Shown here: in pieces, positions 1 to 64,000 of the stretch
Layout of the letters: each line of letters opens with the position of its first letter
How positions within the stretch are numbered: the first letter of the stretch is position 1
Source of the DNA: a bacterium
GTDB taxonomy: Bacteria; Bdellovibrionota_C; UBA2361; RFPC01
DNA length: 64,000 bases
Direction of reading: 5' to 3'
Assembly (NCBI GenBank): GCA_030431715.1
Contig: JAUIIO010000004.1
Location: 977 to 64,976 of the forward strand
Program-made: the position numbers and the translations under genes
Notes under the pieces: generated by a model
What the model was told of the DNA's origin: nothing
The model's input: only the letters and a program-made list of their open reading frames with translations
The model's database searches: none

Positions 1-2366
1 CGAATGACTAAAGGGTGTTCCGGGTAGCGGTCGGTGTAGAATGCTATCATGTTGTCAGTGCCTCTCAGGCCGTGGAAAGGGCTGTCACTTTCAATTGTCT
101 TGAGGGAAACCGTAGCATTTTCACCATCGTACGCAGCTATATAATGTAGCCGATTCCCGGCAAGTGCTGCCTCATCACGAAGCCCAGTTATCTCATCTGT
201 TGAGGAGGGCAGTAGAGCGTAAAATTCCTCGATACTGCCAGCTTCCATGCAGCTATCAGGAAGCATTGGGGAGAGCTGGATATCTTGAAGTTCCATAGGA
301 AAGCCCGAGGATCGGATAAGGATAAGGAGCTTACGGGCAACATCCAATCCACTCAGATCCTCTCGAGGGTCAGGCTCAGTATATCCGAGATCTTGTGCCT
401 CTCTGACGAGAGTTGAGAAATCTTTGCCTTCCATAAAGGCATTAAAAAGATAGCTGAGGGTGCCAGAGAGTGTGGCTTCAATTTTACGCACCCGATCTCC
501 AGTAACGAGAATTTCACGTAGCGTTGAGATTACCGGCAAAGCAGCGCCAACACTTGTTTCAAAACGGATTGGAACCTCGTTCTCTCTTGAGATTTTAAGA
601 AGTTCCTGAAAGGTTTTTTGTGAAGCGGTTTGCACTTTTTTGTTTGAGGTAATGATCGGTATTCTGTTTTTTAGAAGCTTCTTATAAAGTTCAGAGAGTT
701 CGTCAGATGCGGTGCAGTCAACGACAACGGTGTGTGAAAGGTGTGTTTCTAGGAGTGTTTCTAGTAGCACGTCAGGAGAGCTATAAGAGCTCCCGTTTTG
801 TTCGAGAATAAAAGGAGCCTGTCCCATATCAATCCCTTCAGGGGAAAGATAAAGGTTCCTGCTATTTGCAAGACCGATGAGTCGAATCTCAAGTCGGTGA
901 TTTTCACGAAGAAGCTCGTATTGTTCGGCGAGCTGAGTAAGAAGTGCTTTTCCTACCTGTCCCGGTCCTAGCAGGAAGAGGTGAACGCGTCTTAGATCCA
1001 TGAAGAACTTGCGGTGGATCGCGTTTAATGCAGCTTTTTCATCTTGTAGCGGAACAACGAATGAAATATTGCGTTCACTTGACCCTTGCGCAATGGCAAT
1101 GACATTAATTCTACTCGAAGCAAGGCTCTGAAACACTGCAGAGGCAACGCCTGGTGAGTGACGCATCTCCTGACCTACGACCGAAAGCGTTGCAATATCA
1201 CAATCAATTATCAGTGGATCGATCCGTCCCGTTTCGATTTCGAGTTGGAACTCTGACTCTACGGCTCTTTTTGCCCGGTCAATTTGTACCTCATCAATAG
1301 CAAAGCAGATAGAATGCTCAGAAGAAGCCTGAGAGATAAGTATGACGTTTATTTCTTCAGCACTGAGCGCGGCAAAGAGTCTGCGCGCAGAGCCAGTAAC
1401 GCCAACAAGCCCACTTCCCTGTAGAGTTACGAGAGCCGTATTTTGTAAAGAGGTAATGCCAGTTATGGTACGTCGCTTATGTGATATCTCAGGTAGAATT
1501 TTTGTACCCAGCATTTCGCTACGGAAGGTGTCTTTAATATGTATCGGGATGTTCTTCTCGCGAACAGGGCTAAGAGTGGGCGGATAGAGAACCTTTGCGC
1601 CAAAGTGACAGAGCTCCATCGCTTCCTCAAAGAGCATCTCTTCTATAACGAAAGCATCTTGTACTTTCGCCGGATCAGCAGTGAGCATGCCGGGAACATC
1701 AGTCCAGATCTCAAGAAGATCTGTTGAGAGTGCCGCTGCAACAAGAGCGGCAGTATAGTCAGAGCCACCTCTGCCGAGAGTGGTTGTTTCTCCGCCCGCC
1801 GTTGTGCCAATAAACCCGGGCAAAATCGCTACGCCGCTTGTACTAGCGAGGCTCTTTGAGATCTGTTCATAGGTACGAGCGCTATCAACAGAAGCGTTAC
1901 CAAACTTGTTGTCAGTGCTAATAAGCTCTCGGCTGTCTACAAAATGAGTTTCTATTCCGGATTCTTTGAGAATAAGGGTCATCAGCTGGGCAGAGAGCAG
2001 CTCTCCGCAGCTTATGATCCGGTCAGTAGTTTTTCCGGTCTCTTCCTTTAGTACCAGCAGAGCTGCGAGTTGATCTTCGATGTCGCTAAAGAGTGGATCT
2101 ATAAAATCACAGTCTTTTGATATTTGGAAATCTGTGGCGACTTGAGAGTGTCGCTGTTTAAGAGACTCTACCGCATCAGCAATGGTTGCCCGATCAATTT
2201 GGCCGCTGCATGTATCTCTAATAAGGCCGAGGAGAGAATCTGTTACGCCGCCAAAAGCAGAAAAGATAACCGCGCGAACATCAGTTCGACCTGAAAGAAC
2301 TGATATCACTTTATTAATTGAGGATGAATTGGCTACGGAAGAGCCGCCGAATTTGAGTACCTTCAT
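1..2366 (-). CDS. thrA: bifunctional aspartokinase / homoserine dehydrogenase (ThrA-type); C-terminal ~30 aa lie beyond window start
   Basis: Minus-strand translation from ATG at 2364-2366 gives MKVLKFGGSSVANSS... (canonical aspartokinase N-terminus). Two ACT-like regulatory segments follow, then LLGPGQVGKALLTQL (NAD-binding) and a homoserine-DH core ending ...NMIAFYTDRYPEHPLVI. Colinear with E. coli ThrA over ~790 aa. Absent from the ORF track only because no stop codon falls inside the window. Confidence 0.9.
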   Translation of the reverse strand, partial: MKVLKFGGSSVANSSSINKVISVLSGRTDVRAVIFSAFGGVTDSLLGLIRDTCSGQIDRATIADAVESLKQRHSQVATDFQISKDCDFIDPLFSDIEDQLAALLVLKEETGKTTDRIISCGELLSAQLMTLILKESGIETHFVDSRELISTDNKFGNASVDSARTYEQISKSLASTSGVAILPGFIGTTAGGETTTLGRGGSDYTAALVAAALSTDLLEIWTDVPGMLTADPAKVQDAFVIEEMLFEEAMELCHFGAKVLYPPTLSPVREKNIPIHIKDTFRSEMLGTKILPEISHKRRTITGITSLQNTALVTLQGSGLVGVTGSARRLFAALSAEEINVILISQASSEHSICFAIDEVQIDRAKRAVESEFQLEIETGRIDPLIIDCDIATLSVVGQEMRHSPGVASAVFQSLASSRINVIAIAQGSSERNISFVVPLQDEKAALNAIHRKFFMDLRRVHLFLLGPGQVGKALLTQLAEQYELLRENHRLEIRLIGLANSRNLYLSPEGIDMGQAPFILEQNGSSYSSPDVLLETLLETHLSHTVVVDCTASDELSELYKKLLKNRIPIITSNKKVQTASQKTFQELLKISRENEVPIRFETSVGAALPVISTLREILVTGDRVRKIEATLSGTLSYLFNAFMEGKDFSTLVREAQDLGYTEPDPREDLSGLDVARKLLILIRSSGFPMELQDIQLSPMLPDSCMEAGSIEEFYALLPSSTDEITGLRDEAALAGNRLHYIAAYDGENATVSLKTIESDSPFHGLRGTDNMIAFYTDRYPEHPLVI

Positions 2367-2400
2367 ATATGCTAAGTAATCATAGTTATCTTTGGAAACA

Positions 2401-2520
2401 AAGAGGGGAAAAGGGGAGGTGCGGAATGTGTTGTGTTTGTTATGTGGGAGAGGTGCAGGTGCAGGATGAAGATTAGGAGGAGGATGAGGAGGATGAGGTC
2501 GGAAAGAGGGGTAAGGTGCT
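2401..2520. repeat. polypurine tract with direct repeat GAGGAGGATGAG x2 upstream of thrA (pyrimidine-rich on the thrA sense strand)
   Basis: Read directly. 2475-2498 contains gaggaggatgag gaggatgag. Lies in the 269-nt divergent gap between thrA (-) and the 2636 gene (+). Confidence 0.5.
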
Positions 2521-2635
2521 GATTATACAGGTATATTAAATTTAGGTCTCAGCACTTTCTTATGTATCCTCCTTTCTTTCGTGAAGCATAACAGAAGTGT
2601 AGCAGGATATTTGAGAAAGAAACGTTTTAATTACT

Positions 2636-3553
2636 ATGCCCGAGTTTAATAATAACAACAAAGCGATGCAGGCAGTTTATGCCGCTCTGCGACAACGGCA
2701 GGCGAATTTAAACGCTCAGAGTGGGCGTAAGAAAGGCTCTGCTGCGCTTGGGGTAGAGGAAGAAGAAGCTCCTGAGTTGCAGGAGGCTTCGATCGGTGTC
2801 CAGCCTCAGTCTGATGGGGAGAGAAAGGTAGAGACTCCGGAGCGAGATGGAGCTGAACAAGATCAGAATAACACGCCTTTGCAAGACTCCCTTGATAAGG
2901 AATTTCGTGAACAGCTCTTTACTGCATATGCGGCGCAAGAAGTTTCTGAAACGCGGCAGCAAGAGAGTGACGAATCGATCGCAGCTGCTAAAGCGTTTGT
3001 GTTTGATACAGCTGAAATCACGCAAAATTCTCCAGTAACTAAAAATCACACTGTTCACGTAGATGCTTTTACTTCTATTGCCCGGACAGGTCGTGAGGAG
3101 GCGCTTTGTTTTGTATACGAAGTAACCGGTGAAGCAGATATGATTCATCAAACCTACACCGGAGATCCGGATAATGAGGCGACCGCCAGTGTTCCGAACA
3201 ATCTTGGCCCGATTGAATTTGGAGTGCTCGGTAGAGAGTCGCGGGCGATCGGAGATTATGTCACAGAAGGGATGGTAGGAGTTGCGCAGATTGCCCAGAG
3301 CAGAATTGAAGAGAAGGTGATGGAGGCGGGACTGGATATGCCACTAGCAGAGTTCCCTGTGTCACTTGCTAGAATGCAGGGGGAAGTTGCAAGCGCTTCA
3401 GTGAGGAACCTCGTTCGTACTATTGGACGTGAAGCTCACAGACGAATTCTTGAGGTAGAGCTCATAGGTGGTGAAGAGACCAAGGAGCTTTTTAGAGCAA
3501 ATGAGCAATACGCTTCTAAGTTTCGATCAGGTTTAAAGGCAACGGCAGCATGA
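2636..3553 (+). CDS. hypothetical acidic protein (305 aa), first gene of a 3-gene operon
   Basis: Long ORF, divergent from thrA. Highly acidic N-terminal half (EEEEAPELQE...). No recognisable motif. Confidence 0.5.
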   Translation: MPEFNNNNKAMQAVYAALRQRQANLNAQSGRKKGSAALGVEEEEAPELQEASIGVQPQSDGERKVETPERDGAEQDQNNTPLQDSLDKEFREQLFTAYAAQEVSETRQQESDESIAAAKAFVFDTAEITQNSPVTKNHTVHVDAFTSIARTGREEALCFVYEVTGEADMIHQTYTGDPDNEATASVPNNLGPIEFGVLGRESRAIGDYVTEGMVGVAQIAQSRIEEKVMEAGLDMPLAEFPVSLARMQGEVASASVRNLVRTIGREAHRRILEVELIGGEETKELFRANEQYASKFRSGLKATAA

Positions 3554-3574
3554 TAGGTTTTACAAGAGGAGTCA

Positions 3575-4036
3575 GTGATGGAAGTTACTGTTAAAAATAG
3601 GTTTAATGAAATCTTCGATATCGAGATTGATGGTTGGTGTTACGGGATTCATAACTATCCCGGAGAGAAGTTCCCCGGACTTATTCACGGTGTGGTACGA
3701 GAACTCAGACCAACATTCCTTGCCGCGATTGAACACCACTACGCTTTTAATATCCTTGAAGTAGGAAAGAAAATTTCAAAAGCCTCAAAGTATCTTGTAC
3801 ACGAGAAAGAGATTGTTTTTAGTATTCTCGCTCATTTTCCACGTCCACGTGATCTCGATGAAGAAGGGCAGTACGTTATGGCCGAAATCGTAGATCTCGT
3901 TGAGCAAAAGTGGGGCGGAGCGCTTGAGCGGCTTCAACGCCGCTGGGCAAAGATTACTCAGGAAGAAGAAGAGGCGCTCTATGCTCGAAGAGCATCGCTC
4001 GAAGCTGCCGAGGAAGAGGCTGAAGAAGCTGCCTGA
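3575..4036 (+). CDS. hypothetical protein (153 aa) with acidic C-terminal tail
   Basis: ORF 22 nt downstream of the previous gene, same strand. C-terminus EEEEALYARRASLEAAEEEAEEAA. No known domain recognised. Confidence 0.5.
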   Translation: MMEVTVKNRFNEIFDIEIDGWCYGIHNYPGEKFPGLIHGVVRELRPTFLAAIEHHYAFNILEVGKKISKASKYLVHEKEIVFSILAHFPRPRDLDEEGQYVMAEIVDLVEQKWGGALERLQRRWAKITQEEEEALYARRASLEAAEEEAEEAA

Positions 4037-4086
4037 TAGCCTTCCCCACAATTCTTTCTGGCCTCTTTGACTAATACTTTACATTC

Positions 4087-4998
4087 TTGTTACCCTACTC
4101 CTTCTACGTGCGATTAAGTAGTAGTTGTAAGCACATGGGTATAGAACATAGCCGAAATCCGCAGCCGCCAGAGGGAGACCCCCCGAAAGATCCTACCGGG
4201 AGCCACGCCTGTAACCGTATCCAGCGCTATGACGTGAATCTTAATAGCGCCTTTACGCACGATCTTGATGTGCTCATAAGAGAGCCTGAGCTTGAGCAGG
4301 CTATTCAAAGAGAGCTGCAGAAGGCTTACAAGAAGGGCCGTGAACTCATCCCTGCAGTGGATGTAAAGAAATCGACTCTGAATCTCTTTAAGCGCGGAGC
4401 TCTTAACTATGCCGACAAGGTGCTCGAGTCTCATGATTATGATTATAGAAATATTACTCCTTGTATATACGGAGTAAGCGCATACTCTCTTAGAAGGTCT
4501 GGTGAGGTTGATCGGATCTACGCGGCAGCTCTTACTTTTTACGACGACTGTGGCATGGCGAGTTATGTTCAAACGCCATATGGCATTCATCCGGTACAAG
4601 GAGAGGGGCGTACGCTGGTTGAGCATATCGCTACTACCTATCCTAGTGGAAAAAAGGAAAATTGGTGGTACTACTCAACCTTCCTTGCTCCCAAGACATT
4701 TGAGCAAGAGGTGAAGAACTTGAAAGACTTCTGCAGCAATTTTACATGCGGCGATATGGAGAGTGAATCCTGTTTTCTTCACGATTATGCGCTTGAAGAG
4801 CTGCAAGATCTCTTCGATCAAGAGTGTCAGCGTGAAGGCGAGGAGCGTCTTGCGTTACCTGAGCTTGTTCAGGATATGCAGATGAGTAATCGTGATGAAG
4901 GCGTGTTCAGGCTTTCTATGTTTGACCGGTACTTTCTTTTTAAACCGAAGCTCAACAAAAATTACATGCTAAGTTTGAATCTGGTAGCAACTGCCTAA
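4087..4998 (+). CDS. hypothetical protein (303 aa; true start may be the internal Met at ~4135)
   Basis: ORF continuing the same-strand operon. Cys- and aromatic-rich, no recognised motif. Converges on the fadB-like gene with a 9-nt gap. Confidence 0.45.
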   Translation: MLPYSFYVRLSSSCKHMGIEHSRNPQPPEGDPPKDPTGSHACNRIQRYDVNLNSAFTHDLDVLIREPELEQAIQRELQKAYKKGRELIPAVDVKKSTLNLFKRGALNYADKVLESHDYDYRNITPCIYGVSAYSLRRSGEVDRIYAAALTFYDDCGMASYVQTPYGIHPVQGEGRTLVEHIATTYPSGKKENWWYYSTFLAPKTFEQEVKNLKDFCSNFTCGDMESESCFLHDYALEELQDLFDQECQREGEERLALPELVQDMQMSNRDEGVFRLSMFDRYFLFKPKLNKNYMLSLNLVATA

Positions 4999-5007
4999 AG
5001 CGCCAGA

Positions 5008-7164
5008 TTACGCTATGCTCTGAAAGAATGTCTTGTCTGATTTTGCCCGCTGAATGATCCCTTCACACGGCTGAAAGCGATCCCCGTGCTGTTTATTGAG
5101 ATGATTGAGCGTAGAGAGGATGCTCTTAGCACCTAGAGAGTTCGCATAATAGAGAAGTCCTCCTCGAAAGGGAGGAAAACCCATTCCCATAACAGTACCG
5201 AGATCAACCTGATTGGCGGCCTGTTGTCCGGGCTCGCCAGCTACTCCCTCGTCGAGGCACAGTACGGCTTCGTTTATGAGACTCATAAGGAGTCTGTCTA
5301 AAACGACTTTCTCATCACCGAGGTCTCTATTTCTTTTAAGATCAAGAAGTTTAAATGCTTTTTCAGAGGGGACTTCTGTATCAGTTGAATAGTCATAAAA
5401 TCCACAACCAGATTTTTTACCAAACATCTCCGCATCCAAAAGCGTTTTCACCAGAGGGGGGCCTTTCATGCGCGCGCCATATCCTTCAAACATGACTTCA
5501 GAAACGTGGTAAGCGATATCAAGGCCGACTTCATCGAGAAGGCGAATAGGCCCCATCGGCATGCCAAATTTGAGCGCTGCGTTATCAATATCTAGAACCG
5601 AATATCCATCTACCAAGAGATAGGCGGCTTCATAGAGGTATGGTGTTAGGATACGATTGACGAGGAAGCCGGGAACGTCCTGCGCGACAATTGGAAACTT
5701 TCCAAGTTTTGTTGCGAGAGCACAGAGGACTGAAACCGTTTTGTCATCTGTCTTCTTACCAAGAATGACCTCAACGAGTGGCATCTTTGGTACTGGATTA
5801 AAGAAGTGCATTCCAGCGACACGCTCGGGATGTGGTATGCCTTCCGCAATCGCTGAAACCGAAAGAGAGGAGGTGTTTGTTGTGATGATCGCGTTGTCAG
5901 GCATCTTCGCCGCAAGGGATCCTAGGACTTCTTTTTTGACCTTGAGATCTTCAAAGATAGCTTCTATGGCAAAGTCCGCATTCGATACATTCGGAGATTC
6001 GCCGACGGTGGTTTCGATGCGGTTCAGTATAAAACTCTTATCTGACTCTGAGAGGTATCGAATCTTTCCTAGGAAGTTCGAGATCTGCTCCCGACCTCGA
6101 GCCAGTGCTTTCTCCGTGGTATCCTGCAGAATGACACGGTAATCCTTTCTTGCCATTATACCAGCTATCCCTGCGCCCATTACCCCGGCGCCAACGACTA
6201 CAGCGGTAAGATCTGTAACGAGGTCTTTTGCACTTTTGCCTATGCCTTTTGATTCTTCCGTGAGGAAGAAGAGCCGCACAAGAGCCTTGCATTCCGGCGT
6301 CACAAGAAGACGGCCAAGTTCTTTTGCCTCTCGCTCATATCCTCGCGCTTTTCCTTTCTCAAGGCCATAAAGGACGGTCTCAAGAGCTGCTGGTGGCGCT
6401 GGATAATTCCCTCGTGTTTGCTTACGCAGTTTTTTGGATGCTGATTTCTTTACGAAATTTCTTCCAAAAGAAGTCTTAGCAAGGATCTTATCAAGGAGAG
6501 AGATCCCTTTCGTGCTCGGTTTGATTTTCTTTAAGCAGATATTTTCAGCTGTGCTAATGAGCTTATCATAGGGGTTTATTTGGTTTACGAGCCCACAGGA
6601 GAGTGCTTGACGTGGCTTAAGGACTTTCCCGGCTAGAATGATATCAAGAGACTTACGGAGACCAACAAGACGAGGAAGGCGCTGTGTGCCTCCGAACCCC
6701 GGCAGGATTCCTATCTTTACCTCTGGAAGACCAATAACACTTCCCGGCTCTTCAGTGATAATGCGGTAGTTACATGCTAAAACCATCTCGCAGCCTCCCC
6801 CTACGCATGGACCGCTTATTGCTGCGACCGTGGTGCAGGGGAGCTCCTCAAGAAGTGAGTAAACCGACTGTCCTTCTTTGGCCAGCTCTTCCGCTACAAC
6901 AGGATCTGTTAGCCCCTGAATAGCATTAATATCTGCGCCTGCTGTGAACATGCTGGCTGAGGGGCCAGTGAGAATGAGTCCTTTTGAGCTTGCTGCCTTT
7001 ACCTTATTCAGGGCCTCTTTAAGAGACGCCATGCGTTCTGCAGTAAGGGTTACAACTCTCTCATCTTCCGAGCCGAGCCTTAGAAGGTGTACTCCACTGG
7101 GGAGCTCCTCGAGTTGAACTCTGGGCTGAGCTTTTGGCTTTGTTTTTTCTTGCTGTTCTTCCAT
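5008..7164 (-). CDS. fatty-acid oxidation complex alpha subunit (enoyl-CoA hydratase / 3-hydroxyacyl-CoA dehydrogenase fusion, FadB/FadJ-like)
   Basis: 718 aa. N-terminal crotonase fold. Central Rossmann motif AVVVGAGVMGAGIAGI typical of 3-hydroxyacyl-CoA dehydrogenase. C-terminal 3HCDH_C-like region. Same domain order as FadB. Confidence 0.85.
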   Translation of the reverse strand: MEEQQEKTKPKAQPRVQLEELPSGVHLLRLGSEDERVVTLTAERMASLKEALNKVKAASSKGLILTGPSASMFTAGADINAIQGLTDPVVAEELAKEGQSVYSLLEELPCTTVAAISGPCVGGGCEMVLACNYRIITEEPGSVIGLPEVKIGILPGFGGTQRLPRLVGLRKSLDIILAGKVLKPRQALSCGLVNQINPYDKLISTAENICLKKIKPSTKGISLLDKILAKTSFGRNFVKKSASKKLRKQTRGNYPAPPAALETVLYGLEKGKARGYEREAKELGRLLVTPECKALVRLFFLTEESKGIGKSAKDLVTDLTAVVVGAGVMGAGIAGIMARKDYRVILQDTTEKALARGREQISNFLGKIRYLSESDKSFILNRIETTVGESPNVSNADFAIEAIFEDLKVKKEVLGSLAAKMPDNAIITTNTSSLSVSAIAEGIPHPERVAGMHFFNPVPKMPLVEVILGKKTDDKTVSVLCALATKLGKFPIVAQDVPGFLVNRILTPYLYEAAYLLVDGYSVLDIDNAALKFGMPMGPIRLLDEVGLDIAYHVSEVMFEGYGARMKGPPLVKTLLDAEMFGKKSGCGFYDYSTDTEVPSEKAFKLLDLKRNRDLGDEKVVLDRLLMSLINEAVLCLDEGVAGEPGQQAANQVDLGTVMGMGFPPFRGGLLYYANSLGAKSILSTLNHLNKQHGDRFQPCEGIIQRAKSDKTFFQSIA

Positions 7165-7420
7165 AATTTCTGATCAGGTCATACCATAATTTTACACTTT
7201 GCACAGAATGTAATTGATCTATAAGATACTCGAACGTTGAATACGATCTTATAAGAGCAAACTTCGGGTAGCTACATAACCTCCTGAAAAGAATATAGAA
7301 ACCTGCCTCCGCTAGAATGCGGTCACCGTTTGCGTCCTGATCGGGAATACGCTAATTTGATGTGTTGAATTTAGAGCTCAAGCCAAGTGAGGTTGAGTTG
7401 TAATAGTAGGAGAATATGAC

Positions 7421-8116
7421 GTGAACGATTTTGTTAATCAGGTCTCACAATTTTCAGATCCGGGAAAGATTATCACGGTATCGCAAGTATCAATATGCCT
7501 CGGAATGGCCTTTTTGTTGGCTGTTGTGGTTGCAAAAACGTACCAGATTACTTATCGGGGTGTTTCCTTTTCACCATCTTTCATGGTGACCCTTGTTATC
7601 TGTTCAATGGTAATTGGGGCAGTCATGCTTATCATTGGAAGTAATATTGCTCGGGCATTTAGTCTCGTTGGTGCTCTCTCAATTATCCGCTTTCGTAATG
7701 CGGTTAAAGACCCACGTGATGTAGCGTATATCTTCCTTGTAATGGGTATTGGTATGGCGTGTGGAACAGGCTTCTATGATGTGGGGATTTCGCTTACCGC
7801 GATTACCTGCGCTGCCTCGTTGCTTCTCTCCTTTGTTCGATTCGGAGAGCATGGCCTTACAGAGAGACTTCTTCGTATTCAAACTCCTGTGCTTCAGGAT
7901 TTTGAGCATATCTTTGATGATACCCTTAAGCTTCATGCAGAAAACTTTAGTCTCGTTTCGGCTGAGTCCACACGAATGGGCACCGAGATGGAGCTCACAT
8001 TCTCATTGCGTGTGCCAGAGAAGTTTAGCGTTCAGAAGCTTATCGATGACCTAGCGGCTCTTAACGAAAATCTTAAGATACAGGTTGTTGGCAGTAATCA
8101 CGTATTGGATCTCTAA
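7421..8116 (+). CDS. polytopic membrane protein, DUF4956-like
   Basis: 231 aa. About 4 N-terminal TM helices plus a ~90-aa soluble C-terminus. Its size, topology and position immediately upstream of a VTC/CYTH-domain gene match the recurrent DUF4956 + VTC gene pair. Confidence 0.55.
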   Translation: MNDFVNQVSQFSDPGKIITVSQVSICLGMAFLLAVVVAKTYQITYRGVSFSPSFMVTLVICSMVIGAVMLIIGSNIARAFSLVGALSIIRFRNAVKDPRDVAYIFLVMGIGMACGTGFYDVGISLTAITCAASLLLSFVRFGEHGLTERLLRIQTPVLQDFEHIFDDTLKLHAENFSLVSAESTRMGTEMELTFSLRVPEKFSVQKLIDDLAALNENLKIQVVGSNHVLDL

Positions 8117-8119
8117 GCG

Positions 8120-8983
8120 ATGTCTCAAAGACGATTCCGGCATGAGTTAAAATATGTTGTGGACTTAAATGAGGCAGAGGCCTTTTTTGAGTCCATTATG
8201 CCCTATTGCGACTACGATCCGTATGCTGGAGCTACAAAGAGTTACGAAATAGCTAGTATCTATTATGATACCGCAGATCTTCGATTCTACTATGACAGAG
8301 AAGAATCTGTAGGCTATCGTAGAAAAATTCGCTTGCGATCGTATAACACGGACAGCAAAGCGACTGCGCTCTTTATCGAGATTAAGGAAAAACATAAGCA
8401 TTTCGTATCGAAGAAGCGTATTAATCTAAAAGATCAATCACTTCTCGAATGTGGTTTGCCGCATAATGAGATACCCCTTTCGCTTGTTGTTGCGCATATG
8501 GTTGATAGCGCAGAGGCTCGTGAGATTGATTATCTTGAGCGACGACTCAACCTTTATCCTGTTGTAAATATTCGGTATCACCGAAAGGCACTCATTCCAA
8601 AATTCGAACAGGATATGAGGATCACCCTTGATACAAGGATTACAGCAGGAGGGGCGTCGCTCCCTGCTTTTGATGCTGAGCATGAGCATGCCATTATTGC
8701 TCCTGATAAAGGCGTGCTTGAAATTAAGACCAATCGTTCTATACCTACGTGGTTGCAAGCAGCACTTATCCATTTTGGCATGGCTCAAACCAGATATTCC
8801 AAGTACTGTCTCGGAGTTGATAAGCTTTATGGAAAGGCTGGAAGAAACTGGTTCCCGCGAGCCACATCTGCTGGAACTGAGTCTGGCGCTTCTTCACAAG
8901 GCTCTGATACAGGTGAGCGCGGTGTTTCAGATGGCCGCAGTGAAATTTCGGAAGGGGGACCGGCGGCTCGTGCCGCAGGGTAG
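8120..8983 (+). CDS. VTC / CYTH-like (polyphosphate-polymerase-domain) protein with Gly/Ser/Ala-rich C-terminal tail
   Basis: N-terminal RHELKYVV matches the ExExK signature of CYTH/triphosphate-tunnel enzymes and the VTC domain. Lies 3 nt after the upstream membrane protein, suggesting translational coupling. Confidence 0.6.
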   Translation: MSQRRFRHELKYVVDLNEAEAFFESIMPYCDYDPYAGATKSYEIASIYYDTADLRFYYDREESVGYRRKIRLRSYNTDSKATALFIEIKEKHKHFVSKKRINLKDQSLLECGLPHNEIPLSLVVAHMVDSAEAREIDYLERRLNLYPVVNIRYHRKALIPKFEQDMRITLDTRITAGGASLPAFDAEHEHAIIAPDKGVLEIKTNRSIPTWLQAALIHFGMAQTRYSKYCLGVDKLYGKAGRNWFPRATSAGTESGASSQGSDTGERGVSDGRSEISEGGPAARAAG

Positions 8984-9171
8984 GGCGTTTTCTGCTATCT
9001 GAGCGTCGTCTTTTATTTTCGGCCTGTTACAACAAATTCCCCTACGCAAATCCCCTGTCCGCTGCACGGGAAACCCTTATTTTTCTAATAAGTCGAGGGA
9101 TTTAAGAACGCTAATCTCTTGTTCTGAGTTGGTCACGTCGAAGTACTCTTTAAGCCTTTTTTTTCGAAAAT

Positions 9172-10755
9172 ATGATAAATAGTGACACGTATCTAAGGGA
9201 AGCTGATGACGAGGAGCTACGTGCTGAGCTCAAGGAAGGTCCGCATTCGATATTCAGGATCTGTCACACTGTGGCTATTCTCACTATTGCAGTAGTGTAT
9301 CTTCATTTTGCTGCTGCTGACTCATACTATGTACATATTGGAGTGGGGGGCTTCTTACTCTTTCAGCTCTGGTATTTACTGCGTGTACGATCCGAGATGC
9401 TCAGGCTTTTAGCCGCACGAGTAGAAAAAGAGCGTATTCTCACTTACGTACAAGACAAGAAAAAGCAACTGGAACAAACGAACCTTCGTCTGCGTGAGGC
9501 GCAAGTCGTTGCGGATTCAGCGAATAAAGCTAAGAGCAGATTTTTGGCAAAAGTTTCTCATGAGCTTCGTACTCCGCTAAATGCAATTATTGGAATGAAT
9601 GACATTGCTATGGAGATCTCGACAGAAGAAGAGGTCGCTGAATGTCTTAATGAAGTAAAATCTTCAGCCTCCGGTTTTCTCGACCTTATCAATGACGTTC
9701 TGGATATATCAAAGATAGAGTCGGGTACAATTGAAGTCCAGGAGAGGGGGTTTTCACACTCTACGCTTATTCAGCATGTCATATCTCTGACAAAGGCGAT
9801 CTCTCACAGAAAGAAGATCGATTTTCATGCTGAGATCGATGATGATATTCCAGAGTATCTTGTTGGAGATGTCGTTAAAATTCGTCAGGTGCTTGTAAAT
9901 CTGCTGGGGAATGCGGTGAAGTACTCACCAATAAATCGCTCTGTTCACCTTCGCATGAGTAGAGTAGAGCCGGATCCGCGCACTGGATGCATTCGCATTC
10001 GGTACTCGATACGTGATCACGGTGTTGGGATGAATAAGCACCTTAAGGCTCATATCGCTAACGCGCTATTGCAAGATTCTGCTTCACATCCTTTAGGAAC
10101 ACATGGCGGGGGATTAGGTCTATCGCTATCGGCCTTTCTTGTATCACTTATGGGAGGTGAATTCTCATTTACTAGTGAAGAAGGACGGGGAAGTGAATTT
10201 GTATTCATCCTTCCATTTACAGAGGCGCTCCAGGCAGAGATTGAAGATGTTTCTGAGACTACTAATAGTGTCTTCGGTCCTCGATCATCAACGGAACCCA
10301 TTACAGAGCAGCAAACAAGAGTCCTCGTAGTAGAAGATAATCTCATTAACAAAAAAGTTATTTCTCACTTCCTGCAGAAGAATGGTTTTGAGCAGCTTCG
10401 ATTTGCTGAGAATGGTGAAGAGGCGCTCTCGCTCTTTAAGGCAGAATCTTTTGATATTATTCTCATGGACTGTCAAATGCCGGTAATGGATGGCTACACC
10501 GCGACAAGAGCAATTCGCTTGATGGAGCAGACACAAGGAGTTGCTATGCCAGTACCGATTGTAGCTGTGACAGCACAAGCCATGGTTGGTGATCGCGAAC
10601 GATGTCTCCAATCAGGAATGAACGATGTTGTTACAAAGCCCATAGATAGAGGACTTCTGCTAGCAACTATTCGAAAGCACCTCTCCAGAGGAGAAAGAGA
10701 AGACGAACATTTCAGCAGTGGACTTGAAGAATCCTTGAGTTCATCAAGTCTCTAG
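9172..10755 (+). CDS. hybrid sensor histidine kinase / response regulator
   Basis: Two N-terminal TM segments. HisKA H-box FLAKVSHELRTPLNAIIGM. HATPase motifs VLVNLLGNAVKYS and HGGGLGLSLS. C-terminal receiver domain VLVVEDNLINKKV...ILMDCQMPVMDGY. Confidence 0.9.
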   Translation: MINSDTYLREADDEELRAELKEGPHSIFRICHTVAILTIAVVYLHFAAADSYYVHIGVGGFLLFQLWYLLRVRSEMLRLLAARVEKERILTYVQDKKKQLEQTNLRLREAQVVADSANKAKSRFLAKVSHELRTPLNAIIGMNDIAMEISTEEEVAECLNEVKSSASGFLDLINDVLDISKIESGTIEVQERGFSHSTLIQHVISLTKAISHRKKIDFHAEIDDDIPEYLVGDVVKIRQVLVNLLGNAVKYSPINRSVHLRMSRVEPDPRTGCIRIRYSIRDHGVGMNKHLKAHIANALLQDSASHPLGTHGGGLGLSLSAFLVSLMGGEFSFTSEEGRGSEFVFILPFTEALQAEIEDVSETTNSVFGPRSSTEPITEQQTRVLVVEDNLINKKVISHFLQKNGFEQLRFAENGEEALSLFKAESFDIILMDCQMPVMDGYTATRAIRLMEQTQGVAMPVPIVAVTAQAMVGDRERCLQSGMNDVVTKPIDRGLLLATIRKHLSRGEREDEHFSSGLEESLSSSSL

Positions 10756-10768
10756 GTAATCTTCATTT

Positions 10769-11620
10769 TTACGACTTACAGTGTGCCGTAAATATACGCT
10801 TGGCCTCAGGCATCCATTCACGAAATTGACTAATCCGGGTAGATGGCGCCGGGTGTGTGCTCATAAACTCAGGGGGAGTACTACGATTTGCTTCAGCCAT
10901 TCGCTCCCAGAGTAGCGGTGCCTCTTCAGGATTAAAGCAAGCTTTGGCGAGATAGATGAGTCCGATGTAATCGGCCTCTGATTCGTGTTTGCGAGAGTAG
11001 GGGAGAAGAATGCCAAACCGGCTTCCAATACCAAGCGCTCCGAGTACGATACGTTGCGTATTTACCTCCATGTCTCCAATAGATGCCCCAACAGCAAGAG
11101 TCCCAACTTGAGTAAGACGTTGATGAGCCATACGCTCTGCGCCGTGCCTTGCTACCGCGTGGGCTATTTCATGGCCGAGCACAGTAGCAAGACCATCTTC
11201 GTTCTGAGTAATAGGGAGAATGCCGGTGTAAACGGCTACTTTGCCGCCAGGAAGAGCAAAGGCATTTGCCTGTTCTGATCTGATGAGATTAAATTCCCAC
11301 TGCATATCTTTCGCGTCAACAACAGCTGCCACGCGTTTGGCTACATTGCGTAGCATCTTTACCTCTGGCCCGGACCCGATAACATCTTCTTGGGAAAGAA
11401 TCTCTCGGTATGAGCTTAAGCCTAGGGCGATCTCTTGTTGTCGCGAGATGTCAATGAGCTGTGTGCGACCAGTAACCGGTACCGTTTCTTGGTGGGAGGC
11501 AAAGTAATATATCAGGTAGGCTCCAAAGAGGAGTAGTGGCCAGATACGTAATTTCCCCTTTCGATTTCGGGTAACTTTACGTCCAAGATCTCTCATCGGT
11601 ATTCTGCGCATCTGATACAT
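10769..11620 (-). CDS. M48-family zinc metallopeptidase (LoiP/YcaL/BepA-like), N-terminal membrane anchor
   Basis: HEIAHAVARHGAE (HExxH) plus a downstream ESEADYIG glutamate motif. N-terminal hydrophobic segment. Confidence 0.8.
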   Translation of the reverse strand: MYQMRRIPMRDLGRKVTRNRKGKLRIWPLLLFGAYLIYYFASHQETVPVTGRTQLIDISRQQEIALGLSSYREILSQEDVIGSGPEVKMLRNVAKRVAAVVDAKDMQWEFNLIRSEQANAFALPGGKVAVYTGILPITQNEDGLATVLGHEIAHAVARHGAERMAHQRLTQVGTLAVGASIGDMEVNTQRIVLGALGIGSRFGILLPYSRKHESEADYIGLIYLAKACFNPEEAPLLWERMAEANRSTPPEFMSTHPAPSTRISQFREWMPEAKRIFTAHCKS

Positions 11621-11666
11621 GGCAGATATTATACCAATGGTTCGCGGCTAAAGTACACTTGTATCA

Positions 11667-12059
11667 CTACTTTCTTATGATTTCTAATAGCAGGTGTCTT
11701 TTACCTTTGCCGTTCTTCTTAAGGTAGGAATTCTGGACGAACTCCTGATGAGGTTTGTCGTTTATCCAGACCATGGGTATCTCAGGAGCCACTTTTACTT
11801 TACTTCCTTCATCGGGAACAATCACAATAGTGCCGGGTATATTACCAACTATAATTTGTAAGCTGTCTCCTTTTGCCGTGTATTCAAAGGGCGAACTTTC
11901 ACTCGCTCCAACAACTTTAAAAGGAGTCTTCCCCAGCATATAGGTACTTCCTATTTCGGGAAGCTCTGATTCGGTGCTTACTTCAGCTCTGATCTCAGAG
12001 TGAAAAGAGAGAAAGCATATGAGAGTTATGTTGCAAAGAATGATCAAGCGCTGAATCAT
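11667..12059 (-). CDS. secreted hypothetical protein (130 aa)
   Basis: N-terminal signal-peptide-like segment LIILCNITLICFLSFHSEIRA. No known domain. Confidence 0.45.
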   Translation of the reverse strand: MIQRLIILCNITLICFLSFHSEIRAEVSTESELPEIGSTYMLGKTPFKVVGASESSPFEYTAKGDSLQIIVGNIPGTIVIVPDEGSKVKVAPEIPMVWINDKPHQEFVQNSYLKKNGKGKRHLLLEIIRK

Positions 12060-12080
12060 AAGAGATGTCTCACAAAGAAA

Positions 12081-12144
12081 AAAGAGCGGTTATAAAATTG
12101 AAGCTCTGACTTTAAGATAGCGGCTCGCTGTTAAAGCCAGAGCT
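12081..12144 (-). terminator. putative rho-independent terminator of the lipoprotein gene
   Basis: Imperfect hairpin agctctgacttta (12102-12114) / taaagccagagct (12132-12144), 12 of 13 bp paired. It sits just 3' of the TAA at 12152-12154 on the minus strand. It is followed on that strand by a T-rich run (revcomp of 12081-12101 = TCAATTTTATAACCGCTCTTTT). Confidence 0.4.
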
Positions 12145-12151
12145 AAAAAAT

Positions 12152-12754
12152 TTAAGAAACGTTAACGGTAAAGTTACCCTTTATAGTGGTTGTGCCATCT
12201 GTAAGGTCGACGCTTCCAGTTATCTTATCTTGAGATACTGAGGCGATGGTGATTTTGCCTTCCTTCATGTCGGCCATGTTAAGACCTTTTGAGTCCTGTT
12301 TGCCGCCTTTTCCAGCGTAGAAGGTGCCACTATTTGCCGTATGAAAGACAGAACCGGTGTTTCCGACCCGAGCTGGATATTCTCCTGGCTTAAGCGTTGT
12401 TTCCTTCCCGCTTCCCTTCTCGCCAATGAGTGAGATCTCAACTCTTTTACGTCCTTCTTCTCTTGCAGATTTATACACCTTCATCTTGTTTAGTGGGGTA
12501 GGGAGCTCATAGTTGGCAATAATAAAGGTATACATCGCAGCATCACTGGTGGTGCTGACAATAACACCACTTGATTTTGCTTCAATGCTGTCGGAACTAT
12601 CATCTGAGCTAACAGTTATTCCTGAACCGCCTGAGCATGCAGAAATGAAAAAGAACAAGATGCAGAGTAAAGAAATGCGTAAAACGTTCATAAGGTCTCC
12701 ATGAAAAAGGGAATAAGTAAAATATGACAACGAGAGATGGTGCCATATGGCCAT
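12152..12754 (-). CDS. hypothetical lipoprotein (200 aa)
   Basis: Lipobox FFISAC followed by a Gly/Ser-rich linker. Ser/Thr-rich mature region. Confidence 0.5.
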   Translation of the reverse strand: MAIWHHLSLSYFTYSLFHGDLMNVLRISLLCILFFFISACSGGSGITVSSDDSSDSIEAKSSGVIVSTTSDAAMYTFIIANYELPTPLNKMKVYKSAREEGRKRVEISLIGEKGSGKETTLKPGEYPARVGNTGSVFHTANSGTFYAGKGGKQDSKGLNMADMKEGKITIASVSQDKITGSVDLTDGTTTIKGNFTVNVS

Positions 12755-13037
12755 AAGGATATCAATTTAAATCCCGTGTTTTACTTTTTCGTACTTGGTA
12801 GGAGGTCTATGGCATGTAAGAACTGTACGATTTTACTAATGAAGACCAGTGCCTATCTGCCGGACAGCCTCGTAAAAAGCTCAAGAAAATGCTGACCTTA
12901 TGTTCCATTAGTTTGAGTAGCTGCATAACATATTCTAAGATATCTACTTGTCATTTTGTGTTTTGCTTACAATGCTGAGCTAGCAAAGAATGAGGTGTTT
13001 GTCTTTGATAAAGTGTATAATATTAGTGAGTTAAGCA

Positions 13038-15134
13038 TTGAGAGATCCTCAGAATACACATAATCAGGATTTGAAGGGTAGGGGCTCTGGTGAAGATTCT
13101 GGGCTAGTTAGCGCTACTCCTGTTGCTCGAGATACCCCACTAAGTGATCATCGTGAGCAAAAAGCAGAAGAAGTTGTAGCTGTTCGTGAGGCAGTTGAGC
13201 ATTCACGTGAGAGCCGCACACTTACCTCGGAAGCCTCTTACCCTTATGTGACGCTCCAGAAGCAGATAACTCAAACTTTAGGTGCTCAGCCAAGTACACT
13301 TGCGATCGATATTATTTCAAGAGACCGTTTTGATGCCGATCTCAGTATTCGCTCGCCAGAACTTTTAAGTGCTCAGGGAAAGGGGACCTTCATAAAAGAA
13401 ACACTTCCGCGCTGGAAGCAGCAGCTAGAAAGTTCTGATCTGAAGACACAGGGAGTGATAGAGCGTGTTGATACGAAAGGTATCTTTCTTAATGTTCGTC
13501 TGAGCGACGAACAACTTTTTCGTTGTCTGTCATCTGTTCAGAGCTTAAAAGATCAATACGGAGAAGGCGTAGCTCTGGCCGGAAATCGCATAGTGGTTGA
13601 TTATTCTAGTCCGAATGCTGCTAAAAACCTGCATGCCGGGCATATTCGCTCAACGATTATTGGTGAGGCGTTATCAAATATCTATGACGCTTGCGGCGCA
13701 ACAGTATTCCGAGTGAATCATTTAAACGATTGGGGAGGATTTGGCTTTCTCATCGAAGCACAAGAGCGGACGGGCATCTCACTTGATTCGAACGCAGCCC
13801 TCGCATCGCTCTATGCCTTAAGACGTACAGCTGAACGCGCATCTTCGTCTGAGGACTTTTTTCAGGAGCTAACTGATAATGAGAAGGAGCTCCTAGTAAA
13901 GTGTCTTGGTGAGTTCTCAAATCTTGGTGAGCTTCAAGAGCAGTGGTATGCTTTTGGTGAAAAATCTAAGGAACGCTTTATCGCACTTGAGCAGGGAAAT
14001 GCTCACGAGGTAGCTGTCTGGAAGCAGATGGTAGACCTGAGTCTTGCTGATTTTGAAAAGTTTTATTCGTTACTTGGCACCTCTCATGACATTACACTTG
14101 GTGAGAGTTATTACGCCGGAAAAGCTAGCGAGCTGCTAGAAGAATCACTTGCCCGTGGCTCAGCCTTTCACTTCTCTTCAGCTGAAGCTCAGGCCGTAAT
14201 GGCAACGAGGATAGAGCAAGACGAGAAGGCTGCTGAATATGAGCGCAGAGAACTTGAATCTGACATTGGTGCAATAGTAGTTCCACTTGAAAATGATAAA
14301 AGACTTGTTCTACAGCGAAGCGATGGGACTACCATATATGCTTCACGTGATCTTGCCGCTATCAAGTCGCGAGGTAAGGAATTTGAATGTGACGAGATCG
14401 TATATGTCGTAGGACAGGAGCAGTCAGCATATTTTCGAGATCTCTTTGATGCTGCAAACAGCCTAGTTCCGGAAGACTCTAGACCTTCGAAGCTTACCCA
14501 CGTGCCCTTTGGATTCTATGTTAATCCGCAGAAACAAAAACTTTCGAGTAGAGATGGAGCCTCTAATGTCATGCGCTTACTCAATTCTTCGATTGCGCAT
14601 TTTGAGAAAACGCTTAGAGAGCGTGGAACACTCCCGGAGGATAAAGTTCAGCAAACTGCCAGTGAGCTAGCCACTGGCTCGATAACCTTTAACGATCTCA
14701 GACGTGATCGCGTTACCCCAGTGCCTCTAAAAGACGATCTCGCTGAGCAGATGACAGAATTTGAGCGCTCCGGTGGAGCATACGTCATGTATACCGCTTG
14801 TCGAGCGAATTCGATTTTAGGACGCCATGAGGGAACAGTGCCGAGTATTGAGGATATTGACTCTCCGCAGTTAAATGAGCAGGAGATAGGCCTAATTAAG
14901 GAATTAGTCCGATATCCAGAGGTTGTTACTCGAGCAGCGACAGAACATAGTCCAACGATTGTTGTAAATTACACCCTTGAGCTTGCGCGTCAGTATAATA
15001 GTTACTACTCAGAATGCCCGGTATTTCGAAATGGTGTACCTGATATACCCAGACTTGCTCTCACACAGGCAGTAAACCAAGGTTTAAGAAATGCCTTGCG
15101 TTTACTAAACATCAATTGTCCTGAACGTATTTAA
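13038..15134 (+). CDS. argS: arginine--tRNA ligase
   Basis: SPNAAKNLHAGHIRSTIIGEAL and NHLNDWGGFGF align to the E. coli ArgS class-I HIGH region ([20 protein letters not shown] / NHVGDWGTQFGM). C-terminal anticodon-binding region present. The ORF carries a ~60-100 aa low-complexity N-terminal extension, so the true start may lie downstream. Confidence 0.88.
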   Translation: MRDPQNTHNQDLKGRGSGEDSGLVSATPVARDTPLSDHREQKAEEVVAVREAVEHSRESRTLTSEASYPYVTLQKQITQTLGAQPSTLAIDIISRDRFDADLSIRSPELLSAQGKGTFIKETLPRWKQQLESSDLKTQGVIERVDTKGIFLNVRLSDEQLFRCLSSVQSLKDQYGEGVALAGNRIVVDYSSPNAAKNLHAGHIRSTIIGEALSNIYDACGATVFRVNHLNDWGGFGFLIEAQERTGISLDSNAALASLYALRRTAERASSSEDFFQELTDNEKELLVKCLGEFSNLGELQEQWYAFGEKSKERFIALEQGNAHEVAVWKQMVDLSLADFEKFYSLLGTSHDITLGESYYAGKASELLEESLARGSAFHFSSAEAQAVMATRIEQDEKAAEYERRELESDIGAIVVPLENDKRLVLQRSDGTTIYASRDLAAIKSRGKEFECDEIVYVVGQEQSAYFRDLFDAANSLVPEDSRPSKLTHVPFGFYVNPQKQKLSSRDGASNVMRLLNSSIAHFEKTLRERGTLPEDKVQQTASELATGSITFNDLRRDRVTPVPLKDDLAEQMTEFERSGGAYVMYTACRANSILGRHEGTVPSIEDIDSPQLNEQEIGLIKELVRYPEVVTRAATEHSPTIVVNYTLELARQYNSYYSECPVFRNGVPDIPRLALTQAVNQGLRNALRLLNINCPERI

Positions 15135-15255
15135 GTCGTAGGTCTGACGGGCTATATACTACAATAGAATCAGAGACTCTTACTGCAGCTGAATACGAAG
15201 CCGATGCCAGAGAATGGCTGCTCAATTATTGCTAAATTCGATGGGCCACCCCTAC

Positions 15256-15287
15256 TTTTGACCGATAAGGTTACTTATCGGTCAAAA
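15256..15287. repeat. perfect 14-bp inverted repeat with 4-nt loop (TTTTGACCGATAAG gtta CTTATCGGTCAAAA)
   Basis: Read directly from the sequence. Lies in the gap between convergent argS (+) and the small-ORF islet (-). No U-tract on either side, so it is more likely a protein-binding palindrome or REP-like element than a classical terminator. Confidence 0.6.
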
Positions 15288-15368
15288 ACATAAGGCCTCC
15301 CCTGAGCTCTTTGTGGCCTATCCTCTTGAAACCCGTGAAATAAGTAAGTGGCCTAATAATGCCACTAA

Positions 15369-15845
15369 TTAAAATTTGTACGCCTCCACAAGACGAAGCG
15401 CCTCTTCGTCGCAGTACGATTCTTCACTCAGTGAGCTTTTGCCGGTTAATCTCGGGTTCTCTCGGTTACTGTTGTATTCAATATGTTTCAACTCATGAAA
15501 GAGTATAAAGAGTGCATATCTCTTAGACGAAGATTCGGGCCACGTAATTGAAGCTGATTCCAAGTCAACTTTGCCACCCAATTCAATCACATATTTAAGG
15601 TAACTGTTTGAATCGGACAACATACGCGACTTATTAGAATCTAAACAGAAGTTTATTCTGATTTCGTAGCCAGATCCTCTTGTGACCAGTCTGCCCTCTT
15701 GAGTTGTTGCTTGATTACATCCAAAACGAATAGCTCGAATATTCGAAGTTAAATCTTTACTCAATACATTCAACGCTGCGCGCACTTCTGCGGTTGTGAG
15801 GGGATAGCTGTAATTAGAGGAAACTTGATCAAATGTAATTTTCAT
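15369..15845 (-). CDS. hypothetical protein (158 aa) with HExxH motif
   Basis: ORF in the lower-GC islet. Contains FILFHELKHIEYN, a candidate zinc-metallopeptidase HExxH. No other similarity recognised. Confidence 0.45.
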   Translation of the reverse strand: MKITFDQVSSNYSYPLTTAEVRAALNVLSKDLTSNIRAIRFGCNQATTQEGRLVTRGSGYEIRINFCLDSNKSRMLSDSNSYLKYVIELGGKVDLESASITWPESSSKRYALFILFHELKHIEYNSNRENPRLTGKSSLSEESYCDEEALRLVEAYKF

Positions 15846-15862
15846 CGTTCAACTTAAGAGAC

Positions 15863-16234
15863 TTAATCAGGGGAAAACCTAGATGAAACAACTGCCCCAC
15901 CTGTCACTTCGATAAAGCAGATATCAGCTGAGTACTTTTCACTTAATCTAAATGCATAGCTGGTAATATCACCGCTCATTTCATTTGTTACCATCTCAAA
16001 ATCTTGCATAACCTTTAGCATGACGTGTTCTGACGTGTTCTTGTCAATTGATTCGCAAGTTTGAGAGAAGTTCCTTAGTCGAGAATCTGAGCATCCGACT
16101 ACGGGTAGGAGAATAAGGATAATTAAACAACGTAGGTAAAATGATGGCCTAGCTCTCTTTCCAAATGCATCAATAATAATCTTAATGAAATCTGGTTGAG
16201 TAACCATAATCGAGTCTTCTACTGTCTCTCTCAT
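15863..16234 (-). CDS. hypothetical small protein, probable lipoprotein (start probably at the internal Met; lipobox LLPVVGCSDS)
   Basis: ORF tightly packed in the islet. The internal Met gives a signal peptide plus lipobox. Confidence 0.4.
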   Translation of the reverse strand: MRETVEDSIMVTQPDFIKIIIDAFGKRARPSFYLRCLIILILLPVVGCSDSRLRNFSQTCESIDKNTSEHVMLKVMQDFEMVTNEMSGDITSYAFRLSEKYSADICFIEVTGGAVVSSRFSPD

Positions 16235-16656
16235 TCAAGGTGAGTGGCACTATGTACGGGGGCATAGAACTCCCCTTCTTCTACCTTCTCATCAAGAAGC
16301 ATGCTCCAGTATGCTGAATATGAGTGAAGCGATTTTTGCTCAACAAAGTGGAGAATCACAGTGTGCTGAGGGTAAAATATACTGCCAACACCTTTTTTCG
16401 AAATCTTACACTCATACTTCTCCGTAGTTTTTTGAGTGTAGCAATCAGCTTGCTGAAGCGCTAGCTGAAACAGCGCTTCTTCTACGTTCATGCCTTTTCT
16501 TAGCTTATTTTCAATGTACCTAGGCGTGAGGAGTTGATTCTCTCCCCAGTAAAAAAGCACAACTAAGCACAGTAAAAATAGAGAAGGTAATAGTAGTGCT
16601 AATATAGTAAATGTCTTCACCCTATGCTCGCCATCGAGGAAACTTCTCCAAAACAC
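16231..16656 (-). CDS. hypothetical membrane-anchored protein (141 aa)
   Basis: Overlaps the downstream gene by 4 nt (ATGA-type coupling). N-terminal TM helix ILALLLPSLFLLCLVVLFYW. Confidence 0.4.
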   Translation of the reverse strand: MFWRSFLDGEHRVKTFTILALLLPSLFLLCLVVLFYWGENQLLTPRYIENKLRKGMNVEEALFQLALQQADCYTQKTTEKYECKISKKGVGSIFYPQHTVILHFVEQKSLHSYSAYWSMLLDEKVEEGEFYAPVHSATHLE

Positions 16657-17007
16657 TTATGCTTTTATGTACACTCTCTTGCTAGTCAATTGTATGGTTG
16701 TGAATACATCATCTGAGCCTGTTCCTGTAATTTCCAAAGTAGCCTCTCCGTCCTCATTGAAGTTTAAAGGCAGTAGATCGGAATATTCTTTTGTGGATAT
16801 AACGATGCTGCCACTGTAAATGTCAAAGGGGACATTGATCCTTTTATTGATTGAATTGTCCCCTTGAAGTACAAGACTACACGAACCGTAGTCCCCTTCG
16901 TCGTCTTCTTCCTCATGCAACAGCGCAGGCTCCAGAAACAGAATGATATTATCACTTGTGATTGATATGCTAGAGATCGTTGAATCATGAAATTCTAAGT
17001 ACTTCAT
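16657..17007 (-). CDS. hypothetical acidic cytoplasmic protein (116 aa)
   Basis: Abuts the next gene (stop at 16657, next start at 16656). Low GC (~40%). EEEDDEGDYGSC acidic patch. Confidence 0.4.
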   Translation of the reverse strand: MKYLEFHDSTISSISITSDNIILFLEPALLHEEEDDEGDYGSCSLVLQGDNSINKRINVPFDIYSGSIVISTKEYSDLLPLNFNEDGEATLEITGTGSDDVFTTIQLTSKRVYIKA

Positions 17008-17128
17008 ATTGTATTCCTACGGAACAGGTAAAGGTACAATCTTAGCTGGAAGATAATTATATTTAGTATCCGTGTTAATATCTAGAAGTTTCTCGCCCTT
17101 CTAATTGGAAGCACACTAAGAGCTAACG

Positions 17129-17764
17129 TTAATCAGATACAGCGATCTTAAGCCCAAGCGCTATTAAGATGGCGCCGGTTATTCGTTCAAACCAGTGTCC
17201 AAATCGCAAGAATGCTGCGCGTACCCTTTCGTGGGTAAAGAAAATGGCCACGAACATAAACCAGATTACTGCATTGGCTACCATCCAGAAGCCATAGAAG
17301 GCTTGGAGTGCTATCGGTGTATCGGGGCTGATGACGACTGAAAATACTGAGAGGAAAAATAGCGTGGCCTTCGGATTAAGAAGGTTTGTGATAAATCCGA
17401 TCTTAAAATCTGAAGAGCCACTCGTAGACTTCTCTTGAGCTGTGGTGTTCTCCTGTAAGGAGTTTTGCTCTGATGGCTTTGAGCGGAGTGACTTAATACC
17501 TAGCACAATTAAGTAGGCAGCACCGAGGAACTTAATCAGGTTAAAGAGAACTATCGACTTTGAGACGATATAGCCGAGGCCTAACAAACAATACAATAGA
17601 TGCACAACAATGGCTGCGCCTATGCCAAGGCTTGTAATAAAAGCCGCCCTTCTGCCACGTACGATACTTTGACGTACAATGATCGCAAAGTCGGGGCCGG
17701 GACTGATCAGGGCAAAGATATTGATAGCAACTAGGGAGAGAAATTCGTGGTAGTAGTTTTCCAT
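17129..17764 (-). CDS. LysE/RhtB-family amino-acid exporter
   Basis: 211 aa, 6 TM helices. N-terminal FALISPGPDFAIIVRQS signature of the LysE-type translocator family. Confidence 0.85.
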   Translation of the reverse strand: MENYYHEFLSLVAINIFALISPGPDFAIIVRQSIVRGRRAAFITSLGIGAAIVVHLLYCLLGLGYIVSKSIVLFNLIKFLGAAYLIVLGIKSLRSKPSEQNSLQENTTAQEKSTSGSSDFKIGFITNLLNPKATLFFLSVFSVVISPDTPIALQAFYGFWMVANAVIWFMFVAIFFTHERVRAAFLRFGHWFERITGAILIALGLKIAVSD

Positions 17765-17788
17765 CTGTATTTTATAACCTAAATATCC

Positions 17789-18868
17789 TCAGGGTAAAAG
17801 GAACTCGCCTGAACAAATGCATGCGGCTAGAGAGCGATTTTTTCCAAGACGATTAAAGCGTTTATCTTCGGTGTCTGGGCCTAGCTCGCGCTTAATGCGT
17901 TCAATGACCTTTTCCCTACTCTGCCATCCTGGCTTATTCGGTTGGATAGAGAGGAGCCTAAGGGGTTGTTCTGCATGTTGAAATGCTATGACAAGGCAAG
18001 ATTCTGTGCGAGCGATGAGTCTTTTTCTGTTCTGTTCGTCACGAAAAAGGACACCGTACTCAGGCGAGGCACTCTTTTGAGGGCGTACGATGTGCCTGAC
18101 GGCGTTTGTGAAATCAATAAAGCCCTGAATTCCAAATTTATCTAAATTATCGTTTTGGTAGCGTTTATTCTTTCCACTATAAGCGCGGTATTCAAAGTAA
18201 TGTACGACTCCTGCGTGATACCCTCTGCCACCGTTTCTATCGCCAACGGCGTTTCGACTTCTTCCCCACATCTCCAGTGCTCTTAGAAAATCAGGATGCT
18301 CTTTCATCTCTTCAAATTCTCGGGTGAGTCTTTCATAAGTCTCATTAACGTGCTGAATACGTGTAGCTCTTACTTGAAGAGATGAGCTTCGTTTTTGTGA
18401 GTAGTGGGCGTTATCTTTAGCCACCGCTTCTCTAAGTTTTAAGAGTTGCGCCCGATCGCTGGTATCGTATGTCAGTGACTTATAGGATACTACGTTTCTT
18501 AATCTGGCTGCTGCTTTAACCTCTTTTTTGTGTAGAGATGCACCTGCGGCAAGCCTCTCTTCCCTCTCGGCTCGGATCTTAATCTTGAAAATCAGAGCTT
18601 CATCTATTGCGTCTTCTACGCGGTGAACTTCAGCAGTTTCGCGGTGTGATTGTGTGTTAAGAAACCTATCACGAAACTCGTGACTATCAAGAAGAGCAGA
18701 GAGCTCCTCTACTCCCCTTTTCGCACATTTTAGTCCTTCAGCAGTAAACTCCGATTGAGTATGCTCGGGACAGGACAGTTGCTGGCACCAGCTATCGATA
18801 GGAGTATTTTCCATCTGCTCACGTATCTGAGCGTGTGTGAGAGAGCTCTCAAATGGTCCAGTCTGCAT
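17789..18868 (-). CDS. hypothetical protein (359 aa)
   Basis: Long ORF, basic/coiled-coil-rich. No recognised motif. Confidence 0.5.
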   Translation of the reverse strand: MQTGPFESSLTHAQIREQMENTPIDSWCQQLSCPEHTQSEFTAEGLKCAKRGVEELSALLDSHEFRDRFLNTQSHRETAEVHRVEDAIDEALIFKIKIRAEREERLAAGASLHKKEVKAAARLRNVVSYKSLTYDTSDRAQLLKLREAVAKDNAHYSQKRSSSLQVRATRIQHVNETYERLTREFEEMKEHPDFLRALEMWGRSRNAVGDRNGGRGYHAGVVHYFEYRAYSGKNKRYQNDNLDKFGIQGFIDFTNAVRHIVRPQKSASPEYGVLFRDEQNRKRLIARTESCLVIAFQHAEQPLRLLSIQPNKPGWQSREKVIERIKRELGPDTEDKRFNRLGKNRSLAACICSGEFLLP

Positions 18869-18928
18869 ACGTGTGTCATTGTACCAGATGTACTTAGTTA
18901 ATCATCTGTGTAGGCCGCATGGGGACGT

Positions 18929-19927
18929 TTAGGGAAAGGGATATCCCGAGTATTTGAGATGCTTAAAAATCTGTAATGATTTTATGCCGATAAGCCCGTC
19001 TCCGACGGACTCCTGTAGAGCTTGAATAATCTCATTAAGCTCCTCCGCATGTGAGATTTCAACTCCAATCTCATAGTCCCATGCGCCCATACACTCTATA
19101 AAATGGAGAACTCCGGGGTGCTTTTTACAGAACGTATAGAGCTGTTGCGTTAGCATCGGCGCGATGCCCCTTGAGTAGATTAACAATCGATAGGTAAGAA
19201 GATTGCTACCACTGAGATTTAGGCGATAAATATAACCCCCAATAACCCCACTTTCTTCAAGCCTGCCTACTCTTCTCTCAAGAGTTGAGAAAGGTATAGC
19301 GAGTAGTCTGGAAAGCTCTCTTTTAGAGCTATATTCATTGTTGGCGAGGCCAGACAGAATAGTGTGGTCAACTTCATTGATTTCAACGGAAGATGGCAGT
19401 TTTCCGATCTTTAGTGGCGCAATGTTTTGTGAGCGCTTCCAGAGATATTTGCGGCCAAAGGCGTGAAATGAGATGCGAACAGAAATAGATTTTTGAAAAA
19501 AGAGCTGCCCGAATTCTTCTGAAAGTTCACCGAGAAGAAACGAGACCTCCTCTATCCGGCGCGCACAAAAGGCCACTCCAATCTGAAAGTCGCCACCTAG
19601 CTGTGCCACCCACGATACTCCGGGTGCAGCAATCAGTCTGCTGATGAGCTTGTTTGTTGAGCGCTTTGAAGTGGAGGAGAGTGAGAAGTAGATCGTGTAA
19701 TCGGTGTATCCCAGAGGATAGTTGTTAATAAACGGAGCCTTGCCGACAATTATCCCTCTGCGCTTTAAGGATGCGATAGCGTAATGAATGGAATGAGCAC
19801 GAAGTTTGGTCTGTTTCTGGAGCTCGCTCACAGGCACCTCAGCTTGGTGCTCAATGGCCCCGAGTATCTTTCTTTCCTTATCGCTTAATTGCAACGCCTC
19901 TCCCCTTCCGGTCTGACAGATTGCCAA
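18929..19927 (-). CDS. tandem Lrp/AsnC-family transcriptional regulator (two HTH_AsnC + RAM modules)
   Basis: Two internal repeats. Each has an HTH (LSDKERKILGAIEHQAEVPVSELQKQTKL... and VDHTILSGLANNEYSSKRELSRLLAIPFSTLERRVGRLEESGVIGGY) followed by a RAM-like domain. Confidence 0.7.
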   Translation of the reverse strand: MAICQTGRGEALQLSDKERKILGAIEHQAEVPVSELQKQTKLRAHSIHYAIASLKRRGIIVGKAPFINNYPLGYTDYTIYFSLSSTSKRSTNKLISRLIAAPGVSWVAQLGGDFQIGVAFCARRIEEVSFLLGELSEEFGQLFFQKSISVRISFHAFGRKYLWKRSQNIAPLKIGKLPSSVEINEVDHTILSGLANNEYSSKRELSRLLAIPFSTLERRVGRLEESGVIGGYIYRLNLSGSNLLTYRLLIYSRGIAPMLTQQLYTFCKKHPGVLHFIECMGAWDYEIGVEISHAEELNEIIQALQESVGDGLIGIKSLQIFKHLKYSGYPFP

Positions 19928-20047
19928 TATAATCTAATATTGACCCGTATATGTCATAATTGATGGTCAGCTTAGCACAGAGTAGAGCAAAAAGCTAATT
20001 ATGAACCATAATCTCGCTATCAGAGAACACTTGATAGGAGATGTCTA

Positions 20048-21100
20048 ATGAATACTAAACAAGAGAACTCAGTAGGAAGAGGCCCCATTGCGCTTGAGCA
20101 GGCTCTTAAAGAATCGGCGAAGTTCACAATGCTTGCCGAAGAGAGCTTTCGCTCTGTTGATGAAAAGCAGAAAGAGGTTGAGAGAGAGCATGAGAAACAA
20201 AAGCAGATGCATATGGTGGAGCTTCAAGAGTCTCTCCTTGTACTTGAAGAGAGGCTAAATCTTGAGCAACAAAGATTACGAGAAGCACCCGCGTATACAA
20301 TGCTCTCTGCGATGGACGCCATAACTCATTTTTATGGTAGCTCGCTTTTAAGAAAATCCGATTGGGTCGGAGCCTATACTGGCCTTGAAAGTAAGTTACG
20401 TGAACATGCGCTAGAGAATGAATATCCAGTTCCTGTCCTTATTTTTTCTGAAGTTAAAAAAGGTGGTTGGGAAGACGATCCTGTAAGGATCGAGCATGAG
20501 TTTAGCCTAACCTTTGTTGAACCGTCATCTGATGGAAATTACTTCCACGCAAAATCAAGAGAAAGAGAGCAGAGCGTCCACGCGTTTACAAATGATGTAG
20601 AGATGGTAGTGGATTCAAAACTCTCACTACCCGGCAGGTCCATCAACGTTGCGCGAGATATTACATATGGAGAACTTTCAGGTGTATATTTGACTCACGG
20701 AAAAGAGCTTATCCTTGCAAGCTCTCTTCTCCCAAAAGGGAGAAGTTTTCTCGATGTGTATGAGGACGAATCATACGCAGGTCGGTACGAATTCCAGAGT
20801 ATCGCTAAGAGTCACCTTATCCGTCCTCATGAACTTCTCCCTGAGGATGAGAACGCAGATATCTTCTTTGAATACACCGTAGGGTGGGAAGAGCTCGAGA
20901 AGAAAGTACTTACCTACGAGTACGAAGAGCGAGAGCAGGTCGTAGAGAACCTTCTTTACTGCTTTGAATGTAACGGGCAAGAGCACTTTGGCGGCGTTAA
21001 CACCCCACTTGGCGACCTCTTTGAGCACATAGTTGAGGCAAGAAAGGTACAACAAAAAATTAGCACAGAATGTTCAAGACGAATTCAGGAGTTATCATAA
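20048..21100 (+). CDS. hypothetical acidic protein (350 aa), N-terminal coiled coil
   Basis: ORF with good context. Its TAA overlaps the ATG of the next gene (TAATG at 21098-21102). Confidence 0.5.
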   Translation: MNTKQENSVGRGPIALEQALKESAKFTMLAEESFRSVDEKQKEVEREHEKQKQMHMVELQESLLVLEERLNLEQQRLREAPAYTMLSAMDAITHFYGSSLLRKSDWVGAYTGLESKLREHALENEYPVPVLIFSEVKKGGWEDDPVRIEHEFSLTFVEPSSDGNYFHAKSREREQSVHAFTNDVEMVVDSKLSLPGRSINVARDITYGELSGVYLTHGKELILASSLLPKGRSFLDVYEDESYAGRYEFQSIAKSHLIRPHELLPEDENADIFFEYTVGWEELEKKVLTYEYEEREQVVENLLYCFECNGQEHFGGVNTPLGDLFEHIVEARKVQQKISTECSRRIQELS

Positions 21101-22557
21101 TGAGACCAATAGACAATAATCCGACACGATACGATGTCACCCAAAACCTATCACACTACTCAACGCTTCAAGACTCGCTTGCCGATTTACGTGAGTTCTC
21201 GATCACTCTGAGACTCAAAGAGGGATATGAAGATTTAGGGAGTATCCATACAACAAGGGCAGTAAGTGATGCAGCAAAAAGCTGGATGCAGGAACGAGCC
21301 GCCAGACGTCAACCTTTTCTATCTGGTATTCTACAGGAGGGAGACATTCTCTATGCACACCCAATAGCTAGGCCGCCTTATGGCAGTGCGGGTGAGGAGC
21401 CAGTAGTAGAGTTTAAAGGGCTAGTAAGCCCGCTTTATAACAGTGATCTCACTGACGAGGAAGTAATGGCTCTCCTAAATGAGCTGGCATCACTTCTCGG
21501 GAACGTTGCAGGACAAACCAGAGTTTATGTCACATTTCAGGACTCATGCTGGGTTCTTCAACAAGATGGCAAATCTTCCCCGCGAGGAGATTATTTTACG
21601 GCAGCTCAAAATGCTCTGGTAGATCTGCACGAGCTTGGGCAACGTCTTATCTCTCGTAAAGAATTTCAGATCGATCTTATACCATCAGCAACAAGTCATA
21701 CTCGCGCCGAGCTCCGCTCACTCTTTCGTGATGGTAGACTCTATGTGTGTGATTTCTATCTTGATGATATTGAGACCGAACATGAAATTAAGGGCGGGTA
21801 TTACTCATCTGACTACGATATTGTAAATATTGACCATCATGCTCCTCATGATCGGATGTATCGACACATCTCCAGCGGGAATCTTGCTTGTGAGTATGTG
21901 AGATATGGAACTACTCGTAAAGAAGACAGGGTAATCATTAATCACACAGACTGTGATAGTGTTCTTAGCTCTCTTATTATGAGAGGCCATCTCCCTCCCC
22001 TGCCCCTTTTTGAAGAAGCTGTAATTGCAGCTGACCATACTGGAAAGGTGAATCCTATAGCAGATCTTTTGCAGGCCTTAGATGTAAAAAAAGATCTGGC
22101 CTACTCTGCAAGGAATCTCGGGCTCCTTTTAATGGAGCGCCCACTTGATCAATCAGCGCAAGCCTTACTTAATAAGCGAGAACGTGGCAGGGAAGAAACA
22201 CGCGCGGCACTTCTTGATGGGGATGCTCTTAAAGTAGACGGACAGGTTGCACTTGTGCATTTGACCGATAACATGAGGAATGAGTTTATGCCGACTCTTC
22301 TTCCGGAAGCGGCTGTAATAATGACTTACGAAGAGATTAAGGGATCGGGTCGCTGGGCTTGTAGGCTCAGGCTCGGACAGAATGCCCCGGATGGGTTTAC
22401 TCTAAATTCACTTCATATAAATGAGAATATCGATCCCAACTACGGAGGACGGTGGAATGCGGGAGCAAACAAGAGAGGAGGAGGCACCAATATTCCAATT
22501 GCTGAGTATCATTTAAAAATGTGCGAAGCTTATAACCGACACACTCAGACCTTATAA
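21100..22557 (+). CDS. hypothetical protein with DHH-phosphoesterase-like motifs (486 aa from the corrected start)
   Basis: Start re-set to ATG 21100-21102, with AGGAG 9 nt upstream. Contains VIINHTDCDSVLSSLIM, resembling DHH-family motif I (hhxHxxxDxD..S). A DHH triplet (DYDIVNIDHHAPHD) lies upstream of it. A GGGTNIPIAEYH segment near the C-terminus recalls the DHHA1 GGGH motif. Confidence 0.5.
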   Translation: MRPIDNNPTRYDVTQNLSHYSTLQDSLADLREFSITLRLKEGYEDLGSIHTTRAVSDAAKSWMQERAARRQPFLSGILQEGDILYAHPIARPPYGSAGEEPVVEFKGLVSPLYNSDLTDEEVMALLNELASLLGNVAGQTRVYVTFQDSCWVLQQDGKSSPRGDYFTAAQNALVDLHELGQRLISRKEFQIDLIPSATSHTRAELRSLFRDGRLYVCDFYLDDIETEHEIKGGYYSSDYDIVNIDHHAPHDRMYRHISSGNLACEYVRYGTTRKEDRVIINHTDCDSVLSSLIMRGHLPPLPLFEEAVIAADHTGKVNPIADLLQALDVKKDLAYSARNLGLLLMERPLDQSAQALLNKRERGREETRAALLDGDALKVDGQVALVHLTDNMRNEFMPTLLPEAAVIMTYEEIKGSGRWACRLRLGQNAPDGFTLNSLHINENIDPNYGGRWNAGANKRGGGTNIPIAEYHLKMCEAYNRHTQTL

Positions 22558-22580
22558 AGCTCATCTTGAATTGTATACAT

Positions 22581-23630
22581 CTATCCTCGTAAACGTTCTA
22601 CGTTCTCTAAATGTTTCATCAGTAAACGAGCAGCTATTTGGTGGCCAAGTGGTGAAGGATGTGGGTCTGTTGAGCTAATGGTAAGATTTGACCCTGTGTA
22701 TTTTGTTATTCCCATTTTACTCATTTTCCGTTGGATTTTCGGCCATGCATAAACGATTTCAAAATTTCTCTTCTGAAATTCCGCTAAGCTTTCAAGAGAG
22801 GTCTTTTCATGAATATAGACAAGAACTCTGAAGGAGTGTTTGTGGCTAAGTTGTGACAACTCATCAAGGGCAGATTGAAACTTTAGAAAGCCTTGCGCTT
22901 TAACTTCAGCAGATTGACTGACTGGATGGTAGAGTGACGTATGGGGAGTTGTTATTCCGCTTAGATATTTTATGTGTTCTGCGAGAAAGATACGACAAAA
23001 AGAGAAATAGGGCGTGGGAGTTCTTACGAAATAAGGAAGTTCAAAATCATTAGAGTGCACAAATCCTAAGATAACTATCTCAGGGTTAAGGGAAAGGGCC
23101 TTAGCTTTGAGCGTTGCAACCTCAAGAGGAGTATTGTATCCGGGAACAGCCGTGTTAATGACTTGCCACTTATTCGCTGAGTACTTCTTATCTAGCTTTC
23201 TCTTAAGGAGTGAAAGATAGTCACTCCCCTCCTCTACTCTCCAGCCGAACATTAGTGAGTCGCCAATCCCAACTATTGTTTTTTGAGAATTGCCGTTCGA
23301 TATGTGCGGCGTGCTGAAGCGAAATCCATTTGAGTCTGTTGTCACACGAGCTCCTAGAAAACGCACCTTCATATTGGGGTGAAGCTCGTAAATTCTGTCA
23401 GCATCTGTACTTATGGTTATAAGATTTGAAAAGTTATCAGTCTCAAAGTAGTTCTCAGGCGGTTCTGTCTGAATTTCATAGAGTGAACGTCCCTCACGGA
23501 GATAGATAAGGTACCGAAAGAGAGATTCGGCAACTATGAGTGACAGTAAGAACGAAGTGACGGCAAGAACGATATTCTTTAGTACAAAATGAGTTGATCG
23601 CGAACTTGCTTGTATGCTGCTTTCGGACAT
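22581..23630 (-). CDS. membrane-anchored SGNH/GDSL hydrolase
   Basis: N-terminal TM helix, then TIVGIGDSLMFGW (GDSL block I). Confidence 0.7.
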   Translation of the reverse strand: MSESSIQASSRSTHFVLKNIVLAVTSFLLSLIVAESLFRYLIYLREGRSLYEIQTEPPENYFETDNFSNLITISTDADRIYELHPNMKVRFLGARVTTDSNGFRFSTPHISNGNSQKTIVGIGDSLMFGWRVEEGSDYLSLLKRKLDKKYSANKWQVINTAVPGYNTPLEVATLKAKALSLNPEIVILGFVHSNDFELPYFVRTPTPYFSFCRIFLAEHIKYLSGITTPHTSLYHPVSQSAEVKAQGFLKFQSALDELSQLSHKHSFRVLVYIHEKTSLESLAEFQKRNFEIVYAWPKIQRKMSKMGITKYTGSNLTISSTDPHPSPLGHQIAARLLMKHLENVERLRG

Positions 23631-23645
23631 AAAAGAATGTCTGAA

Positions 23646-24356
23646 TTAGGATTGAACTCTATGAGGTGGCCCAGAGGATCGGGTGAACCACGAACGTATC
23701 TCTTTAGCTTTATGCTTTATGTGTTCAAGCGCTAAACGCGGTTTTGTGACACTAGATCGTGAGTACACATACGGTTGATCATTCCACGCAATATCTGTAC
23801 TTCCCTCATGCTGCTTTTGAAACACGACACTTCTCGCTGGAAACTCTTTAAGAAACGACCAGTGAGGATCTTCTTGTAAAAAATCACGTAATACTTTGCC
23901 AGTCCAGAGGTGGATATCATCTATGACAAGCATTCCGCCTAGTTTTAGGTGTGGTTCAATAAAGTACCAGTCAATAAACGGTGATGGAAAAGAGTGACAT
24001 CCATCTATAAAAACAAAATCATAGCTCTTATGAGACATCGAAGGAAGGAGATACTGAGAACGCTCAATCTTAAAAGATACAGAATCAAGGGAGATACCTA
24101 GCTCAGAACAATACGACTTAAGACGATGAACCTCTTCGATATTTGGTACGATACAGGTATGGGTTGCGCCTTTTAGCGCAAAAATGACCGTGCTCAGGCC
24201 ACATCCTGTTTCAATGGTAGAGGAGCCGGTAGCTACGTGATCATGAATGTATCTGGCACACTCAAGAGAGATCTTCCAGCAATGATCACCATCACCGTGG
24301 ACAAGTGGCGGTGATTTGTAAATTGTTTCAAGAGATGGTTGAGGGTTTTCTTTCAT
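23646..24356 (-). CDS. class I SAM-dependent methyltransferase (Methyltransf_24-like)
   Basis: Motif I IETGCGLSTV. Acidic-loop motif DFVFIDGCH, typical of O-methyltransferase-like Rossmann methyltransferases found in glycan loci. Confidence 0.65.
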   Translation of the reverse strand: MKENPQPSLETIYKSPPLVHGDGDHCWKISLECARYIHDHVATGSSTIETGCGLSTVIFALKGATHTCIVPNIEEVHRLKSYCSELGISLDSVSFKIERSQYLLPSMSHKSYDFVFIDGCHSFPSPFIDWYFIEPHLKLGGMLVIDDIHLWTGKVLRDFLQEDPHWSFLKEFPARSVVFQKQHEGSTDIAWNDQPYVYSRSSVTKPRLALEHIKHKAKEIRSWFTRSSGPPHRVQS

Positions 24357-24377
24357 AGAGCTAAAGAATACTACATA

Positions 24378-25784
24378 TTACAGAGCGCTTCGAAGTGAAT
24401 GCATCCTTCTATGTGATACTGCAGCACAGAGAAGAAATCCAGAAATAGCGATGGCAATTAACATAAAAATCGACTTGGGCAAGACAAAGGTGTGAAGAGT
24501 CGAAAAAATAATAAGAGATATCAGGGCAATGGCCCATCCTGGACGTAGAGCTCTTAGAAGGTGAAAGGAGAGTTGTTGTCTTACCTCGTGTAAGAGATAA
24601 AAAATTGAGAGCTGTGAAAGTATATAGGCAACGGCAAACCCCATTATACCAGCGAGATAGAGCAGCGGAAGCCCGATAATCCATACCCCGAGAGAGACTA
24701 AGAGCGTAAAACGTAAAACCTTCCCTGACCTTCCAGTTGCGTTCAGTACACTAAAGAGCGGAGCATAAAATGGAAATAAAAGACTTGCTAGCCAGAGAAT
24801 AGTAAAAAGAGGTAGCGCATCTAACCATTTTTCACCAAATACAAGGAGGGTAATAGAGTCGCTATATATAAGAAGAAACATTGCGATAGGTAGTATGAGT
24901 ATGTGTGTGAGTGAAAGCGCATCCTCAAGCTGTCTACCGAGCTCCACCGGATCGTCTTGTACTTTAGACATGGCAGGAAGAAAGAGGCGTTGCAGCACAA
25001 GAGAGCCCATAGGTAGCGATAATGCGAAAGTTGTCGCCCAACTCATCTGACCAACGGCTGTGGCTCCTGCAAAAAAACCGATAGCAATCGGGGTAAAGCT
25101 ATCTCGCACGATCGTAGCAAGTTGCACGGATTGATAAGGAAGAGCAAAAGAGAGTCGCTCTTGGAGTTGATTTCGTTCAAAGGCAAAGCCAAAACTCCAC
25201 GGTTGCCTAAGGAAAAGGAGTAGAGAGCCAAGAGTCGCGTATAGAACCCACCCATAGGCGATAATGAGATGAGGAGTCTCTGAGTAAGCTGCGAAGATAC
25301 ACGTTGCCGTAAAGCAGCCTGCCTGAATAAGCTCAGTAGTTGCGACGTAGCCGAAATGCATCTTTCTTTCTAATAAGATAGTAGGCACCGTTGCGAATGA
25401 CTGAAGCCACGCTGCAAGCGCCACAAGTATAAAAGCGGTCGCTACGTTCTCTCCTCCTCCGTACCATGAAGCAAGGATCGGTGCGGCAAACCACACCAAT
25501 ATGAGCTGTATGGTATCAAGTGTTGAGCGTACACATTGTACTGTCCGAAGCAATGACGTATCAGGCTCATGTTTCTGGCGGATGATACTTGCTCCGAGTC
25601 CAAGATCTCCAATAGAGAGATGGAGATAGAACTGAAAAGTAAGCACCGCATAAATTCCGAAATCTGACACTTGAAGCGAACGTGCCAGTACAACTCCAGC
25701 AATCATGCCAAAGAGCTGAACAAAAAACTGCCTCGTACAGAGGATTACAGCACCTCTTGAGAGATTTCTTATGGAATAAACCAT
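24378..25784 (-). CDS. MOP-superfamily polysaccharide flippase (Wzx-like)
   Basis: 468 aa with about 12 predicted TM helices. Sits among glycosyltransferases. Confidence 0.65.
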   Translation of the reverse strand: MVYSIRNLSRGAVILCTRQFFVQLFGMIAGVVLARSLQVSDFGIYAVLTFQFYLHLSIGDLGLGASIIRQKHEPDTSLLRTVQCVRSTLDTIQLILVWFAAPILASWYGGGENVATAFILVALAAWLQSFATVPTILLERKMHFGYVATTELIQAGCFTATCIFAAYSETPHLIIAYGWVLYATLGSLLLFLRQPWSFGFAFERNQLQERLSFALPYQSVQLATIVRDSFTPIAIGFFAGATAVGQMSWATTFALSLPMGSLVLQRLFLPAMSKVQDDPVELGRQLEDALSLTHILILPIAMFLLIYSDSITLLVFGEKWLDALPLFTILWLASLLFPFYAPLFSVLNATGRSGKVLRFTLLVSLGVWIIGLPLLYLAGIMGFAVAYILSQLSIFYLLHEVRQQLSFHLLRALRPGWAIALISLIIFSTLHTFVLPKSIFMLIAIAISGFLLCAAVSHRRMHSLRSAL

Positions 25785-25790
25785 CTCGTC

Positions 25791-26876
25791 TTAGGTCCCC
25801 CTTTCTAGAGTTTGGGGCGAAACGAGGTGTTTCCAGAAATTACATGGTGGTTGAAGCTGCCGTAAGCGTACAATTGAGCCTAAATGAAAAAGGTTCCATA
25901 TAAAAGCTACACAGAGAACCGGGGCTTTACGTACTTCTTTAGAGAATGTGATCCGTAAGAGCTGTGCTACTTCTTGTGCCATCCATCTTGGCAGCTTTGA
26001 AAGTGGGAAATACTTTAAGACAGTTCTCATGCGTGCTTTTTCAAAGAGAAGAGCTCGTTTCCATCCAGCAGGCATCCGCTTTTTATCTCCTGAATGTGCA
26101 TCGTGGTCGACTATAGCGAGTGGGGCGACGATAACTTGTTGATTGTATAAGTGGAGTCGGATTCCTATTTCAGTATCGTCATACCATTTCGGAAGAAGCG
26201 CATCGAGGGGGAATACCTTATGAGCGCTCTCTGCTCTTAGAACCATTCCACAGCCCATCGGATAAAAGACGGTTGTACGTGGTTTGAGATTGGTGATGTC
26301 TACTCCATAATCTCTATCTGCCGCGAGGCCACTTGTCGTTAAAACTCCGCCAAACCCATTAACTCGTAGCGGATCATCAGCAAAAAAAACGAGTGAACAT
26401 ACAGCACCGATATCTGTTTCAGAGTAGAGGGCATTAAGTGCTTCTTGTAGCCACTCAGGAGTTGGATACCCATCGTTATCTAAAAATGCTAACACTTCCC
26501 CCCTACTCTTAGTCACTCCTACATTTCTGCCTCCAGCTACGCCGAGATTTGTATCTGCACGAATAACCGTTAGAGGAAATGGGGCGATGAAATTCTGTGC
26601 AATCTGATCGCTTCCATCTGTTGAATGATTGTCAATTACAAGGACTTCAAAATGTTTGTAGCTTTGGGCACTGAGTGCACGCAAGCAACGGGGAAGAACG
26701 TCTTTGCCGTTATAATTAAGGATGATTATCGATACAAGTGGAGTTGCTGTGTGCTTTGGTAGCGGACGGACACTAAGCTGTTCTCGAACAAGTTCAAGAC
26801 GCTCTTTCTGTACCCGATCTGTGTGAGCAAGATCGGGGTTAGAGCTTATACCCTTAGAAGGTTGGGCCTCAAACAT
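25791..26876 (-). CDS. glycosyltransferase family 2
   Basis: VSIIILNYNGKDVLPRCLRALSAQSYKHFEVLVIDNHSTDGS (GT-A N-terminal signature with the DxH/DxD region). Confidence 0.85.
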   Translation of the reverse strand: MFEAQPSKGISSNPDLAHTDRVQKERLELVREQLSVRPLPKHTATPLVSIIILNYNGKDVLPRCLRALSAQSYKHFEVLVIDNHSTDGSDQIAQNFIAPFPLTVIRADTNLGVAGGRNVGVTKSRGEVLAFLDNDGYPTPEWLQEALNALYSETDIGAVCSLVFFADDPLRVNGFGGVLTTSGLAADRDYGVDITNLKPRTTVFYPMGCGMVLRAESAHKVFPLDALLPKWYDDTEIGIRLHLYNQQVIVAPLAIVDHDAHSGDKKRMPAGWKRALLFEKARMRTVLKYFPLSKLPRWMAQEVAQLLRITFSKEVRKAPVLCVAFIWNLFHLGSIVRLRQLQPPCNFWKHLVSPQTLERGT

Positions 26877-26998
26877 TGCTTTCTCTATCCCATGGTGAAA
26901 AGATTACTTATTATAAACCCGTATTCTAGCAGGATTGTATTGAACCTCAATATCGATTACGAGAAATATCGTATGAGCACCTTAGATAGTCTACAAAA

Positions 26999-28114
26999 GT
27001 GAAGATAGCTTTCGATACAAGAATTTACCACTATACGAAGACTGGAATCGCCCGTTATCTCTATGGGCTGGTCAATGCATTTTCAGAGTTACAAGAAGGT
27101 GACGACATTACCTTACTTGCTGCTAGAAACAGCTCTGAGCCGCTTCTTCGAAAAAAACATGTTCGTACACATAGGCTCTTAACTCCGCCCCATTTTCGTT
27201 TCGAACAACAGTCGCTTTTTTTTGATTCCCTCCTTTTAAAAGAGATCGATCTTATCCACTGTATCGACTTCTATGCTCCGTTTCCTTTCCGTTATCCTCG
27301 AGTGCATACAGCACAAGATCTCTATTTTCTTAAAGAGCCACAAAGCCTTGATCCCGCAAGCCGAAGACACTACACGAAATTTCAAAGTGAAGCTAAGAAT
27401 GCGGCTCATACGGTATGCATCTCAGAGAGTACGAGAAGAGATCTCTTAAACCTTACAGATGTTCAACAAGAGCGCACCTCTGTCATTTATCCAGGCTTTA
27501 CTACGCTAGTGGCAGACTACTCCGAAAGCTTTAGACGTAAGACGCTTAAGAAGATCTGCGACGGAGTATCGCCAATACTCATGGTTGGAACGATTGAACC
27601 GCGTAAGAACTATCTAAGGGCGCTTAAAGCCTATGAGATAGTATTTGATACGTACAAAGAGAAGACACCGCCACTCGTTGTTGTTGGGAAGAAGGGATAC
27701 AGGTCTGAACTCTTTTTCCAAGCGTTAGATAAGTCGCCTGCTAATACGCATGTACGCTACGAGGGCTCTCTTACTGATACTGAGCTAAGTGTTCTTTATG
27801 ATAAAGCTTGCGTCCTTTTGTATCCGAGCCTCTATGAAGGATTTGGTTTTCCGATTCTTGAAGCGTTTGGGGCAGAGACTCCCGTAGTTACTTCAAATCT
27901 CTCTTCAATGTTAGAAATTGGGAAAGATGCTGTGCTTACCGTAGATCCTGAAGATGAACACGGAATCGCTCAAGCACTTTTACGTCTTCTTGAGGATTCA
28001 GAACTCTCTGCACAATTGATAAAGAGAGGGAAAGAGGAACTTTCTCTATATACGTGGCAACAGTGTGCTTGTGAGATGAGAGAGGTCTATAAGCAGGTGT
28101 TAGCTAGAGTATGA
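26999..28114 (+). CDS. glycosyltransferase family 4 (GT-B)
   Basis: GTG start. C-terminal EGFGFPILEAFGAETPVVTSN (Glycos_transf_1 EX7E-type motif). Confidence 0.85.
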   Translation: MKIAFDTRIYHYTKTGIARYLYGLVNAFSELQEGDDITLLAARNSSEPLLRKKHVRTHRLLTPPHFRFEQQSLFFDSLLLKEIDLIHCIDFYAPFPFRYPRVHTAQDLYFLKEPQSLDPASRRHYTKFQSEAKNAAHTVCISESTRRDLLNLTDVQQERTSVIYPGFTTLVADYSESFRRKTLKKICDGVSPILMVGTIEPRKNYLRALKAYEIVFDTYKEKTPPLVVVGKKGYRSELFFQALDKSPANTHVRYEGSLTDTELSVLYDKACVLLYPSLYEGFGFPILEAFGAETPVVTSNLSSMLEIGKDAVLTVDPEDEHGIAQALLRLLEDSELSAQLIKRGKEELSLYTWQQCACEMREVYKQVLARV

Positions 28115-29295
28115 ATATCTTACTAGTCGTCTCATCGCTCCCCTATCCGGAAGACTCTGGAATGAAGATACGAAACGGAGCTTTTATCCGTGAGCTCTCA
28201 AAACATCATAGCGTCTTTCTTGTAGCGCTTGATCGCGGTGAAGATATCGACCGTGCTGTTAAAGCCCTTTCACCGCATACAGGTAAAATATTTCTCTATG
28301 ACGGTAAGCGAACGCAGCTCCGTAGAGCCCTTGATATGTTTAGAACGGTTTTTTCATCAATCCCTTATGTGGCTTCTTCCTGCTACTCTAGAGAACTCAG
28401 CTCTACTATCCCTAAGATAGTGAGTGAGCACAGTATTGATATCGTTCAATTACAAGAGATCTATATGGCTTCAAACATCTGTTGCCAAGAACTCTCTGTG
28501 CCCGTTGTCTTAGATATGCCTAATTGCGAGTCTGATCTCTTATTTCGGATCGCTCACACGACCTCTCATCTTGTACGAAAGTGGTTTCACCGTTGGCAAG
28601 GTTTTAAAATGAGGCGCTTTGAGAGAAGTGTGCTTAAAGAGGTAGATAGTATACTATCAGTTTCTACTAACGATATGGCCCTCCTACGAGAACGCTCGTT
28701 CACTACACCACTCTCACTTATTCCAAATGGTGTGAACCTGCTAGAGAGAGAATCTGTTACGTTGCCCTCAAATAGACTCATCTTCACAGGTTCGCTTCAT
28801 TATCCTCCAAACCGAGAAGGTCTTCTCTGGTTCTTTCGAGACATTTGGCCTGAGATACAATCTCTTCATAAAGAAGTCACCCTTGATATTATTGGACGGT
28901 CCCCATCTCTTGATCTGCTAGCATATGCATCTGAAAGAGTAAGATTTGTCACTGATTGCGATGATATAAGCGTGCATTATCGTAATGCTGATATAGCTAT
29001 TGTTCCACTCCTTGCAGGCTCTGGCACACGTTTAAAAATATTAGAGAGTTTTGCCGTCGGTGTGCCTGTTGTCTCAACAACATGTGGTGCTGAAGGTATA
29101 GAGGTCACTCAATCAAAAGACATTCTTCTTGCAGACACTCCACAAGCATTTAGAAGTTCAATACTGATGCTTTTAGAAGATAGAGAGAAAGCTCAGGGCA
29201 TTGCGGATGCAGCTTGGAATCTTGTCCGAGCAAAATATCAGTGGCAAGATATTCTTAAAAGAGCTTTACCTGTTTATGAGGAGCTTACGAGATGA
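28111..29295 (+). CDS. glycosyltransferase family 4 (GT-B)
   Basis: 4-nt overlap with the upstream gene. LAGSGTRLKILESFAVGVPVVSTTCGAEGI. Confidence 0.85.
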   Translation: MNILLVVSSLPYPEDSGMKIRNGAFIRELSKHHSVFLVALDRGEDIDRAVKALSPHTGKIFLYDGKRTQLRRALDMFRTVFSSIPYVASSCYSRELSSTIPKIVSEHSIDIVQLQEIYMASNICCQELSVPVVLDMPNCESDLLFRIAHTTSHLVRKWFHRWQGFKMRRFERSVLKEVDSILSVSTNDMALLRERSFTTPLSLIPNGVNLLERESVTLPSNRLIFTGSLHYPPNREGLLWFFRDIWPEIQSLHKEVTLDIIGRSPSLDLLAYASERVRFVTDCDDISVHYRNADIAIVPLLAGSGTRLKILESFAVGVPVVSTTCGAEGIEVTQSKDILLADTPQAFRSSILMLLEDREKAQGIADAAWNLVRAKYQWQDILKRALPVYEELTR

Positions 29296-30449
29296 GGCTT
29301 CTCCTTGTTGTTCCGCATATAACCCTTTTTCAGCCCGAAGGTCATCTTCACCGACTAGGAGGTGTACTGTCACTACTATCAGAGGTGCAGATCTCAGCAC
29401 TTGTTCCGTACGGCTCTGAGCTTTGCTACTTTGAGCAAGAGATCCCCTTAGAGTCTGTTTATTACTTTAAAGAGCCTACCTATTTTAGAAAAGCTGTGCC
29501 CTTTTTTTTAGACTATAGCGCAGATTTTAAGAGAGAGCTCATAAGGGCGATATCAGAAACGAAGGCTGACATTGTATTCTTTGATTTTCCTTGGGGAGCA
29601 AACGCGCTTTCTCGCGACTTACAAACTCCATCTATCTATTTTTCGCACGGCGTGGAGAAGTATTTTTCCTCAAACACACTAAAACATTTGGGGATTCATT
29701 ATCCACCACTTCCTACACTTTTTTCAAAAATCATTGGATCTATTGAGAAGAGAGCGTGTCAAAAAGCAAAGCATATTCTTACCGTATCCTCTAAAGACCG
29801 TAGCGATCTTATTCGTGAGTACGATCTCAATGAAGAGAAGGTAAGCTATCTCCCTCAGCCAGTTACTATCTATAGATCTGATTTGAGTAAGAAAACCATC
29901 AGGCAAAAGTATGATCTTCCACAAAATAAAACGCTCATAGTCTTTCACGGCTCTAAGAGCCATCTCCCAAACCGCGAAGCTACTGATTGGATCTGTAAGG
30001 AGCTAGCACCACGATTTGAAGGCGATAGAGAGAAACTTCAGTTTGTAATTGCTGGAAATGGTCAGCCTGAATTTCGGCACTCAAATGTTCTATCTTATGG
30101 TTATGTTGATGATCTCAAAGAATTTCTCTTTGGGTGCGATATCGCTCTAATGCCACTTCGGACTACATTTGGAGCGCAAATGAAGCTTCTTGATTATTTT
30201 AGTTGTGGGCTTCCGGTCGTTACCACAACGTGTGGCGCCCGTGGATATACTCTTGTCAATGAGAGAGATGCACTCATAACTGGAGATAACACGGAGGAAC
30301 TTGCAGCTGGCCTACAAAAGATTATCCAAGACATGCAGCTTCAAAAATCTCTATTAGAATATGGACACGTTTATCTAAATAAACATGCCGATTCTCAGAA
30401 TATAAAAGAACGGCTTACGTCCTTACTTAGTTCTGTCGTGTCTGGTTAA
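29292..30449 (+). CDS. glycosyltransferase family 4 (GT-B)
   Basis: 4-nt overlap with the upstream gene. MPLRTTFGAQMKLLDYFSCGLPVVTTTCGARGY. Confidence 0.8.
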   Translation: MRLLLVVPHITLFQPEGHLHRLGGVLSLLSEVQISALVPYGSELCYFEQEIPLESVYYFKEPTYFRKAVPFFLDYSADFKRELIRAISETKADIVFFDFPWGANALSRDLQTPSIYFSHGVEKYFSSNTLKHLGIHYPPLPTLFSKIIGSIEKRACQKAKHILTVSSKDRSDLIREYDLNEEKVSYLPQPVTIYRSDLSKKTIRQKYDLPQNKTLIVFHGSKSHLPNREATDWICKELAPRFEGDREKLQFVIAGNGQPEFRHSNVLSYGYVDDLKEFLFGCDIALMPLRTTFGAQMKLLDYFSCGLPVVTTTCGARGYTLVNERDALITGDNTEELAAGLQKIIQDMQLQKSLLEYGHVYLNKHADSQNIKERLTSLLSSVVSG

Positions 30450-31962
30450 AGCGGTAGAGCCTATAGTTCTCATCAGTGACTGCGTCTGTAAAATTCTTTA
30501 GAGAGGTAAAAGAACCTCGGAAGTGCGCTCGCTCTTTCTCACTAAAAGAAAATATTTTGTTATAACTAAATGAATACTCACCGGGGCTTGAGTACCTATG
30601 ACCATAGAGTAGTAGAATTGGCACGTCGTACTTCTTCGATAACCTTTTGGCTGTGCGCACAAGATCGCCTAGTCTTAGTGTTTGCGCATTTTTCGTAGTA
30701 AATGACACCGTTTGCGAAAATTGTTTTTCGCGAGGTAAGTAGATACGGATATTAGGGAGATAGTATGGTACCGTCTCAACGTAATAGTCAGGTTCCGCTA
30801 TAAGAATAGCATCCTGAAGCATCGGCTCCGATTGAATAAAAGCAGCTAGCTGCTTTGCAGATGACATCGGCTTATGTAAATCAGGTAGAGCTCTTACGTA
30901 TGCATTATCAATTTGTAAGATGAGGAGAAAAAGTATTGATAGTCGTGATATTGATATAAGTGGTGTGTACGTTACGCGAGTAGCTAATCCTGCTCGGTAC
31001 ATCCAAAGGGTTGAAAAAAGTATTAAGACAAGAAAACCTTGATGTCTAAGCGCTGAGCAATTGTAGACAAGTACGTGAAATGTCGTAAGAGACCAAACTG
31101 CAGCAGCAGAATAGATCAACACATAAGGAGATCTTCTAAGGAGATAATAGAGCGGTAAGAGTACGAAAATTGGAAAGAAAGTAAGGCGTAGCGAGAGCGC
31201 ATCTGTAGCAAAGCTTGCTTGTGAGAGAAGTGCCCAAGAGATACCAGCAAGAGCTTTAAATGGTGAGAGGCTATGAGACTCAGTAACAATTGATTGCTTC
31301 TCAGGCCACATAAGCATGATAACGAGAAGAAATCCACAGGTAAGAAGAATAGATCCTGCGACTTCTCTTCTATGACACTTTTGTTTGTTATCAAATACGT
31401 ATTCAGCGATTAAGCTTAGAAAGAGTGAGATCGCAACTAAAAAAGCGAGGGCGCTTGTAGTAGATAGTAAAAGGAGTAAGAAGAGATACAGGAATGGGGA
31501 CTGGCGTCTCTGTGGATATACGGTGCAGCATGCAAAGAGAGCGAGCATACCTATCCCATAGTTTCGACACTGAGCTGCATACTCATAAAGAGGCAGTACA
31601 CCAAAGAGCCAGAGAGTCTTCTCACTTTTATAAAAGTATGGACTCCGAATAATAAGAAATCCCGCAAGGAGCGCAACAAAGACACTTATGGCCTTTAGCG
31701 CAACAGGATTCTGTGTAAACACTTGAGCTACGCACAGTATGAGATACCAGAGCGGTGGATGACCTTCGCTTCTAGAAACACGGAGTAGATCCGAGAGCGA
31801 ATCTATTTGAAGAGTGATACTCCACGCCCTTACTTCGTCTCGCCAAGGTTCGTGCGTATATGCTAGTAAGACGACTGCGATCGCATAGAGGACGAAGAGA
31901 GGTGTTAAAAAGTACCAATCACTTTTTTTAGAAGCAGTGATAGGAGAGCTTAGCCTGTTCAT
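30427..31962 (-). CDS. GT-C membrane glycosyltransferase (family 39/83, ArnT/PMT-like)
   Basis: About 11 TM helices. First periplasmic loop carries HEPWRDEVRAW (DE motif). GHPPLWYLI follows, matching the ArnT/PMT DE...HPPL signature. C-terminal ~170-aa soluble domain. Confidence 0.65.
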   Translation of the reverse strand: MNRLSSPITASKKSDWYFLTPLFVLYAIAVVLLAYTHEPWRDEVRAWSITLQIDSLSDLLRVSRSEGHPPLWYLILCVAQVFTQNPVALKAISVFVALLAGFLIIRSPYFYKSEKTLWLFGVLPLYEYAAQCRNYGIGMLALFACCTVYPQRRQSPFLYLFLLLLLSTTSALAFLVAISLFLSLIAEYVFDNKQKCHRREVAGSILLTCGFLLVIMLMWPEKQSIVTESHSLSPFKALAGISWALLSQASFATDALSLRLTFFPIFVLLPLYYLLRRSPYVLIYSAAAVWSLTTFHVLVYNCSALRHQGFLVLILFSTLWMYRAGLATRVTYTPLISISRLSILFLLILQIDNAYVRALPDLHKPMSSAKQLAAFIQSEPMLQDAILIAEPDYYVETVPYYLPNIRIYLPREKQFSQTVSFTTKNAQTLRLGDLVRTAKRLSKKYDVPILLLYGHRYSSPGEYSFSYNKIFSFSEKERAHFRGSFTSLKNFTDAVTDENYRLYRFNQTRQN

Positions 31963-33598
31963 CTTCCCATTCTCGTTTATAGTGCAGAGTAGCCGTACCG
32001 CTCTGCTTTTTTAGATTTTTTAAATAGATAGAAAGCTTTTTTGACCCTATCATTTGGATCTTCTTTAGATCTCGAGGTCTAGAATTCCAAAAAATACAGT
32101 ATCCAGGATCATCTCTTAATTTTCCAGTCACGTGGATGCGCTCTTGGCGGTAGTGGTAGTACTTAAAACTTGCATTCATAACCCCTGAGAGCACCCATCC
32201 GGGGGTAGAGACAAAGCCACCAAACAGCTTCTGTTTGGTGGTGAGCACTTCTTGTATCAGCTCTTCAGCTTTTGGATCTGCTAGCGGTTCAAGTATGGTA
32301 TTATCTTTGTCTTTTTTTATTCTCTCTACGTAGTGAGCACGGACATTTGCATATCCTAATGAAAAGGCATACATGCCTCCAAAGAATAAAGCTACAAGAA
32401 GTAACGACTTAAAGCGCGGCAAAGGAGCGATCTGCTCAGAGCTTGGGTGTGAGTTACACAATGCAGCAATCAATACTACCGGGGCGGTTGAAATAAGAAG
32501 TGTAGTGGCGTGAAAGTTATACTTTAGAAGATAGTAATCTTTGGCATCTCCTAAAAGAAAAGCGAGCGTAGTCACTATTATCGCTGGGAGTGAAAAAAAA
32601 GTAGCGAATGTAGAGGTTTTAGCAAGTTTTAGAGGAATATATCTGCGTAAGGCGATAAGAACGAGACATATACTTGATAAGCCAACTCCAATTGCCGGAA
32701 GATATAATGGAACAATCCCACCACCACGGTTAAGAAGTACTGAGAGCTTTAACCAGAGAAAAGCACATAGCAAGATGCCAAGGGCTAGGAGAAGTAGTTG
32801 AACAGTACGACCACGTGCCTCACTAGCTACTAGAAGAGTGAGAGCAAAGACGAGATCGGGAAGATTTAGTCCGTACGTCCAACGGTATAGCACAAGAGTG
32901 AGCGCAAGTAGCGTTAGCCTTTTCCACTGAACATCTTCAAGGCCGTACAGAACCGCACCTAAGAGAAGTGGTAAGATCCCAAAGAGTTGCGGATAAAACC
33001 CTTCAGCTTGTAAATAACTTAAAATGGGGAAAAGTAAGCGATCAAAAATCAGTGTATACGTTATTACAATCGCAGCAAGATATAGCAGAGTTCTTCTTGA
33101 GAGGCGTTTTGAAGCAGCCGATCCTTTAAGTACCAAGAGCGTGATGGTACTCAGATAGAGAAAGCCAAATAGGTAGTAGAGCGCTCTAAGCGCTTCAAAG
33201 TCAGAAGAGATAGTTGGAACATACTTTATCCAATAAAGGAGAGTATGAAATATTATAAACCCGTGATAGATCGCAGGATCAGGGTTAGTGAACTTATAGC
33301 TGTAGTATATATGATCAGCAACGTCCCCTCCCCCAGAGCTTACGAGACCATAAAAAGATGGATGGTACATAGTGTAAAGAAAATAACTCACTCCTACGCT
33401 TACAAGCAGAAAGAACTGAAGGGCGTTCTCTCGTAATATTTTAGTGATACTTGTCCCTACTATTGTGGCACAGAGGAGCGATATCGGTAGTGCTAGCAAC
33501 AGCGATAGCGGCAATGAAAAAAAAGACACTGTCCGTATAACGCCACTAAATGCTAGTGCAAACGTGATGCTAAGGAGAGCTAACACCAGTAAAGACAT
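31928..33598 (-). CDS. large polytopic membrane protein (possible GT-C-like transferase/polymerase); start re-set to the Met at 33596-33598
   Basis: The ORF-track call (to 33721) overlaps the upstream GT2 by 124 nt. An internal ATG at 33596-33598 forms an ATGA overlap with the GT2 stop (TGA 33598-33600), giving MSLLVLALLSITF... More than 12 TM helices plus a C-terminal soluble domain. No DE motif seen. Confidence 0.4.
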   Translation of the reverse strand: MSLLVLALLSITFALAFSGVIRTVSFFSLPLSLLLALPISLLCATIVGTSITKILRENALQFFLLVSVGVSYFLYTMYHPSFYGLVSSGGGDVADHIYYSYKFTNPDPAIYHGFIIFHTLLYWIKYVPTISSDFEALRALYYLFGFLYLSTITLLVLKGSAASKRLSRRTLLYLAAIVITYTLIFDRLLFPILSYLQAEGFYPQLFGILPLLLGAVLYGLEDVQWKRLTLLALTLVLYRWTYGLNLPDLVFALTLLVASEARGRTVQLLLLALGILLCAFLWLKLSVLLNRGGGIVPLYLPAIGVGLSSICLVLIALRRYIPLKLAKTSTFATFFSLPAIIVTTLAFLLGDAKDYYLLKYNFHATTLLISTAPVVLIAALCNSHPSSEQIAPLPRFKSLLLVALFFGGMYAFSLGYANVRAHYVERIKKDKDNTILEPLADPKAEELIQEVLTTKQKLFGGFVSTPGWVLSGVMNASFKYYHYRQERIHVTGKLRDDPGYCIFWNSRPRDLKKIQMIGSKKLSIYLKNLKKQSGTATLHYKREWEDEQAKLSYHCF

Positions 33599-34593
33599 CA
33601 GTATGCTCGCTCCGCACCTTTTGGATTTGATATTGTGAGGAGCGTTAGCCTTGATTTTATTCTCTCTACAAGACGAGAGTAGTAGAGGTATCTTAGAAAG
33701 CCGCGAGTTCCTGAGCGCCAAAAAGCGATGATGAGAGTTTTTGAGGGGATAAAACTCTTTTTATAAAGTTGCATCAGGAACAGATTTATCTCTGAAGAGA
33801 GCTCTGCAAGAGCTAATACCTTCTCCGGATCTTTCACGTGTCGGCATATCATCTGACTGTGGCGAGCCGTAATGGCTTTATACTGCTTGTCATAGTCAGA
33901 TACTGAGTCACTACCTAAAAGAGTTTGAGACGTGCGGTGTATTCGGAAAGAGGCGAGTACTTTAGGCACAAAGATCCAGTTACCCATCTCAGCTAAACGT
34001 AGCCACATATCCCAGTCTCCGGTATACCAGAGTGAGGGATCAAAAGTACCAGTATCTTGTAGTGTTGATCGCTTAAAGGTAACAGCTGGTACTGCTAAAA
34101 AATTCTGAATAAAAAGTCGTTCAAGGATGTATGCTCCATCTAAGTATTCGGTAGAATTATGAAACGGGCAGGTCCAGCATCCACGATGGACACTTTGCTC
34201 ATCGATAAACTCTGCATTGTGAACAATGACTCGAGCCTTGGGAAAGTGTTTATACGTTGTACGTAGTACCTCAATTCTATTTGGTAACCATGTGTCGTCT
34301 TGATGAAGTATACTTATAAATTCTCCGCGTGCTTCGCAGAGTGCCCTATTTGTGTTCTCTGTCCAGCTACCGGTGCGTTCTGTGCGTAAAATGCGAATAG
34401 GGAGCTTATCTACATAAGACTTGGCTAAGGCTTCGGTGTTATCAGCTGACCCATCATCAATTAAGAGCACCTCAAACTCCTGCTCCGTTTGGGCCATAAG
34501 GCTCTCTAGCGTATCTTTGAGATATCTCGCGCCGTTATACGTCGGAACAACGACCGAAAGCCACGGAGAGAAGGAACCAGTATCGGTTTGCAT
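33598..34593 (-). CDS. glycosyltransferase family 2
   Basis: SVVVPTYNGARYLKDTLESLMAQTEQEFEVLLIDDGSADNT. Confidence 0.85.
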   Translation of the reverse strand: MQTDTGSFSPWLSVVVPTYNGARYLKDTLESLMAQTEQEFEVLLIDDGSADNTEALAKSYVDKLPIRILRTERTGSWTENTNRALCEARGEFISILHQDDTWLPNRIEVLRTTYKHFPKARVIVHNAEFIDEQSVHRGCWTCPFHNSTEYLDGAYILERLFIQNFLAVPAVTFKRSTLQDTGTFDPSLWYTGDWDMWLRLAEMGNWIFVPKVLASFRIHRTSQTLLGSDSVSDYDKQYKAITARHSQMICRHVKDPEKVLALAELSSEINLFLMQLYKKSFIPSKTLIIAFWRSGTRGFLRYLYYSRLVERIKSRLTLLTISNPKGAERAY

Positions 34594-34662
34594 TTCAAGA
34601 AGTTACCAGATTAAGCGTGAAATATCTATGCTCACACAAAGAAGCATGTGAGTGCTTGAATA

Positions 34663-35961
34663 GTGCCCCTTATTGGTTTAATACAGTACCACACAATTGC
34701 TTGTTCCCTTTGTATCATGGCCGTAGCCCCCCATTCTTCAAATACATATAGAGACTCTGACCTGCCAAGGACTGAACTTGAGCAGCTCGAATTGAGTGTC
34801 GTTATTCCGTGCCTTGATGAAGCAGAAACGATCGTTGAATGTGTGACCACAGCTCTTCAGACTCTTACCTTTCATAAAATTGCAGGTGAAGTCATTGTGG
34901 CTGACAACGGGAGTACTGATGGCTCGCCGCTTCTTGCCGAAGAATGCGGCGCGCGAGTTGTTTCTGTCAAGGAGAAAGGCTATGGCAGCGCGCTCATGGG
35001 AGGAATCGATAACGCGCGAGGACGTTACATCGTCATGGGTGATGCTGACGGAAGTTATGATTTCAGAGCAATTCCTCTCTTCTTGCAGAAGCTCCGTAGC
35101 GGCTGTGACCTCGTCCAGGGTTGTCGATTACCCGTCGGAGGAGGTGTTGTAGAGTCTGGTGCTATGCCGTGGTTACATCTTTATGTGGGCAATCCATTTT
35201 TCTCTCGATTCGCTAGGCTGCTATTTCGTACTCCAATTCACGATATTAACTGTGGCCTAAGAGCATTTTCAAAAGAGCTTTATCGCCGTATCGACCAACG
35301 GTGCACAGGCATGGAATTCGCCGTTGAGATGGTGCTAAAGGCAACGCTCTTTGGCGAGTCAATAGGTGAGGTGCCTATTACCCTACATCCGGATAAGCGT
35401 ATTACAGGAAAACCTCACCTACGTACATTTCGTGACGGATGGCGCACACTCAGATTCTACCTGCTAATCAGCCCACGTTGGATTTTTCTCTACCCTGGAC
35501 TATTTCTTATGGCGGCGGGAGCACTCTTAGGAGGTCTAGCTCTCGGATCTGTACAGATAGGCAGTGCAGTTCTAGGTATCAACACCGCACTTGTCTCTAG
35601 CATGATTGTTATCGTTGGTTACCAATTAGTTATATTTGCTGCTCTCATGAAAATCTTTGCTGTTATGGAGGGACTACTCCCATACAACAAAACAACAAAG
35701 ACCTATTTCCAACTTTTTACACTTGAGAGAGGACTGCTCTGTGGTGGTGCGGCTCTTTTGCCCGGACTTACACTTATTGGTTTAGCTCTCTATCACTGGT
35801 GGAGTGCGAGCTTTGGAGATCTCACTTCTGAAGTTACGCTCTACTACGTAGTTCCCGGAGTGCTTCTCTCAATACTCGGTATACAGACGCTATTTTCAAG
35901 CTTTGCCTTTAGCATTTTGGGAATGAAGCGTAAGAAAGCCAGCCACTCCATCTCTTATTAG
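34663..35961 (+). CDS. GT2 polyprenyl-phosphate sugar synthase (GtrB/ArnC/DPM1-like) with extended C-terminal 4-TM domain
   Basis: LSVVIPCLDEAETIVECV...VADNGSTDGS...GYGSALMGGIDNARGRYIVMGDADGSYDF matches the DPM1/GtrB catalytic core. The C-terminal ~150 aa are hydrophobic with about 4 helices, possibly a fused GtrA-like segment. Confidence 0.7.
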   Translation: MPLIGLIQYHTIACSLCIMAVAPHSSNTYRDSDLPRTELEQLELSVVIPCLDEAETIVECVTTALQTLTFHKIAGEVIVADNGSTDGSPLLAEECGARVVSVKEKGYGSALMGGIDNARGRYIVMGDADGSYDFRAIPLFLQKLRSGCDLVQGCRLPVGGGVVESGAMPWLHLYVGNPFFSRFARLLFRTPIHDINCGLRAFSKELYRRIDQRCTGMEFAVEMVLKATLFGESIGEVPITLHPDKRITGKPHLRTFRDGWRTLRFYLLISPRWIFLYPGLFLMAAGALLGGLALGSVQIGSAVLGINTALVSSMIVIVGYQLVIFAALMKIFAVMEGLLPYNKTTKTYFQLFTLERGLLCGGAALLPGLTLIGLALYHWWSASFGDLTSEVTLYYVVPGVLLSILGIQTLFSSFAFSILGMKRKKASHSISY

Positions 35962-35986
35962 TATAGCTTCAGGGGAATTGAGAGAG

Positions 35987-36727
35987 CTACTTTGTAATCT
36001 CTATGAAATCTTCGATTGCACTGATTGCTCGTCGTCCATTTGGCAGATCGGTACTGAGTTGCTTCAGGTGTTCTGTGTAGTTTGTAATATCAGCACGATA
36101 CTTATCCTCTTCTTTTACAAAGAAAAACGACATCATCTCCGCTAAATCAGATAGCGAATCTCCCCACATGTAGGTTTTCGTAGAGTCGACAAGACTGGGT
36201 TGGAAGCCGGCTTTCTGGATAAGCTTTTCGTGAAGATTTGAGCCTCCTGAGCGTGCAATGCCGATCTGAGAATACACATGACTGGAAAAGAGATCCCAAT
36301 CACAACCATCTTGAAACGTTACTACTATAATCCTTCCATCTTCACTCTTTGCGTTTGTCAGTCTCTTGAGGGTATCAGCTATCTTATCTACAGGTATTCC
36401 AGTAAAAGAATAGGAAAGTAGAATCATATCGTATGTGCGCGTTGGCTCGTAATCTTCAATTTGAGATTCCTGTGCTTGAACCTTTGGAATGTCAGCTAAA
36501 CGCTTTACAAATTCTGGTTTTTTATCGACAGCTGTAATCTCACGAAAGTAGCTTGAAAGATAACCAGTAAGTACCCCGTCCCCTGCTCCAAGGTCTAAGA
36601 GAGACTCAGCACCTGTCTCTTTCGCAAGATCAATCAAGATCGCTGCAATGCTCTCCTTGGCGTCTGTGGATGCCGTGAATTTTTCAAAGCTAGAGCTGTA
36701 GTTTGTGTAATCTGAAGAGTGGCTCAA
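35987..36727 (-). CDS. class I SAM-dependent methyltransferase
   Basis: Motif I LLDLGAGDGVLTGYL. Typical ~245-aa Methyltransf_11/25-like protein. Confidence 0.8.
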   Translation of the reverse strand: MSHSSDYTNYSSSFEKFTASTDAKESIAAILIDLAKETGAESLLDLGAGDGVLTGYLSSYFREITAVDKKPEFVKRLADIPKVQAQESQIEDYEPTRTYDMILLSYSFTGIPVDKIADTLKRLTNAKSEDGRIIVVTFQDGCDWDLFSSHVYSQIGIARSGGSNLHEKLIQKAGFQPSLVDSTKTYMWGDSLSDLAEMMSFFFVKEEDKYRADITNYTEHLKQLSTDLPNGRRAISAIEDFIEITK

Positions 36728-36964
36728 AGTGTTCCTGTGAGTAAGTACAATCGCGGTAGCATATCAGATGTCAGCTTGCTTTGCCTCAGGTAGCGAATTT
36801 CCACGGCATTTCTCTGTGACTTTTGATACGAAAAAGCAAATATATCATAAATATCAATATGATAACAGGGCAGAGGGATGCCTCTCCGGAGTTCAATTAA
36901 TATCAAGTTATTCTTCAAACTCCCCGACTTCGATCGTGTAGGTTACATCTTTACTAGGGCAATC

Positions 36965-39529
36965 ATGAAACGACTCATTCTACTCTTACTTCTTTTTACT
37001 CATTCTGCACCTCTTCTCGCTGACGTGCTGGTGGCAACAGGCACAGCTATTGTAAAGGTGGAAGACGGAACACCGTCAACTTTCATATCTCAGGCAGCTA
37101 CCTCCCTCTTTTATGAATCAGTATCTGAGAAGCTCTATTTCAGTGATGGTACTGGTATTTACCGTGCGGATCGAGATGGTTCAAACGTCGCTACTATCAT
37201 AGCTAATGTTGGTAGTACTGTAGGAGATCTTGTTGTTGATACCGCAAATGAGAAGATTATATGGACAGAACCTGATGAAACAAGACTTCGCAAATCAGAT
37301 CTTGATGGGGGTAATATCGCCATCCACTATAATGGAACCTCTCTCCCTGAAGGAATCATAATCGATCAGGATGGTGGAAAGGTTTACTGGGCGGCAGCAG
37401 CAGCGATAGAGTCTACTAATCTTGATGGGTCGGGCTATGCAGAGATCTATTTCGATGGTGATAATTTTGGAGTTCTTCAATTTCTTACCCTTTATGATTC
37501 TACTTTCTACTTTACTGATGGAACTCAGCATCAGCTTAAAAGCGTTGATATTAATGGAGACAATGAAAAGGTGCTCGCTTCCGGTGTAACAAATCCTCAA
37601 GGGGTTTCTTTTGATTCAGATGAGTATCGAATTTACTATATCGGCACAACAGAGGCTGCAGCCCTTTCTTCAATAAAGAGTGACGGCAGTGGGAAAACTT
37701 CTGTAGCAAGCACAAAGGGATACGACATTATTGCTGGGTACTATGCATCTGAGAGCGAAGAGCCAGTTGCCCCGATTGCCACCCCTGCCCCGAGTCCGGT
37801 ACCAACACCAGCAGCGACGCCTGCCCCTCAGAAGAGGCCTCCGTACACAAGGATGTATATGAGCATTCAGAATAAGACGAACCCGGACGAATCACGGATT
37901 GTCTGGACAAGTTTTTACGGCGAAGTAAATGAAGTTACGAAGAATTTTACTGATCCTCGAGCACTTGGCTATTCAAAAGAAGAAAACAGCCTCTATGTAA
38001 TTGAGCGGGCTACAGCAGGCTCCTCAAAGATGTTTCGGGTTGCTCCTGATGGGAGCGATAGAACCGAAATCTTTCATTTACCCTACAAGTATGAGTTTAT
38101 GCACGTAGATGATGAATCAGACCGAGTCTTTCTTGGTCAAGCCGAGGACGATTTTGGCACCTTTAATAGAGATGCACGTTCAACTTATAGACTTTTTAAT
38201 AATCCCAGTACGAATGGTAAAGGATTTGGAAAGTATGACGGCAAATCATTCATTACGCAGGGCAAGAAAATCTATTCATTTAAGAGTGATTACAATATTA
38301 AGAAGAACCCCAATGTCACACACGAAAGCTCGTTTTCAAGGAGTACGCTACTTGCGATACAACCTTATGATCTTGGAAATCTAATGTTACTGAAAGACCC
38401 TCTGGACCTACGGCAGTTTATATACAGTAAGTCAGGAGGAGATGATCAAGAACCTGGATATTTGTTGTATCAAGCTATAAGAGGGAAAGGTTATGAGTAT
38501 ACTGACATCGAGGTTCAACATCTTGATCCAGAAACCTTTACCCGTCCTTACTCTATTTACCTTATATCTGGGAATAAAGTTGATGTCCTTTACTTCTCGC
38601 CTGAGCCACGAGTGATTCCCTTCTTGAGGTTTGCAGAAGATGAGGTGGTTACTGATATCGTTGAGGTGCCTATTGTTGCAGCTACGCAAGATGAAGAAGA
38701 AGTTGATTCTACTACCATTAAAGGGAGCTTTCGTTTCGTAGACTTTTCTACAGACGGAACCGCTCTTGATGAGGTAGAGACACCATCGTATGCGGGGATC
38801 CATGTTCACCTGAGTGCGGCGTCAGAAGACACGCAGACAGAAAACGAGGATGAAGACGATATCTCACAATCCACCAGACGTACTATAACAGACGAATCCG
38901 GGAACTACGAGTTCACAGGCCTTAAAGAAGGTCGGAAATATACGCTTCGCTTCAGCAGACCAGACCTCTCATTTACTTCGAAAGAGCTAAGTGTGCAAGC
39001 TGGCACAGTCGCCCCAAGGATTGCTGTTAAGGTCGAAGACTTTAGTGAATTTGAGTGCACAACGAAGGAGTCGAGTCGCAATATTTCTAAGGCAGATCAA
39101 AATAATGAAAAGATCGTAAATTTTGCTATTGAAAAAGCTCAGCAGAGAATTGAGAAAGCTTCGGGCAAAAAGCTCGAAACAATACAGTCTCGTTCAAATG
39201 CTCTTAATAACCTCTATGCCGAGCTCCTAGAAAATAGCCGAGATCTTCCAAGTGTTCAGATTCGCTGTGAGAAAAGTGCGACAGAATGCACGTTGCAAAA
39301 TAAGAAGAAGAAAGCAAAAAGCTATCGTAAAAAATCTAAGCGTGTAAGTAAGCAGGCGAAGAAGCTTATTCAGGCTGCTTTTGGGAAAAGTAAGGCGAAA
39401 CGAAAGATACTAAAGCGTATCCAGAAACTTACAAAGGCGGCAAGCAAAGCTGCTAAAAAGCTACCTTCGAAAACCTACGAATGTCCTGTAGGTACTGAAG
39501 AAACAGAGCCCGAGGGGGGTGTTGAATAA
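36965..39529 (+). CDS. large secreted YWTD (LDL-receptor class B) beta-propeller protein with P/T/A-rich linker, CarboxypepD_reg-like segment and poly-Lys C-terminal tail
   Basis: The ORF-track start at 36878 precedes a classic signal peptide MKRLILLLLLFTHSAPLLA, so the start is re-set to 36965. Repeated [KR]xYW[TA] blades (KLYFSDGTGIYRADRDGSN, KIIWTEPDETRLRKSDLDGGN, KVYWAA...). Linker PVAPIATPAPSPVPTPAATPAPQ. SGNYEFTGLKEGRKYTLRF segment. C-terminal KKKKAKSYRKKSKRVSKQAKK... tail. Confidence 0.65.
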   Translation: MKRLILLLLLFTHSAPLLADVLVATGTAIVKVEDGTPSTFISQAATSLFYESVSEKLYFSDGTGIYRADRDGSNVATIIANVGSTVGDLVVDTANEKIIWTEPDETRLRKSDLDGGNIAIHYNGTSLPEGIIIDQDGGKVYWAAAAAIESTNLDGSGYAEIYFDGDNFGVLQFLTLYDSTFYFTDGTQHQLKSVDINGDNEKVLASGVTNPQGVSFDSDEYRIYYIGTTEAAALSSIKSDGSGKTSVASTKGYDIIAGYYASESEEPVAPIATPAPSPVPTPAATPAPQKRPPYTRMYMSIQNKTNPDESRIVWTSFYGEVNEVTKNFTDPRALGYSKEENSLYVIERATAGSSKMFRVAPDGSDRTEIFHLPYKYEFMHVDDESDRVFLGQAEDDFGTFNRDARSTYRLFNNPSTNGKGFGKYDGKSFITQGKKIYSFKSDYNIKKNPNVTHESSFSRSTLLAIQPYDLGNLMLLKDPLDLRQFIYSKSGGDDQEPGYLLYQAIRGKGYEYTDIEVQHLDPETFTRPYSIYLISGNKVDVLYFSPEPRVIPFLRFAEDEVVTDIVEVPIVAATQDEEEVDSTTIKGSFRFVDFSTDGTALDEVETPSYAGIHVHLSAASEDTQTENEDEDDISQSTRRTITDESGNYEFTGLKEGRKYTLRFSRPDLSFTSKELSVQAGTVAPRIAVKVEDFSEFECTTKESSRNISKADQNNEKIVNFAIEKAQQRIEKASGKKLETIQSRSNALNNLYAELLENSRDLPSVQIRCEKSATECTLQNKKKKAKSYRKKSKRVSKQAKKLIQAAFGKSKAKRKILKRIQKLTKAASKAAKKLPSKTYECPVGTEETEPEGGVE

Positions 39530-39554
39530 AACACGTTACATTACTGCGTAGCTG

Positions 39555-40421
39555 TCACTTTCGTATGCACTTTACCTTCTTCGTTTTGTAACGGAACTGG
39601 TGTGTATTGCTTCCAGCGCTCGCAAGTACGGCCTGTATGATAGACGATGATGGCCCACTGCCAAAACCACTCGATGAAGAAAGTACTGATGCTAAGATCC
39701 CTTCGCCGAGAACGCCCGGACAATTGACGCCGCCAAAGAGTACTGCTCGATCACAGGGGTCGTTTGTAATGGTCTCTTCAGATTCTAGAGGCATGAGAGC
39801 CCCGCGGTGTGGTTCGTCTGGATCTCCACTGAAGGAAGCGCAGACTAGGGCTGAGGTAGTCTTTCTATACTTTCTTGGGAGCATGAAACCAACATAAACC
39901 CCGTACACCCACTTCTGATTATTGTTGGCATCAGCATATGTATAAAGAAACGTATCTCTGAAAGTGTCGATTGGAGGCAGCACCTTATCCATAAAGAACT
40001 TCTTAATCTGGTTAATCGCTCGCTGATTAATCTTTCTACGGTTGCTGAGCCTGCGACGAGTTGCTAGAACTCGCTGGCGTTCGGCTCCTGAAATGCCGTC
40101 TCTTGCCCCCTTTATGATTTTCTTAAGTGGCTTAAAGAATTTACTTTTGGGAACTTTAACTGGTTGTCCAACAAGTACTTTCTGAAACCCTTTAATCATT
40201 TTTTTGTCAGCGACAACACGTTTCTTAAGAGCAGCCAGAGCATCCTCCTCTGAGACAAGCACGATCTCTCCATCGACCTTTTGGCCGAGTGCTACGTCCC
40301 CATTAGGAAACTGTACGAGAAAGTAATTTGTTCCCTCAACACGCTGGAATTGCTGAGAGTTCGCAGCGAAAGGAAAAAGTGCAATCGCAAGTATAAGTAA
40401 GAGTAAGACACTTCGGTTCAT
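39555..40421 (-). CDS. secreted lysine/arginine-rich hypothetical protein (288 aa)
   Basis: Signal peptide MNRSVLLLLILAIALFPFAANSQ. Basic central region. Confidence 0.5.
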   Translation of the reverse strand: MNRSVLLLLILAIALFPFAANSQQFQRVEGTNYFLVQFPNGDVALGQKVDGEIVLVSEEDALAALKKRVVADKKMIKGFQKVLVGQPVKVPKSKFFKPLKKIIKGARDGISGAERQRVLATRRRLSNRRKINQRAINQIKKFFMDKVLPPIDTFRDTFLYTYADANNNQKWVYGVYVGFMLPRKYRKTTSALVCASFSGDPDEPHRGALMPLESEETITNDPCDRAVLFGGVNCPGVLGEGILASVLSSSSGFGSGPSSSIIQAVLASAGSNTHQFRYKTKKVKCIRK

Positions 40422-40510
40422 CAGAGCCTCTGAATTTAATACTGTTTTACTTACTATACTGAAAATGCACCTAAATTGCTATTCGAGATGTCATTGGAAT
40501 GTAAGTTATG

Positions 40511-40542
40511 AAAAACAGGGGCCACTCAGATGAGTGACCCCT
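40511..40542 (-). terminator. rho-independent terminator of pckA
   Basis: GC-rich hairpin aggggccact (40517-40526) / agtgacccct (40533-40542), 9 of 10 bp paired, 6-nt loop. On the minus strand it is immediately followed by TTTTT (plus-strand A-run 40511-40515). Lies ~40 nt after the pckA stop at 40584. Confidence 0.6.
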
Positions 40543-40583
40543 GTGCGTGCAGCGTGGTAGGGAAAGATAAAGCGACGCTTCTA

Positions 40584-42170
40584 CTAGGCGGCGATTGGTT
40601 GGGCGCTTCTGATGTCATCGCTTGTGCCATCTTCGAACTTCTTAAAGTTCTCCTGAAAGAGCCCGGCAAGTTTTTTAGCAGTAGCATCAAACGCTTCCTT
40701 ATCTTTCCAGGTATTTCGTGGTTGTAAGATCTCTGCAGGCACACCGGTGCAAGATGTAGGGACATGAAGACCAAAGACAGGGTCTTCCTCCATCTTAGCT
40801 GACACAAGTTCTCCTGAGTGGATTCCATCGATGATAGCCCGTGTGTAGCTGAGTTTCATCCTCTCCCCGCTTCCGTAAGCTCCGCCTGACCAGCCGGTAT
40901 TCACAAGCCAAGCTTCTGATCCGTGTTCACGCATTTTAGCTGCCAAGAGTTCAGCGTACTTGGCCGGATGCCAGACGAGAAAGGCTGCACCGAAGCAGGC
41001 AGAAAACGTTGCCTGAGGTTCAGTTACTCCCTGCTCTGTTCCTGCCACTTTAGCGGTATAGCCAGAGATGAAGTGATACATCGCCTGTTCAGGAGTAAGC
41101 TTGCTCACAGGAGGAAGTACTCCGAAGGCGTCACAGGTAAGTAGGATGATATTCTTTGGATGAGTACCAATAGCCGGAATCTTGGCGTTATCGATATACT
41201 CCAGAGGGTAACTTACGCGCGTATTTTCGGTAAGCGAATTGTCGTCGTAGTTTACCTTCCTACTCTCTTCTTCGTAGGTCACGTTCTCAAGCAGAGAACC
41301 AAACTGAATGGCGCGGTAGATCTCAGGCTCTTTCTCCTCGGTCAGGCCTATACATTTAGCGTAGCAGCCGCCTTCTATATTAAAGACGCCGTTATCCGTC
41401 CAGCAGTGCTCATCATCTCCAATGAGCTTACGTTGTGGGTCAGCAGAGAGTGTTGTCTTGCCTGTTCCTGAAAGCCCAAAAAAGAGCGATACATCGTTGT
41501 TCTCAGGGCCTTCATTGGCTGAACAGTGCATAGAGAGAACGCCTTTTTTGGGCATAAGGTAATTCATGATGGTGAATACCCCTTTCTTCATCTCTCCGGC
41601 ATACTCTGTTCCTAGAATGACCATCTTCTTTCTTTCAAATGAGAGATCGACACTTGTTTCTGAAGTCATCTGCTCGGTATAGCGGTTTGCAGGAAAACGT
41701 CCAGCATTAAATATGACGTAGTCTGGTTCGCCAAAGTTCTTAAGCTCTTCCTCTGTTGGTCTGATAAGCATATTGTGCATAAAGAGTGCATGATATGCCC
41801 TTGAACAGACAATTCGTATTTTAAGTCTGTTTTCAGGATCCCATCCTGCAAAACCATCAAGCACATAAAGTGTCTCGCGAGTATTGAGATAATCAATAGC
41901 TCGTTCGTAGTTAATCATGAAGATTCGATCTTCAAGTCTAATATTTACATTTCCCCACCAGATATTATTTTCGCTGTCGGGATGCGATACGACGCGTTTA
42001 TCTGAAGGGCTTCTTCCAGTTTTTTTACCGGAACGAACGGCGAGTGCTCCATCGGCTGTAATCGCAGAGCCTTTCTCTTTCTTCAGGGCTTCCTCATACA
42101 ACCTTGCAGGACTTAAATTTCTAAACACATTTTCAACGTCAATTTCATACTCAGAAAGTGAAAAGTTCAT
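40584..42170 (-). CDS. pckA: phosphoenolpyruvate carboxykinase (ATP)
   Basis: [11 protein letters not shown] kinase-1a motif. Full-length colinearity with ATP-type PckA. Start re-set to the ATG at 42168-42170 ([11 protein letters not shown]...), which has AAGGAGA 8 nt upstream. The longer ORF-track start has no SD and overlaps a leader hairpin. Confidence 0.9.
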
Positions 42171-42200
42171 AAGGTATCTTCTCCTTAAATAAGCAACCAG

Positions 42201-42220
42201 GCTGCACACCATTGTGCAGC
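42201..42220 (-). promoter_or_regulatory. 8-bp perfect stem-loop (gctgcaca ccat tgtgcagc) in the pckA 5' leader
   Basis: Read directly from the sequence. Lies between the likely promoter and the SD of pckA. Confidence 0.35.
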
Positions 42221-42419
42221 TCATTTATATGCAAAGGGGTATGTCAAAACAATTTGTGAAAGTACGATTTTTAAACTTTTTTATTCTCTTACATGAATAC
42301 GCTATTCAAGTACTCCGCGTGTTCGTTTTATGCTATAAAATAGGTGCTTTTTGCGCGCACTTCTCTGGAGTTGACAGAAGAAGATTTCTGTAGATGTGGA
42401 ATGATTATTCGGTAGAGTT

Positions 42420-43052
42420 TCAGGAGAGATGAGTGAATACATCTTGAAGTGTCGTAACGAACGGAACTGCTAAATCGTTAAATGTTTCTTGTGTGTTTTC
42501 TGTGCGCGCAATACCGATGAAATCTATTCCGGCGCCGAGCGCGCTCTGAGCGTCTGTGGCTCTATCTCCGATATAAAGGATATCTGCTGCTGTAAGGTTA
42601 GACTTTTTGATATCGGAAAGCACCGGATCGAAGACACCGGGATGGGGCTTATGATAGGTGCTGTCTTCTTGGGCATAGAGATGGGTAAATCTTCCATCAT
42701 GCCAGTTTAGACTCTGCAGATCGGTATCGAGTACTTTACGTGCAAGAGCGGTTAGAATTCCAACGGAGAAGCTTTTTCCCAGAGTCTTAATGACTTCTTC
42801 ACTCTCAGGAAACGGGATAATTGGGTGATGAACAGCGTGGCTATCGATATAGCTCTCTTTATCTATTGGCTCTTTGCAGCCGAGAGCTTTCATCATCTGA
42901 TCAAACGGCATCCCCCAGACATTTCGAATTGATTCAGATGAAGGAGAAATGTGGTGTTCAGATTCACAGTAAGAAATTATAGCGGGGATGCGTGAGTTGA
43001 TCGTATCTACGAGCGTGTCATCATAGTCGAAAAAGATTATTTGTTTCCGCAT
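42420..43052 (-). CDS. HAD-superfamily hydrolase
   Basis: N-terminal IIFFDYDDTLVDT (motif I, DxD). GIDFIGIARTENTQ and IGDRATD-type motifs downstream. Confidence 0.8.
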   Translation of the reverse strand: MRKQIIFFDYDDTLVDTINSRIPAIISYCESEHHISPSSESIRNVWGMPFDQMMKALGCKEPIDKESYIDSHAVHHPIIPFPESEEVIKTLGKSFSVGILTALARKVLDTDLQSLNWHDGRFTHLYAQEDSTYHKPHPGVFDPVLSDIKKSNLTAADILYIGDRATDAQSALGAGIDFIGIARTENTQETFNDLAVPFVTTLQDVFTHLS

Positions 43053-43073
43053 ACGCTACTCTACATCTGAGGC

Positions 43074-43892
43074 TTAGCTTTTTAAAGGCTGCGTTAAACG
43101 TTTCCCTACGAGATACATGAAGAGTGAAACGATGAGAGCTCCAATGGGAATCCACCACATGTAACGAAAAGCATTTATTTCTTGAATATAGTAGTCCCTA
43201 CTTATGTAAAAATTTTTGTATACTACGGATTCAGGGCGTATTGCATAGAGCTCTGCTAAACGTTTCGCTCTCTTTTCTGAATATCCCGTATGTGTGAGTT
43301 TCTGATGAATGCTTTTTAGCTGTTCTTGAAATTCAGCAGAGCTAAATCTGCCATTCCAGAGGAGCCCGAGGTCGGGATCGACCGTTAACCACTTATCTTT
43401 ATCGTACTCTACTTCAGCAACATAGTGATTATTGAGACGAACAAGTCCTGAAGCAAACCCCATGTCTCTTGCAAACTTCACGAATATCCATGCCACCTGA
43501 TGACAAAATCCGCGCCCTCTACGCCAGAGGAGCTCTGCGTTCTGAGTATCAAGAATGACGTTTTTCTCAAAGTCTGAGTTCGATAAGAAAGCTTGTGTCC
43601 AGAGATACCAGTTATCGTACGGCTTTAGTGTGTATGAGCTCCCGTGTACAAAAGAATGAGTTAAAAGAAAGAAGAATCTTTCGAGTTTCTCTCTATTCCT
43701 CATGGTGGTACTGGCGTGGGCTATAGAAAGTTGCTCTCTCGCAGCAGCTGGAGAGAGTTCTCTCTGCGTATAATGACGGGCATTTTCTTCCGGAGGGTAG
43801 TCTGAAGTAAGTGGTGGTATGAAATGACCGATACTGTTTAGGGCAAGTAAGAATAAAGACAGGAGCATGAGTCCGAATGTAAAGTATCTCAT
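43074..43892 (-). CDS. transglutaminase-like cysteine-protease-fold protein, N-terminal and C-terminal TM segments
   Basis: GRGFCHQVAWIFVKFARDMGFASGLV...NHYVAEVEY...TVDPD matches the Cys-His-Asp core of the transglutaminase-like superfamily. Followed 21 nt later by the HAD gene on the same strand. Confidence 0.55.
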   Translation of the reverse strand: MRYFTFGLMLLSLFLLALNSIGHFIPPLTSDYPPEENARHYTQRELSPAAAREQLSIAHASTTMRNREKLERFFFLLTHSFVHGSSYTLKPYDNWYLWTQAFLSNSDFEKNVILDTQNAELLWRRGRGFCHQVAWIFVKFARDMGFASGLVRLNNHYVAEVEYDKDKWLTVDPDLGLLWNGRFSSAEFQEQLKSIHQKLTHTGYSEKRAKRLAELYAIRPESVVYKNFYISRDYYIQEINAFRYMWWIPIGALIVSLFMYLVGKRLTQPLKS

Positions 43893-44238
43893 CTTTTTAA
43901 GTTTATACGCATAAGATTGCTGTGAGAACCTGTGAAATCTCCTTAGCGTTCAGCCTTTGCACGTTATTCGCGCGCTTTGTACTCGTCGCTTCTTTTTTAA
44001 GAAAAGCTATGTAGAAGGATTTGTCAGGCGAAGGTTTTCATGCTTGGTATACTATTTGTACATCGGGCAAACTCTGAATGTGTACGAGATCGCTATAGTG
44101 GCATAACGTGCTGATATTATGCATAAAAAGATTGACACCAATTCTAAAAACTTGAGCACATCGTGTCGATTATTCATTTAGCTGCAGGAAGTGTTTGTAT
44201 GCCTCACTAGCAAATATTTTTAAATTGGTAACGCAGCT

Positions 44239-45018
44239 ATGCCTATACAAGGCTTAAGGAGCGATAGCTCCCTGATAAGAAATGGTTTTGGAACAAATAG
44301 GGCTGAGAGTAATCTCCGTCAATCATTTACTGTGAGTTCCAATAGAGATAGCGACTCCGTTAGTGTTTCCTCAAGGCCGGGAAGAGAGTCTGGGTCTGTG
44401 CTCGATGTGAGTCTTGCTAAATCTAATGCTGAGATAGCCTCCAATGCAGCAGAGAGCATTATTTCGCTCCGCGCCGATCAACTTGAGCTGGCAGAGCAAG
44501 CTGCAAATTCTTCAAATCCAACAACGAGATCTGATCTTCAGAGTGAAATTGAAACACTTCAGGCTGAGATTGAGCGTATAGCAAGCGAAGCGGTCGATCA
44601 AAATGGCAATAGCGTTCTTACCGGATCGGGTACAACTTTATCTAATGGTGAGGTCGTACAGCTTGCTGATATTTCGGCGATCCGCGACGATCCGAACGTT
44701 GATGTCAGCTCTGAAAGTGGAGCTGACGATGCTGTTGAGTCACTTACGGCCACTTTGCAAAGTAGTAGAGTGTACCGCGAATCTTCATCGAGTTCTCTAG
44801 GAAGAGCCGAGAGCGTTCTCGCAACTGAGCTTGCCACAGAGCGAACGACGCGGAGTGAGGATAACGATGCTATTGCAGAGATTAGTGAAGCAGAGCAGGT
44901 CGCAAAAGATATCTCTGCATCTCTTTTACAGGAATTTGGGAACACTGAGGATCCAGCTACATCACTTACCTCCACTCTTCTCTCCGGTGAATTAAACGCC
45001 GATGTTCTGCTAGACTAA
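44239..45018 (+). CDS. short divergent flagellin-family protein (D0-D1 only, 259 aa), orphan
   Basis: ELAEQAANSSNPTTRSDLQSEIETLQAEIERIASEAVDQNGNSVLTGSGT aligns to the flagellin D1 block (B. subtilis Hag ELVVQAGNTGTQDKATDLQSIQDEISALTDEIDGISNRTEFNGKKLLDGT). The C-terminal region AVESLTATLQSSRV...RAESVL...SEDNDAIAEISEAEQ resembles the flagellin C-terminal helix (ESRIRDVDMAKEMSEF...). No other flagellar genes nearby. Confidence 0.55.
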   Translation: MPIQGLRSDSSLIRNGFGTNRAESNLRQSFTVSSNRDSDSVSVSSRPGRESGSVLDVSLAKSNAEIASNAAESIISLRADQLELAEQAANSSNPTTRSDLQSEIETLQAEIERIASEAVDQNGNSVLTGSGTTLSNGEVVQLADISAIRDDPNVDVSSESGADDAVESLTATLQSSRVYRESSSSSLGRAESVLATELATERTTRSEDNDAIAEISEAEQVAKDISASLLQEFGNTEDPATSLTSTLLSGELNADVLLD

Positions 45019-45626
45019 TCTATTTCCGTTTGCTTGTGGAGCACGAGCAAAATTCTCTTTGCCTCCACCATATGCATCAAGTGGTTTATCTTCTCTTCAA
45101 AAGTTGATTTTTCAGATGGGTATTTGCCAACCTTGTTAAGCCGTTCAGAAACAATCGAAGGATAAAAAGAAAAATCTGCTGAGCTATTCTGATCAAGCTC
45201 TGACCAGAGATTTTCTGTTACCATGACCCGGTTCTTATCATGAGAGGATATATCAGATTTTAAAAGAAGCGCGCTTGTTTGCTCAAACATCTGGCGCAAA
45301 TGCCACATAGTCGTACCAAGTGTTTTGTTTAGCTGATCGCGACGTATTGGATTTGCAATTGAATCTTCAGATGAGAAGAGTCCAAGTGACTCAAGTTCAA
45401 TAAGATCTCTTTGGTAAGCATCCTGCGCTGCTTGAAGTTTCTCAGGAGAAGCAGATTTGACGTCGCGTAGGAGTGTAAGGATTCCATAAGAGCATGCTGA
45501 AAGAGCAACTATTGCTGTTCCGTTATTAAGAAACATTCTTCTACTTAGAGAAACTTTCTCAGCATGGGAGTGGTCCTCCGCTACATTTGCGAAGATTTCG
45601 TGACTTGGAGAGTTTCTTTCAGGCAT
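45015..45626 (-). CDS. hypothetical protein with Tat-like signal (SRRMFLNNGTAIVALSAC)
   Basis: ORF convergent on the flagellin-like gene with a 4-nt overlap. Twin-arginine-like motif after a ~25-aa N-terminal extension. Confidence 0.4.
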   Translation of the reverse strand: MPERNSPSHEIFANVAEDHSHAEKVSLSRRMFLNNGTAIVALSACSYGILTLLRDVKSASPEKLQAAQDAYQRDLIELESLGLFSSEDSIANPIRRDQLNKTLGTTMWHLRQMFEQTSALLLKSDISSHDKNRVMVTENLWSELDQNSSADFSFYPSIVSERLNKVGKYPSEKSTFEEKINHLMHMVEAKRILLVLHKQTEID

Positions 45627-45747
45627 GGAACTTTCTATAAAGAGACTGCGAAATAGTTAAAATTATCAAATATATGCCATCACTCAGTAGAGTTGATTAG
45701 AATAAACATTTCGTGTAAAACGTTGTTTAACTAAGGGTCTGTATTAT

Positions 45748-47544
45748 ATGCCAAATACCGAATTATTCAAACCAGAATCGTATATCGCTGCCCCGGGAGT
45801 AGACCCGGCCGAAGCACATTTTCAAGAGGCACTACCTGCGCAGAGGCGTAATGGAGACTCACATATATATACGACCCCTCCGCAGTATGAGTCACTCCTT
45901 GATCCGAAGTCTCAGATCGTACGCGACTATCGAATGGCTTCGTCTTATTCTTACAATCCGAGAGCTATCAAAGATCTACGGGTAGATGCTGGCACACTTC
46001 TTTCGTACATCCGCTCTATGGGTTCAAACGATCCGAGCAGTGAATCCTTTATGGAGATAGCTCGCGGACTTGCTTTTAGACGTACTCCACACGACTACAA
46101 AAAAGGTCCGGCCATTGATGTTTACACCGTTCCCGAGCTGAAACAAAAGGTTATTGCTGAGTATGCAAGCAACCTAGCTTACATGCGCCTGATGACTATG
46201 CCTTCTGTACTGGAAGGAAGGCTTGAGATGTTACGGCGTGGGTCGCCCGGACGCTACCCGAGACGAAATCAGTACTTTGATAATCACATTGCTAATAAAA
46301 CTGCCATAACGTGGAAAAACATAGGCTGGGGTATACCAGAGCGCGATCTTGAGCATAAGGTGGATGACGAGAGTACCACATTTGCTCGTTCTCAGGGAAT
46401 GTGGTCACACATATACTCTGCTTCAGATAGCCAAATGGTCGCATCCCCGGTATGTGGACCTTCACACCCCGATCTCTTAAGCCCACTTGCAATGGCGGAT
46501 CTTGCTCTTTGTGGATCGTTCTCTTTTGTTCCTTGCGACGCAATCTATTCTAGTGGGAAAGGCCCAAATGGCGCAGGGCTCAAGGCACAAATTGAATTTG
46601 TAAAAGCGACTCAAAATATTCTTAAGAACCATCCGCTTATTCTCAATCACCCTTATGGTAATCACGTGCTTTCAGATGGCAAAACGGTGAGTAGGCACTT
46701 GTACGATGAAGCGATTAAACGAATCGGTGTGACGTTAAAACCACATCCTACGCAAGATTCTGTTGAAAGAGCGAAGCGACTCTATAATGAATGCGGTGTT
46801 ACTCTCTTTCGTGTATTTGATCCACGAGATACTCAGATGCTTCCTCGTACTATTGAGGCTGTATCAGAGCTTGAAGCAAGGACCGTTGAAGAAGTTAGAG
46901 AAGTTCAGCCTGACCAAATTATACCGATAGCTAGCCAAGTAACTGGCGTAAATAGCGCGATGAGGTGTCGTGACGCTGGAGCAAGAGTTATTGTGCTTAA
47001 CATCGGTGAAGGTGGCTTCTGTAGTACTTCGTCTGGCACTGGCATGATTCCATCAAACCTGCTCACCTTTTATCGAATTCAACGAGAGCTCCATGAAGAT
47101 ACGGGCATAATCGTAGATGGAGGTGTTGGAAACACATGGGTGTTAGCGCTAGCTCTAGGTGCAACTGCTACCATGAAGCACGCGTCTCTTATAGGTGGAA
47201 CGGTACAGCAAGTTCCTATTTTCACAGCAATTGACGAAGGAGGTTCTTACTACAAGCTCGCTTCCGGTGAAGCCGCAAAACGTACGAAGTTCCTCAGCAA
47301 CAGTCAGACAGACCTCGTTGGCGACCCACGAAATGTTGAGGGAGTTGATGGAGCTCAGGAGTTTTTAGTAGATGGAATGAGCATGAGTATTGGTAAGCGA
47401 CTAGACCAAAACTTCTATACACCAGCGGCCAAGCAACTTGTGTTCTGCGGCACAAGCAACCTTGCCGCTTACATGGACTGGTTAGATCCAGTCATTTGGG
47501 AACCGACTTCTGAAGCAATGATTATGGCAGCGCCACATATATAG
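45748..47544 (+). CDS. IMP dehydrogenase / GMP reductase-family TIM-barrel protein with ~330-aa uncharacterised N-terminal region
   Basis: The C-terminal 270 aa align to the IMPDH catalytic half. VIVLNIGEGGFCSTSSGTGM matches the IGPGSICTT active-site Cys loop. IVDGGVGNTWVLALALGATATMKHASLIGG matches [27 protein letters not shown]. No CBS pair seen. Confidence 0.6.
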   Translation: MPNTELFKPESYIAAPGVDPAEAHFQEALPAQRRNGDSHIYTTPPQYESLLDPKSQIVRDYRMASSYSYNPRAIKDLRVDAGTLLSYIRSMGSNDPSSESFMEIARGLAFRRTPHDYKKGPAIDVYTVPELKQKVIAEYASNLAYMRLMTMPSVLEGRLEMLRRGSPGRYPRRNQYFDNHIANKTAITWKNIGWGIPERDLEHKVDDESTTFARSQGMWSHIYSASDSQMVASPVCGPSHPDLLSPLAMADLALCGSFSFVPCDAIYSSGKGPNGAGLKAQIEFVKATQNILKNHPLILNHPYGNHVLSDGKTVSRHLYDEAIKRIGVTLKPHPTQDSVERAKRLYNECGVTLFRVFDPRDTQMLPRTIEAVSELEARTVEEVREVQPDQIIPIASQVTGVNSAMRCRDAGARVIVLNIGEGGFCSTSSGTGMIPSNLLTFYRIQRELHEDTGIIVDGGVGNTWVLALALGATATMKHASLIGGTVQQVPIFTAIDEGGSYYKLASGEAAKRTKFLSNSQTDLVGDPRNVEGVDGAQEFLVDGMSMSIGKRLDQNFYTPAAKQLVFCGTSNLAAYMDWLDPVIWEPTSEAMIMAAPHI

Positions 47545-47550
47545 TTTTAT

Positions 47551-48279
47551 TTGGAGAAAAAGATGGCAAATTTAGCGGATACAAGATCGTCAAGACAAGA
47601 GGTGCTAACCGGACCCATTGAGCTACCATGTGGTCGAGGGAGCGTGAGTGTTTCTGAGATGTCAACCACCTCGAAGTTTAAGCTTAAAGAATATAGCGCG
47701 GCGGGACTCCACCTCGATCCTCTCTCTCTTGAGGTCGCAGAAATGCAGCCCACAGAGGATATGAACAAGCACACCGCAAATGGGGATTTTGAATACGTAG
47801 CTCGTACTGTAGCTGCCGAGAAGGCAGAGGCTGCATTCTATAAGGTCAATCGACCAGTTTTAGTAGAAGACACGTCTCTTTTTCTCTGTGCTCCTAAACT
47901 TCGAGTTCTTGCGGGGCCCCTTATAAAACAGTGGACATACGCTTCTCCTGAGCTTCAGAAAAACGCCCTAGATATTCTTACTCTGGCGGCAACGCTTGAA
48001 AATGACCGCAGAGCTGAGGCTTATTGTGTGCTGGCTGTCTCAAATGGGCGTGAAACCAACACTTGGGTTGGCAAAGTTACGGGTATGATCTCCGACAATC
48101 CAAGGGGAGGTAGTAATTTTGGTTGGGACTGCATTTTTATGCCTGAAGCTGCTTCTCAGCGTGTTGACTTCGATCAGCCTTCAATAAGAACTTGGGCTGA
48201 GATGAGTTTTGAGGAGAAGATAAACATCTTTCCTTTCAGGGGTAAAGCAGTAGATGAGCTTAGAAAGTCAGTTCTTTAA
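47551..48279 (+). CDS. Ham1/RdgB-like non-canonical purine NTP pyrophosphatase (ITPase)-family protein
   Basis: AYCVLAVSNGRETNTWVGKVTGMISDNPRGGSNFGWDCIFMPEAASQRVDFDQPSIRTWAEMSFEEKINIFPFRGKAVDEL aligns to E. coli RdgB RFHCVLVYLRH...[50 protein letters not shown]. Starts 7 nt after the IMPDH-like gene. Confidence 0.6.
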   Translation: MEKKMANLADTRSSRQEVLTGPIELPCGRGSVSVSEMSTTSKFKLKEYSAAGLHLDPLSLEVAEMQPTEDMNKHTANGDFEYVARTVAAEKAEAAFYKVNRPVLVEDTSLFLCAPKLRVLAGPLIKQWTYASPELQKNALDILTLAATLENDRRAEAYCVLAVSNGRETNTWVGKVTGMISDNPRGGSNFGWDCIFMPEAASQRVDFDQPSIRTWAEMSFEEKINIFPFRGKAVDELRKSVL

Positions 48280-48284
48280 CTGAG

Positions 48285-48764
48285 CTATCCCATAAGCTCT
48301 GGCTTGTGCGAGCCTGAGTTCGCGGCAAATGTAAGGACTGAGTTACAAGCAAGCTCTAGACAGAGCAGATCACGGGGCCCGAGCTTGATTCTTCTTCTTT
48401 CTTCTTCAGAACGCCCGGTTACAAGTCGGAGCCAGCATGTTTCTTCACCGGAAAGTTTTCCTTGAGCGCCGCGTGGCTTGTCACGGTAGAGTTTCACGAG
48501 AGTATCACCGTCTTGTCCCTGTGCGCCTTGAAGAATTACGTTTTCGTCAAGTGATTCAACACCGTAAAGAAATGCGCGAGTAGTTGCCCACAAGCCACCT
48601 ACGGCATCAAGCGGAAGTACAAGGTTCAACATGCCAGCTGAATCCTTCTCCTCTACGCCATTTTTCATTGGAACGTAATAGAGTCTTAAGCCGTTATTCT
48701 CGGGAATAAGCTGCAAACGGCCAAAAGATTTAGAAATCGTAAAAGTAACACCACCTAAATACAT
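48285..48764 (-). CDS. hypothetical protein (159 aa)
   Basis: ORF. Weak resemblance to a pyridoxamine-5'-phosphate-oxidase-like split barrel, unverified. Confidence 0.4.
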   Translation of the reverse strand: MYLGGVTFTISKSFGRLQLIPENNGLRLYYVPMKNGVEEKDSAGMLNLVLPLDAVGGLWATTRAFLYGVESLDENVILQGAQGQDGDTLVKLYRDKPRGAQGKLSGEETCWLRLVTGRSEEERRRIKLGPRDLLCLELACNSVLTFAANSGSHKPELMG

Positions 48765-48985
48765 AACCTTCCCAAACGCCTCTAATAGAAAATACCTGAA
48801 TTAATATATACCCTACAGCGTTCATGTATTGCTGTTCAGGAGTATTATCTCTATGCAGTATTTAGAAGACACAAGTCGCTGCAGAGATGCGAAATCTTTA
48901 TACTAACAGCGTATCATATACCAATATCTGCAGACTTTTTCAAAAGATTAAATAGGACTGATTGTAAAACAGCGTATAAAATCAG

Positions 48986-50266
48986 TTACTTTGCGCCGAG
49001 GTCGAGTGTCGCAAACTGAGGGCAATAGTCCGGAGCGAAACGCTGGGCCCTGTTAATTCGCATAGTTACGCCCTGAAATTCCCAGACACGATCTTTCTCA
49101 GGTGTGACTTCAAAGACTCGGCCTTTGGTGTCTTCAGAGATGAGAGTGTTTCCATTTGGTAATCGAGTGGCAGCTCCTGCCACAGAGCTACTAAACTTTT
49201 TACCGACGTCATAGACCCAAGTAAGCTTCTTATCCGGCGGGGCAATCTCAAGAATACGAGACTCTTTCATTGAGCGACCGTTATCAAAGAGGAGGATATC
49301 ACCTGCCCCGTTAAGGCCCTTTGGTATCATGTACGGGTCATGGCCTCCGCTTATGCCGCCTTTGTAATCACCGCGATAGCTCCACACAACTTTCTTCGTG
49401 TCCCTATCGATAATCATCGCTGTCCACCAGTTACGAGCGAAGACTAAAATATTACCCGGCTTAAAACGGGTATCTCCAGCATCATACCATTTGTTTTCTG
49501 GGAGTGGTGACGCTGTGTTCATATGGGTCCAATCAAGTCGTCTCTTACCATCGATCTTACGCGATCGTAATTCGCTGCACGGTCGTGGTCCGCACGAATT
49601 AAGATCAAGATGCTCGTGAGCTGCCCACGACCATACGATCTCTTTTTCAGGCGAGATCTCAACTACAACATCTGAGCGGATATTGGTCCCACGAATTTTG
49701 GGGTCTTTGATCTTTTCTTTCAGAATGGCCGGAACATCTGTTAAGTACAGCGTAAGAATATTGCCATTTGGAAGTTTTCGGATGTCGTGATGAACGGGCT
49801 CTGGGAGTTCGTATTCCCAGACGACGTCCCCTTCCCAACTATACTCGCGAATAATGTTACGCATGCTTGCCCACGGTTCATGATCAATTCCCCACTTTGA
49901 ACCGTGAATGACTAACAGGTTGCCGTTCGGCAAGAGTCGCGCACGATCGGCGTCAACTGGCCATTTGTGTACGGTCTCTCCTTTCATATTTAAGAGCAGT
50001 ACTTCTGCCGTTCCACTTGTAGGATAGATGGTAAAGCCCGGAAATGCCTTGTCGGTGTAAATGGTAAGCCCCTTTCCGGTGTTCCCCGAGGAGGCGTCAG
50101 AGGCGCTCTTTTTTTTAGCTTTTGACGTTACTTCATTTTGTTTTAGGAGGGCTTTCTTAGAGGACGTGGGTTGCTGTACCTCTCGTAAAACAAGGAAGAG
50201 CATCGCACCAATTGCCAGCGCAATTATAAGTAGTCCTTCTGTGATGGTTCTGCTACGTGACTTCAT
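48986..50266 (-). CDS. secreted/anchored beta-propeller protein, arylsulfotransferase (ASST)-like, paralog A
   Basis: N-terminal TM/signal. Repeated LLPNGNLLV, LPNGNILTL, RLPNGNTLIS and FDNGR blades characteristic of ASST-type propellers. About 50% identical to the divergent neighbour. Confidence 0.5.
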   Translation of the reverse strand: MKSRSRTITEGLLIIALAIGAMLFLVLREVQQPTSSKKALLKQNEVTSKAKKKSASDASSGNTGKGLTIYTDKAFPGFTIYPTSGTAEVLLLNMKGETVHKWPVDADRARLLPNGNLLVIHGSKWGIDHEPWASMRNIIREYSWEGDVVWEYELPEPVHHDIRKLPNGNILTLYLTDVPAILKEKIKDPKIRGTNIRSDVVVEISPEKEIVWSWAAHEHLDLNSCGPRPCSELRSRKIDGKRRLDWTHMNTASPLPENKWYDAGDTRFKPGNILVFARNWWTAMIIDRDTKKVVWSYRGDYKGGISGGHDPYMIPKGLNGAGDILLFDNGRSMKESRILEIAPPDKKLTWVYDVGKKFSSSVAGAATRLPNGNTLISEDTKGRVFEVTPEKDRVWEFQGVTMRINRAQRFAPDYCPQFATLDLGAK

Positions 50267-50446
50267 GGTGGCGCAGTATAGGATCTTTCAGGGATGCTGT
50301 CATCGCCTTCTCCAGGGGCTCTTGCTGATTTATGTTGATATACGATATACGAGTTGTGTACGTGGTGACTCATTTAGGGGATTGCCGCGTCGTTTGACCT
50401 GATGCTCTCATCGCCACGCAATGACGAGAGCGGATTATAGTATTTT

Positions 50447-51703
50447 ATGAACCGTACCCTTAAACTTGCTCTTGAGCTTCTCACATGCCTTTTATTGGCC
50501 GCTGCCCTCCTTTACTTTGTTCCCTCTCAAAGTATAAAGAGCGCCCCTGAAATACCTGCGGCGCATAAAGTGCCTCAGAAGACAGAAGAGAGAGCGAAGA
50601 CTCAGCCCAAAGAAGCCACTAAGGGTCATCTCGTAAGCTCTGATAAGAGAGCGTGGCCCGGTTTTACACTTATGCCTGAATCAGGCTCAGCCACGGTAAA
50701 GCTGGTGAATATGTCAGGAGACATAGTTCACAAGTGGAATTTTGATGCCGCCAGAGCCAGATTGCTTCCGAACTGTAATCTGTTGGTAGTACACGGTACG
50801 AAATGGGGATGGGGCACTGAGTACTGGAGCGAACAGAGAAAGTACGTCAGGGAATTTGATTGGGACGGGCAGGTTGTTTGGGAGTATACAGTACCAGGGC
50901 CCGCGCACCACGATGTTCACAGGCTTAAGAACGGTAATACACTCTTACAGTACCGCTCAATCGTACCTGAAGAGTTTCGGCGTACAATTAAGGACGAAAA
51001 AAAGCGAAATGCCCGGATTCGAACAGATATCATACGTGAAGTTACGCCTGAGGGTGAAATCGAATGGGAATGGGCTTCGCATGAGCATCTTGATTTAAAC
51101 TCATGTGGTGCTCACCCCTGTCATAAGACCTCAAAGAGTATTGCGAGTGGGAAGCGTACCTTTGATTGGACTCATAACAATACGGTAAACCCCTTACCGC
51201 AAAATAAGTGGTTTACAAGTGGTGATACTCGATTTAAGCCGGGCAATTTGCTGCTCATGCCTAGAAGCTGGTCTCAAAGCCTGTTGGTAAGTAAAGATAG
51301 TGGTGCAGTTGTGTGGGACTATCACGGTGACTTTGAAGGAGGGCTCTCAGGTGGTCATGAGGTGCATATGATTCCTGAAGGATTTCCGGGAGCCGGTAAT
51401 ATCCTTGTCTTTGATAACGGGAGAACAAGGCAGCGCTCAGCTGTACTCGAAATAAATCCTACTACAAAAGAGGTCGTATGGTCTTACGAGAATGGGAAAT
51501 CGTTCTTTAGTCAGGCCGCAGGTTCTGTGCAGCGGTTCCCGGGTGGAAACACGCTAATCTCTGAGGATGTCCCCGGGAGGGTGTTTGAAGTTACTCCTGA
51601 TAAAGAGGTTGTCTGGAGCTATCAGGCGCCTATGAGGACAGCTAGAGCACATCGATATGCCCCTGATCATTGCGCTAAGCTATCGGAATTAGACCTTTTT
51701 TAG
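50447..51703 (+). CDS. secreted/anchored beta-propeller protein, ASST-like, paralog B
   Basis: Same architecture and motifs as paralog A (LLPNCNLLVVHGTKWG, LKNGNTLLQ, RFPGGNTLISEDVPGRVFEVTPDKEVVWSY). Divergently transcribed from it. Confidence 0.5.
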   Translation: MNRTLKLALELLTCLLLAAALLYFVPSQSIKSAPEIPAAHKVPQKTEERAKTQPKEATKGHLVSSDKRAWPGFTLMPESGSATVKLVNMSGDIVHKWNFDAARARLLPNCNLLVVHGTKWGWGTEYWSEQRKYVREFDWDGQVVWEYTVPGPAHHDVHRLKNGNTLLQYRSIVPEEFRRTIKDEKKRNARIRTDIIREVTPEGEIEWEWASHEHLDLNSCGAHPCHKTSKSIASGKRTFDWTHNNTVNPLPQNKWFTSGDTRFKPGNLLLMPRSWSQSLLVSKDSGAVVWDYHGDFEGGLSGGHEVHMIPEGFPGAGNILVFDNGRTRQRSAVLEINPTTKEVVWSYENGKSFFSQAAGSVQRFPGGNTLISEDVPGRVFEVTPDKEVVWSYQAPMRTARAHRYAPDHCAKLSELDLF

Positions 51704-51824
51704 AAAAGTTCCCCTGCTTGTTGCTGTTTATGCCAAAATCAGCTCCAATATATCCACGAATGGACAATACATGTATCTACTGCGTCCTTGGCGTCGTAGA
51801 GAAAATGATGAGGAGTGAAAGACT

Positions 51825-52049
51825 ATGTCAGATAAAGATGAAGTACTCGTAGTAGTATCAAAACTTAAAAACTACGTTAAAAGTACAGCAGGAATGAATA
51901 CTTCCGGTAATGTTCCGGCAAAGGTTTCTGAGATTATCCGTACTATGTGTGCTGATGCTATTGAGCAGGCCAAAAAGGACGGAAGAAAGACCCTTATGGA
52001 TAGGGATTTCTCAGCTAGCTGTGCCCCTAAGACACCAGAGGGAATGTAG
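51825..52049 (+). CDS. small basic hypothetical protein (74 aa)
   Basis: Strong SD (GAGGAGTGAAAGACT-ATG). Short ORF directly upstream of the HTH-receiver gene. Confidence 0.4.
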   Translation: MSDKDEVLVVVSKLKNYVKSTAGMNTSGNVPAKVSEIIRTMCADAIEQAKKDGRKTLMDRDFSASCAPKTPEGM

Positions 52050-52176
52050 TTATTAGGGGAGATAATCCCTGAATGCTTACACGTATCCCGGCTCTGGGCT
52101 TTTCCGGAAGCCGGGAATGTTGTCATCTCTAAGCGTGTTGTATGCCTGTAGTTCCATCTCATATCGGTTCTGAGCG

Positions 52177-52764
52177 ATGTCACAGAGTGTAGACCCTCAC
52201 GACAAGCAGGTGTTTACCACTGGTGATGTAGCGAAGTTTACCCACACTGCCCCGCGAACAGTTAGTAAATGGGTAGATAGCGGCTTACTTAGCGGCTACC
52301 GCGTTCCGGGCTCACAAGATAGACGCATACCACGCGATCCCCTACTCGATTTTTTAATTGAGCATAATATCCCGCTCGGTCGTCTTCAGAAGAAAGTCCT
52401 CTTTCTTTCAACTGACGAAGCGCTCATAGATTCCCTTACTGAGCGTTGTAGGCCTTTAAAGCATCCTCCTGTTACGAATATAAAGCAGAGTTCCTTCGGT
52501 GCGGGCATGGCCTTTCAAACGTTAAAGCCAGATTGTTTCGTTATTGATCTGGGAACGGTGTCCGTTTCTGTGGCTGAAACTATTCTTGTAGCGTTCGGGA
52601 ATTCTCAGAATCCCCCCTACTCAATTGCTCTTCTTCCAGATGGCATTACCGCAGAAGAGCTTGATGATACTTTGCAAGTAGATCAAATATTTGAACGCCC
52701 CTTTGATCCAGAGCTACTGAGCGAAACAATCCTTTCGCAAGTTGTCGTCAGCTCTGATTTTTAG
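52177..52764 (+). CDS. excisionase/AlpA-type HTH fused to an atypical receiver (REC-like) domain
   Basis: N-terminus TTGDVAKFTHTAPRTVSKWVDSGLLSGYRVPGSQDRRIPRDPLLDFL matches the excisionase-family HTH_17 pattern. The C-terminal 120 aa show REC topology (VLFLSTDE..., PDCFVIDLGT with an Asp at the phospho-acceptor position, SIALLPDG, and ERPF in place of the conserved KPF). Confidence 0.55.
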   Translation: MSQSVDPHDKQVFTTGDVAKFTHTAPRTVSKWVDSGLLSGYRVPGSQDRRIPRDPLLDFLIEHNIPLGRLQKKVLFLSTDEALIDSLTERCRPLKHPPVTNIKQSSFGAGMAFQTLKPDCFVIDLGTVSVSVAETILVAFGNSQNPPYSIALLPDGITAEELDDTLQVDQIFERPFDPELLSETILSQVVVSSDF

Positions 52765-54944
52765 AGCTTGACCTTATTTTTCAGATTTGTGCTGGTTGTG
52801 CTGCTACGTTTCTTTTTCTTCGCATCCTTCTCAGCGTTTTCTTCTTCACTCACAGGTGCCTTAAAAGCATTCACAACGCCTCTACGGAAGCGAGCTCCAA
52901 GGCCTTCTGAGGCGCCAAGTTTAAATGGGCCCGAATCTTCTTTCGCCTGCTGACTTGCCTGTGGGGCGCTCTCTTGTGCAGGTTTTGCGAGAGAGAAGCC
53001 AGTTGATGAGGTCGATCCACTTGAAGCTGAGTGCTGCGAAGTTGTTTGAGCATGTTGTGGCTGTTGTTGAGGAGGAGGTGGTGGTGGCGCTTTTCTTAGC
53101 GGCTTCTTGTCTGGGGCAAAGCGAGGAGAGGTTTCCTGCTGCTCCTGATTTAAGATTCTCTCATCTACCCAGCTTGCAAGCCCAATACCGTCTTTTTCAA
53201 ATTTCTCAAGGTGAGTGATAAACTCTCTGCCCTCCCAAGAATCGGGAAGGTCGGCGTTAAACCAAAAGGCACGACCTTTTACAATTCGGCCATCGCCAGT
53301 ATCAAACCAAGCGAGACCTTTCTCCGCTGACATTTCGTGTTTGAGTTCGTCAGCGCTTACCAGATCTTCTTCATCCTCAGAGATATTAACACTCTGCGAT
53401 TCTCGGTTCATTGTGGAACCTGCCGTGGTCATGCCGGCTAATCCCGGAGTAGAGATCCCGGCAGCTACAGATTTCTTGGTGGTAGCGACTTTACCAAACC
53501 ACTTGGCCATATCTTCAGCAGTACGGTTATCACCGACTCGCATCATGACTTTTAAGTTTACGTTCGCCATTACCCGTTCATAGAATGCTTCACTCAAGCC
53601 AACGGACTGATCGGTAAGACCACCAGTTGATTGCGCTCCAAAGATAAGAGCAAAACGACCTTTTCGCGCGAGTTCAAAAAGGTTCGCCCACGTTGGGCCA
53701 AAGGTTGATGCTCCCTCATCGATAACGACAGGGTGTGGATCTTCAAGATGAAGGTGACGTGAAGAAGTTATCTCACCAATTGATACTTCGAGATCTTCGC
53801 GGAAGAGCTTCACCATTCGAGCCGCACTCTCAGCTTCCTCAAGACGAGGCAGCATAAAGTAAATAATCTTTCCACGCATAATGGCATCTGTAAGAACAAG
53901 ATCGGTGTATTCCGTACAGAAAACCGACCCCATTTCACTCCCCGAAATAGCATGTAGCTCAGAAGAGATACCACGCAGGTTGTCAGTAATCCTAGCGGTA
54001 TCAAGTGATCCTTTAGCCGTACGGTAACTTGAAGCGAGGTGGCCAAGCTCAACCATCGCTTTCTTAGCTCCTATTTTATGGAGCATATTTCGTAGCTGAG
54101 GGTATGCGAGCTTAAAAGCCGAGAGCGCAACAGCTATATCCTGTATAGTCCATGTAACTCCAAAGCTCTCCATGGCACGGACAAGGCGATAGATAGAATC
54201 AGCAGCGAGACGATCGTAGTGCTTGGTTGTGCTCTGGTCGGAAGTAGGCGGAAGACCTGCACGAAGAACCTTCCGAGCTTTTACATCAGCTCTCTGGTTT
54301 GTCATTACAAAGTTGTAAGCATGAAGCGGATCAAAGGGGTCTACAACAACGAGGTCTTCTATACGACCAGTTATAAGCGCCATAAGAATAATATGCGCAA
54401 GTGTAGCCGAATCACGCTTGGCATCGATAAAGGTACAACCACTGGCTCGTCCACGAGCCATCTGTTGAAACATAAGAGATTCAAGCCAGAGAGTTTTCCC
54501 CACCCCGGTCTTTGCAAATACGCACGCGTGGCTACAGAGATCCTCATCGCCAATCCACAGAGGAGCACCGGTATCTAGCTCAAAGCCTACTAGATAACGG
54601 TCTATCATGTTTTTGCCGCGGGCCTGCGCTTCCTGAAGTGCTTCAGTAAAGCAGTCTCTCTCAGGAGGAGATCCGAGTACTTTCTTTCCGCCTCGAAAAG
54701 CGCTCTCTGAAGAACGTTCGCGTTCTAGCCAAAACTGCTCGGCTAAGATCTTACCTTGTTGAAGAAAGGAGAATGCTGGCAGGCCAGCCAGAGCGGCAAG
54801 AAGCGTTGGATCCAGTCCGGCAGCTAGCGGTGAGGCCGCAACCCCGAGCGCACCGAGAGAGTAGAGAGAGCTTGAAAGAAGCGCCTTTTTTCGCTCTTCC
54901 TCCCTCATAAACTCAAAATTTGAAGACTTATATTGCCGTGCCAT
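52761..54944 (-). CDS. traD: type IV coupling protein (TraD/TrwB/VirD4 family) with C-terminal P/Q/S-rich disordered tail
   Basis: Walker A HACVFAKTGVGKT. VIDEGASTFGP...ARKGRFALIFGAQSTGGLTD aligns to TrwB LFIDELASL...GRKAGLRVVAGLQSTSQLDD. N-terminal TM helices. C-terminal PPPPPQQQPQHAQTTSQHSASSGSTSS tail. Confidence 0.85.
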   Translation of the reverse strand: MARQYKSSNFEFMREEERKKALLSSSLYSLGALGVAASPLAAGLDPTLLAALAGLPAFSFLQQGKILAEQFWLERERSSESAFRGGKKVLGSPPERDCFTEALQEAQARGKNMIDRYLVGFELDTGAPLWIGDEDLCSHACVFAKTGVGKTLWLESLMFQQMARGRASGCTFIDAKRDSATLAHIILMALITGRIEDLVVVDPFDPLHAYNFVMTNQRADVKARKVLRAGLPPTSDQSTTKHYDRLAADSIYRLVRAMESFGVTWTIQDIAVALSAFKLAYPQLRNMLHKIGAKKAMVELGHLASSYRTAKGSLDTARITDNLRGISSELHAISGSEMGSVFCTEYTDLVLTDAIMRGKIIYFMLPRLEEAESAARMVKLFREDLEVSIGEITSSRHLHLEDPHPVVIDEGASTFGPTWANLFELARKGRFALIFGAQSTGGLTDQSVGLSEAFYERVMANVNLKVMMRVGDNRTAEDMAKWFGKVATTKKSVAAGISTPGLAGMTTAGSTMNRESQSVNISEDEEDLVSADELKHEMSAEKGLAWFDTGDGRIVKGRAFWFNADLPDSWEGREFITHLEKFEKDGIGLASWVDERILNQEQQETSPRFAPDKKPLRKAPPPPPPQQQPQHAQTTSQHSASSGSTSSTGFSLAKPAQESAPQASQQAKEDSGPFKLGASEGLGARFRRGVVNAFKAPVSEEENAEKDAKKKKRSSTTSTNLKNKVKL

Positions 54945-54961
54945 ACGTTCCTTTGTCTGCC

Positions 54962-56962
54962 TTAACGAAATGCCATCTGAATATCATCTTGGAGATCATC
55001 AGTGATACCGTGCAGTAAATTATTAAAATGTTCTTGAGTTTCAGCCATATTAGCAAATGAAACAGAAGAAAATTCGTCTGTCCATCCACGCCCCAGTCTT
55101 TCAGCAATCCGAGAGCCTCGAAGTGGAACAATACTGCTCTGACCGGCAAGAGCGAGTTCATTTTGAGCGATGCCACTCGTTGGATTATGGAGCACTGCGA
55201 AGATAACAGAACTTTCTGGTACCGTGTAATCCCCTACTCTCCGTGCTAACCAACCATAGGTGTAAAGTACTATTCGAAACGCTGACCACTGTCTGAGATC
55301 TCTTTCGTCAAGTTGATGTAGCTCTGCGAGAGTCTGTCTCTCGTCTTTTGTGAGCGGAGCGAAAATCTTTTCGTATTCTGGAACACCACTTTTGATAGAG
55401 TCTGACATGGACTCGGCTTCAAGAGCGAGCTTTTGTTGCTCGGTGTACACATATTGGGCGAGCTCGGTGAGGCGTTTAAAATATTCTGCCGGTATGACTT
55501 TGCGCGCCACCTGCATAAGAGCCGTTACCGGCAAAAGGAGAAGGCCACCCGGAGTAATGTGGATCTGGTCTGGAAACTGAGAATCGAGTTCATGAACGGC
55601 AACGGTAAAAGCCTGTTTCCATAATTCGTGGCATTCATAGGTTAGAGCAAAAAGTTCGAGATCGTGAGTGGTATAAAGAATTTTAGCAGGTTGTTCGAGT
55701 AAAAGTTCAACCCATTGTCTGAGAGCTCGACTCTCAAGCGAGAGATCTGTCGCGAAACGTACAGGACCAAATACACTACTTCTTGAGGCATATATGAGGG
55801 CACGACGAATCGTTTTTCTTTGCTCAAAATCATATTCTCTTGCAAACGATGGAATAGAATGGAGGATGGCTCTTGCAGAAAGCTGTGGATAATTTGATTT
55901 TTGTATCCACCTTCCCCCTTCATCAGCATAACTTAAAACCTTGCCAGCCTGATAGGCCAGCAGCGTTGTAAAGATCATCTGCGGCGAGAGTGAGGCGATC
56001 GATTTCCGGAAAGATTCAGGAAGGCTCTGATGCATTGCCCGGTGCATTATATCCATATAGCTAGAAATGCTAAATGGTTCGGGGAGCTTCTCATGAGCAA
56101 GAATTCCCGCTGGTCCTTCAGCGCCAGAGCGATAACGATTATAGAGATCATGTGCTCGGGTAAGTAGTAAGTGAGACACGTCGGCAAGGGAGGCGTCTCC
56201 TGTAGGTGGCACCGTTGTCATTGACGGCGGGGCGGCAAATGCAGGTATATGATTCGCAGCAAGAAGAGCAGCGCAGAGTGTTACGTTCGTTTCATTCGCA
56301 GCCCCAGTCTTTTCAAGAAACTGCCCAAGTGAGGAACTCATGACTTCATCTCTTCCAACGAGTGCAGGACAGGCAAGTCCTACGACTTGAAAGTCCGGGG
56401 CTCCAAGAGAGTTTAGGTTTCTAAGACCAGCTTGGATTCCACTAAAATATGAACGACCGTTGCCTGTTTGCCCCAGAACGTCATCAGTGTTCTCATAAGG
56501 TTGATAGCGGCGCCTAGCGAGTAAGATGGCCAGAAGTGAAGTAAAGAGCCAGAGTCTTCCGGCGGCAAGTACGAGAAATGAAACTCGTAAAAACATAAAT
56601 TTGAAAGAGCCGAGCAGCCAGCTAAAGCCACCTCGACCGAGTGCCGCGAGATAAATTGATTCTGAAAAGTTATTGAAGGCGCGGACCTCTCCTATGGTAC
56701 CGTGTGCCTCAAGCCACGCACGGTAATCACGTTGCGTGACAACGAGCTCATGTAAGACAGGATTTCGCGATCTGATAAGTTGATTTTCAACTGCTGAGAA
56801 ATTTATTGAGGCTGGGCGAAAGGGAAGAATTGCCAGTGAGAGAATAAAGAGGACATACCCGGCTAAGAACACCAAGAACACAGGCCATAAAAACCTCGTC
56901 CAAAAACGTCGCTGGAGCCTAGCCAGCTCCTGAGTATGTGTACGTGATATTGAATCCGACAC
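54962..56962 (-). CDS. hypothetical membrane protein (666 aa) of the conjugation module
   Basis: Lies 18 nt upstream of the coupling-protein gene on the same strand. Two N-terminal TM regions. No Walker or relaxase motif confidently recognised. A LLTRAHDLY (H-D) segment is noted but unverified. Confidence 0.45.
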   Translation of the reverse strand: MSDSISRTHTQELARLQRRFWTRFLWPVFLVFLAGYVLFILSLAILPFRPASINFSAVENQLIRSRNPVLHELVVTQRDYRAWLEAHGTIGEVRAFNNFSESIYLAALGRGGFSWLLGSFKFMFLRVSFLVLAAGRLWLFTSLLAILLARRRYQPYENTDDVLGQTGNGRSYFSGIQAGLRNLNSLGAPDFQVVGLACPALVGRDEVMSSSLGQFLEKTGAANETNVTLCAALLAANHIPAFAAPPSMTTVPPTGDASLADVSHLLLTRAHDLYNRYRSGAEGPAGILAHEKLPEPFSISSYMDIMHRAMHQSLPESFRKSIASLSPQMIFTTLLAYQAGKVLSYADEGGRWIQKSNYPQLSARAILHSIPSFAREYDFEQRKTIRRALIYASRSSVFGPVRFATDLSLESRALRQWVELLLEQPAKILYTTHDLELFALTYECHELWKQAFTVAVHELDSQFPDQIHITPGGLLLLPVTALMQVARKVIPAEYFKRLTELAQYVYTEQQKLALEAESMSDSIKSGVPEYEKIFAPLTKDERQTLAELHQLDERDLRQWSAFRIVLYTYGWLARRVGDYTVPESSVIFAVLHNPTSGIAQNELALAGQSSIVPLRGSRIAERLGRGWTDEFSSVSFANMAETQEHFNNLLHGITDDLQDDIQMAFR

Positions 56963-57227
56963 GTTTTAAAACCTCATAAACAAAGGGATACTGTAGCATG
57001 TTATAGGCGTTTTCAACATAAGAGTAACGCAAGGAGTGCCGGCAATTTGTAAGTCTTTGTCCCCTGCCCAGTCCCCAGACGAAATTCATGCCGTATTTTG
57101 TGAAAATAATTCGCAGAAGAACGCTTTTCTAAGTACCTAAAAACACTAAATTTCGAGAATCTAGACGTTTTTCTGTGCGTGTAGGGTAACCATTTATTAA
57201 CCGCTACCCATAACAGTAGTGAAAGAC

Positions 57228-57246
57228 ATTTCGGAACGCCCGAAAT
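57228..57246. promoter_or_regulatory. inverted repeat atttcgg aacgc ccgaaat in the divergent promoter region of the T4SS operon
   Basis: Read directly. Lies 20-40 nt upstream of the first T4SS-operon gene, inside a 302-nt AT-rich gap between divergent conjugation operons. Confidence 0.35.
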
Positions 57247-57264
57247 TTAACTTGTAGAGGTTTT

Positions 57265-57636
57265 ATGATGAATACGAGCCGTTTCTTAAAGGGAGCCACG
57301 CTTAGCCTGATATGTCTGCTAACACTCCATAGCAGTTGCTTTGCTCAGGAGAGTAGTTCAGCAGTTCCAGTAGCTCGCGCAGAAGGTGCCACTCTTTCCA
57401 GAGCCGTAGGTCACTACGCCAGAGCACGAACGCTTCTTGTTGCCGCAATAAGAGAATTTGATCAAGCAAATCAGATGGTTAATCCAGATGCGCTTCTCGA
57501 CGCGGATGCATGGCGCAAATCACTCCTTGAACGCACAGAAGATCTTGAACGGATTCTCGATCCACAGCCACGGGTATCGGCTGCTGGTGTCAGATTTAAT
57601 GAAGAACCTTCAATGCTAGGTGAAGCAAGGAAGTGA
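57265..57636 (+). CDS. small secreted protein, RAQPRD-family-like, first gene of the T4SS operon
   Basis: Signal peptide ATLSLICLLTLHSSCFAQE. Internal ILDPQPRVSAAG resembles the RAQPRD signature of small ICE proteins that precede the T4SS genes in ICEclc/PFGI-1-type elements. SD AGAGG present. Confidence 0.4.
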   Translation: MMNTSRFLKGATLSLICLLTLHSSCFAQESSSAVPVARAEGATLSRAVGHYARARTLLVAAIREFDQANQMVNPDALLDADAWRKSLLERTEDLERILDPQPRVSAAGVRFNEEPSMLGEARK

Positions 57637-57667
57637 TGAATGCGGAAAAGTACTATAGGAGTACAGG

Positions 57668-58066
57668 ATGGATAATGGCGATGTGATACCGGGACTTGGT
57701 GAGAAGTGGAGCTTTATGGGCGCCACCGCCATGGAATGGATCTCAGGAGCCAGTATGGGGATCCTTATGCAAGAGTTTGTCTTTGGGGGAGGCTCCAAGA
57801 CCGTTCCTCTCTTGCTTGCTGTACTTCTGGCCACCACCTTCGGATTGGCGGGAGCACGTAAGAAGTTTCCGGATGAAGAAAAAGGTGTCGCAAACGCTCT
57901 GATGGTAAAGATGGGGGTCTTTCCACCACGAATGCCAGCGCCAGCGGAACTCCAACCGATCTGGAGCGGGGCGCCACTAAGAGAGTTGGATTCGGAAAGA
58001 GAATTTCGAGAGCTACGGCTTGATGAAATGTTTGAATTAGATAGCACGCTCGATGAAGAGCAATAA
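57668..58066 (+). CDS. TraL-like small inner-membrane T4SS protein
   Basis: 132 aa. SD ATAGGAG. WSFMGATAMEWISGASMGILMQ and a second hydrophobic helix resemble the F TraL / PFL_4702-family architecture. Position immediately before the TraE-like gene. Confidence 0.45.
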   Translation: MDNGDVIPGLGEKWSFMGATAMEWISGASMGILMQEFVFGGGSKTVPLLLAVLLATTFGLAGARKKFPDEEKGVANALMVKMGVFPPRMPAPAELQPIWSGAPLRELDSEREFRELRLDEMFELDSTLDEEQ

Positions 58067-58103
58067 GTTTTGTTAGCGGTTTTATCTTTAAAGGGTTTAG
58101 AAA

Positions 58104-58742
58104 ATGAATGTAGCCGATCTCATTAAGAGTACTGCAGGAGCAGAAACAAGAGAAAAAGCAGATACATTTAAGATCTGGGAAAACTATCGTGAACAGGCCA
58201 CGATGTGGCGAATTTTAGCGCTTCTTCAACTGGCGACCACCCCTCTCCTTCTTATCCTGTGTATTTTTATCTACTCAACCAGAAGTGTCACCTTACATGT
58301 TCCGGCGAAACCACTTCCCGGCCACTACCGCACAACTGAGATTCCCAAAAGTCTGTTTGTATCAAAAGCTACTGAGTTCATAAATCTTGTAGCCTCTTAT
58401 CAGCCTCGAACAGCGGAGAGACAATTTCATGCTGCTGCAGAGATGGTTGATGGCTCGTATCTTGAAAAGTTTGAGGAAGAGTCTCTCGGGCTAGAGCTTC
58501 GTGCCATTGAGAATACAGCGAGAACTCAGATCTATTTTATCGACCCGACACGCACCAACGTTGAATACAAGAGTGGTCATGTGTTTGTCACCTTTTATGG
58601 CGCACGAGCAAAGTACATCGCTGGACGCGAGATGCCATCAGTTGAAACCAAGTTTGTAGTGACGATGAAAACAGTACCACGCCAGAACGTAAATCGTTAC
58701 GGGATAGTGATTACAGATTTTGCAACGGAAAACATTGCATAA
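58104..58742 (+). CDS. TraE-like (VirB8-like) T4SS protein
   Basis: 212 aa. Single N-terminal TM helix RILALLQLATTPLLLILCIFIY, then a periplasmic domain of the size and spacing of F TraE. Confidence 0.55.
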   Translation: MNVADLIKSTAGAETREKADTFKIWENYREQATMWRILALLQLATTPLLLILCIFIYSTRSVTLHVPAKPLPGHYRTTEIPKSLFVSKATEFINLVASYQPRTAERQFHAAAEMVDGSYLEKFEEESLGLELRAIENTARTQIYFIDPTRTNVEYKSGHVFVTFYGARAKYIAGREMPSVETKFVVTMKTVPRQNVNRYGIVITDFATENIA

Positions 58743-58773
58743 GGGGATTTTAGGAGATTTGAGGAGCAGTACT

Positions 58774-59562
58774 ATGAAACAACAAAAACTTACAATAGGT
58801 AGCATTCTTGTCGGATGTCTCTTGCTTGTCTGTCAGAGCGCATTCGCGAGAGATGTGGATTATAACGATGCTGAGATATCGGTACGTGTTAAGCCGGGTG
58901 AGCCAACTCAAATAGAATTTCCAGGGGAAGTTTCAGGTGGTTTTCGTAAGAAGCTCTCATCTCTTTCCATAGATAAAAAAGGAGATGACCTCATCCTCTT
59001 CTCAAACGAACTTCTCACCCCAGAAGGAGAAGCTATTATCGTTCGGCTTAAAGACGGAAGAAATTACTCTATTCGTGTGAAGCGCTCAACTGAAGAGGCG
59101 CCGCGTGATGACGTTGTCCGAATTTATGATACCAGAGCATCGATCATTAGCAGCGAAGAAGAGCTTCCACCGTATGCTTCACCAAACGTGAAAAAAGCGA
59201 GTTCGAATCAGGTCAGCGGTTTTATGCGCGAGATGATTCTGGCAATGGAGTTTGGAAAGAATGGAATTCCGGGTTACCGCGTAAGTGAACGATTTAAGGG
59301 AGAAACCGTACTTGATGATGGTACGCTTCGAGCAACCATTGAACGAATATACATGGGGCCAAACTACTGGGGGTACGTTATTGAAGCTACCAATCTTCTC
59401 GATGAGACCAGACAGTTAAATCCAGCTACGTTTCGTCTCGATGGGACACGAGCGATATCGCTCAATAACTACGAGCTCTCTCCCCGTCCGCTCAATATTG
59501 AGCAGCAGATTGCAAAGAAGCATAAAGCGAAAGTGTACGTGATTACGAAAGCGAAGAGGTAA
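58774..59562 (+). CDS. TraK-like (secretin N0 / VirB9-like) T4SS protein
   Basis: Start re-set to ATG 58774-58776 (MKQQKLTIGSILVGCLLLVCQSAFA signal peptide, SD GAGGAG upstream). DAEISVRVKPGEPTQIEFPGEV...IILFSNELL pattern as in F TraK. Confidence 0.6.
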   Translation: MKQQKLTIGSILVGCLLLVCQSAFARDVDYNDAEISVRVKPGEPTQIEFPGEVSGGFRKKLSSLSIDKKGDDLILFSNELLTPEGEAIIVRLKDGRNYSIRVKRSTEEAPRDDVVRIYDTRASIISSEEELPPYASPNVKKASSNQVSGFMREMILAMEFGKNGIPGYRVSERFKGETVLDDGTLRATIERIYMGPNYWGYVIEATNLLDETRQLNPATFRLDGTRAISLNNYELSPRPLNIEQQIAKKHKAKVYVITKAKR

Positions 59563-59568
59563 GTAACG

Positions 59569-60750
59569 ATGAGTATGAAGCAGAGACTTGAAGATACCCT
59601 CTTACTCTTACGTGAGAATAGGAAGGCACAGTTCGTAGCCATATGTATTATGGGAGCAATCGCCTTTCTGATTGTAGGGGGTGGATCCAACCCACGACGA
59701 GCTCAGCAACCCGTTTCTCAGCAAGCGGATCTCCCGATCGATACCGCATCTGGAGCTAAGCGAGCAGAGCAGGCATATGAGGATTATACAACTTCACTTC
59801 GCCAGACAACGAAAGATATCAAAATACAGAATAAGCAGCTTCAAGAAGAGCTTGCTGAAATGAGAGAGCGCAGAGAAGAAGATCAACGCAAAGTCGCTGA
59901 GATTATGAAAGTGCTTATTCAGCGTGTTGAAGCCAACGAGAAATCAGCAGCGCCTCGTCAGGGAGGAGATGCCGATCCCGTTATTTACGCCGATGATGAT
60001 GGTATTGCCGATCCTGAGACAGAAGAGCTTACAAGCTTTGGAGACATTGATGACAATCAGGTTGTGCCACCACCACCGCCTGCACCAAATCTCGATGCCT
60101 ACATTTCACCAGCAGACTCTGTCCGAGTACAACTTCTTGCCGGGGTAAATGCTCCGACAGATGGAACGCCGTATCCGGTTATCTTCAAGCTGCTCAGTGA
60201 TATTCGCGGACCAGATGGGTCAGCTCTTCCGCTGGGAGAAGCAAGGCTTATCGCCGCAGCTCAAGGATCGCTTACTGATGCTCGTGCGCTCTTTCGACTC
60301 ACAACCCTTAGTATGAGATTCCCTGATGGCTCGAGAAGAGACGTTGAAGTGGATGGTTGGATTGTTGGTGAGGACGGTATCCGAGGAATGGAAGGTCAGC
60401 TCATCGACCCACTGGGAAAAGCGCTCGGTGCAGCATTTGTAACTGGAACGCTTAGTGGACTTGGTCAGGGAATCGCGGGAGCTCAGACAACCACAACGAT
60501 TACCAACACCGGACAACCCTATTCCTATGTAGACGGGGACACGCTGAGCTTTGCGCTTGGACGTGGACTTCAGGGAGCGTCTAGTGAATGGAGTGAGATT
60601 ATCCGTGAACGGCTACAACAGCTTGTGCCGGTTGTAAAAGTTTTTTCAGGAAGAGAAGCAACAGCAGTATTTGCACGACCTGTTCGTATAGATGGTCTGT
60701 ACGAGATGCTCACCGTTGCTGAAACGGACATATACGGAACACTAGATTAG
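59569..60750 (+). CDS. TraB-like (VirB10 family) T4SS protein
   Basis: N-terminal TM helix, coiled coil, proline-rich linker VVPPPPPAPNLD, and a C-terminal beta-rich domain. This is the architecture typical of VirB10/TraB. Confidence 0.6.
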   Translation: MSMKQRLEDTLLLLRENRKAQFVAICIMGAIAFLIVGGGSNPRRAQQPVSQQADLPIDTASGAKRAEQAYEDYTTSLRQTTKDIKIQNKQLQEELAEMRERREEDQRKVAEIMKVLIQRVEANEKSAAPRQGGDADPVIYADDDGIADPETEELTSFGDIDDNQVVPPPPPAPNLDAYISPADSVRVQLLAGVNAPTDGTPYPVIFKLLSDIRGPDGSALPLGEARLIAAAQGSLTDARALFRLTTLSMRFPDGSRRDVEVDGWIVGEDGIRGMEGQLIDPLGKALGAAFVTGTLSGLGQGIAGAQTTTTITNTGQPYSYVDGDTLSFALGRGLQGASSEWSEIIRERLQQLVPVVKVFSGREATAVFARPVRIDGLYEMLTVAETDIYGTLD

Positions 60751-60771
60751 AAATTTTATCGAGGTAGTATT

Positions 60772-61194
60772 ATGAAAAAATATATCACACTACTTAGTCT
60801 CTCACTCCTAGTATCAGGATGTTCGACTATGGGTAATATCTTAAACCCATTTTATGAAACTCCTGGACCTGAAGCTTTTAAGGGGCAACCAAACGATCAC
60901 GCGCTAAACGAGGAACGAGGAAAAGAGCAGGACGCACGGGCGCAGCTGGATCAGATGGCGACCTATGAGAGAGCCCACGCTCCCAAGCCGGTAAATCCTG
61001 TAGTACAGCCAGCAGTTGTAAGACTTATGTGGATTCCAGATCACCTAAACACCTCAGGAGATCTCGTTCCTGCTCACTACTACTATCTTAAAGTTTTAGA
61101 TGACCGCTGGAAGGTAACTGACGTGTTTGATCGTGAATCACAGCTTCAAACAGGAGGAGCTTCGGGCGCGATACCGTATGTCCCCGGCAATTAA
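60772..61194 (+). CDS. TraV-like outer-membrane lipoprotein
   Basis: Lipobox LLVSGCSTMG. 140 aa. Position after the TraB-like gene as in F-like and ICEclc-like loci. Confidence 0.55.
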   Translation: MKKYITLLSLSLLVSGCSTMGNILNPFYETPGPEAFKGQPNDHALNEERGKEQDARAQLDQMATYERAHAPKPVNPVVQPAVVRLMWIPDHLNTSGDLVPAHYYYLKVLDDRWKVTDVFDRESQLQTGGASGAIPYVPGN

Positions 61195-61218
61195 CAGGGA
61201 CACTGAAAGGGTTTTACT

Positions 61219-61695
61219 ATGTTTTTTAGAAATGCTTTAACCATAACACTTCTAGGCGCGGTAGCACTACCTCTAAGCTCTTGCTCTAGAGCGTATGTTA
61301 CCAACGATGAGCCGCCCAGAGTGAACCGTATAGCGAGGCGACAGCTGCCTCCTGAGCCTGTGTATAATCGGCTGCGCTGGGTACACCTGCCGTATACCAT
61401 CCCCACTGCCGATCGCCCACACTCAGATACGGCGCTTATGCCAATTTATCACCTTGAGCTTGCAGAGAATTCTCTTAAAGAAGCCGCGGCAGCACTCGCC
61501 TCTACAGCGCGATACTCAAGCTACTGTTCTGAACTTATTGCAGAAGATGTCATTTCTATTAGTACGCTCGGAACTATTGAAGAATTAGCGACGCAGATCG
61601 AAGAGCAAGCCGGAATAGAGGTTGTAGTCGATCACGAGAATAAAGAGGTGCGTTTTTTACCTCTCGATGCGACCAGTAATGGAGAAAATGCATGA
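61219..61695 (+). CDS. second lipoprotein of the T4SS operon (158 aa)
   Basis: Lipobox LPLSSCSRAY. Its TGA overlaps the ATG of the VirB4-like gene (ATGA at 61692-61695). Confidence 0.45.
   Translation: MFFRNALTITLLGAVALPLSSCSRAYVTNDEPPRVNRIARRQLPPEPVYNRLRWVHLPYTIPTADRPHSDTALMPIYHLELAENSLKEAAAALASTARYSSYCSELIAEDVISISTLGTIEELATQIEEQAGIEVVVDHENKEVRFLPLDATSNGENA

Positions 61696-64000: not shown

Follow-up and report, generated by a model that had tools for sequence, protein, structure and literature searches.

A solo, intact member of an undescribed flagellin-derived paralog family that lacks the N-terminal D0 segment

Introduction

What might a flagellin-like protein do when its gene has no flagellar neighbours and its own N-terminus is not that of a flagellin? 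Flagellin is considered unable to assemble into filaments without its terminal D0 segments. In this study, we analysed a stretch of bacterial DNA of 64,000 nt (the window), in which the first-pass annotation had described a gene for an orphan, highly divergent minimal flagellin and had considered a secreted effector or decoy, a subunit of a non-flagellar filament or a decayed flagellin. We compared the gene and its product with sequence, profile and structure collections and with the genomic contexts of its relatives, and we weigh here what its role may be.

Results

The window gene belongs to a family related to flagellin

The window gene is a real and intact ORF, with an ATG start, 259 codons before the stop and no frameshift or internal stop (Table 1). 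A search with the two Pfam flagellin models had been proposed for its product, and for the window protein itself this search was negative: Flagellin_N (PF00669) was not matched at E ≤ 1, Flagellin_C (PF00700) was not matched, and the NCBIfam scan returned no flagellin match. A match to DUF6381 (E 0.094) was discarded as helical noise. The first homologue search, which was k-mer-limited, returned the window protein alone, and a k-mer-limited search with the family profile was swamped by true flagellins, with one other family member recovered.

Exhaustive phmmer with the window protein returned 41 relatives of 243–285 aa at E ≤ 1e-3, including 14 at E ≤ 1e-10, and matched the true flagellin P0039 directly with an E-value of 5e-4 against 1.8 billion sequences. 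At 50% identity, the family, which we call B-type, falls into at least 40 clusters. When ten relatives were scanned with PF00669 (gathering score 26.6 bits), seven matched at 22.0–30.2 bits, at model positions ~56–137 only, in the latter half of the N model, and three had no match. Flagellin_N was found at E ≤ 0.1 in 28 of 42 sequences, one being the true flagellin, and P0039 was the only one of the 42 to match PF00700. The recurrent NCBIfam matches of 39 members were all flagellin models; the few non-flagellin matches were weak and confined to single members (E 0.0015–0.007).

A family profile was built from 39 members, with the true flagellin left out. Against the PDB it gave 45 matches with a best E-value of 9.3e-11, and every one was a flagellin or a flagellin homologue; its alignment with 9hpz covered profile positions 41–243. 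We also aligned the family by hhalign with the short canonical flagellins encoded beside it in relatives (A-type). The results showed a probability of 99.5% and an E-value of 4e-22, with the alignment running from ND1a to the last residue and the first ~57 profile columns staying unaligned. Because PF00669 and PF00700 test negative for the window protein, profiles and structure are needed to show its membership in the flagellin family, which the first-pass annotation had proposed. The relationship of the B-type family to flagellin is solid despite the negative direct scans. Lacking a Pfam or NCBIfam flagellin match, the window protein could be taken for an unrelated coiled-coil or low-complexity protein that resembles flagellin by chance, but the likelihood of this is negligible, as phmmer, the Pfam scan of the relatives, profile, Foldseek, NCBIfam and hhalign results all converge on flagellin and P0039 is matched directly. 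Similarity from coiled-coil composition only was rejected, since the profile and structure results agree.

Table 1. Positions of the features in the window
Feature	Position	Strand	Remarks	Basis
B-type flagellin-derived paralog CDS	44239..45018	+	259 aa + stop	ORF list, 41 phmmer homologues, PDB flagellin-only profile matches, B-clade placement
Residues 1–49, Ser/Thr-rich N-terminal segment, predicted disordered	44239..44385	+	replaces ND0 and the LSSGLRIN...DDAAG junction	pLDDT, column entropy, hhalign, alignment A6
Residues 50–207, flagellin D1 core	44386..44859	+		AF2 pLDDT, Foldseek, profile alignments
Residues 208–259, C-terminal helices	44860..45015	+	equivalents of the end of CD1 and of CD0	hhalign, alignment A6
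Sigma-28 (FliA)-like promoter motif	44144..44172	+	CTAAAA-N15-GTCGATTA, 66 nt upstream of ATG	pattern scan
Terminator-like hairpin with T-rich tail	45029..45051	+	11 nt past the stop, within the 3' end of the convergent ORF	consensus scan
Convergent ORF, 203 aa	45015..45626	-	overlaps the last 4 nt of the window gene; SRRMFL twin-arginine motif	

The protein keeps D1 and the C-terminus and has lost ND0

The AF2 model of the window protein had an overall pLDDT of 79.9. In the D1 core, pLDDT was mostly 93–99, and the model contained helices at residues 51–89 and 94–117, a beta-hairpin at 130–142 and a further helix at 159–207. The best Foldseek match was the D1 domain of B. cereus flagellin (5z7q; target-normalised TM 0.70, rmsd 2.3 Å over 154 columns), and the top 38 matches were flagellins. 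The block ELAEQAAN...LTGSGT, earlier read as the N-terminal part of D1, corresponds to residues 83–132 and does align to the ND1a/ND1b helices of flagellin. The C-terminal helices were predicted at lower confidence (pLDDT 52–84). The protein ends in ...ELNADVLLD, the family consensus being LDxxxVxxLL, and in the hhalign comparison and alignment A6 the family profile reaches the last A-type column (LDxxxVxxLL versus xxxVLxLLK), in keeping with the resemblance to a flagellin D0/D1 C-terminus noted before. These results demonstrate that D1 of flagellin is complete in the window protein, and the alignments indicate homology of its C-terminal segment to CD0.

The N-terminal segment differs from that of flagellins. 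Residues 10–49 had pLDDT values below 50, residues 1–49 contained no predicted helix, and the model of member P0011 had the same architecture with the same disordered N-terminal segment. Column entropy was 3.1–3.4 bits in this segment versus 1.7–2.3 bits in D1, and mild conservation was limited to the first ~10 residues (M-x-[IF]-x-...). In the alignment with A-type flagellins, the LSSGLRIN...DDAAG motif was absent from the window protein, as the first reading had it for LSSGLRIN, and the composition (S+T 25%, E 9.7%, A 10.8%, Q 4.2%) fits its description as Ser/Glu-rich rather than Ala/Gln-rich. The results demonstrate that, after a vestigial M-x-[IF]-x start, a disordered stretch of ~50 residues rich in Ser/Thr takes the place of ND0. 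The loss of the ND0 helix and of the LSSGLRIN...DDAAG junction is a trait of the B-type family.

The hook-filament junction protein FlgL (HAP3) is likewise paralogous to flagellin and has a helical core of the D1 type, and member P0013 carries the JGI auto-name 'flagellin-like hook-associated protein FlgL'. The D1 fold and the partial Flagellin_N matches would suit such a protein, and FlgL structures turn up in the Foldseek search; however, they do so at E ≥ 0.1, versus 4e-4 for flagellins. The FlgL model of NCBIfam was matched by 0 of 39 members, while flagellin models were matched, and all PDB matches of the profile at E ≤ 0.01 were flagellins. FlgL possesses an N-terminal D0 helix, which the B-type family is missing, and no FlgK-like gene was found in the window or in nine related loci. 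A FlgL-like junction protein is therefore very unlikely.

Among the best or near-best PDB profile matches were the 'cell-surface flagellin' homologues of Sphingomonas sp. A1 (2zbi, 3k8v and 3k8w; E 9e-11 to 9e-10, in the ND1 region). Unlike the B-type proteins, these chains have 292–351 aa, and the similarity is limited to D1. The cell-surface flagellins of Sphingomonas sp. A1 have an inserted domain and canonical termini.

B-type genes stand next to a canonical flagellin gene in relatives

The relatives come from uncultured MAGs with the NCBI labels Bdellovibrionales, Oligoflexia or simply 'bacterium'. Member P0005 (L085) stems from the same series of sequencing runs as the window, and a comparison of tetranucleotides and GC neither joined the two genomes nor set them apart. 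The window protein lies within a monophyletic B clade on a branch of ordinary length, and it keeps M1, A70 and Q81 together with the near-invariant R78, A88, E110, I111 and A165. Our data establish that the window gene is an intact member of a conserved, unnamed and undescribed flagellin-derived paralog family, and that this family arose from short (~270 aa, D0–D1 only) flagellins of an uncultured lineage.

In all nine relatives with context, the gene order was TerB, a short canonical A-type flagellin gene and the B-type gene, with a spacing between the last two of -4 (a 4-nt overlap) to 61 nt, and the pair sits inside a conserved block. In these relatives, the B-type gene stays translationally coupled to a normal flagellin gene. 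Besides the A-type flagellin, no further flagellar structural gene was found within ±10 kb in the nine relatives; a FlgM-like gene lies near the pair in locus L083. The window copy is the only solo B-type gene among ten contexts. Its description as an orphan holds locally, as the Pfam scan of ORFs in the window revealed no flagellar gene, and is misleading for the family, as the nine relatives with context all lie beside a canonical flagellin. No second B-type copy was found in the window, and the window copy has been separated from its flagellin partner.

Translational coupling to the A-type flagellin would also suit a cytoplasmic regulator or decoy that is not exported and whose D1/CD0 binds FliS or FliW/CsrA-type partners, tuning the synthesis or export of the major flagellin made from the same operon. 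The retention of D1 and the C-terminal segment alongside the loss of the polymerisation-critical N-terminus would suit it as well. However, fliS, fliW and csrA were seen beside the B-type gene in no locus, the extreme N-terminus is still flagellin-like (M-x-[IF]-x) and disordered like export signals, and the solo window copy would have no partner made in cis. We consider this explanation quite unlikely.

The L087 lineage has a degenerate A-type partner beside an intact B-type gene, a hint that the B-type protein may work independently of a normal filament. In most relatives, the pair is followed by four genes whose N-termini are prepilin-like. Together with the persistence of the B-type gene in that one lineage, the window copy kept without flagellar neighbours and the label 'bacterial cell-surface flagellin' of the top PDB profile match, these genes could point to a non-flagellar structural or surface role, for instance in another fibre, as its subunit or adaptor and with a possible link to the pilin-like genes, or as a secreted predatory effector. 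However, the whole block is syntenic, unrelated housekeeping genes included, so that the adjacency of the pilin-like genes says little about function. The pair and the pilin-like genes are kept apart by opposite-strand genes in L085, L089 and L092. The pilin assignments are weak N_methyl matches (E 0.01–0.25), and profiles of these genes against the PDB gave weak matches to pilin N-termini only (E 0.15–0.27). The window protein carries neither a Sec nor a prepilin signal. On balance, a non-flagellar role of this kind is unlikely.

The window copy is intact and has candidate transcription signals

The surroundings of the window gene agree with the first-pass annotation. The gene is monocistronic, with a divergent gene 346 nt upstream and the convergent twin-arginine ORF at its 3' end; no AGGAGG-like site precedes its ATG, in line with the weak SD reported; and the conjugation genes said to be nearby are F-type transfer genes beginning ~7 kb downstream. 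A tblastn search against 72,556 plasmids gave no match that would mark the gene as mobile-element cargo, and no tRNA or Rfam family was found in the window. An antisense ORF of 125 aa within the gene (44598–44975, minus strand) was taken as a by-product of composition. A PEPCK gene neighbours the window gene; its best match, at 72–73% identity, is in unrelated phyla, and it gave neither taxonomy nor synteny. The best non-self match of the ArgRS reached 43% identity, with mixed taxonomic labels.

The sigma-28-like motif upstream of the window gene matches at 5/6 and 6/8 positions. The strict pattern, which was chosen post hoc after looking at the data, was present in 4 of 9 upstream regions versus 0.49 expected from the background rate; its carriers are the window gene and the A-type flagellin genes of L085, L089 and L090. 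The upstream regions of L083 and L087 contain the related GCCGACTT/ACCGACTT. Across the window, the looser pattern TAAA-N14-17-GCCGATAA with up to two mismatches gave 10 sites versus 11.5 expected, with no enrichment. As a sigma-28 promoter, the motif is suggestive only, and judged by its sequence the window copy appears to have a promoter of its own. The terminator consensus scan gave 1 site versus 1.8 expected in shuffles, a count that is not significant; the position of this hairpin so soon after the stop is suggestive of a terminator.

A functionless flagellin relic, left to decay once the flagellin locus had been lost or rearranged, might look like the sole solo copy in ten contexts, with a weak SD and a product without any Pfam match. 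The results nevertheless disfavour the decayed flagellin that had been considered: the ORF is uninterrupted and of full length within the family range, M1, A70, Q81 and the near-invariant residues are retained, the D1 model is confident and the branch length is ordinary. A relic is thus most improbable.

Discussion

The closest known proteins are the short D0–D1 flagellins of the Bdellovibrionota type, namely the A-type neighbours, P0054 ('flagellin FliC [Bdellovibrionales bacterium]') and FliC1-6 of Bdellovibrio bacteriovorus, which form a multi-flagellin filament (PMC2791853). B-type proteins share with them a length of ~250–285 aa, the absence of D2/D3, the D1 fold and homology from ND1a to the C-terminus, and their genes stand in tandem with the gene of such a flagellin. 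Unlike them, they have a disordered Ser/Thr-rich N-terminus in place of the ND0 helix and LSSGLRIN...DDAAG, no Flagellin_C match and a weak or absent Flagellin_N match, and they form a separate clade. Without ND0, the B-type protein is probably unable to build a normal inner tube.

We propose as the most likely reading, with belief and doubt evenly balanced, that the B-type protein is an accessory, flagellin-derived protein of the late regulon that is exported by the flagellar secretion system and is not a standard filament subunit; its export and its place in the regulon are the inferred parts of this proposal. The protein would be made late in the flagellar regulon, from a gene of the sigma-28 class. 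Its disordered N-terminus would direct export through a flagellar type III apparatus, which we assume to be present, and a flagellin chaperone may be bound to the retained C-terminus on the way. It would then work as an accessory flagellin derivative, either as a minor or positional component of the filament that depends on the major flagellin, or as a flagellin that is released without polymerising, much like Campylobacter FlaC. The tandem with the A-type gene, the FlgM-like gene in L083 and the sigma-28-like motifs speak for this reading; the window without flagellar genes, the negative Pfam flagellin scans of the window protein, the post hoc choice of the strict sigma-28 pattern and the degenerate A-type partner in L087 speak against it.

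FlaC offers the best precedent for a solo flagellin derivative outside the filament, and the likeness is one of functional analogy only. In Campylobacter jejuni and other Campylobacterales, FlaC is a small flagellin-like protein without D2/D3; its gene lies apart from those of the filament flagellins, its secretion runs through the flagellar type III system, and motility does not need the protein (PMC4863622). Its sequence is very close to that of other flagellins, and its D1 is strikingly similar to that of TLR5-activating flagellins (PMC4863622). Unlike FlaC, which is host-associated, the B-type family has lost the N-terminal segment.

It is somewhat unlikely that the B-type protein is instead a flagellin fold that left the flagellum altogether and functions independently of it, whether secreted as an effector or adhesin that serves a predatory or epibiotic lifestyle or built into some non-flagellar structure of the cell surface. 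If this were true, the family would persist even where its A-type partner is degenerating, as in the L087 lineage, or is absent from the locus, as in the window.

The result for the window itself is modest, being one solo family copy in a deeply divergent genome. Several B-type members have no Pfam or NCBIfam match, and public records carry the family as 'hypothetical protein'. The family slips through standard annotation in this way, so that flagellin-derived genes in uncultured Bdellovibrionota-like bacteria are under-counted. A whole conserved clade in which D1 and the C-terminus are retained, the N-terminal assembly segment is gone and the gene is coupled to that of a normal flagellin amounts to a natural experiment, and it poses the question of whether a flagellin without ND0 serves as a subunit at particular positions, as a factor that is secreted or in regulation.

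Sequence relationship to flagellins

The open reading frame placed by the first-pass annotation was recovered exactly, at 44239-45018 on the + strand, with an ATG start and a 259-aa product (S+T 25%, E 9.7%, A 10.8%, Q 4.2%). That annotation regarded the product as a divergent flagellin-family protein, which held by family profile, structure and profile-profile comparison but not by direct scanning: the window protein matched neither PF00669 nor PF00700 at E ≤ 1, the check proposed at the time, nor any NCBIfam model. Searched by word index against 5.8 billion proteins, the window protein retrieved nothing but itself. Phmmer, run exhaustively on 1.84 billion cluster representatives, returned 41 other proteins at E ≤ 1e-3, 14 of them at E ≤ 1e-10 (best 1.2e-26, 42% identity) and almost all 243-285 aa long. 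One weak match, P0039 (370 aa, E 5e-4), was an obvious canonical flagellin; after it and two fragments were dropped, 39 sequences were aligned. Chance similarity to flagellin was considered and refuted.

The profile of this alignment matched 45 distinct PDB sequences at E ≤ 0.01, each a flagellin or "flagellin homolog" (best 2zbi, 9.3e-11; 9hpz aligned over positions 41-243 at E 3.9e-10). When the 42 original sequences were scanned singly, 28 matched Flagellin_N at E ≤ 0.1, and Flagellin_C matched the true flagellin P0039 alone. Among ten close relatives, three had no Flagellin_N match and the others scored 22-30 bits (cutoff 26.6), always in the second half of the model. The NCBIfam models that recurred across the family were all flagellin models (one in 13 members, lateral flagellin LafA in 10); non-flagellin models were found weakly in one member each (E 0.0015-0.007), and no FlgL model was among the members' NCBIfam matches. 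These curated-model and profile results indicate, at the level of sequence, that the family sits in the twilight zone of curated models yet is clearly flagellin-derived.

Predicted structure and comparison with A-type flagellins

AlphaFold2 modelling of the window protein with the 39-sequence alignment gave a mean pLDDT of 79.9 and a pTM of 0.69. Residues 50-207 were modelled mostly at pLDDT >93, with helices at 51-89, 94-117 and 159-207 and a beta-hairpin at 130-142; residues 10-49 had no secondary structure (pLDDT <50), and the C-terminal 50 residues were helical at lower confidence. The top 38 Foldseek matches in the PDB were flagellins, the best being 5z7q, a B. cereus flagellin D1 fragment (E 3.8e-4, rmsd 2.3 Å over 154 columns, TM 0.70 normalised to target), and FlgL structures appeared only at E ≥ 0.1. 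Public records name family members "hypothetical protein", and one is called FlgL by automatic annotation. That the protein is an FlgL-like junction protein is contradicted by the family and fold comparisons, and we consider it very improbable. A second member, P0011, was modelled likewise and gave the same picture; because the two models agree, the predicted absence of the N-terminal D0 (ND0) helix is a trait of the family and not a peculiarity of the window gene.

We aligned the family (B-type) with the short canonical flagellins encoded beside its relatives (A-type). The A-type proteins carried KLASGKRINxAxDDAAGLAIA, RIRDxDVAEE and AQANQ...VLxLLK. The B-type retained the ELAxQAxN...ExxxLxxEIxRIAxxxxxNGxNVLxG block, the C-terminal D1 (CD1) helix and the terminal LDxxxVxxLL, and was devoid of the SGxRIN...DDAAG segment, in agreement with the earlier remark that the canonical LSSGLRIN motif is missing. 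Profile-profile comparison of B with A gave 99.5% probability (E 4e-22), with B columns 58-267 paired to A columns 65-271, a span that begins with ND1a and ends at the final residue, and the first ~57 B columns left unaligned. Column entropy across the family reached its minimum in D1 (1.7-2.3 bits) and its maximum at residues 11-50 (3.1-3.4 bits), with mild conservation at both extreme ends (N-terminus M-x-[IF]-x-[ILV], and C-terminus). The window protein consists of a flagellin D1 plus a segment that appears homologous to CD0, with its N-terminus replaced and predicted to be disordered, and is flagellin-like in fold and descent. Three tested features of flagellin membership failed (Pfam N match, Pfam C match, and ND0 helix with conserved junction), so the B-type is filed as a variant within the flagellin superfamily, not as a canonical flagellin.

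In a neighbour-joining tree, all B-type proteins fell together in one clade that excluded the A-type and other flagellins. The window protein shared a subclade with P0002, P0003 and P0005-P0010, where its branch length was unremarkable, and it kept every invariant and near-invariant family residue. These two results make it an intact member and not the "decayed flagellin" once suggested; a decaying relic is most improbable, and an intact flagellin-derived paralog is highly probable.

Surroundings of the window gene

Upstream of the window gene, 346 nt of intergenic sequence separated it from a divergent 272-aa gene that has a weak Pfam transglutaminase-core match. No Shine-Dalgarno-like purine run preceded the ATG of the window gene, and, as first remarked, its last 4 bases were shared with a convergent 203-aa ORF (45015-45626), which has the twin-arginine-type motif SRRMFL in its N-terminus. 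Pfam scans found no flagellar genes among ORFs across the 64-kb window, and a family HMM found no second family copy in it. The neighbours were metabolic and accessory genes (PEPCK, HAD hydrolase, IMPDH-like protein, Ham1 and two arylsulfotransferase-like genes), followed from ~52 kb onward by F-type transfer genes (TraD/TraG-like coupling protein, TraE, TraK, TraB/TrbI), much as first described. The conjugative-element-like block probably reaches the window end, and neither integrase nor tRNA was seen with it. The long N-terminal part of the IMPDH-like protein had no family match. Elsewhere, the window contained a large polysaccharide biosynthesis cluster with six glycosyltransferases (GT2 and GT4), a Polysacc_synt_3 flippase and methyltransferases, and a polyphosphate-related DUF4956/VTC domain pair beside a hybrid histidine kinase/response regulator.

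The best non-self match of ArgRS (13038-15134) among 5.8 billion proteins was 43% identical, and PEPCK (40584-42224) reached 72-73% identity, in unrelated phyla, among 185,579 species representatives. The lack of close relatives of both proteins suggests a lineage that is deeply divergent and poorly sampled.

Coordinates of features in the window and in relatives' loci (L082-L087)
Feature	Location	Position	Strand	Remark
DUF4956 and VTC-domain genes	window	7421-8983		adjoining
Hybrid histidine kinase/response regulator	window	9172-10755		
Polysaccharide biosynthesis cluster	window	23646-35961		
Two large ORFs	window	30427-33721		no Pfam match; in polysaccharide cluster
Sigma-28-like motif	window	44144-44172		CTAAAA-N15-GTCGATTA; 66 nt before ATG of window gene
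598-aa IMPDH-like protein	window	45748-47544	+	residues ~371-535 alone match IMPDH/GMP-reductase barrel, E 7e-8
Arylsulfotransferase-like beta-propeller gene	window	48986-50266	-	divergent pair with next
Arylsulfotransferase-like beta-propeller gene	window	50447-51703	+	
Conjugative-element-like block	window	52177-60750		
HTH_17 protein	window	52177-52764		in block
TraD/TraG-type coupling protein	window	52761-54944	-	in block
666-aa protein	window	54962-56962	-	in block; without family assignment
TraE, TraK, TraB/TrbI homologues	window	58104-60750		in block
Four pilin-like genes	L082	9761-12141		
Four pilin-like genes	L083	10796-13113		
Four pilin-like genes	L085	15434-17697		
Four pilin-like genes	L087	10815-13087		
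Arylsulfotransferase gene	L083	15435-16679		

Gene neighbourhood in relatives

We compared ten contexts, namely the window and nine different family members with readable surrounding genes. In all nine relatives the B-type gene lay directly 3' of a short A-type flagellin gene, the two genes overlapping by 4 nt at the closest and lying 61 nt apart at the widest, so "orphan" describes the window alone, the only context with a solo B-type copy. The A-type proteins were 259-275 aa long, and eight of nine matched both Flagellin_N and Flagellin_C; the ninth (L087, 9177-10004) had a degenerate N-terminal half, no Flagellin_N and a weak Flagellin_C match (E 0.005). In the near-identical L088, the A-type gene was broken into two ORFs (9177-9719 and 9729-10004). 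This degenerate partner belongs to one freshwater-type lineage, in which an intact B-type gene occurred on at least 24 contigs. Both that intact gene and the solo window copy favour a non-flagellar structural or effector role, which we nevertheless regard as unlikely. The family is a conserved clade, and in relatives its gene is coupled in operon-like fashion to that of a canonical flagellin; NCBI labels their genomes "Bdellovibrionales bacterium", "Oligoflexia bacterium" or simply "bacterium". The solo window copy is either a rearranged ortholog or an extra paralog.

A TerB-domain gene preceded the A/B pair, with TraB/GumN and SIS/CBS genes further upstream, and synteny reached unrelated housekeeping genes (HslVU, HisRS, RsmB). 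Four conserved genes followed the pair (~145, ~85, ~275 and ~260 aa), with N-termini resembling prepilin leader/methylation sites (e.g. RG|ATLLE) and weak pilin matches (N_methyl E 0.01-0.25; PDB pilin N-termini E 0.15-0.27). In size and order they bear a weak resemblance to GspH/I/J/K or minor type IV pilins. Opposite-strand genes stood between the pair and these genes in L085, L089 and L092, and we therefore do not read the adjacency as functional linkage. In L083, a FlgM-like gene and an arylsulfotransferase gene lay 5 kb downstream of the pair; the latter was 45-53% identical to the window's two, 4-6 kb downstream of the window gene, and this was the sole residual synteny between window and relatives.

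Upstream signals

Sigma-28 (FliA) promoters have the consensus TAAAG-N14-GCCGATAA; in a loose form, this pattern occurred at chance level across the window (10 sites vs 11.5 expected). Of the nine upstream regions of interest, four matched a stricter pattern (≥4/6 to CTAAAG, spacer 14-15, ≥6/8 to GCCGATAA, intact CGA core), where the background rate in these sequences would give 0.49. The four were that of the window gene and those of A-type genes in L085, L089 and L090. Related boxes, GCCGACTT and ACCGACTT, were present in L083 and L087. Because the stricter pattern was tuned after the data were seen, the motif is no more than suggestive of sigma-28 control of the window gene and the A-type genes. 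Downstream of the sigma-28-like box, the A-type leaders in L083 (9070-9115) and L087 (9052-9097) had CCGACTTCCCCT-N6-8-GCAG-N4-GAATGGTGA in common, a candidate for a conserved element in the 5'-UTR of flagellin mRNA. A terminator-like hairpin lay 11 nt past the stop codon of the window gene, the number of such sites not being above chance.

Proposed role

Flagellin requires both of its terminal segments to polymerise; its disordered N-terminal region contains the export signal, and its C-terminal segment is bound by FliS. Late flagellar genes use sigma-28. From this biology, together with the D1/CD0 architecture, the disordered N-terminus, the clade and the A-type coupling, we infer that the window protein would be a late flagellar-regulon product exported via the flagellar type III system. 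Unaided, it would not form the standard inner tube; it could serve as a minor or positional component that depends on the major flagellin, or else be released as a flagellin that does not polymerise. We give this exported accessory model about an even chance, and a cytoplasmic regulator or chaperone decoy seems decidedly unlikely. A precedent exists in Campylobacter FlaC, a secreted flagellin-like protein that takes no part in motility (PMC4863622), and Bdellovibrio filaments contain six flagellins (PMC2791853). The window gene is one solo copy with a putative function; at the level of the family, a conserved flagellin paralog that lacks ND0 and is coupled to a flagellin gene deserves specialist attention.

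Follow-up and report, generated by a model that had tools for sequence, protein, structure and literature searches.

A two-gene operon lies within the window (the whole 64,000-nucleotide stretch of DNA that was analysed). It comprises a gene that we refer to as X, whose product has the fold of the IMPDH/GMPR superfamily, and a gene for a Ham1/ITPA-type non-canonical purine NTP pyrophosphatase (hereafter Ham1). We favour the idea, to which we give a probability of roughly 0.6, that this operon serves purine-nucleotide salvage and house-cleaning, with X likely converting IMP to XMP. Judged by its sequence and those of its relatives, X belongs to an undescribed, rare and coherent third clade of the superfamily, the GEA clade. 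The features of the locus are as follows.

45748..47544, + strand: gene X, 598 aa, IMPDH/GMPR superfamily, GEA clade; stop codon at 47542-47544 (ORF call, Pfam, HMMER, AlphaFold, Foldseek, hhalign)
45748..45864, + strand: X residues 1-39, variable N-terminus (pLDDT 42-66 over the first 40 residues; unconserved among homologs)
45865..46287, + strand: X residues 40-180, family-specific helical N-terminal domain (confident helices in the model; conserved motifs)
46288..46539, + strand: X residues 181-264, first barrel strands and helices (hhalign, column comparison, weak PDB profile match)
46540..46722, + strand: X residues 265-325, helical insert of ~60 aa (hhalign gap against CBS-less IMPDH; helices in the model; no Pfam CBS match)
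46723..47541, + strand: X residues 326-598, rest of the barrel, to an IMPDH-like C-terminal tail (..AAPHI) (family profile, hhalign, Foldseek)
46999..47037, + strand: X residues 418-430, catalytic Cys loop NIGEGGFCSTSSG, containing Cys425 and Thr427 (aligns with the IMPDH catalytic Cys)
47263..47343, + strand: X residues 506-532, active-site flap SGEAAKRTKFLSNSQTDLVGDPRNVEG (Glu508 and Ala509 invariant, Lys514 nearly invariant)
47553..47556, + strand: GGAG, Shine-Dalgarno-like motif 6 nt upstream of the ATG at 47563 (direct sequence reading)
47563..48279, + strand: Ham1 gene, 238 aa from the ATG at 47563 (Pfam, solved-structure match, conserved residues)

Both open reading frames of the original prediction are present on the + strand, one at 45748-47544 (598 aa) and the other at 47551-48279 (242 aa). 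The second of these, as called mechanically, begins with TTG; the ATG at 47563 is the likelier start on the evidence of the GGAG that precedes it. The two genes had been described as overlapping but do not overlap, being separated by 6 nt if the TTG is used and by 18 nt if the ATG is the start. The ASST-like and conjugation genes that had been noticed near the pair are real, the latter lying ~4.5 kb away, whereas the supposed flagellin-like neighbour (44239-45018) gave no Pfam flagellin match. (Genes of the kind described here carry existing annotation labels of "IMP dehydrogenase" or "XTP/dITP diphosphohydrolase".)

The original prediction envisaged X as a 270-aa C-terminal barrel joined to 330 N-terminal residues of no recognisable kind, and the strings it quoted (IGEGGFCSTSSG, IVDGGVGN and ATMKHASLIGG) were all found in the translation of X. 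Pfam IMPDH (PF00478) matched residues 371-535 with 32.4 bits against a curated cut-off of 25.6. A profile built from CBS-less IMPDH/GMPR-like proteins (350 columns) was aligned by hhalign, over its positions 4-342, with residues 181-598 of X (probability 99.9%, E 4.6e-31). Moreover, the AlphaFold model of X, which is confident (pLDDT 91.7), superposed in Foldseek on whole CBS-deleted IMPDH catalytic domains with TM-scores of 0.75-0.81 (normalised to the target), and a profile of the GEA family matched solved IMPDH structures with an E of 1e-26. Thus, X is a member of the superfamily both by a Pfam score above the curated cut-off and by an alignment that runs across the whole catalytic domain, and the IMPDH-type barrel takes in residues ~181-598 rather than the last 270. 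The possibility that the N-terminal region was simply the first half of a barrel held for residues 181-330 but not for residues 1-180.

Only residues 1-180 of X lack an explanation of this sort, and they make up a helical, family-specific domain. Residues 1-39 are probably disordered. No Pfam match was found in residues 40-180, and a profile search of the N-terminal domain against solved structures returned no homolog (best E 0.39); residues ~100-180 are conserved family-wide and include the motifs TP(Y/H)D..KG and (T)HP..LE. Within the barrel, AITWKNIGWGIPER is the counterpart of the IMPDH motif LTFDDVLL.P, GPSHPDL that of SA.MDTV and SFVPCD that of GILHR. IMPDH typically, though not universally, has a CBS (Bateman) pair within its barrel. 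That X has no such pair had been predicted and is borne out by the absence of any Pfam CBS match; its place is taken by the ~60-residue insert, whose helices in the model span residues 276-293, 296-299 and 314-324. X therefore has a helical domain at its N-terminus and, after it, a complete (beta/alpha)8 barrel into which a short helical segment is inserted.

IMPDH and GMPR have a common fold and go through a common covalent intermediate, and which reaction ensues is decided by residues of the flap and by the dynamics of the cofactor. X has the catalytic residues of the superfamily, namely a Cys, a Thr two residues on and a Glu equivalent to Glu431 of IMPDH (T. foetus numbering). Across 120 aligned sequences Cys425 is invariant, and Thr427 and the Glu431 equivalent, Glu531, are nearly so; the ribose-binding Asp457-Gly-Gly is conserved across the X family. 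The roles of the Cys, the Thr, Glu431 and an Arg-Tyr dyad in IMPDH and GMPR have been described, the dyad being carried on the mobile flap of IMPDH, where it activates water, and the flap of GMPR being truncated (PMC2525682). No conserved Arg-Tyr dyad occurs anywhere in the aligned sequences of the GEA clade. Instead, the GMGS motif has become an invariant GEA, such that the purine-contacting Met is replaced by Glu508, and the Cys loop reads GGFC as opposed to GSIC, which puts a Gly (Gly423) in place of the phosphate-binding Ser. The flap of the clade has a fixed length of 20-21 residues, against ~15 in the GMPR-like sequences aligned with it, and carries the conserved Lys514.

The equivalog models for the known enzymes all scored X far below their cut-offs: 21.8 bits against 481.5 for TIGR01302 (IMPDH), 17.2 against 492 for GMP_reduct_1 and 22.3 against 675 for GMPRedGuaB1. 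The GEA clade also clusters apart from GMPR-like sequences. An exhaustive HMMER search among 1.8 billion representatives recovered ~60 clusters of the X family, concentrated in Bdellovibrionota MAGs and small-genome MAGs.

The second gene of the operon matched Pfam Ham1p_like (PF01725) with 87.9 bits against a cut-off of 22.5. Its catalytic motif VEDTSL, which includes the catalytic Asp of the ExD motif (10.1101/2024.12.20.629578), and the base-binding FGWD are both intact, and the Lys/Glu/Arg substrate-binding positions are conserved. ITPases were its best matches among solved structures, with 8ji1 at the top. The protein has an N-terminal extension of ~35 aa and scored 70.6 bits with the TIGR00042 equivalog, below the cut-off of 145. 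Because the catalytic Asp is kept, as it is in nearly all of the Ham1 domains that are partnered with or fused to X, the Ham1 gene product is probably an active ITPase.

X and Ham1 are strongly linked. Across ~20 loci the two are adjacent, divergent or fused. Ham1 lies immediately downstream of X in the window and in L001, L002, L003, L033, L014, L015 and L034, and is divergent and upstream of X in L009, L011, L012 and L013/L032; fusions, in which Ham1 forms the N-terminal part, occur in L004/5, L006, L007, L008, L030, P0009-P0011, P0013, P0014 and P0021. Since the pair recurs or is fused in ~20 independent loci, the association is far beyond chance. Two observations count against a role in salvage: no Ham1 was within reach of X in three family loci (L010, L035 and L016, the last on a short contig), and no other purine gene is close to the pair in the window.

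In a sister lineage, X directly follows guaA (in L014, L015, L034, L035 and L036) in purine-salvage operons with add, pnp, hpt, purA and rdgB. The gene order is HD-add-guaA-X-rdgB in L034 and L015, hpt-guaA-X-pnp with purA adjoining in L035, and add-guaB-guaA-X in L036, where hpt-ham1 is 2 kb away. In L010 a pnp-add-guaB-guaA cluster is divergent from X, which a phosphoribosyltransferase gene adjoins, and in L012 a phosphoribosyltransferase gene is close to the X-Ham1 pair. Near X, no genes other than Ham1 and the usual ones of purine salvage recur over the ~20 loci; no riboswitch link of X-Ham1 was found. The original prediction that the two genes work together on purine nucleotides as a dedicated unit is thus supported by conserved adjacency, divergent pairing, repeated fusion and these purine-salvage operons, and the nucleotides concerned are most likely those of inosine, xanthosine and guanosine.

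The substrates, cofactor and reaction direction of X, and the physiological role of the pair, we infer as follows. Ham1 would cleave (d)ITP and XTP to the monophosphate and pyrophosphate. X would bind a purine nucleoside monophosphate and Cys425 would attack the purine C2, giving the E-XMP*-type covalent intermediate that the whole superfamily shares, with Thr427 and Glu531 as a putative proton relay. NAD(P)+-dependent conversion of IMP to XMP is judged the most likely reaction; the XMP made from the product of the ITPase could then feed GuaA. Because the Arg-Tyr dyad is absent, water would have to be activated in another way, perhaps through an "ancestral" Thr-Glu route, through the clade-specific Glu508 and Lys514, or through both. 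In predatory or host-dependent bacteria the pair may thereby rebalance and sanitise scavenged purine pools. Against this reading, the lack of the dyad that allows fast hydrolysis of E-XMP* argues that X is not an efficient IMPDH. Furthermore, X shares its operon or cluster with a canonical guaB in L036 and L010, which means that it does not merely fill the role of guaB in those genomes and may have a different reaction; and the replacements of Met by Glu508 and of the Cys-loop Ser by Gly mean that the substrate may not be IMP.

A GMP-reductase-type reaction (GMP + NADPH to IMP + ammonia), arisen independently of GuaC, is a serious alternative, albeit a rather unlikely one. Together with Ham1, such an enzyme would direct deaminated nucleotides and those of the guanine side towards IMP, and so supply AMP synthesis. 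A Cys-Thr-Glu set with no Arg-Tyr dyad is exactly the pattern of GMPR (PMC2525682), a reductase beside the canonical guaB of L036 and L010 would complete the interconversion set instead of duplicating a step, purA adjoins the operon in L035, and there is precedent for IMPDH-like GMP reductases, for example mycobacterial GuaB1 (PMC13249884; NCBIfam names). Yet the flap of X is not truncated, GEA stands where GMPR has GM(S/A)S, and the C-terminal tail and HMM scores of X are closer to those of IMPDH. Co-transcription of a GMP reductase right after guaA would, moreover, set up a futile GMP cycle, and fusion to the ITPase would join two enzymes that have the same product rather than consecutive steps.

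We also entertained the idea that the GEA clade represents a third reaction class, neither IMPDH nor GMPR, in which Glu508 and Lys514 would give the Cys-C2 intermediate a different fate; we regard this as possible but doubtful. Candidate reactions would be direct interconversion of IMP and GMP with ammonia, or the processing of the (d)IMP or (d)XMP that the ITPase sets free. Coupling or fusion to Ham1 would then permit channelling from triphosphate to monophosphate to converted monophosphate. The users would be nucleotide-scavenging predators (Bdellovibrionota) and small-genome host-dependent bacteria, in the service of purine-pool rebalancing. In a variant of this proposal, the dyad-less "ancestral" IMPDH that Min et al. 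2008 put forward would have a present-day representative in this clade. The clade-specific Glu508, Lys514 and Gly423 would likewise allow a non-standard substrate and hence the making of a purine-derived secondary metabolite or modified nucleotide, as had been suggested; no conserved biosynthetic neighbour was found over the ~20 loci to support that suggestion, and we consider it highly unlikely.

The original prediction further raised a part in defence or anti-defence. The dITP sensors of Kongming are HAM1-like proteins; in this system the catalytic Asp of the sensor, KomB, is replaced by His and KomC is a SIR2 NADase; KomB is tied to SIR2 and found in defence islands or mobile elements (10.1101/2024.12.20.629578). 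KomB was, indeed, among the solved-structure matches of our Ham1 (34.8 bits), and the pair is near conjugation genes. It is conceivable, then, that Ham1 senses dITP with X as effector, or that the two form a mobile nucleotide-depleting or -detoxifying pair. However, defensive HAM1 proteins invariably have His for the catalytic Asp and are SIR2-tied, whereas here the Asp is kept and no SIR2 protein was found among the neighbours of the window pair or in the loci of its relatives. No true member of the X family was found in 2.9 million viral contigs, phage records and plasmid records, and the relatives of X sit amid ribosomal, tRNA-synthetase and purine-salvage genes (in Bdellovibrionota the neighbours include the str operon, MetRS, RsmG and menaquinone genes). 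PADLOC gave no matches at the locus, which is weak evidence given that the PADLOC-DB release, from 2023, is older than Kongming. It seems that the locus is not a new defence system, and an anti-phage or anti-defence module is, in our estimation, very improbable.

The suggestion that the pair is horizontally acquired cargo was likewise not supported, because there is no base-composition shift at the pair, no tRNA in the 64-kb window and no neighbour in the window that is shared with other X loci. Least probable of all is that the pair or fusion acts as a secreted effector that depletes or rewires purines in prey or host cells. The concentration of the family in Bdellovibrionota and small-genome MAGs, and the proximity of the window pair to a type IV secretion/conjugation cluster, would fit such a role. 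But no N-terminal signal peptide is visible on X or Ham1, operons with guaA, add, pnp and hpt are a cytoplasmic metabolic context, and the secretion genes of the window are F-type transfer genes (TraE, TraK, TrbI and TraD-like).

The GEA clade is natural and conserved, and combines a Cys-Thr-Glu core, no dyad and a full-length flap with an invariant Glu and a Lys of its own. This set of residues would reveal by experiment what sets the reaction outcome in the IMPDH/GMPR fold, and would permit a direct test of the idea of an ancestral enzyme that used the Thr-Glu proton relay only (PMC2525682). The repeated fusion to an ITPase also ties, in "Rosetta stone" fashion, the house-cleaning of deaminated purine triphosphates to the interconversion of purine monophosphates, and the present annotation of X and Ham1 genes may mislead metabolic reconstructions of Bdellovibrionota and small-genome MAGs.

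Compared with known systems, X resembles IMPDH (GuaB, EC 1.1.1.205) in its (beta/alpha)8 barrel over the whole catalytic domain, its Cys loop with a Thr two residues on, Glu431 equivalent and ribose-binding Asp-Gly-Gly, its flap length and its C-terminal ..PH tail, and in the sister lineage it adjoins guaA just as guaB does in guaBA operons. It differs from IMPDH in lacking the Arg-Tyr dyad, in having GEA for GMGS and Gly for the phosphate-binding Ser of the Cys loop, in carrying the ~60-aa helical insert for the CBS pair, and in its extra helical N-terminal domain of ~140 aa. With GMP reductase (GuaC) it shares the Cys-Thr-Glu set and the lack of a dyad, but not the truncated flap, the GM(S/A)S motif, the domain content (X having the extra N-terminal domain) or the cluster. 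Canonical rdgB is a stand-alone housekeeping gene. The window Ham1 is like ITPA/RdgB in its Pfam domain, catalytic Asp and base-binding FGWD; unlike them it is divergent, has the N-terminal extension of ~35 aa and is always partnered with or fused to a GEA-clade barrel. The chlamydial guaBA-add purine-salvage operon (PMC3091639) has the gene set and logic (adenosine to guanylate) of the sister-lineage add-guaA-X-rdgB and add-guaB-guaA-X operons, in which, by contrast, X takes or shares the place of guaB and there is an ITPase gene as well; the window holds the X-Ham1 core only. Finally, X-Ham1 resembles Kongming in the tight coupling, at times by fusion, of a HAM1-family protein to an NAD-using partner enzyme; it differs in its retained Asp, in having an IMPDH-like barrel as the partner and in its metabolic contexts.

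X, a 598-aa protein of the IMPDH/GMPR superfamily, and Ham1, an adjoining ITPA/RdgB-type pyrophosphatase, are encoded in the window as follows.

45748-47544, + strand: X, ORF of 598 aa
47551-48279, + strand: Ham1, mechanical ORF of 242 aa from a TTG start

ORF calling on the window confirmed these positions, and every peptide string quoted in the original prediction was found in the translation; the two genes had been described as overlapping, but the X and Ham1 ORFs do not overlap. Because a GGAG sequence (47553-47556) lies 6 bases upstream of an ATG at 47563, a position with which the N-termini of homologs also agree, Ham1 likely starts at this ATG (238 aa) and the mechanical TTG is probably unused. 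The spacing of the genes fits a single operon; scans for promoters and terminators around the pair returned nothing better than shuffled sequence. In Pfam, the second protein gave a clear Ham1 match (87.9 bits) and X gave a weak, partial match to PF00478 (IMPDH; 32.4 bits, residues 371-535, corresponding to profile positions 127-291 of 345) and none to a CBS domain. Neither protein came near the NCBIfam equivalog cut-offs for IMPDH, GMPR or RdgB.

X had been divided into a 270-aa barrel and an unrecognized N-terminal region of ~330 aa. This division is wrong: by profile-profile comparison the IMPDH-type barrel takes in residues 181-598. An AlphaFold model built from a 120-sequence alignment (superseding an unusable run with an alignment of three sequences, pLDDT 37) is a single body with a pLDDT of 91.7 and a pTM of 0.91, and in Foldseek this model superposes on the whole catalytic domain of CBS-deleted IMPDHs (targets of ~345 residues; TM-scores, normalised to the target, 0.75-0.81). 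When the family was compared with CBS-less IMPDH/GMPR-like proteins by profile-profile alignment, window residues 181-598 matched positions 4-342 of the 350-position template (probability 99.9%, E 4.6e-31); in this alignment 'AITWKNIGWGIPER' of X corresponds to the IMPDH N-terminal motif 'LTFDDVLL.P', 'GPSHPDL' to 'SA.MDTV', and 'RIGVTLKP' to the first strand past the CBS site. The remaining parts of X are these.

residues 1-39: N-terminus, variable and of low model confidence
residues 40-180: helical N-domain, its second half conserved family-wide (motifs TP(Y/H)D..KG and (T)HP..LE)
residues 265-325: helical insert of ~60 residues at the exact site of the IMPDH Bateman (CBS) pair

The N-domain has no match in Pfam and, by profile search, no relatives among solved structures (best E 0.39).

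A word-indexed protein search, its list of candidates being swamped, found only three proteins, whether begun from the single sequence or from a 33-sequence profile. Recovering the family took an exhaustive search with HMMER through 1.84 billion representatives, of which 181 matched at E<=1e-3, 57 of these at E<=1e-10 and 24 at E<=1e-30. A scan of species-representative genomes with patterns of the closest subfamily found no relatives, and a metagenome scan added only two loci. In a 33-member alignment Gly422, Cys425, Gly459, Gly471, Glu508, Ala509 and Gly532 are invariant (numbering of the window X), and Ser239, Pro262, Asp264, Pro296, Gly327, Thr329, Lys331, Arg355, Thr427, Asn437, Gly507, Lys514, Glu531 and Phe566 are nearly so. 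We then set these residues against canonical sequences inside one 120-sequence alignment. The family, which we call the GEA clade after the motif that systematically replaces the purine-contacting 'GMGS' of IMPDH, retains the catalytic Cys, the Thr that follows it at the second position, a Glu matching T. foetus Glu431, the ribose-binding Asp-Gly-Gly, and an IMPDH-like C-terminal '..PHH' tail. X is shown to contain a complete IMPDH-type barrel with the residues of covalent catalysis. The clade also differs systematically from the canonical sequences in having Gly for the Ser of 'GSIC', a flap of constant length (20-21 residues) in which position 514 is a conserved Lys (or Arg), and no Arg-Tyr dyad. 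Neighbour-joining ordering of the barrel columns gave three groups, in which the 'GEA' sequences form one contiguous block beside an IMPDH-type group ('GMG', Arg-Tyr, flap of 22-27) and a GMPR-like group ('GMA' or 'GSA', no dyad, flap of ~15).

The strongest result of the analysis is the link between X and Ham1. Among loci of the true family (L numbers denote related genomic loci), Ham1 directly follows X in the same orientation in the window and in L001, L002, L003, L033, L014, L015 and L034, and lies directly upstream and divergent in L009, L011, L012 and L013/L032. Single fused proteins, with Ham1 N-terminal to X, are encoded in L004/L005, L006, L007, L008 and L030 and are represented by the family proteins P0009, P0010, P0011, P0013, P0014 and P0021. 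In L036 Ham1 is 2.3 kb from X, beside a phosphoribosyltransferase gene, and only in L010, L035 and the 3.4-kb contig L016 was none found within reach. These arrangements, fusion included, show that X and Ham1 are tightly coupled in evolution. Both the catalytic Asp ('VEDTSL' in the window) and the FGWD motif are retained by almost every Ham1 domain, whether a separate partner or fused, and the best solved-structure matches of Ham1 are ITPases; Ham1 is apparently an active ITPase. (A more distant barrel clade, comprising P0047 and P0069, the latter at 1642-3918 of L037, likewise carries an N-terminal Ham1 fusion, so that the association reaches beyond the GEA clade; its Cys loop reads 'GHGGGRQCTS', its motif is 'GSA' and its flap has 28 residues.)

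The hosts are mostly Bdellovibrionota/Bdellovibrionales MAGs, together with MAGs labelled Gammaproteobacteria. In Bdellovibrionota loci X has housekeeping genes for neighbours, among them the str operon (rpsL-rpsG-fusA-tuf), MetRS, RsmG and a tRNA synthetase, as well as an Hda-like protein, an ammonium transporter and futalosine-pathway menaquinone genes. In a sister subfamily (41-45% identity among members, ~30% to the window X), X is embedded in purine-salvage operons.

Arrangement of X in sister-subfamily loci
L034: HD-add-guaA-X-rdgB
L015: HD-add-guaA-X-rdgB, X copy split
L014 (short contig): guaA-X-rdgB core
L035: hpt-guaA-X-pnp, purA convergent
L036: add-guaB-guaA-X, then hpt-ham1
L010: pnp-add-guaB-guaA divergent from X; a phosphoribosyltransferase adjoins X

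Such gene orders recall the guaBA-add salvage operon of chlamydiae (PMC3091639), and beyond Ham1 and purine-salvage genes no further neighbours are common to several loci. A purine-salvage context is shown in this subfamily.

Several single loci carry features of their own. In L015 (8004-9536) X is broken into two ORFs, 8004-9032 and 9138-9536, through either gene decay or misassembly; the L034 copy, 89% identical, is intact. In both of these MAGs the class I lysyl-tRNA synthetase carries a fused B3_4 domain (L034, 2348-4681; L015, 2316-4649). Sortase and LysM genes lie nearby in L034, which makes the 'Gammaproteobacteria' label of the closely related L014 and L015 MAGs doubtful. In L003, whose pair is closely related to that of the window, a convergent gene directly past Ham1 (11984-13558, - strand) encodes an FMN-dependent dehydrogenase of 524 aa (PF01070, 215 bits), extended at its N-terminus by ~135 aa. 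In one Bdellovibrionota locus only, L011, a convergent ammonium transporter gene (9696-11078, - strand) lies directly past X, and could matter if X releases or uses ammonia.

We favour, with a probability of roughly 0.6, the reading that the pair is a purine salvage and house-cleaning module, within which IMPDH-like, GMPR-like and other purine-monophosphate chemistry would all fall. Ham1 would produce the monophosphate from (d)ITP or XTP, and Cys425 of X would attack C2 of a 6-oxopurine monophosphate. That X oxidizes IMP to XMP, as IMPDH does, has a probability a little short of even: X is closer to IMPDH in sequence and in flap length, the fusion would give consecutive steps (ITP to IMP to XMP), and X directly follows guaA at five loci, with no other guaB within 7-8 kb at two of them. 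We consider it less likely that X converts GMP to IMP, as GMPR does; in favour of this reading, the Arg-Tyr dyad is missing from X, canonical guaB shares an operon or cluster with X in L036 and L010, and purA adjoins the operon in L035. L036 is awkward for both readings, since the co-transcription of X with guaB and guaA there would mean either redundancy or a futile cycle. This, together with the invariant Glu508 and with Lys514, allows for a third, new reaction, and whatever probability the first two readings leave goes to other purine-monophosphate chemistry.

The original prediction had also raised nucleotide-based defence or anti-defence. In the window, the pair has on one side a chromosomal stretch with genes for ArgRS, fatty-acid oxidation, polysaccharide synthesis and PEPCK (the last identified from sequence) and on the other an F-type transfer cluster starting at ~52.7 kb.

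45015-45626, - strand: 203-aa ORF flanking the pair, no function assigned
48285-48764, - strand: 159-aa ORF flanking the pair, no function assigned
48986-50266, - strand: arylsulfotransferase (ASST)-like gene, N-terminal hydrophobic segment
50447-51703, + strand: ASST-like gene, N-terminal hydrophobic segment
52177-60750: F-type conjugation cluster, with an HTH_17 protein and TraE-, TraK- and TrbI-like proteins

The ASST-like genes are paralogous and divergently transcribed, and the conjugation cluster also encodes a TraD/TraG-like coupling protein whose tail is rich in Pro and Gln. A neighbour once described as flagellin-like (44239-45018, + strand) is a Ser/Glu-rich 259-aa protein with no Pfam flagellin match. 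Within the window we saw no step in base composition, no tRNA genes, and no integrase or tRNA boundary of the conjugation cluster; horizontal acquisition of the pair, with which the original prediction had found its position consistent, is only a possibility. (The ArgRS, at 13038-15134 on the + strand, has a best non-self match only 43% identical among 5.8 billion proteins, which indicates that the source lineage is very poorly sampled; its named relatives, at ~40% identity, are Oligoflexia and 'Proteobacteria' MAGs.)

The defence proposal was not borne out. PADLOC gave no hits and, since its library predates Kongming, the features of that system were tested directly. In defensive HAM1 proteins a His invariably replaces the catalytic Asp, and they are tied to a SIR2 effector (10.1101/2024.12.20.629578); neither feature applies here, and we rejected a Kongming-like sensor-effector pair. 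No true family members were found in 2.9 million viral contigs (generic matches only, 28-34% identity over 90-190 aa), in plasmid DNA or in six-frame translations of plasmids and phages, and no recognisable defence genes were found near true family members. The pair is probably not a defence module. Readings as a secreted effector or a secondary-metabolite pathway were also considered and rejected. Rfam searches of the window (permissive threshold) and of 18 related loci (gathering threshold) found only tRNAs, and no riboswitch or other element with the pair.

Searches of the accessible literature turned up no description of the GEA clade, of the N-domain of X, or of Ham1 being linked or fused to an IMPDH, and no curated NCBIfam model covers the clade, whose members are annotated at source as 'IMP dehydrogenase' or 'XTP/dITP diphosphohydrolase'. 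The clade is of relevance to enzymology and to annotating metabolism in predatory and small-genome bacteria; the X-Ham1 pair does not form a new class of system. Min et al. (PMC2525682) described Cys-Thr-Glu as common to IMPDH and GMPR and the Arg-Tyr dyad as the water-activating device specific to IMPDH, GMPR lacking the dyad and having a truncated flap. Judged from its conserved residues, the GEA clade matches neither of these definitions and, in sequence terms, is a third clade of the IMPDH/GMPR superfamily, one that lacks the dyad and is coupled to Ham1 at the majority of the loci studied.
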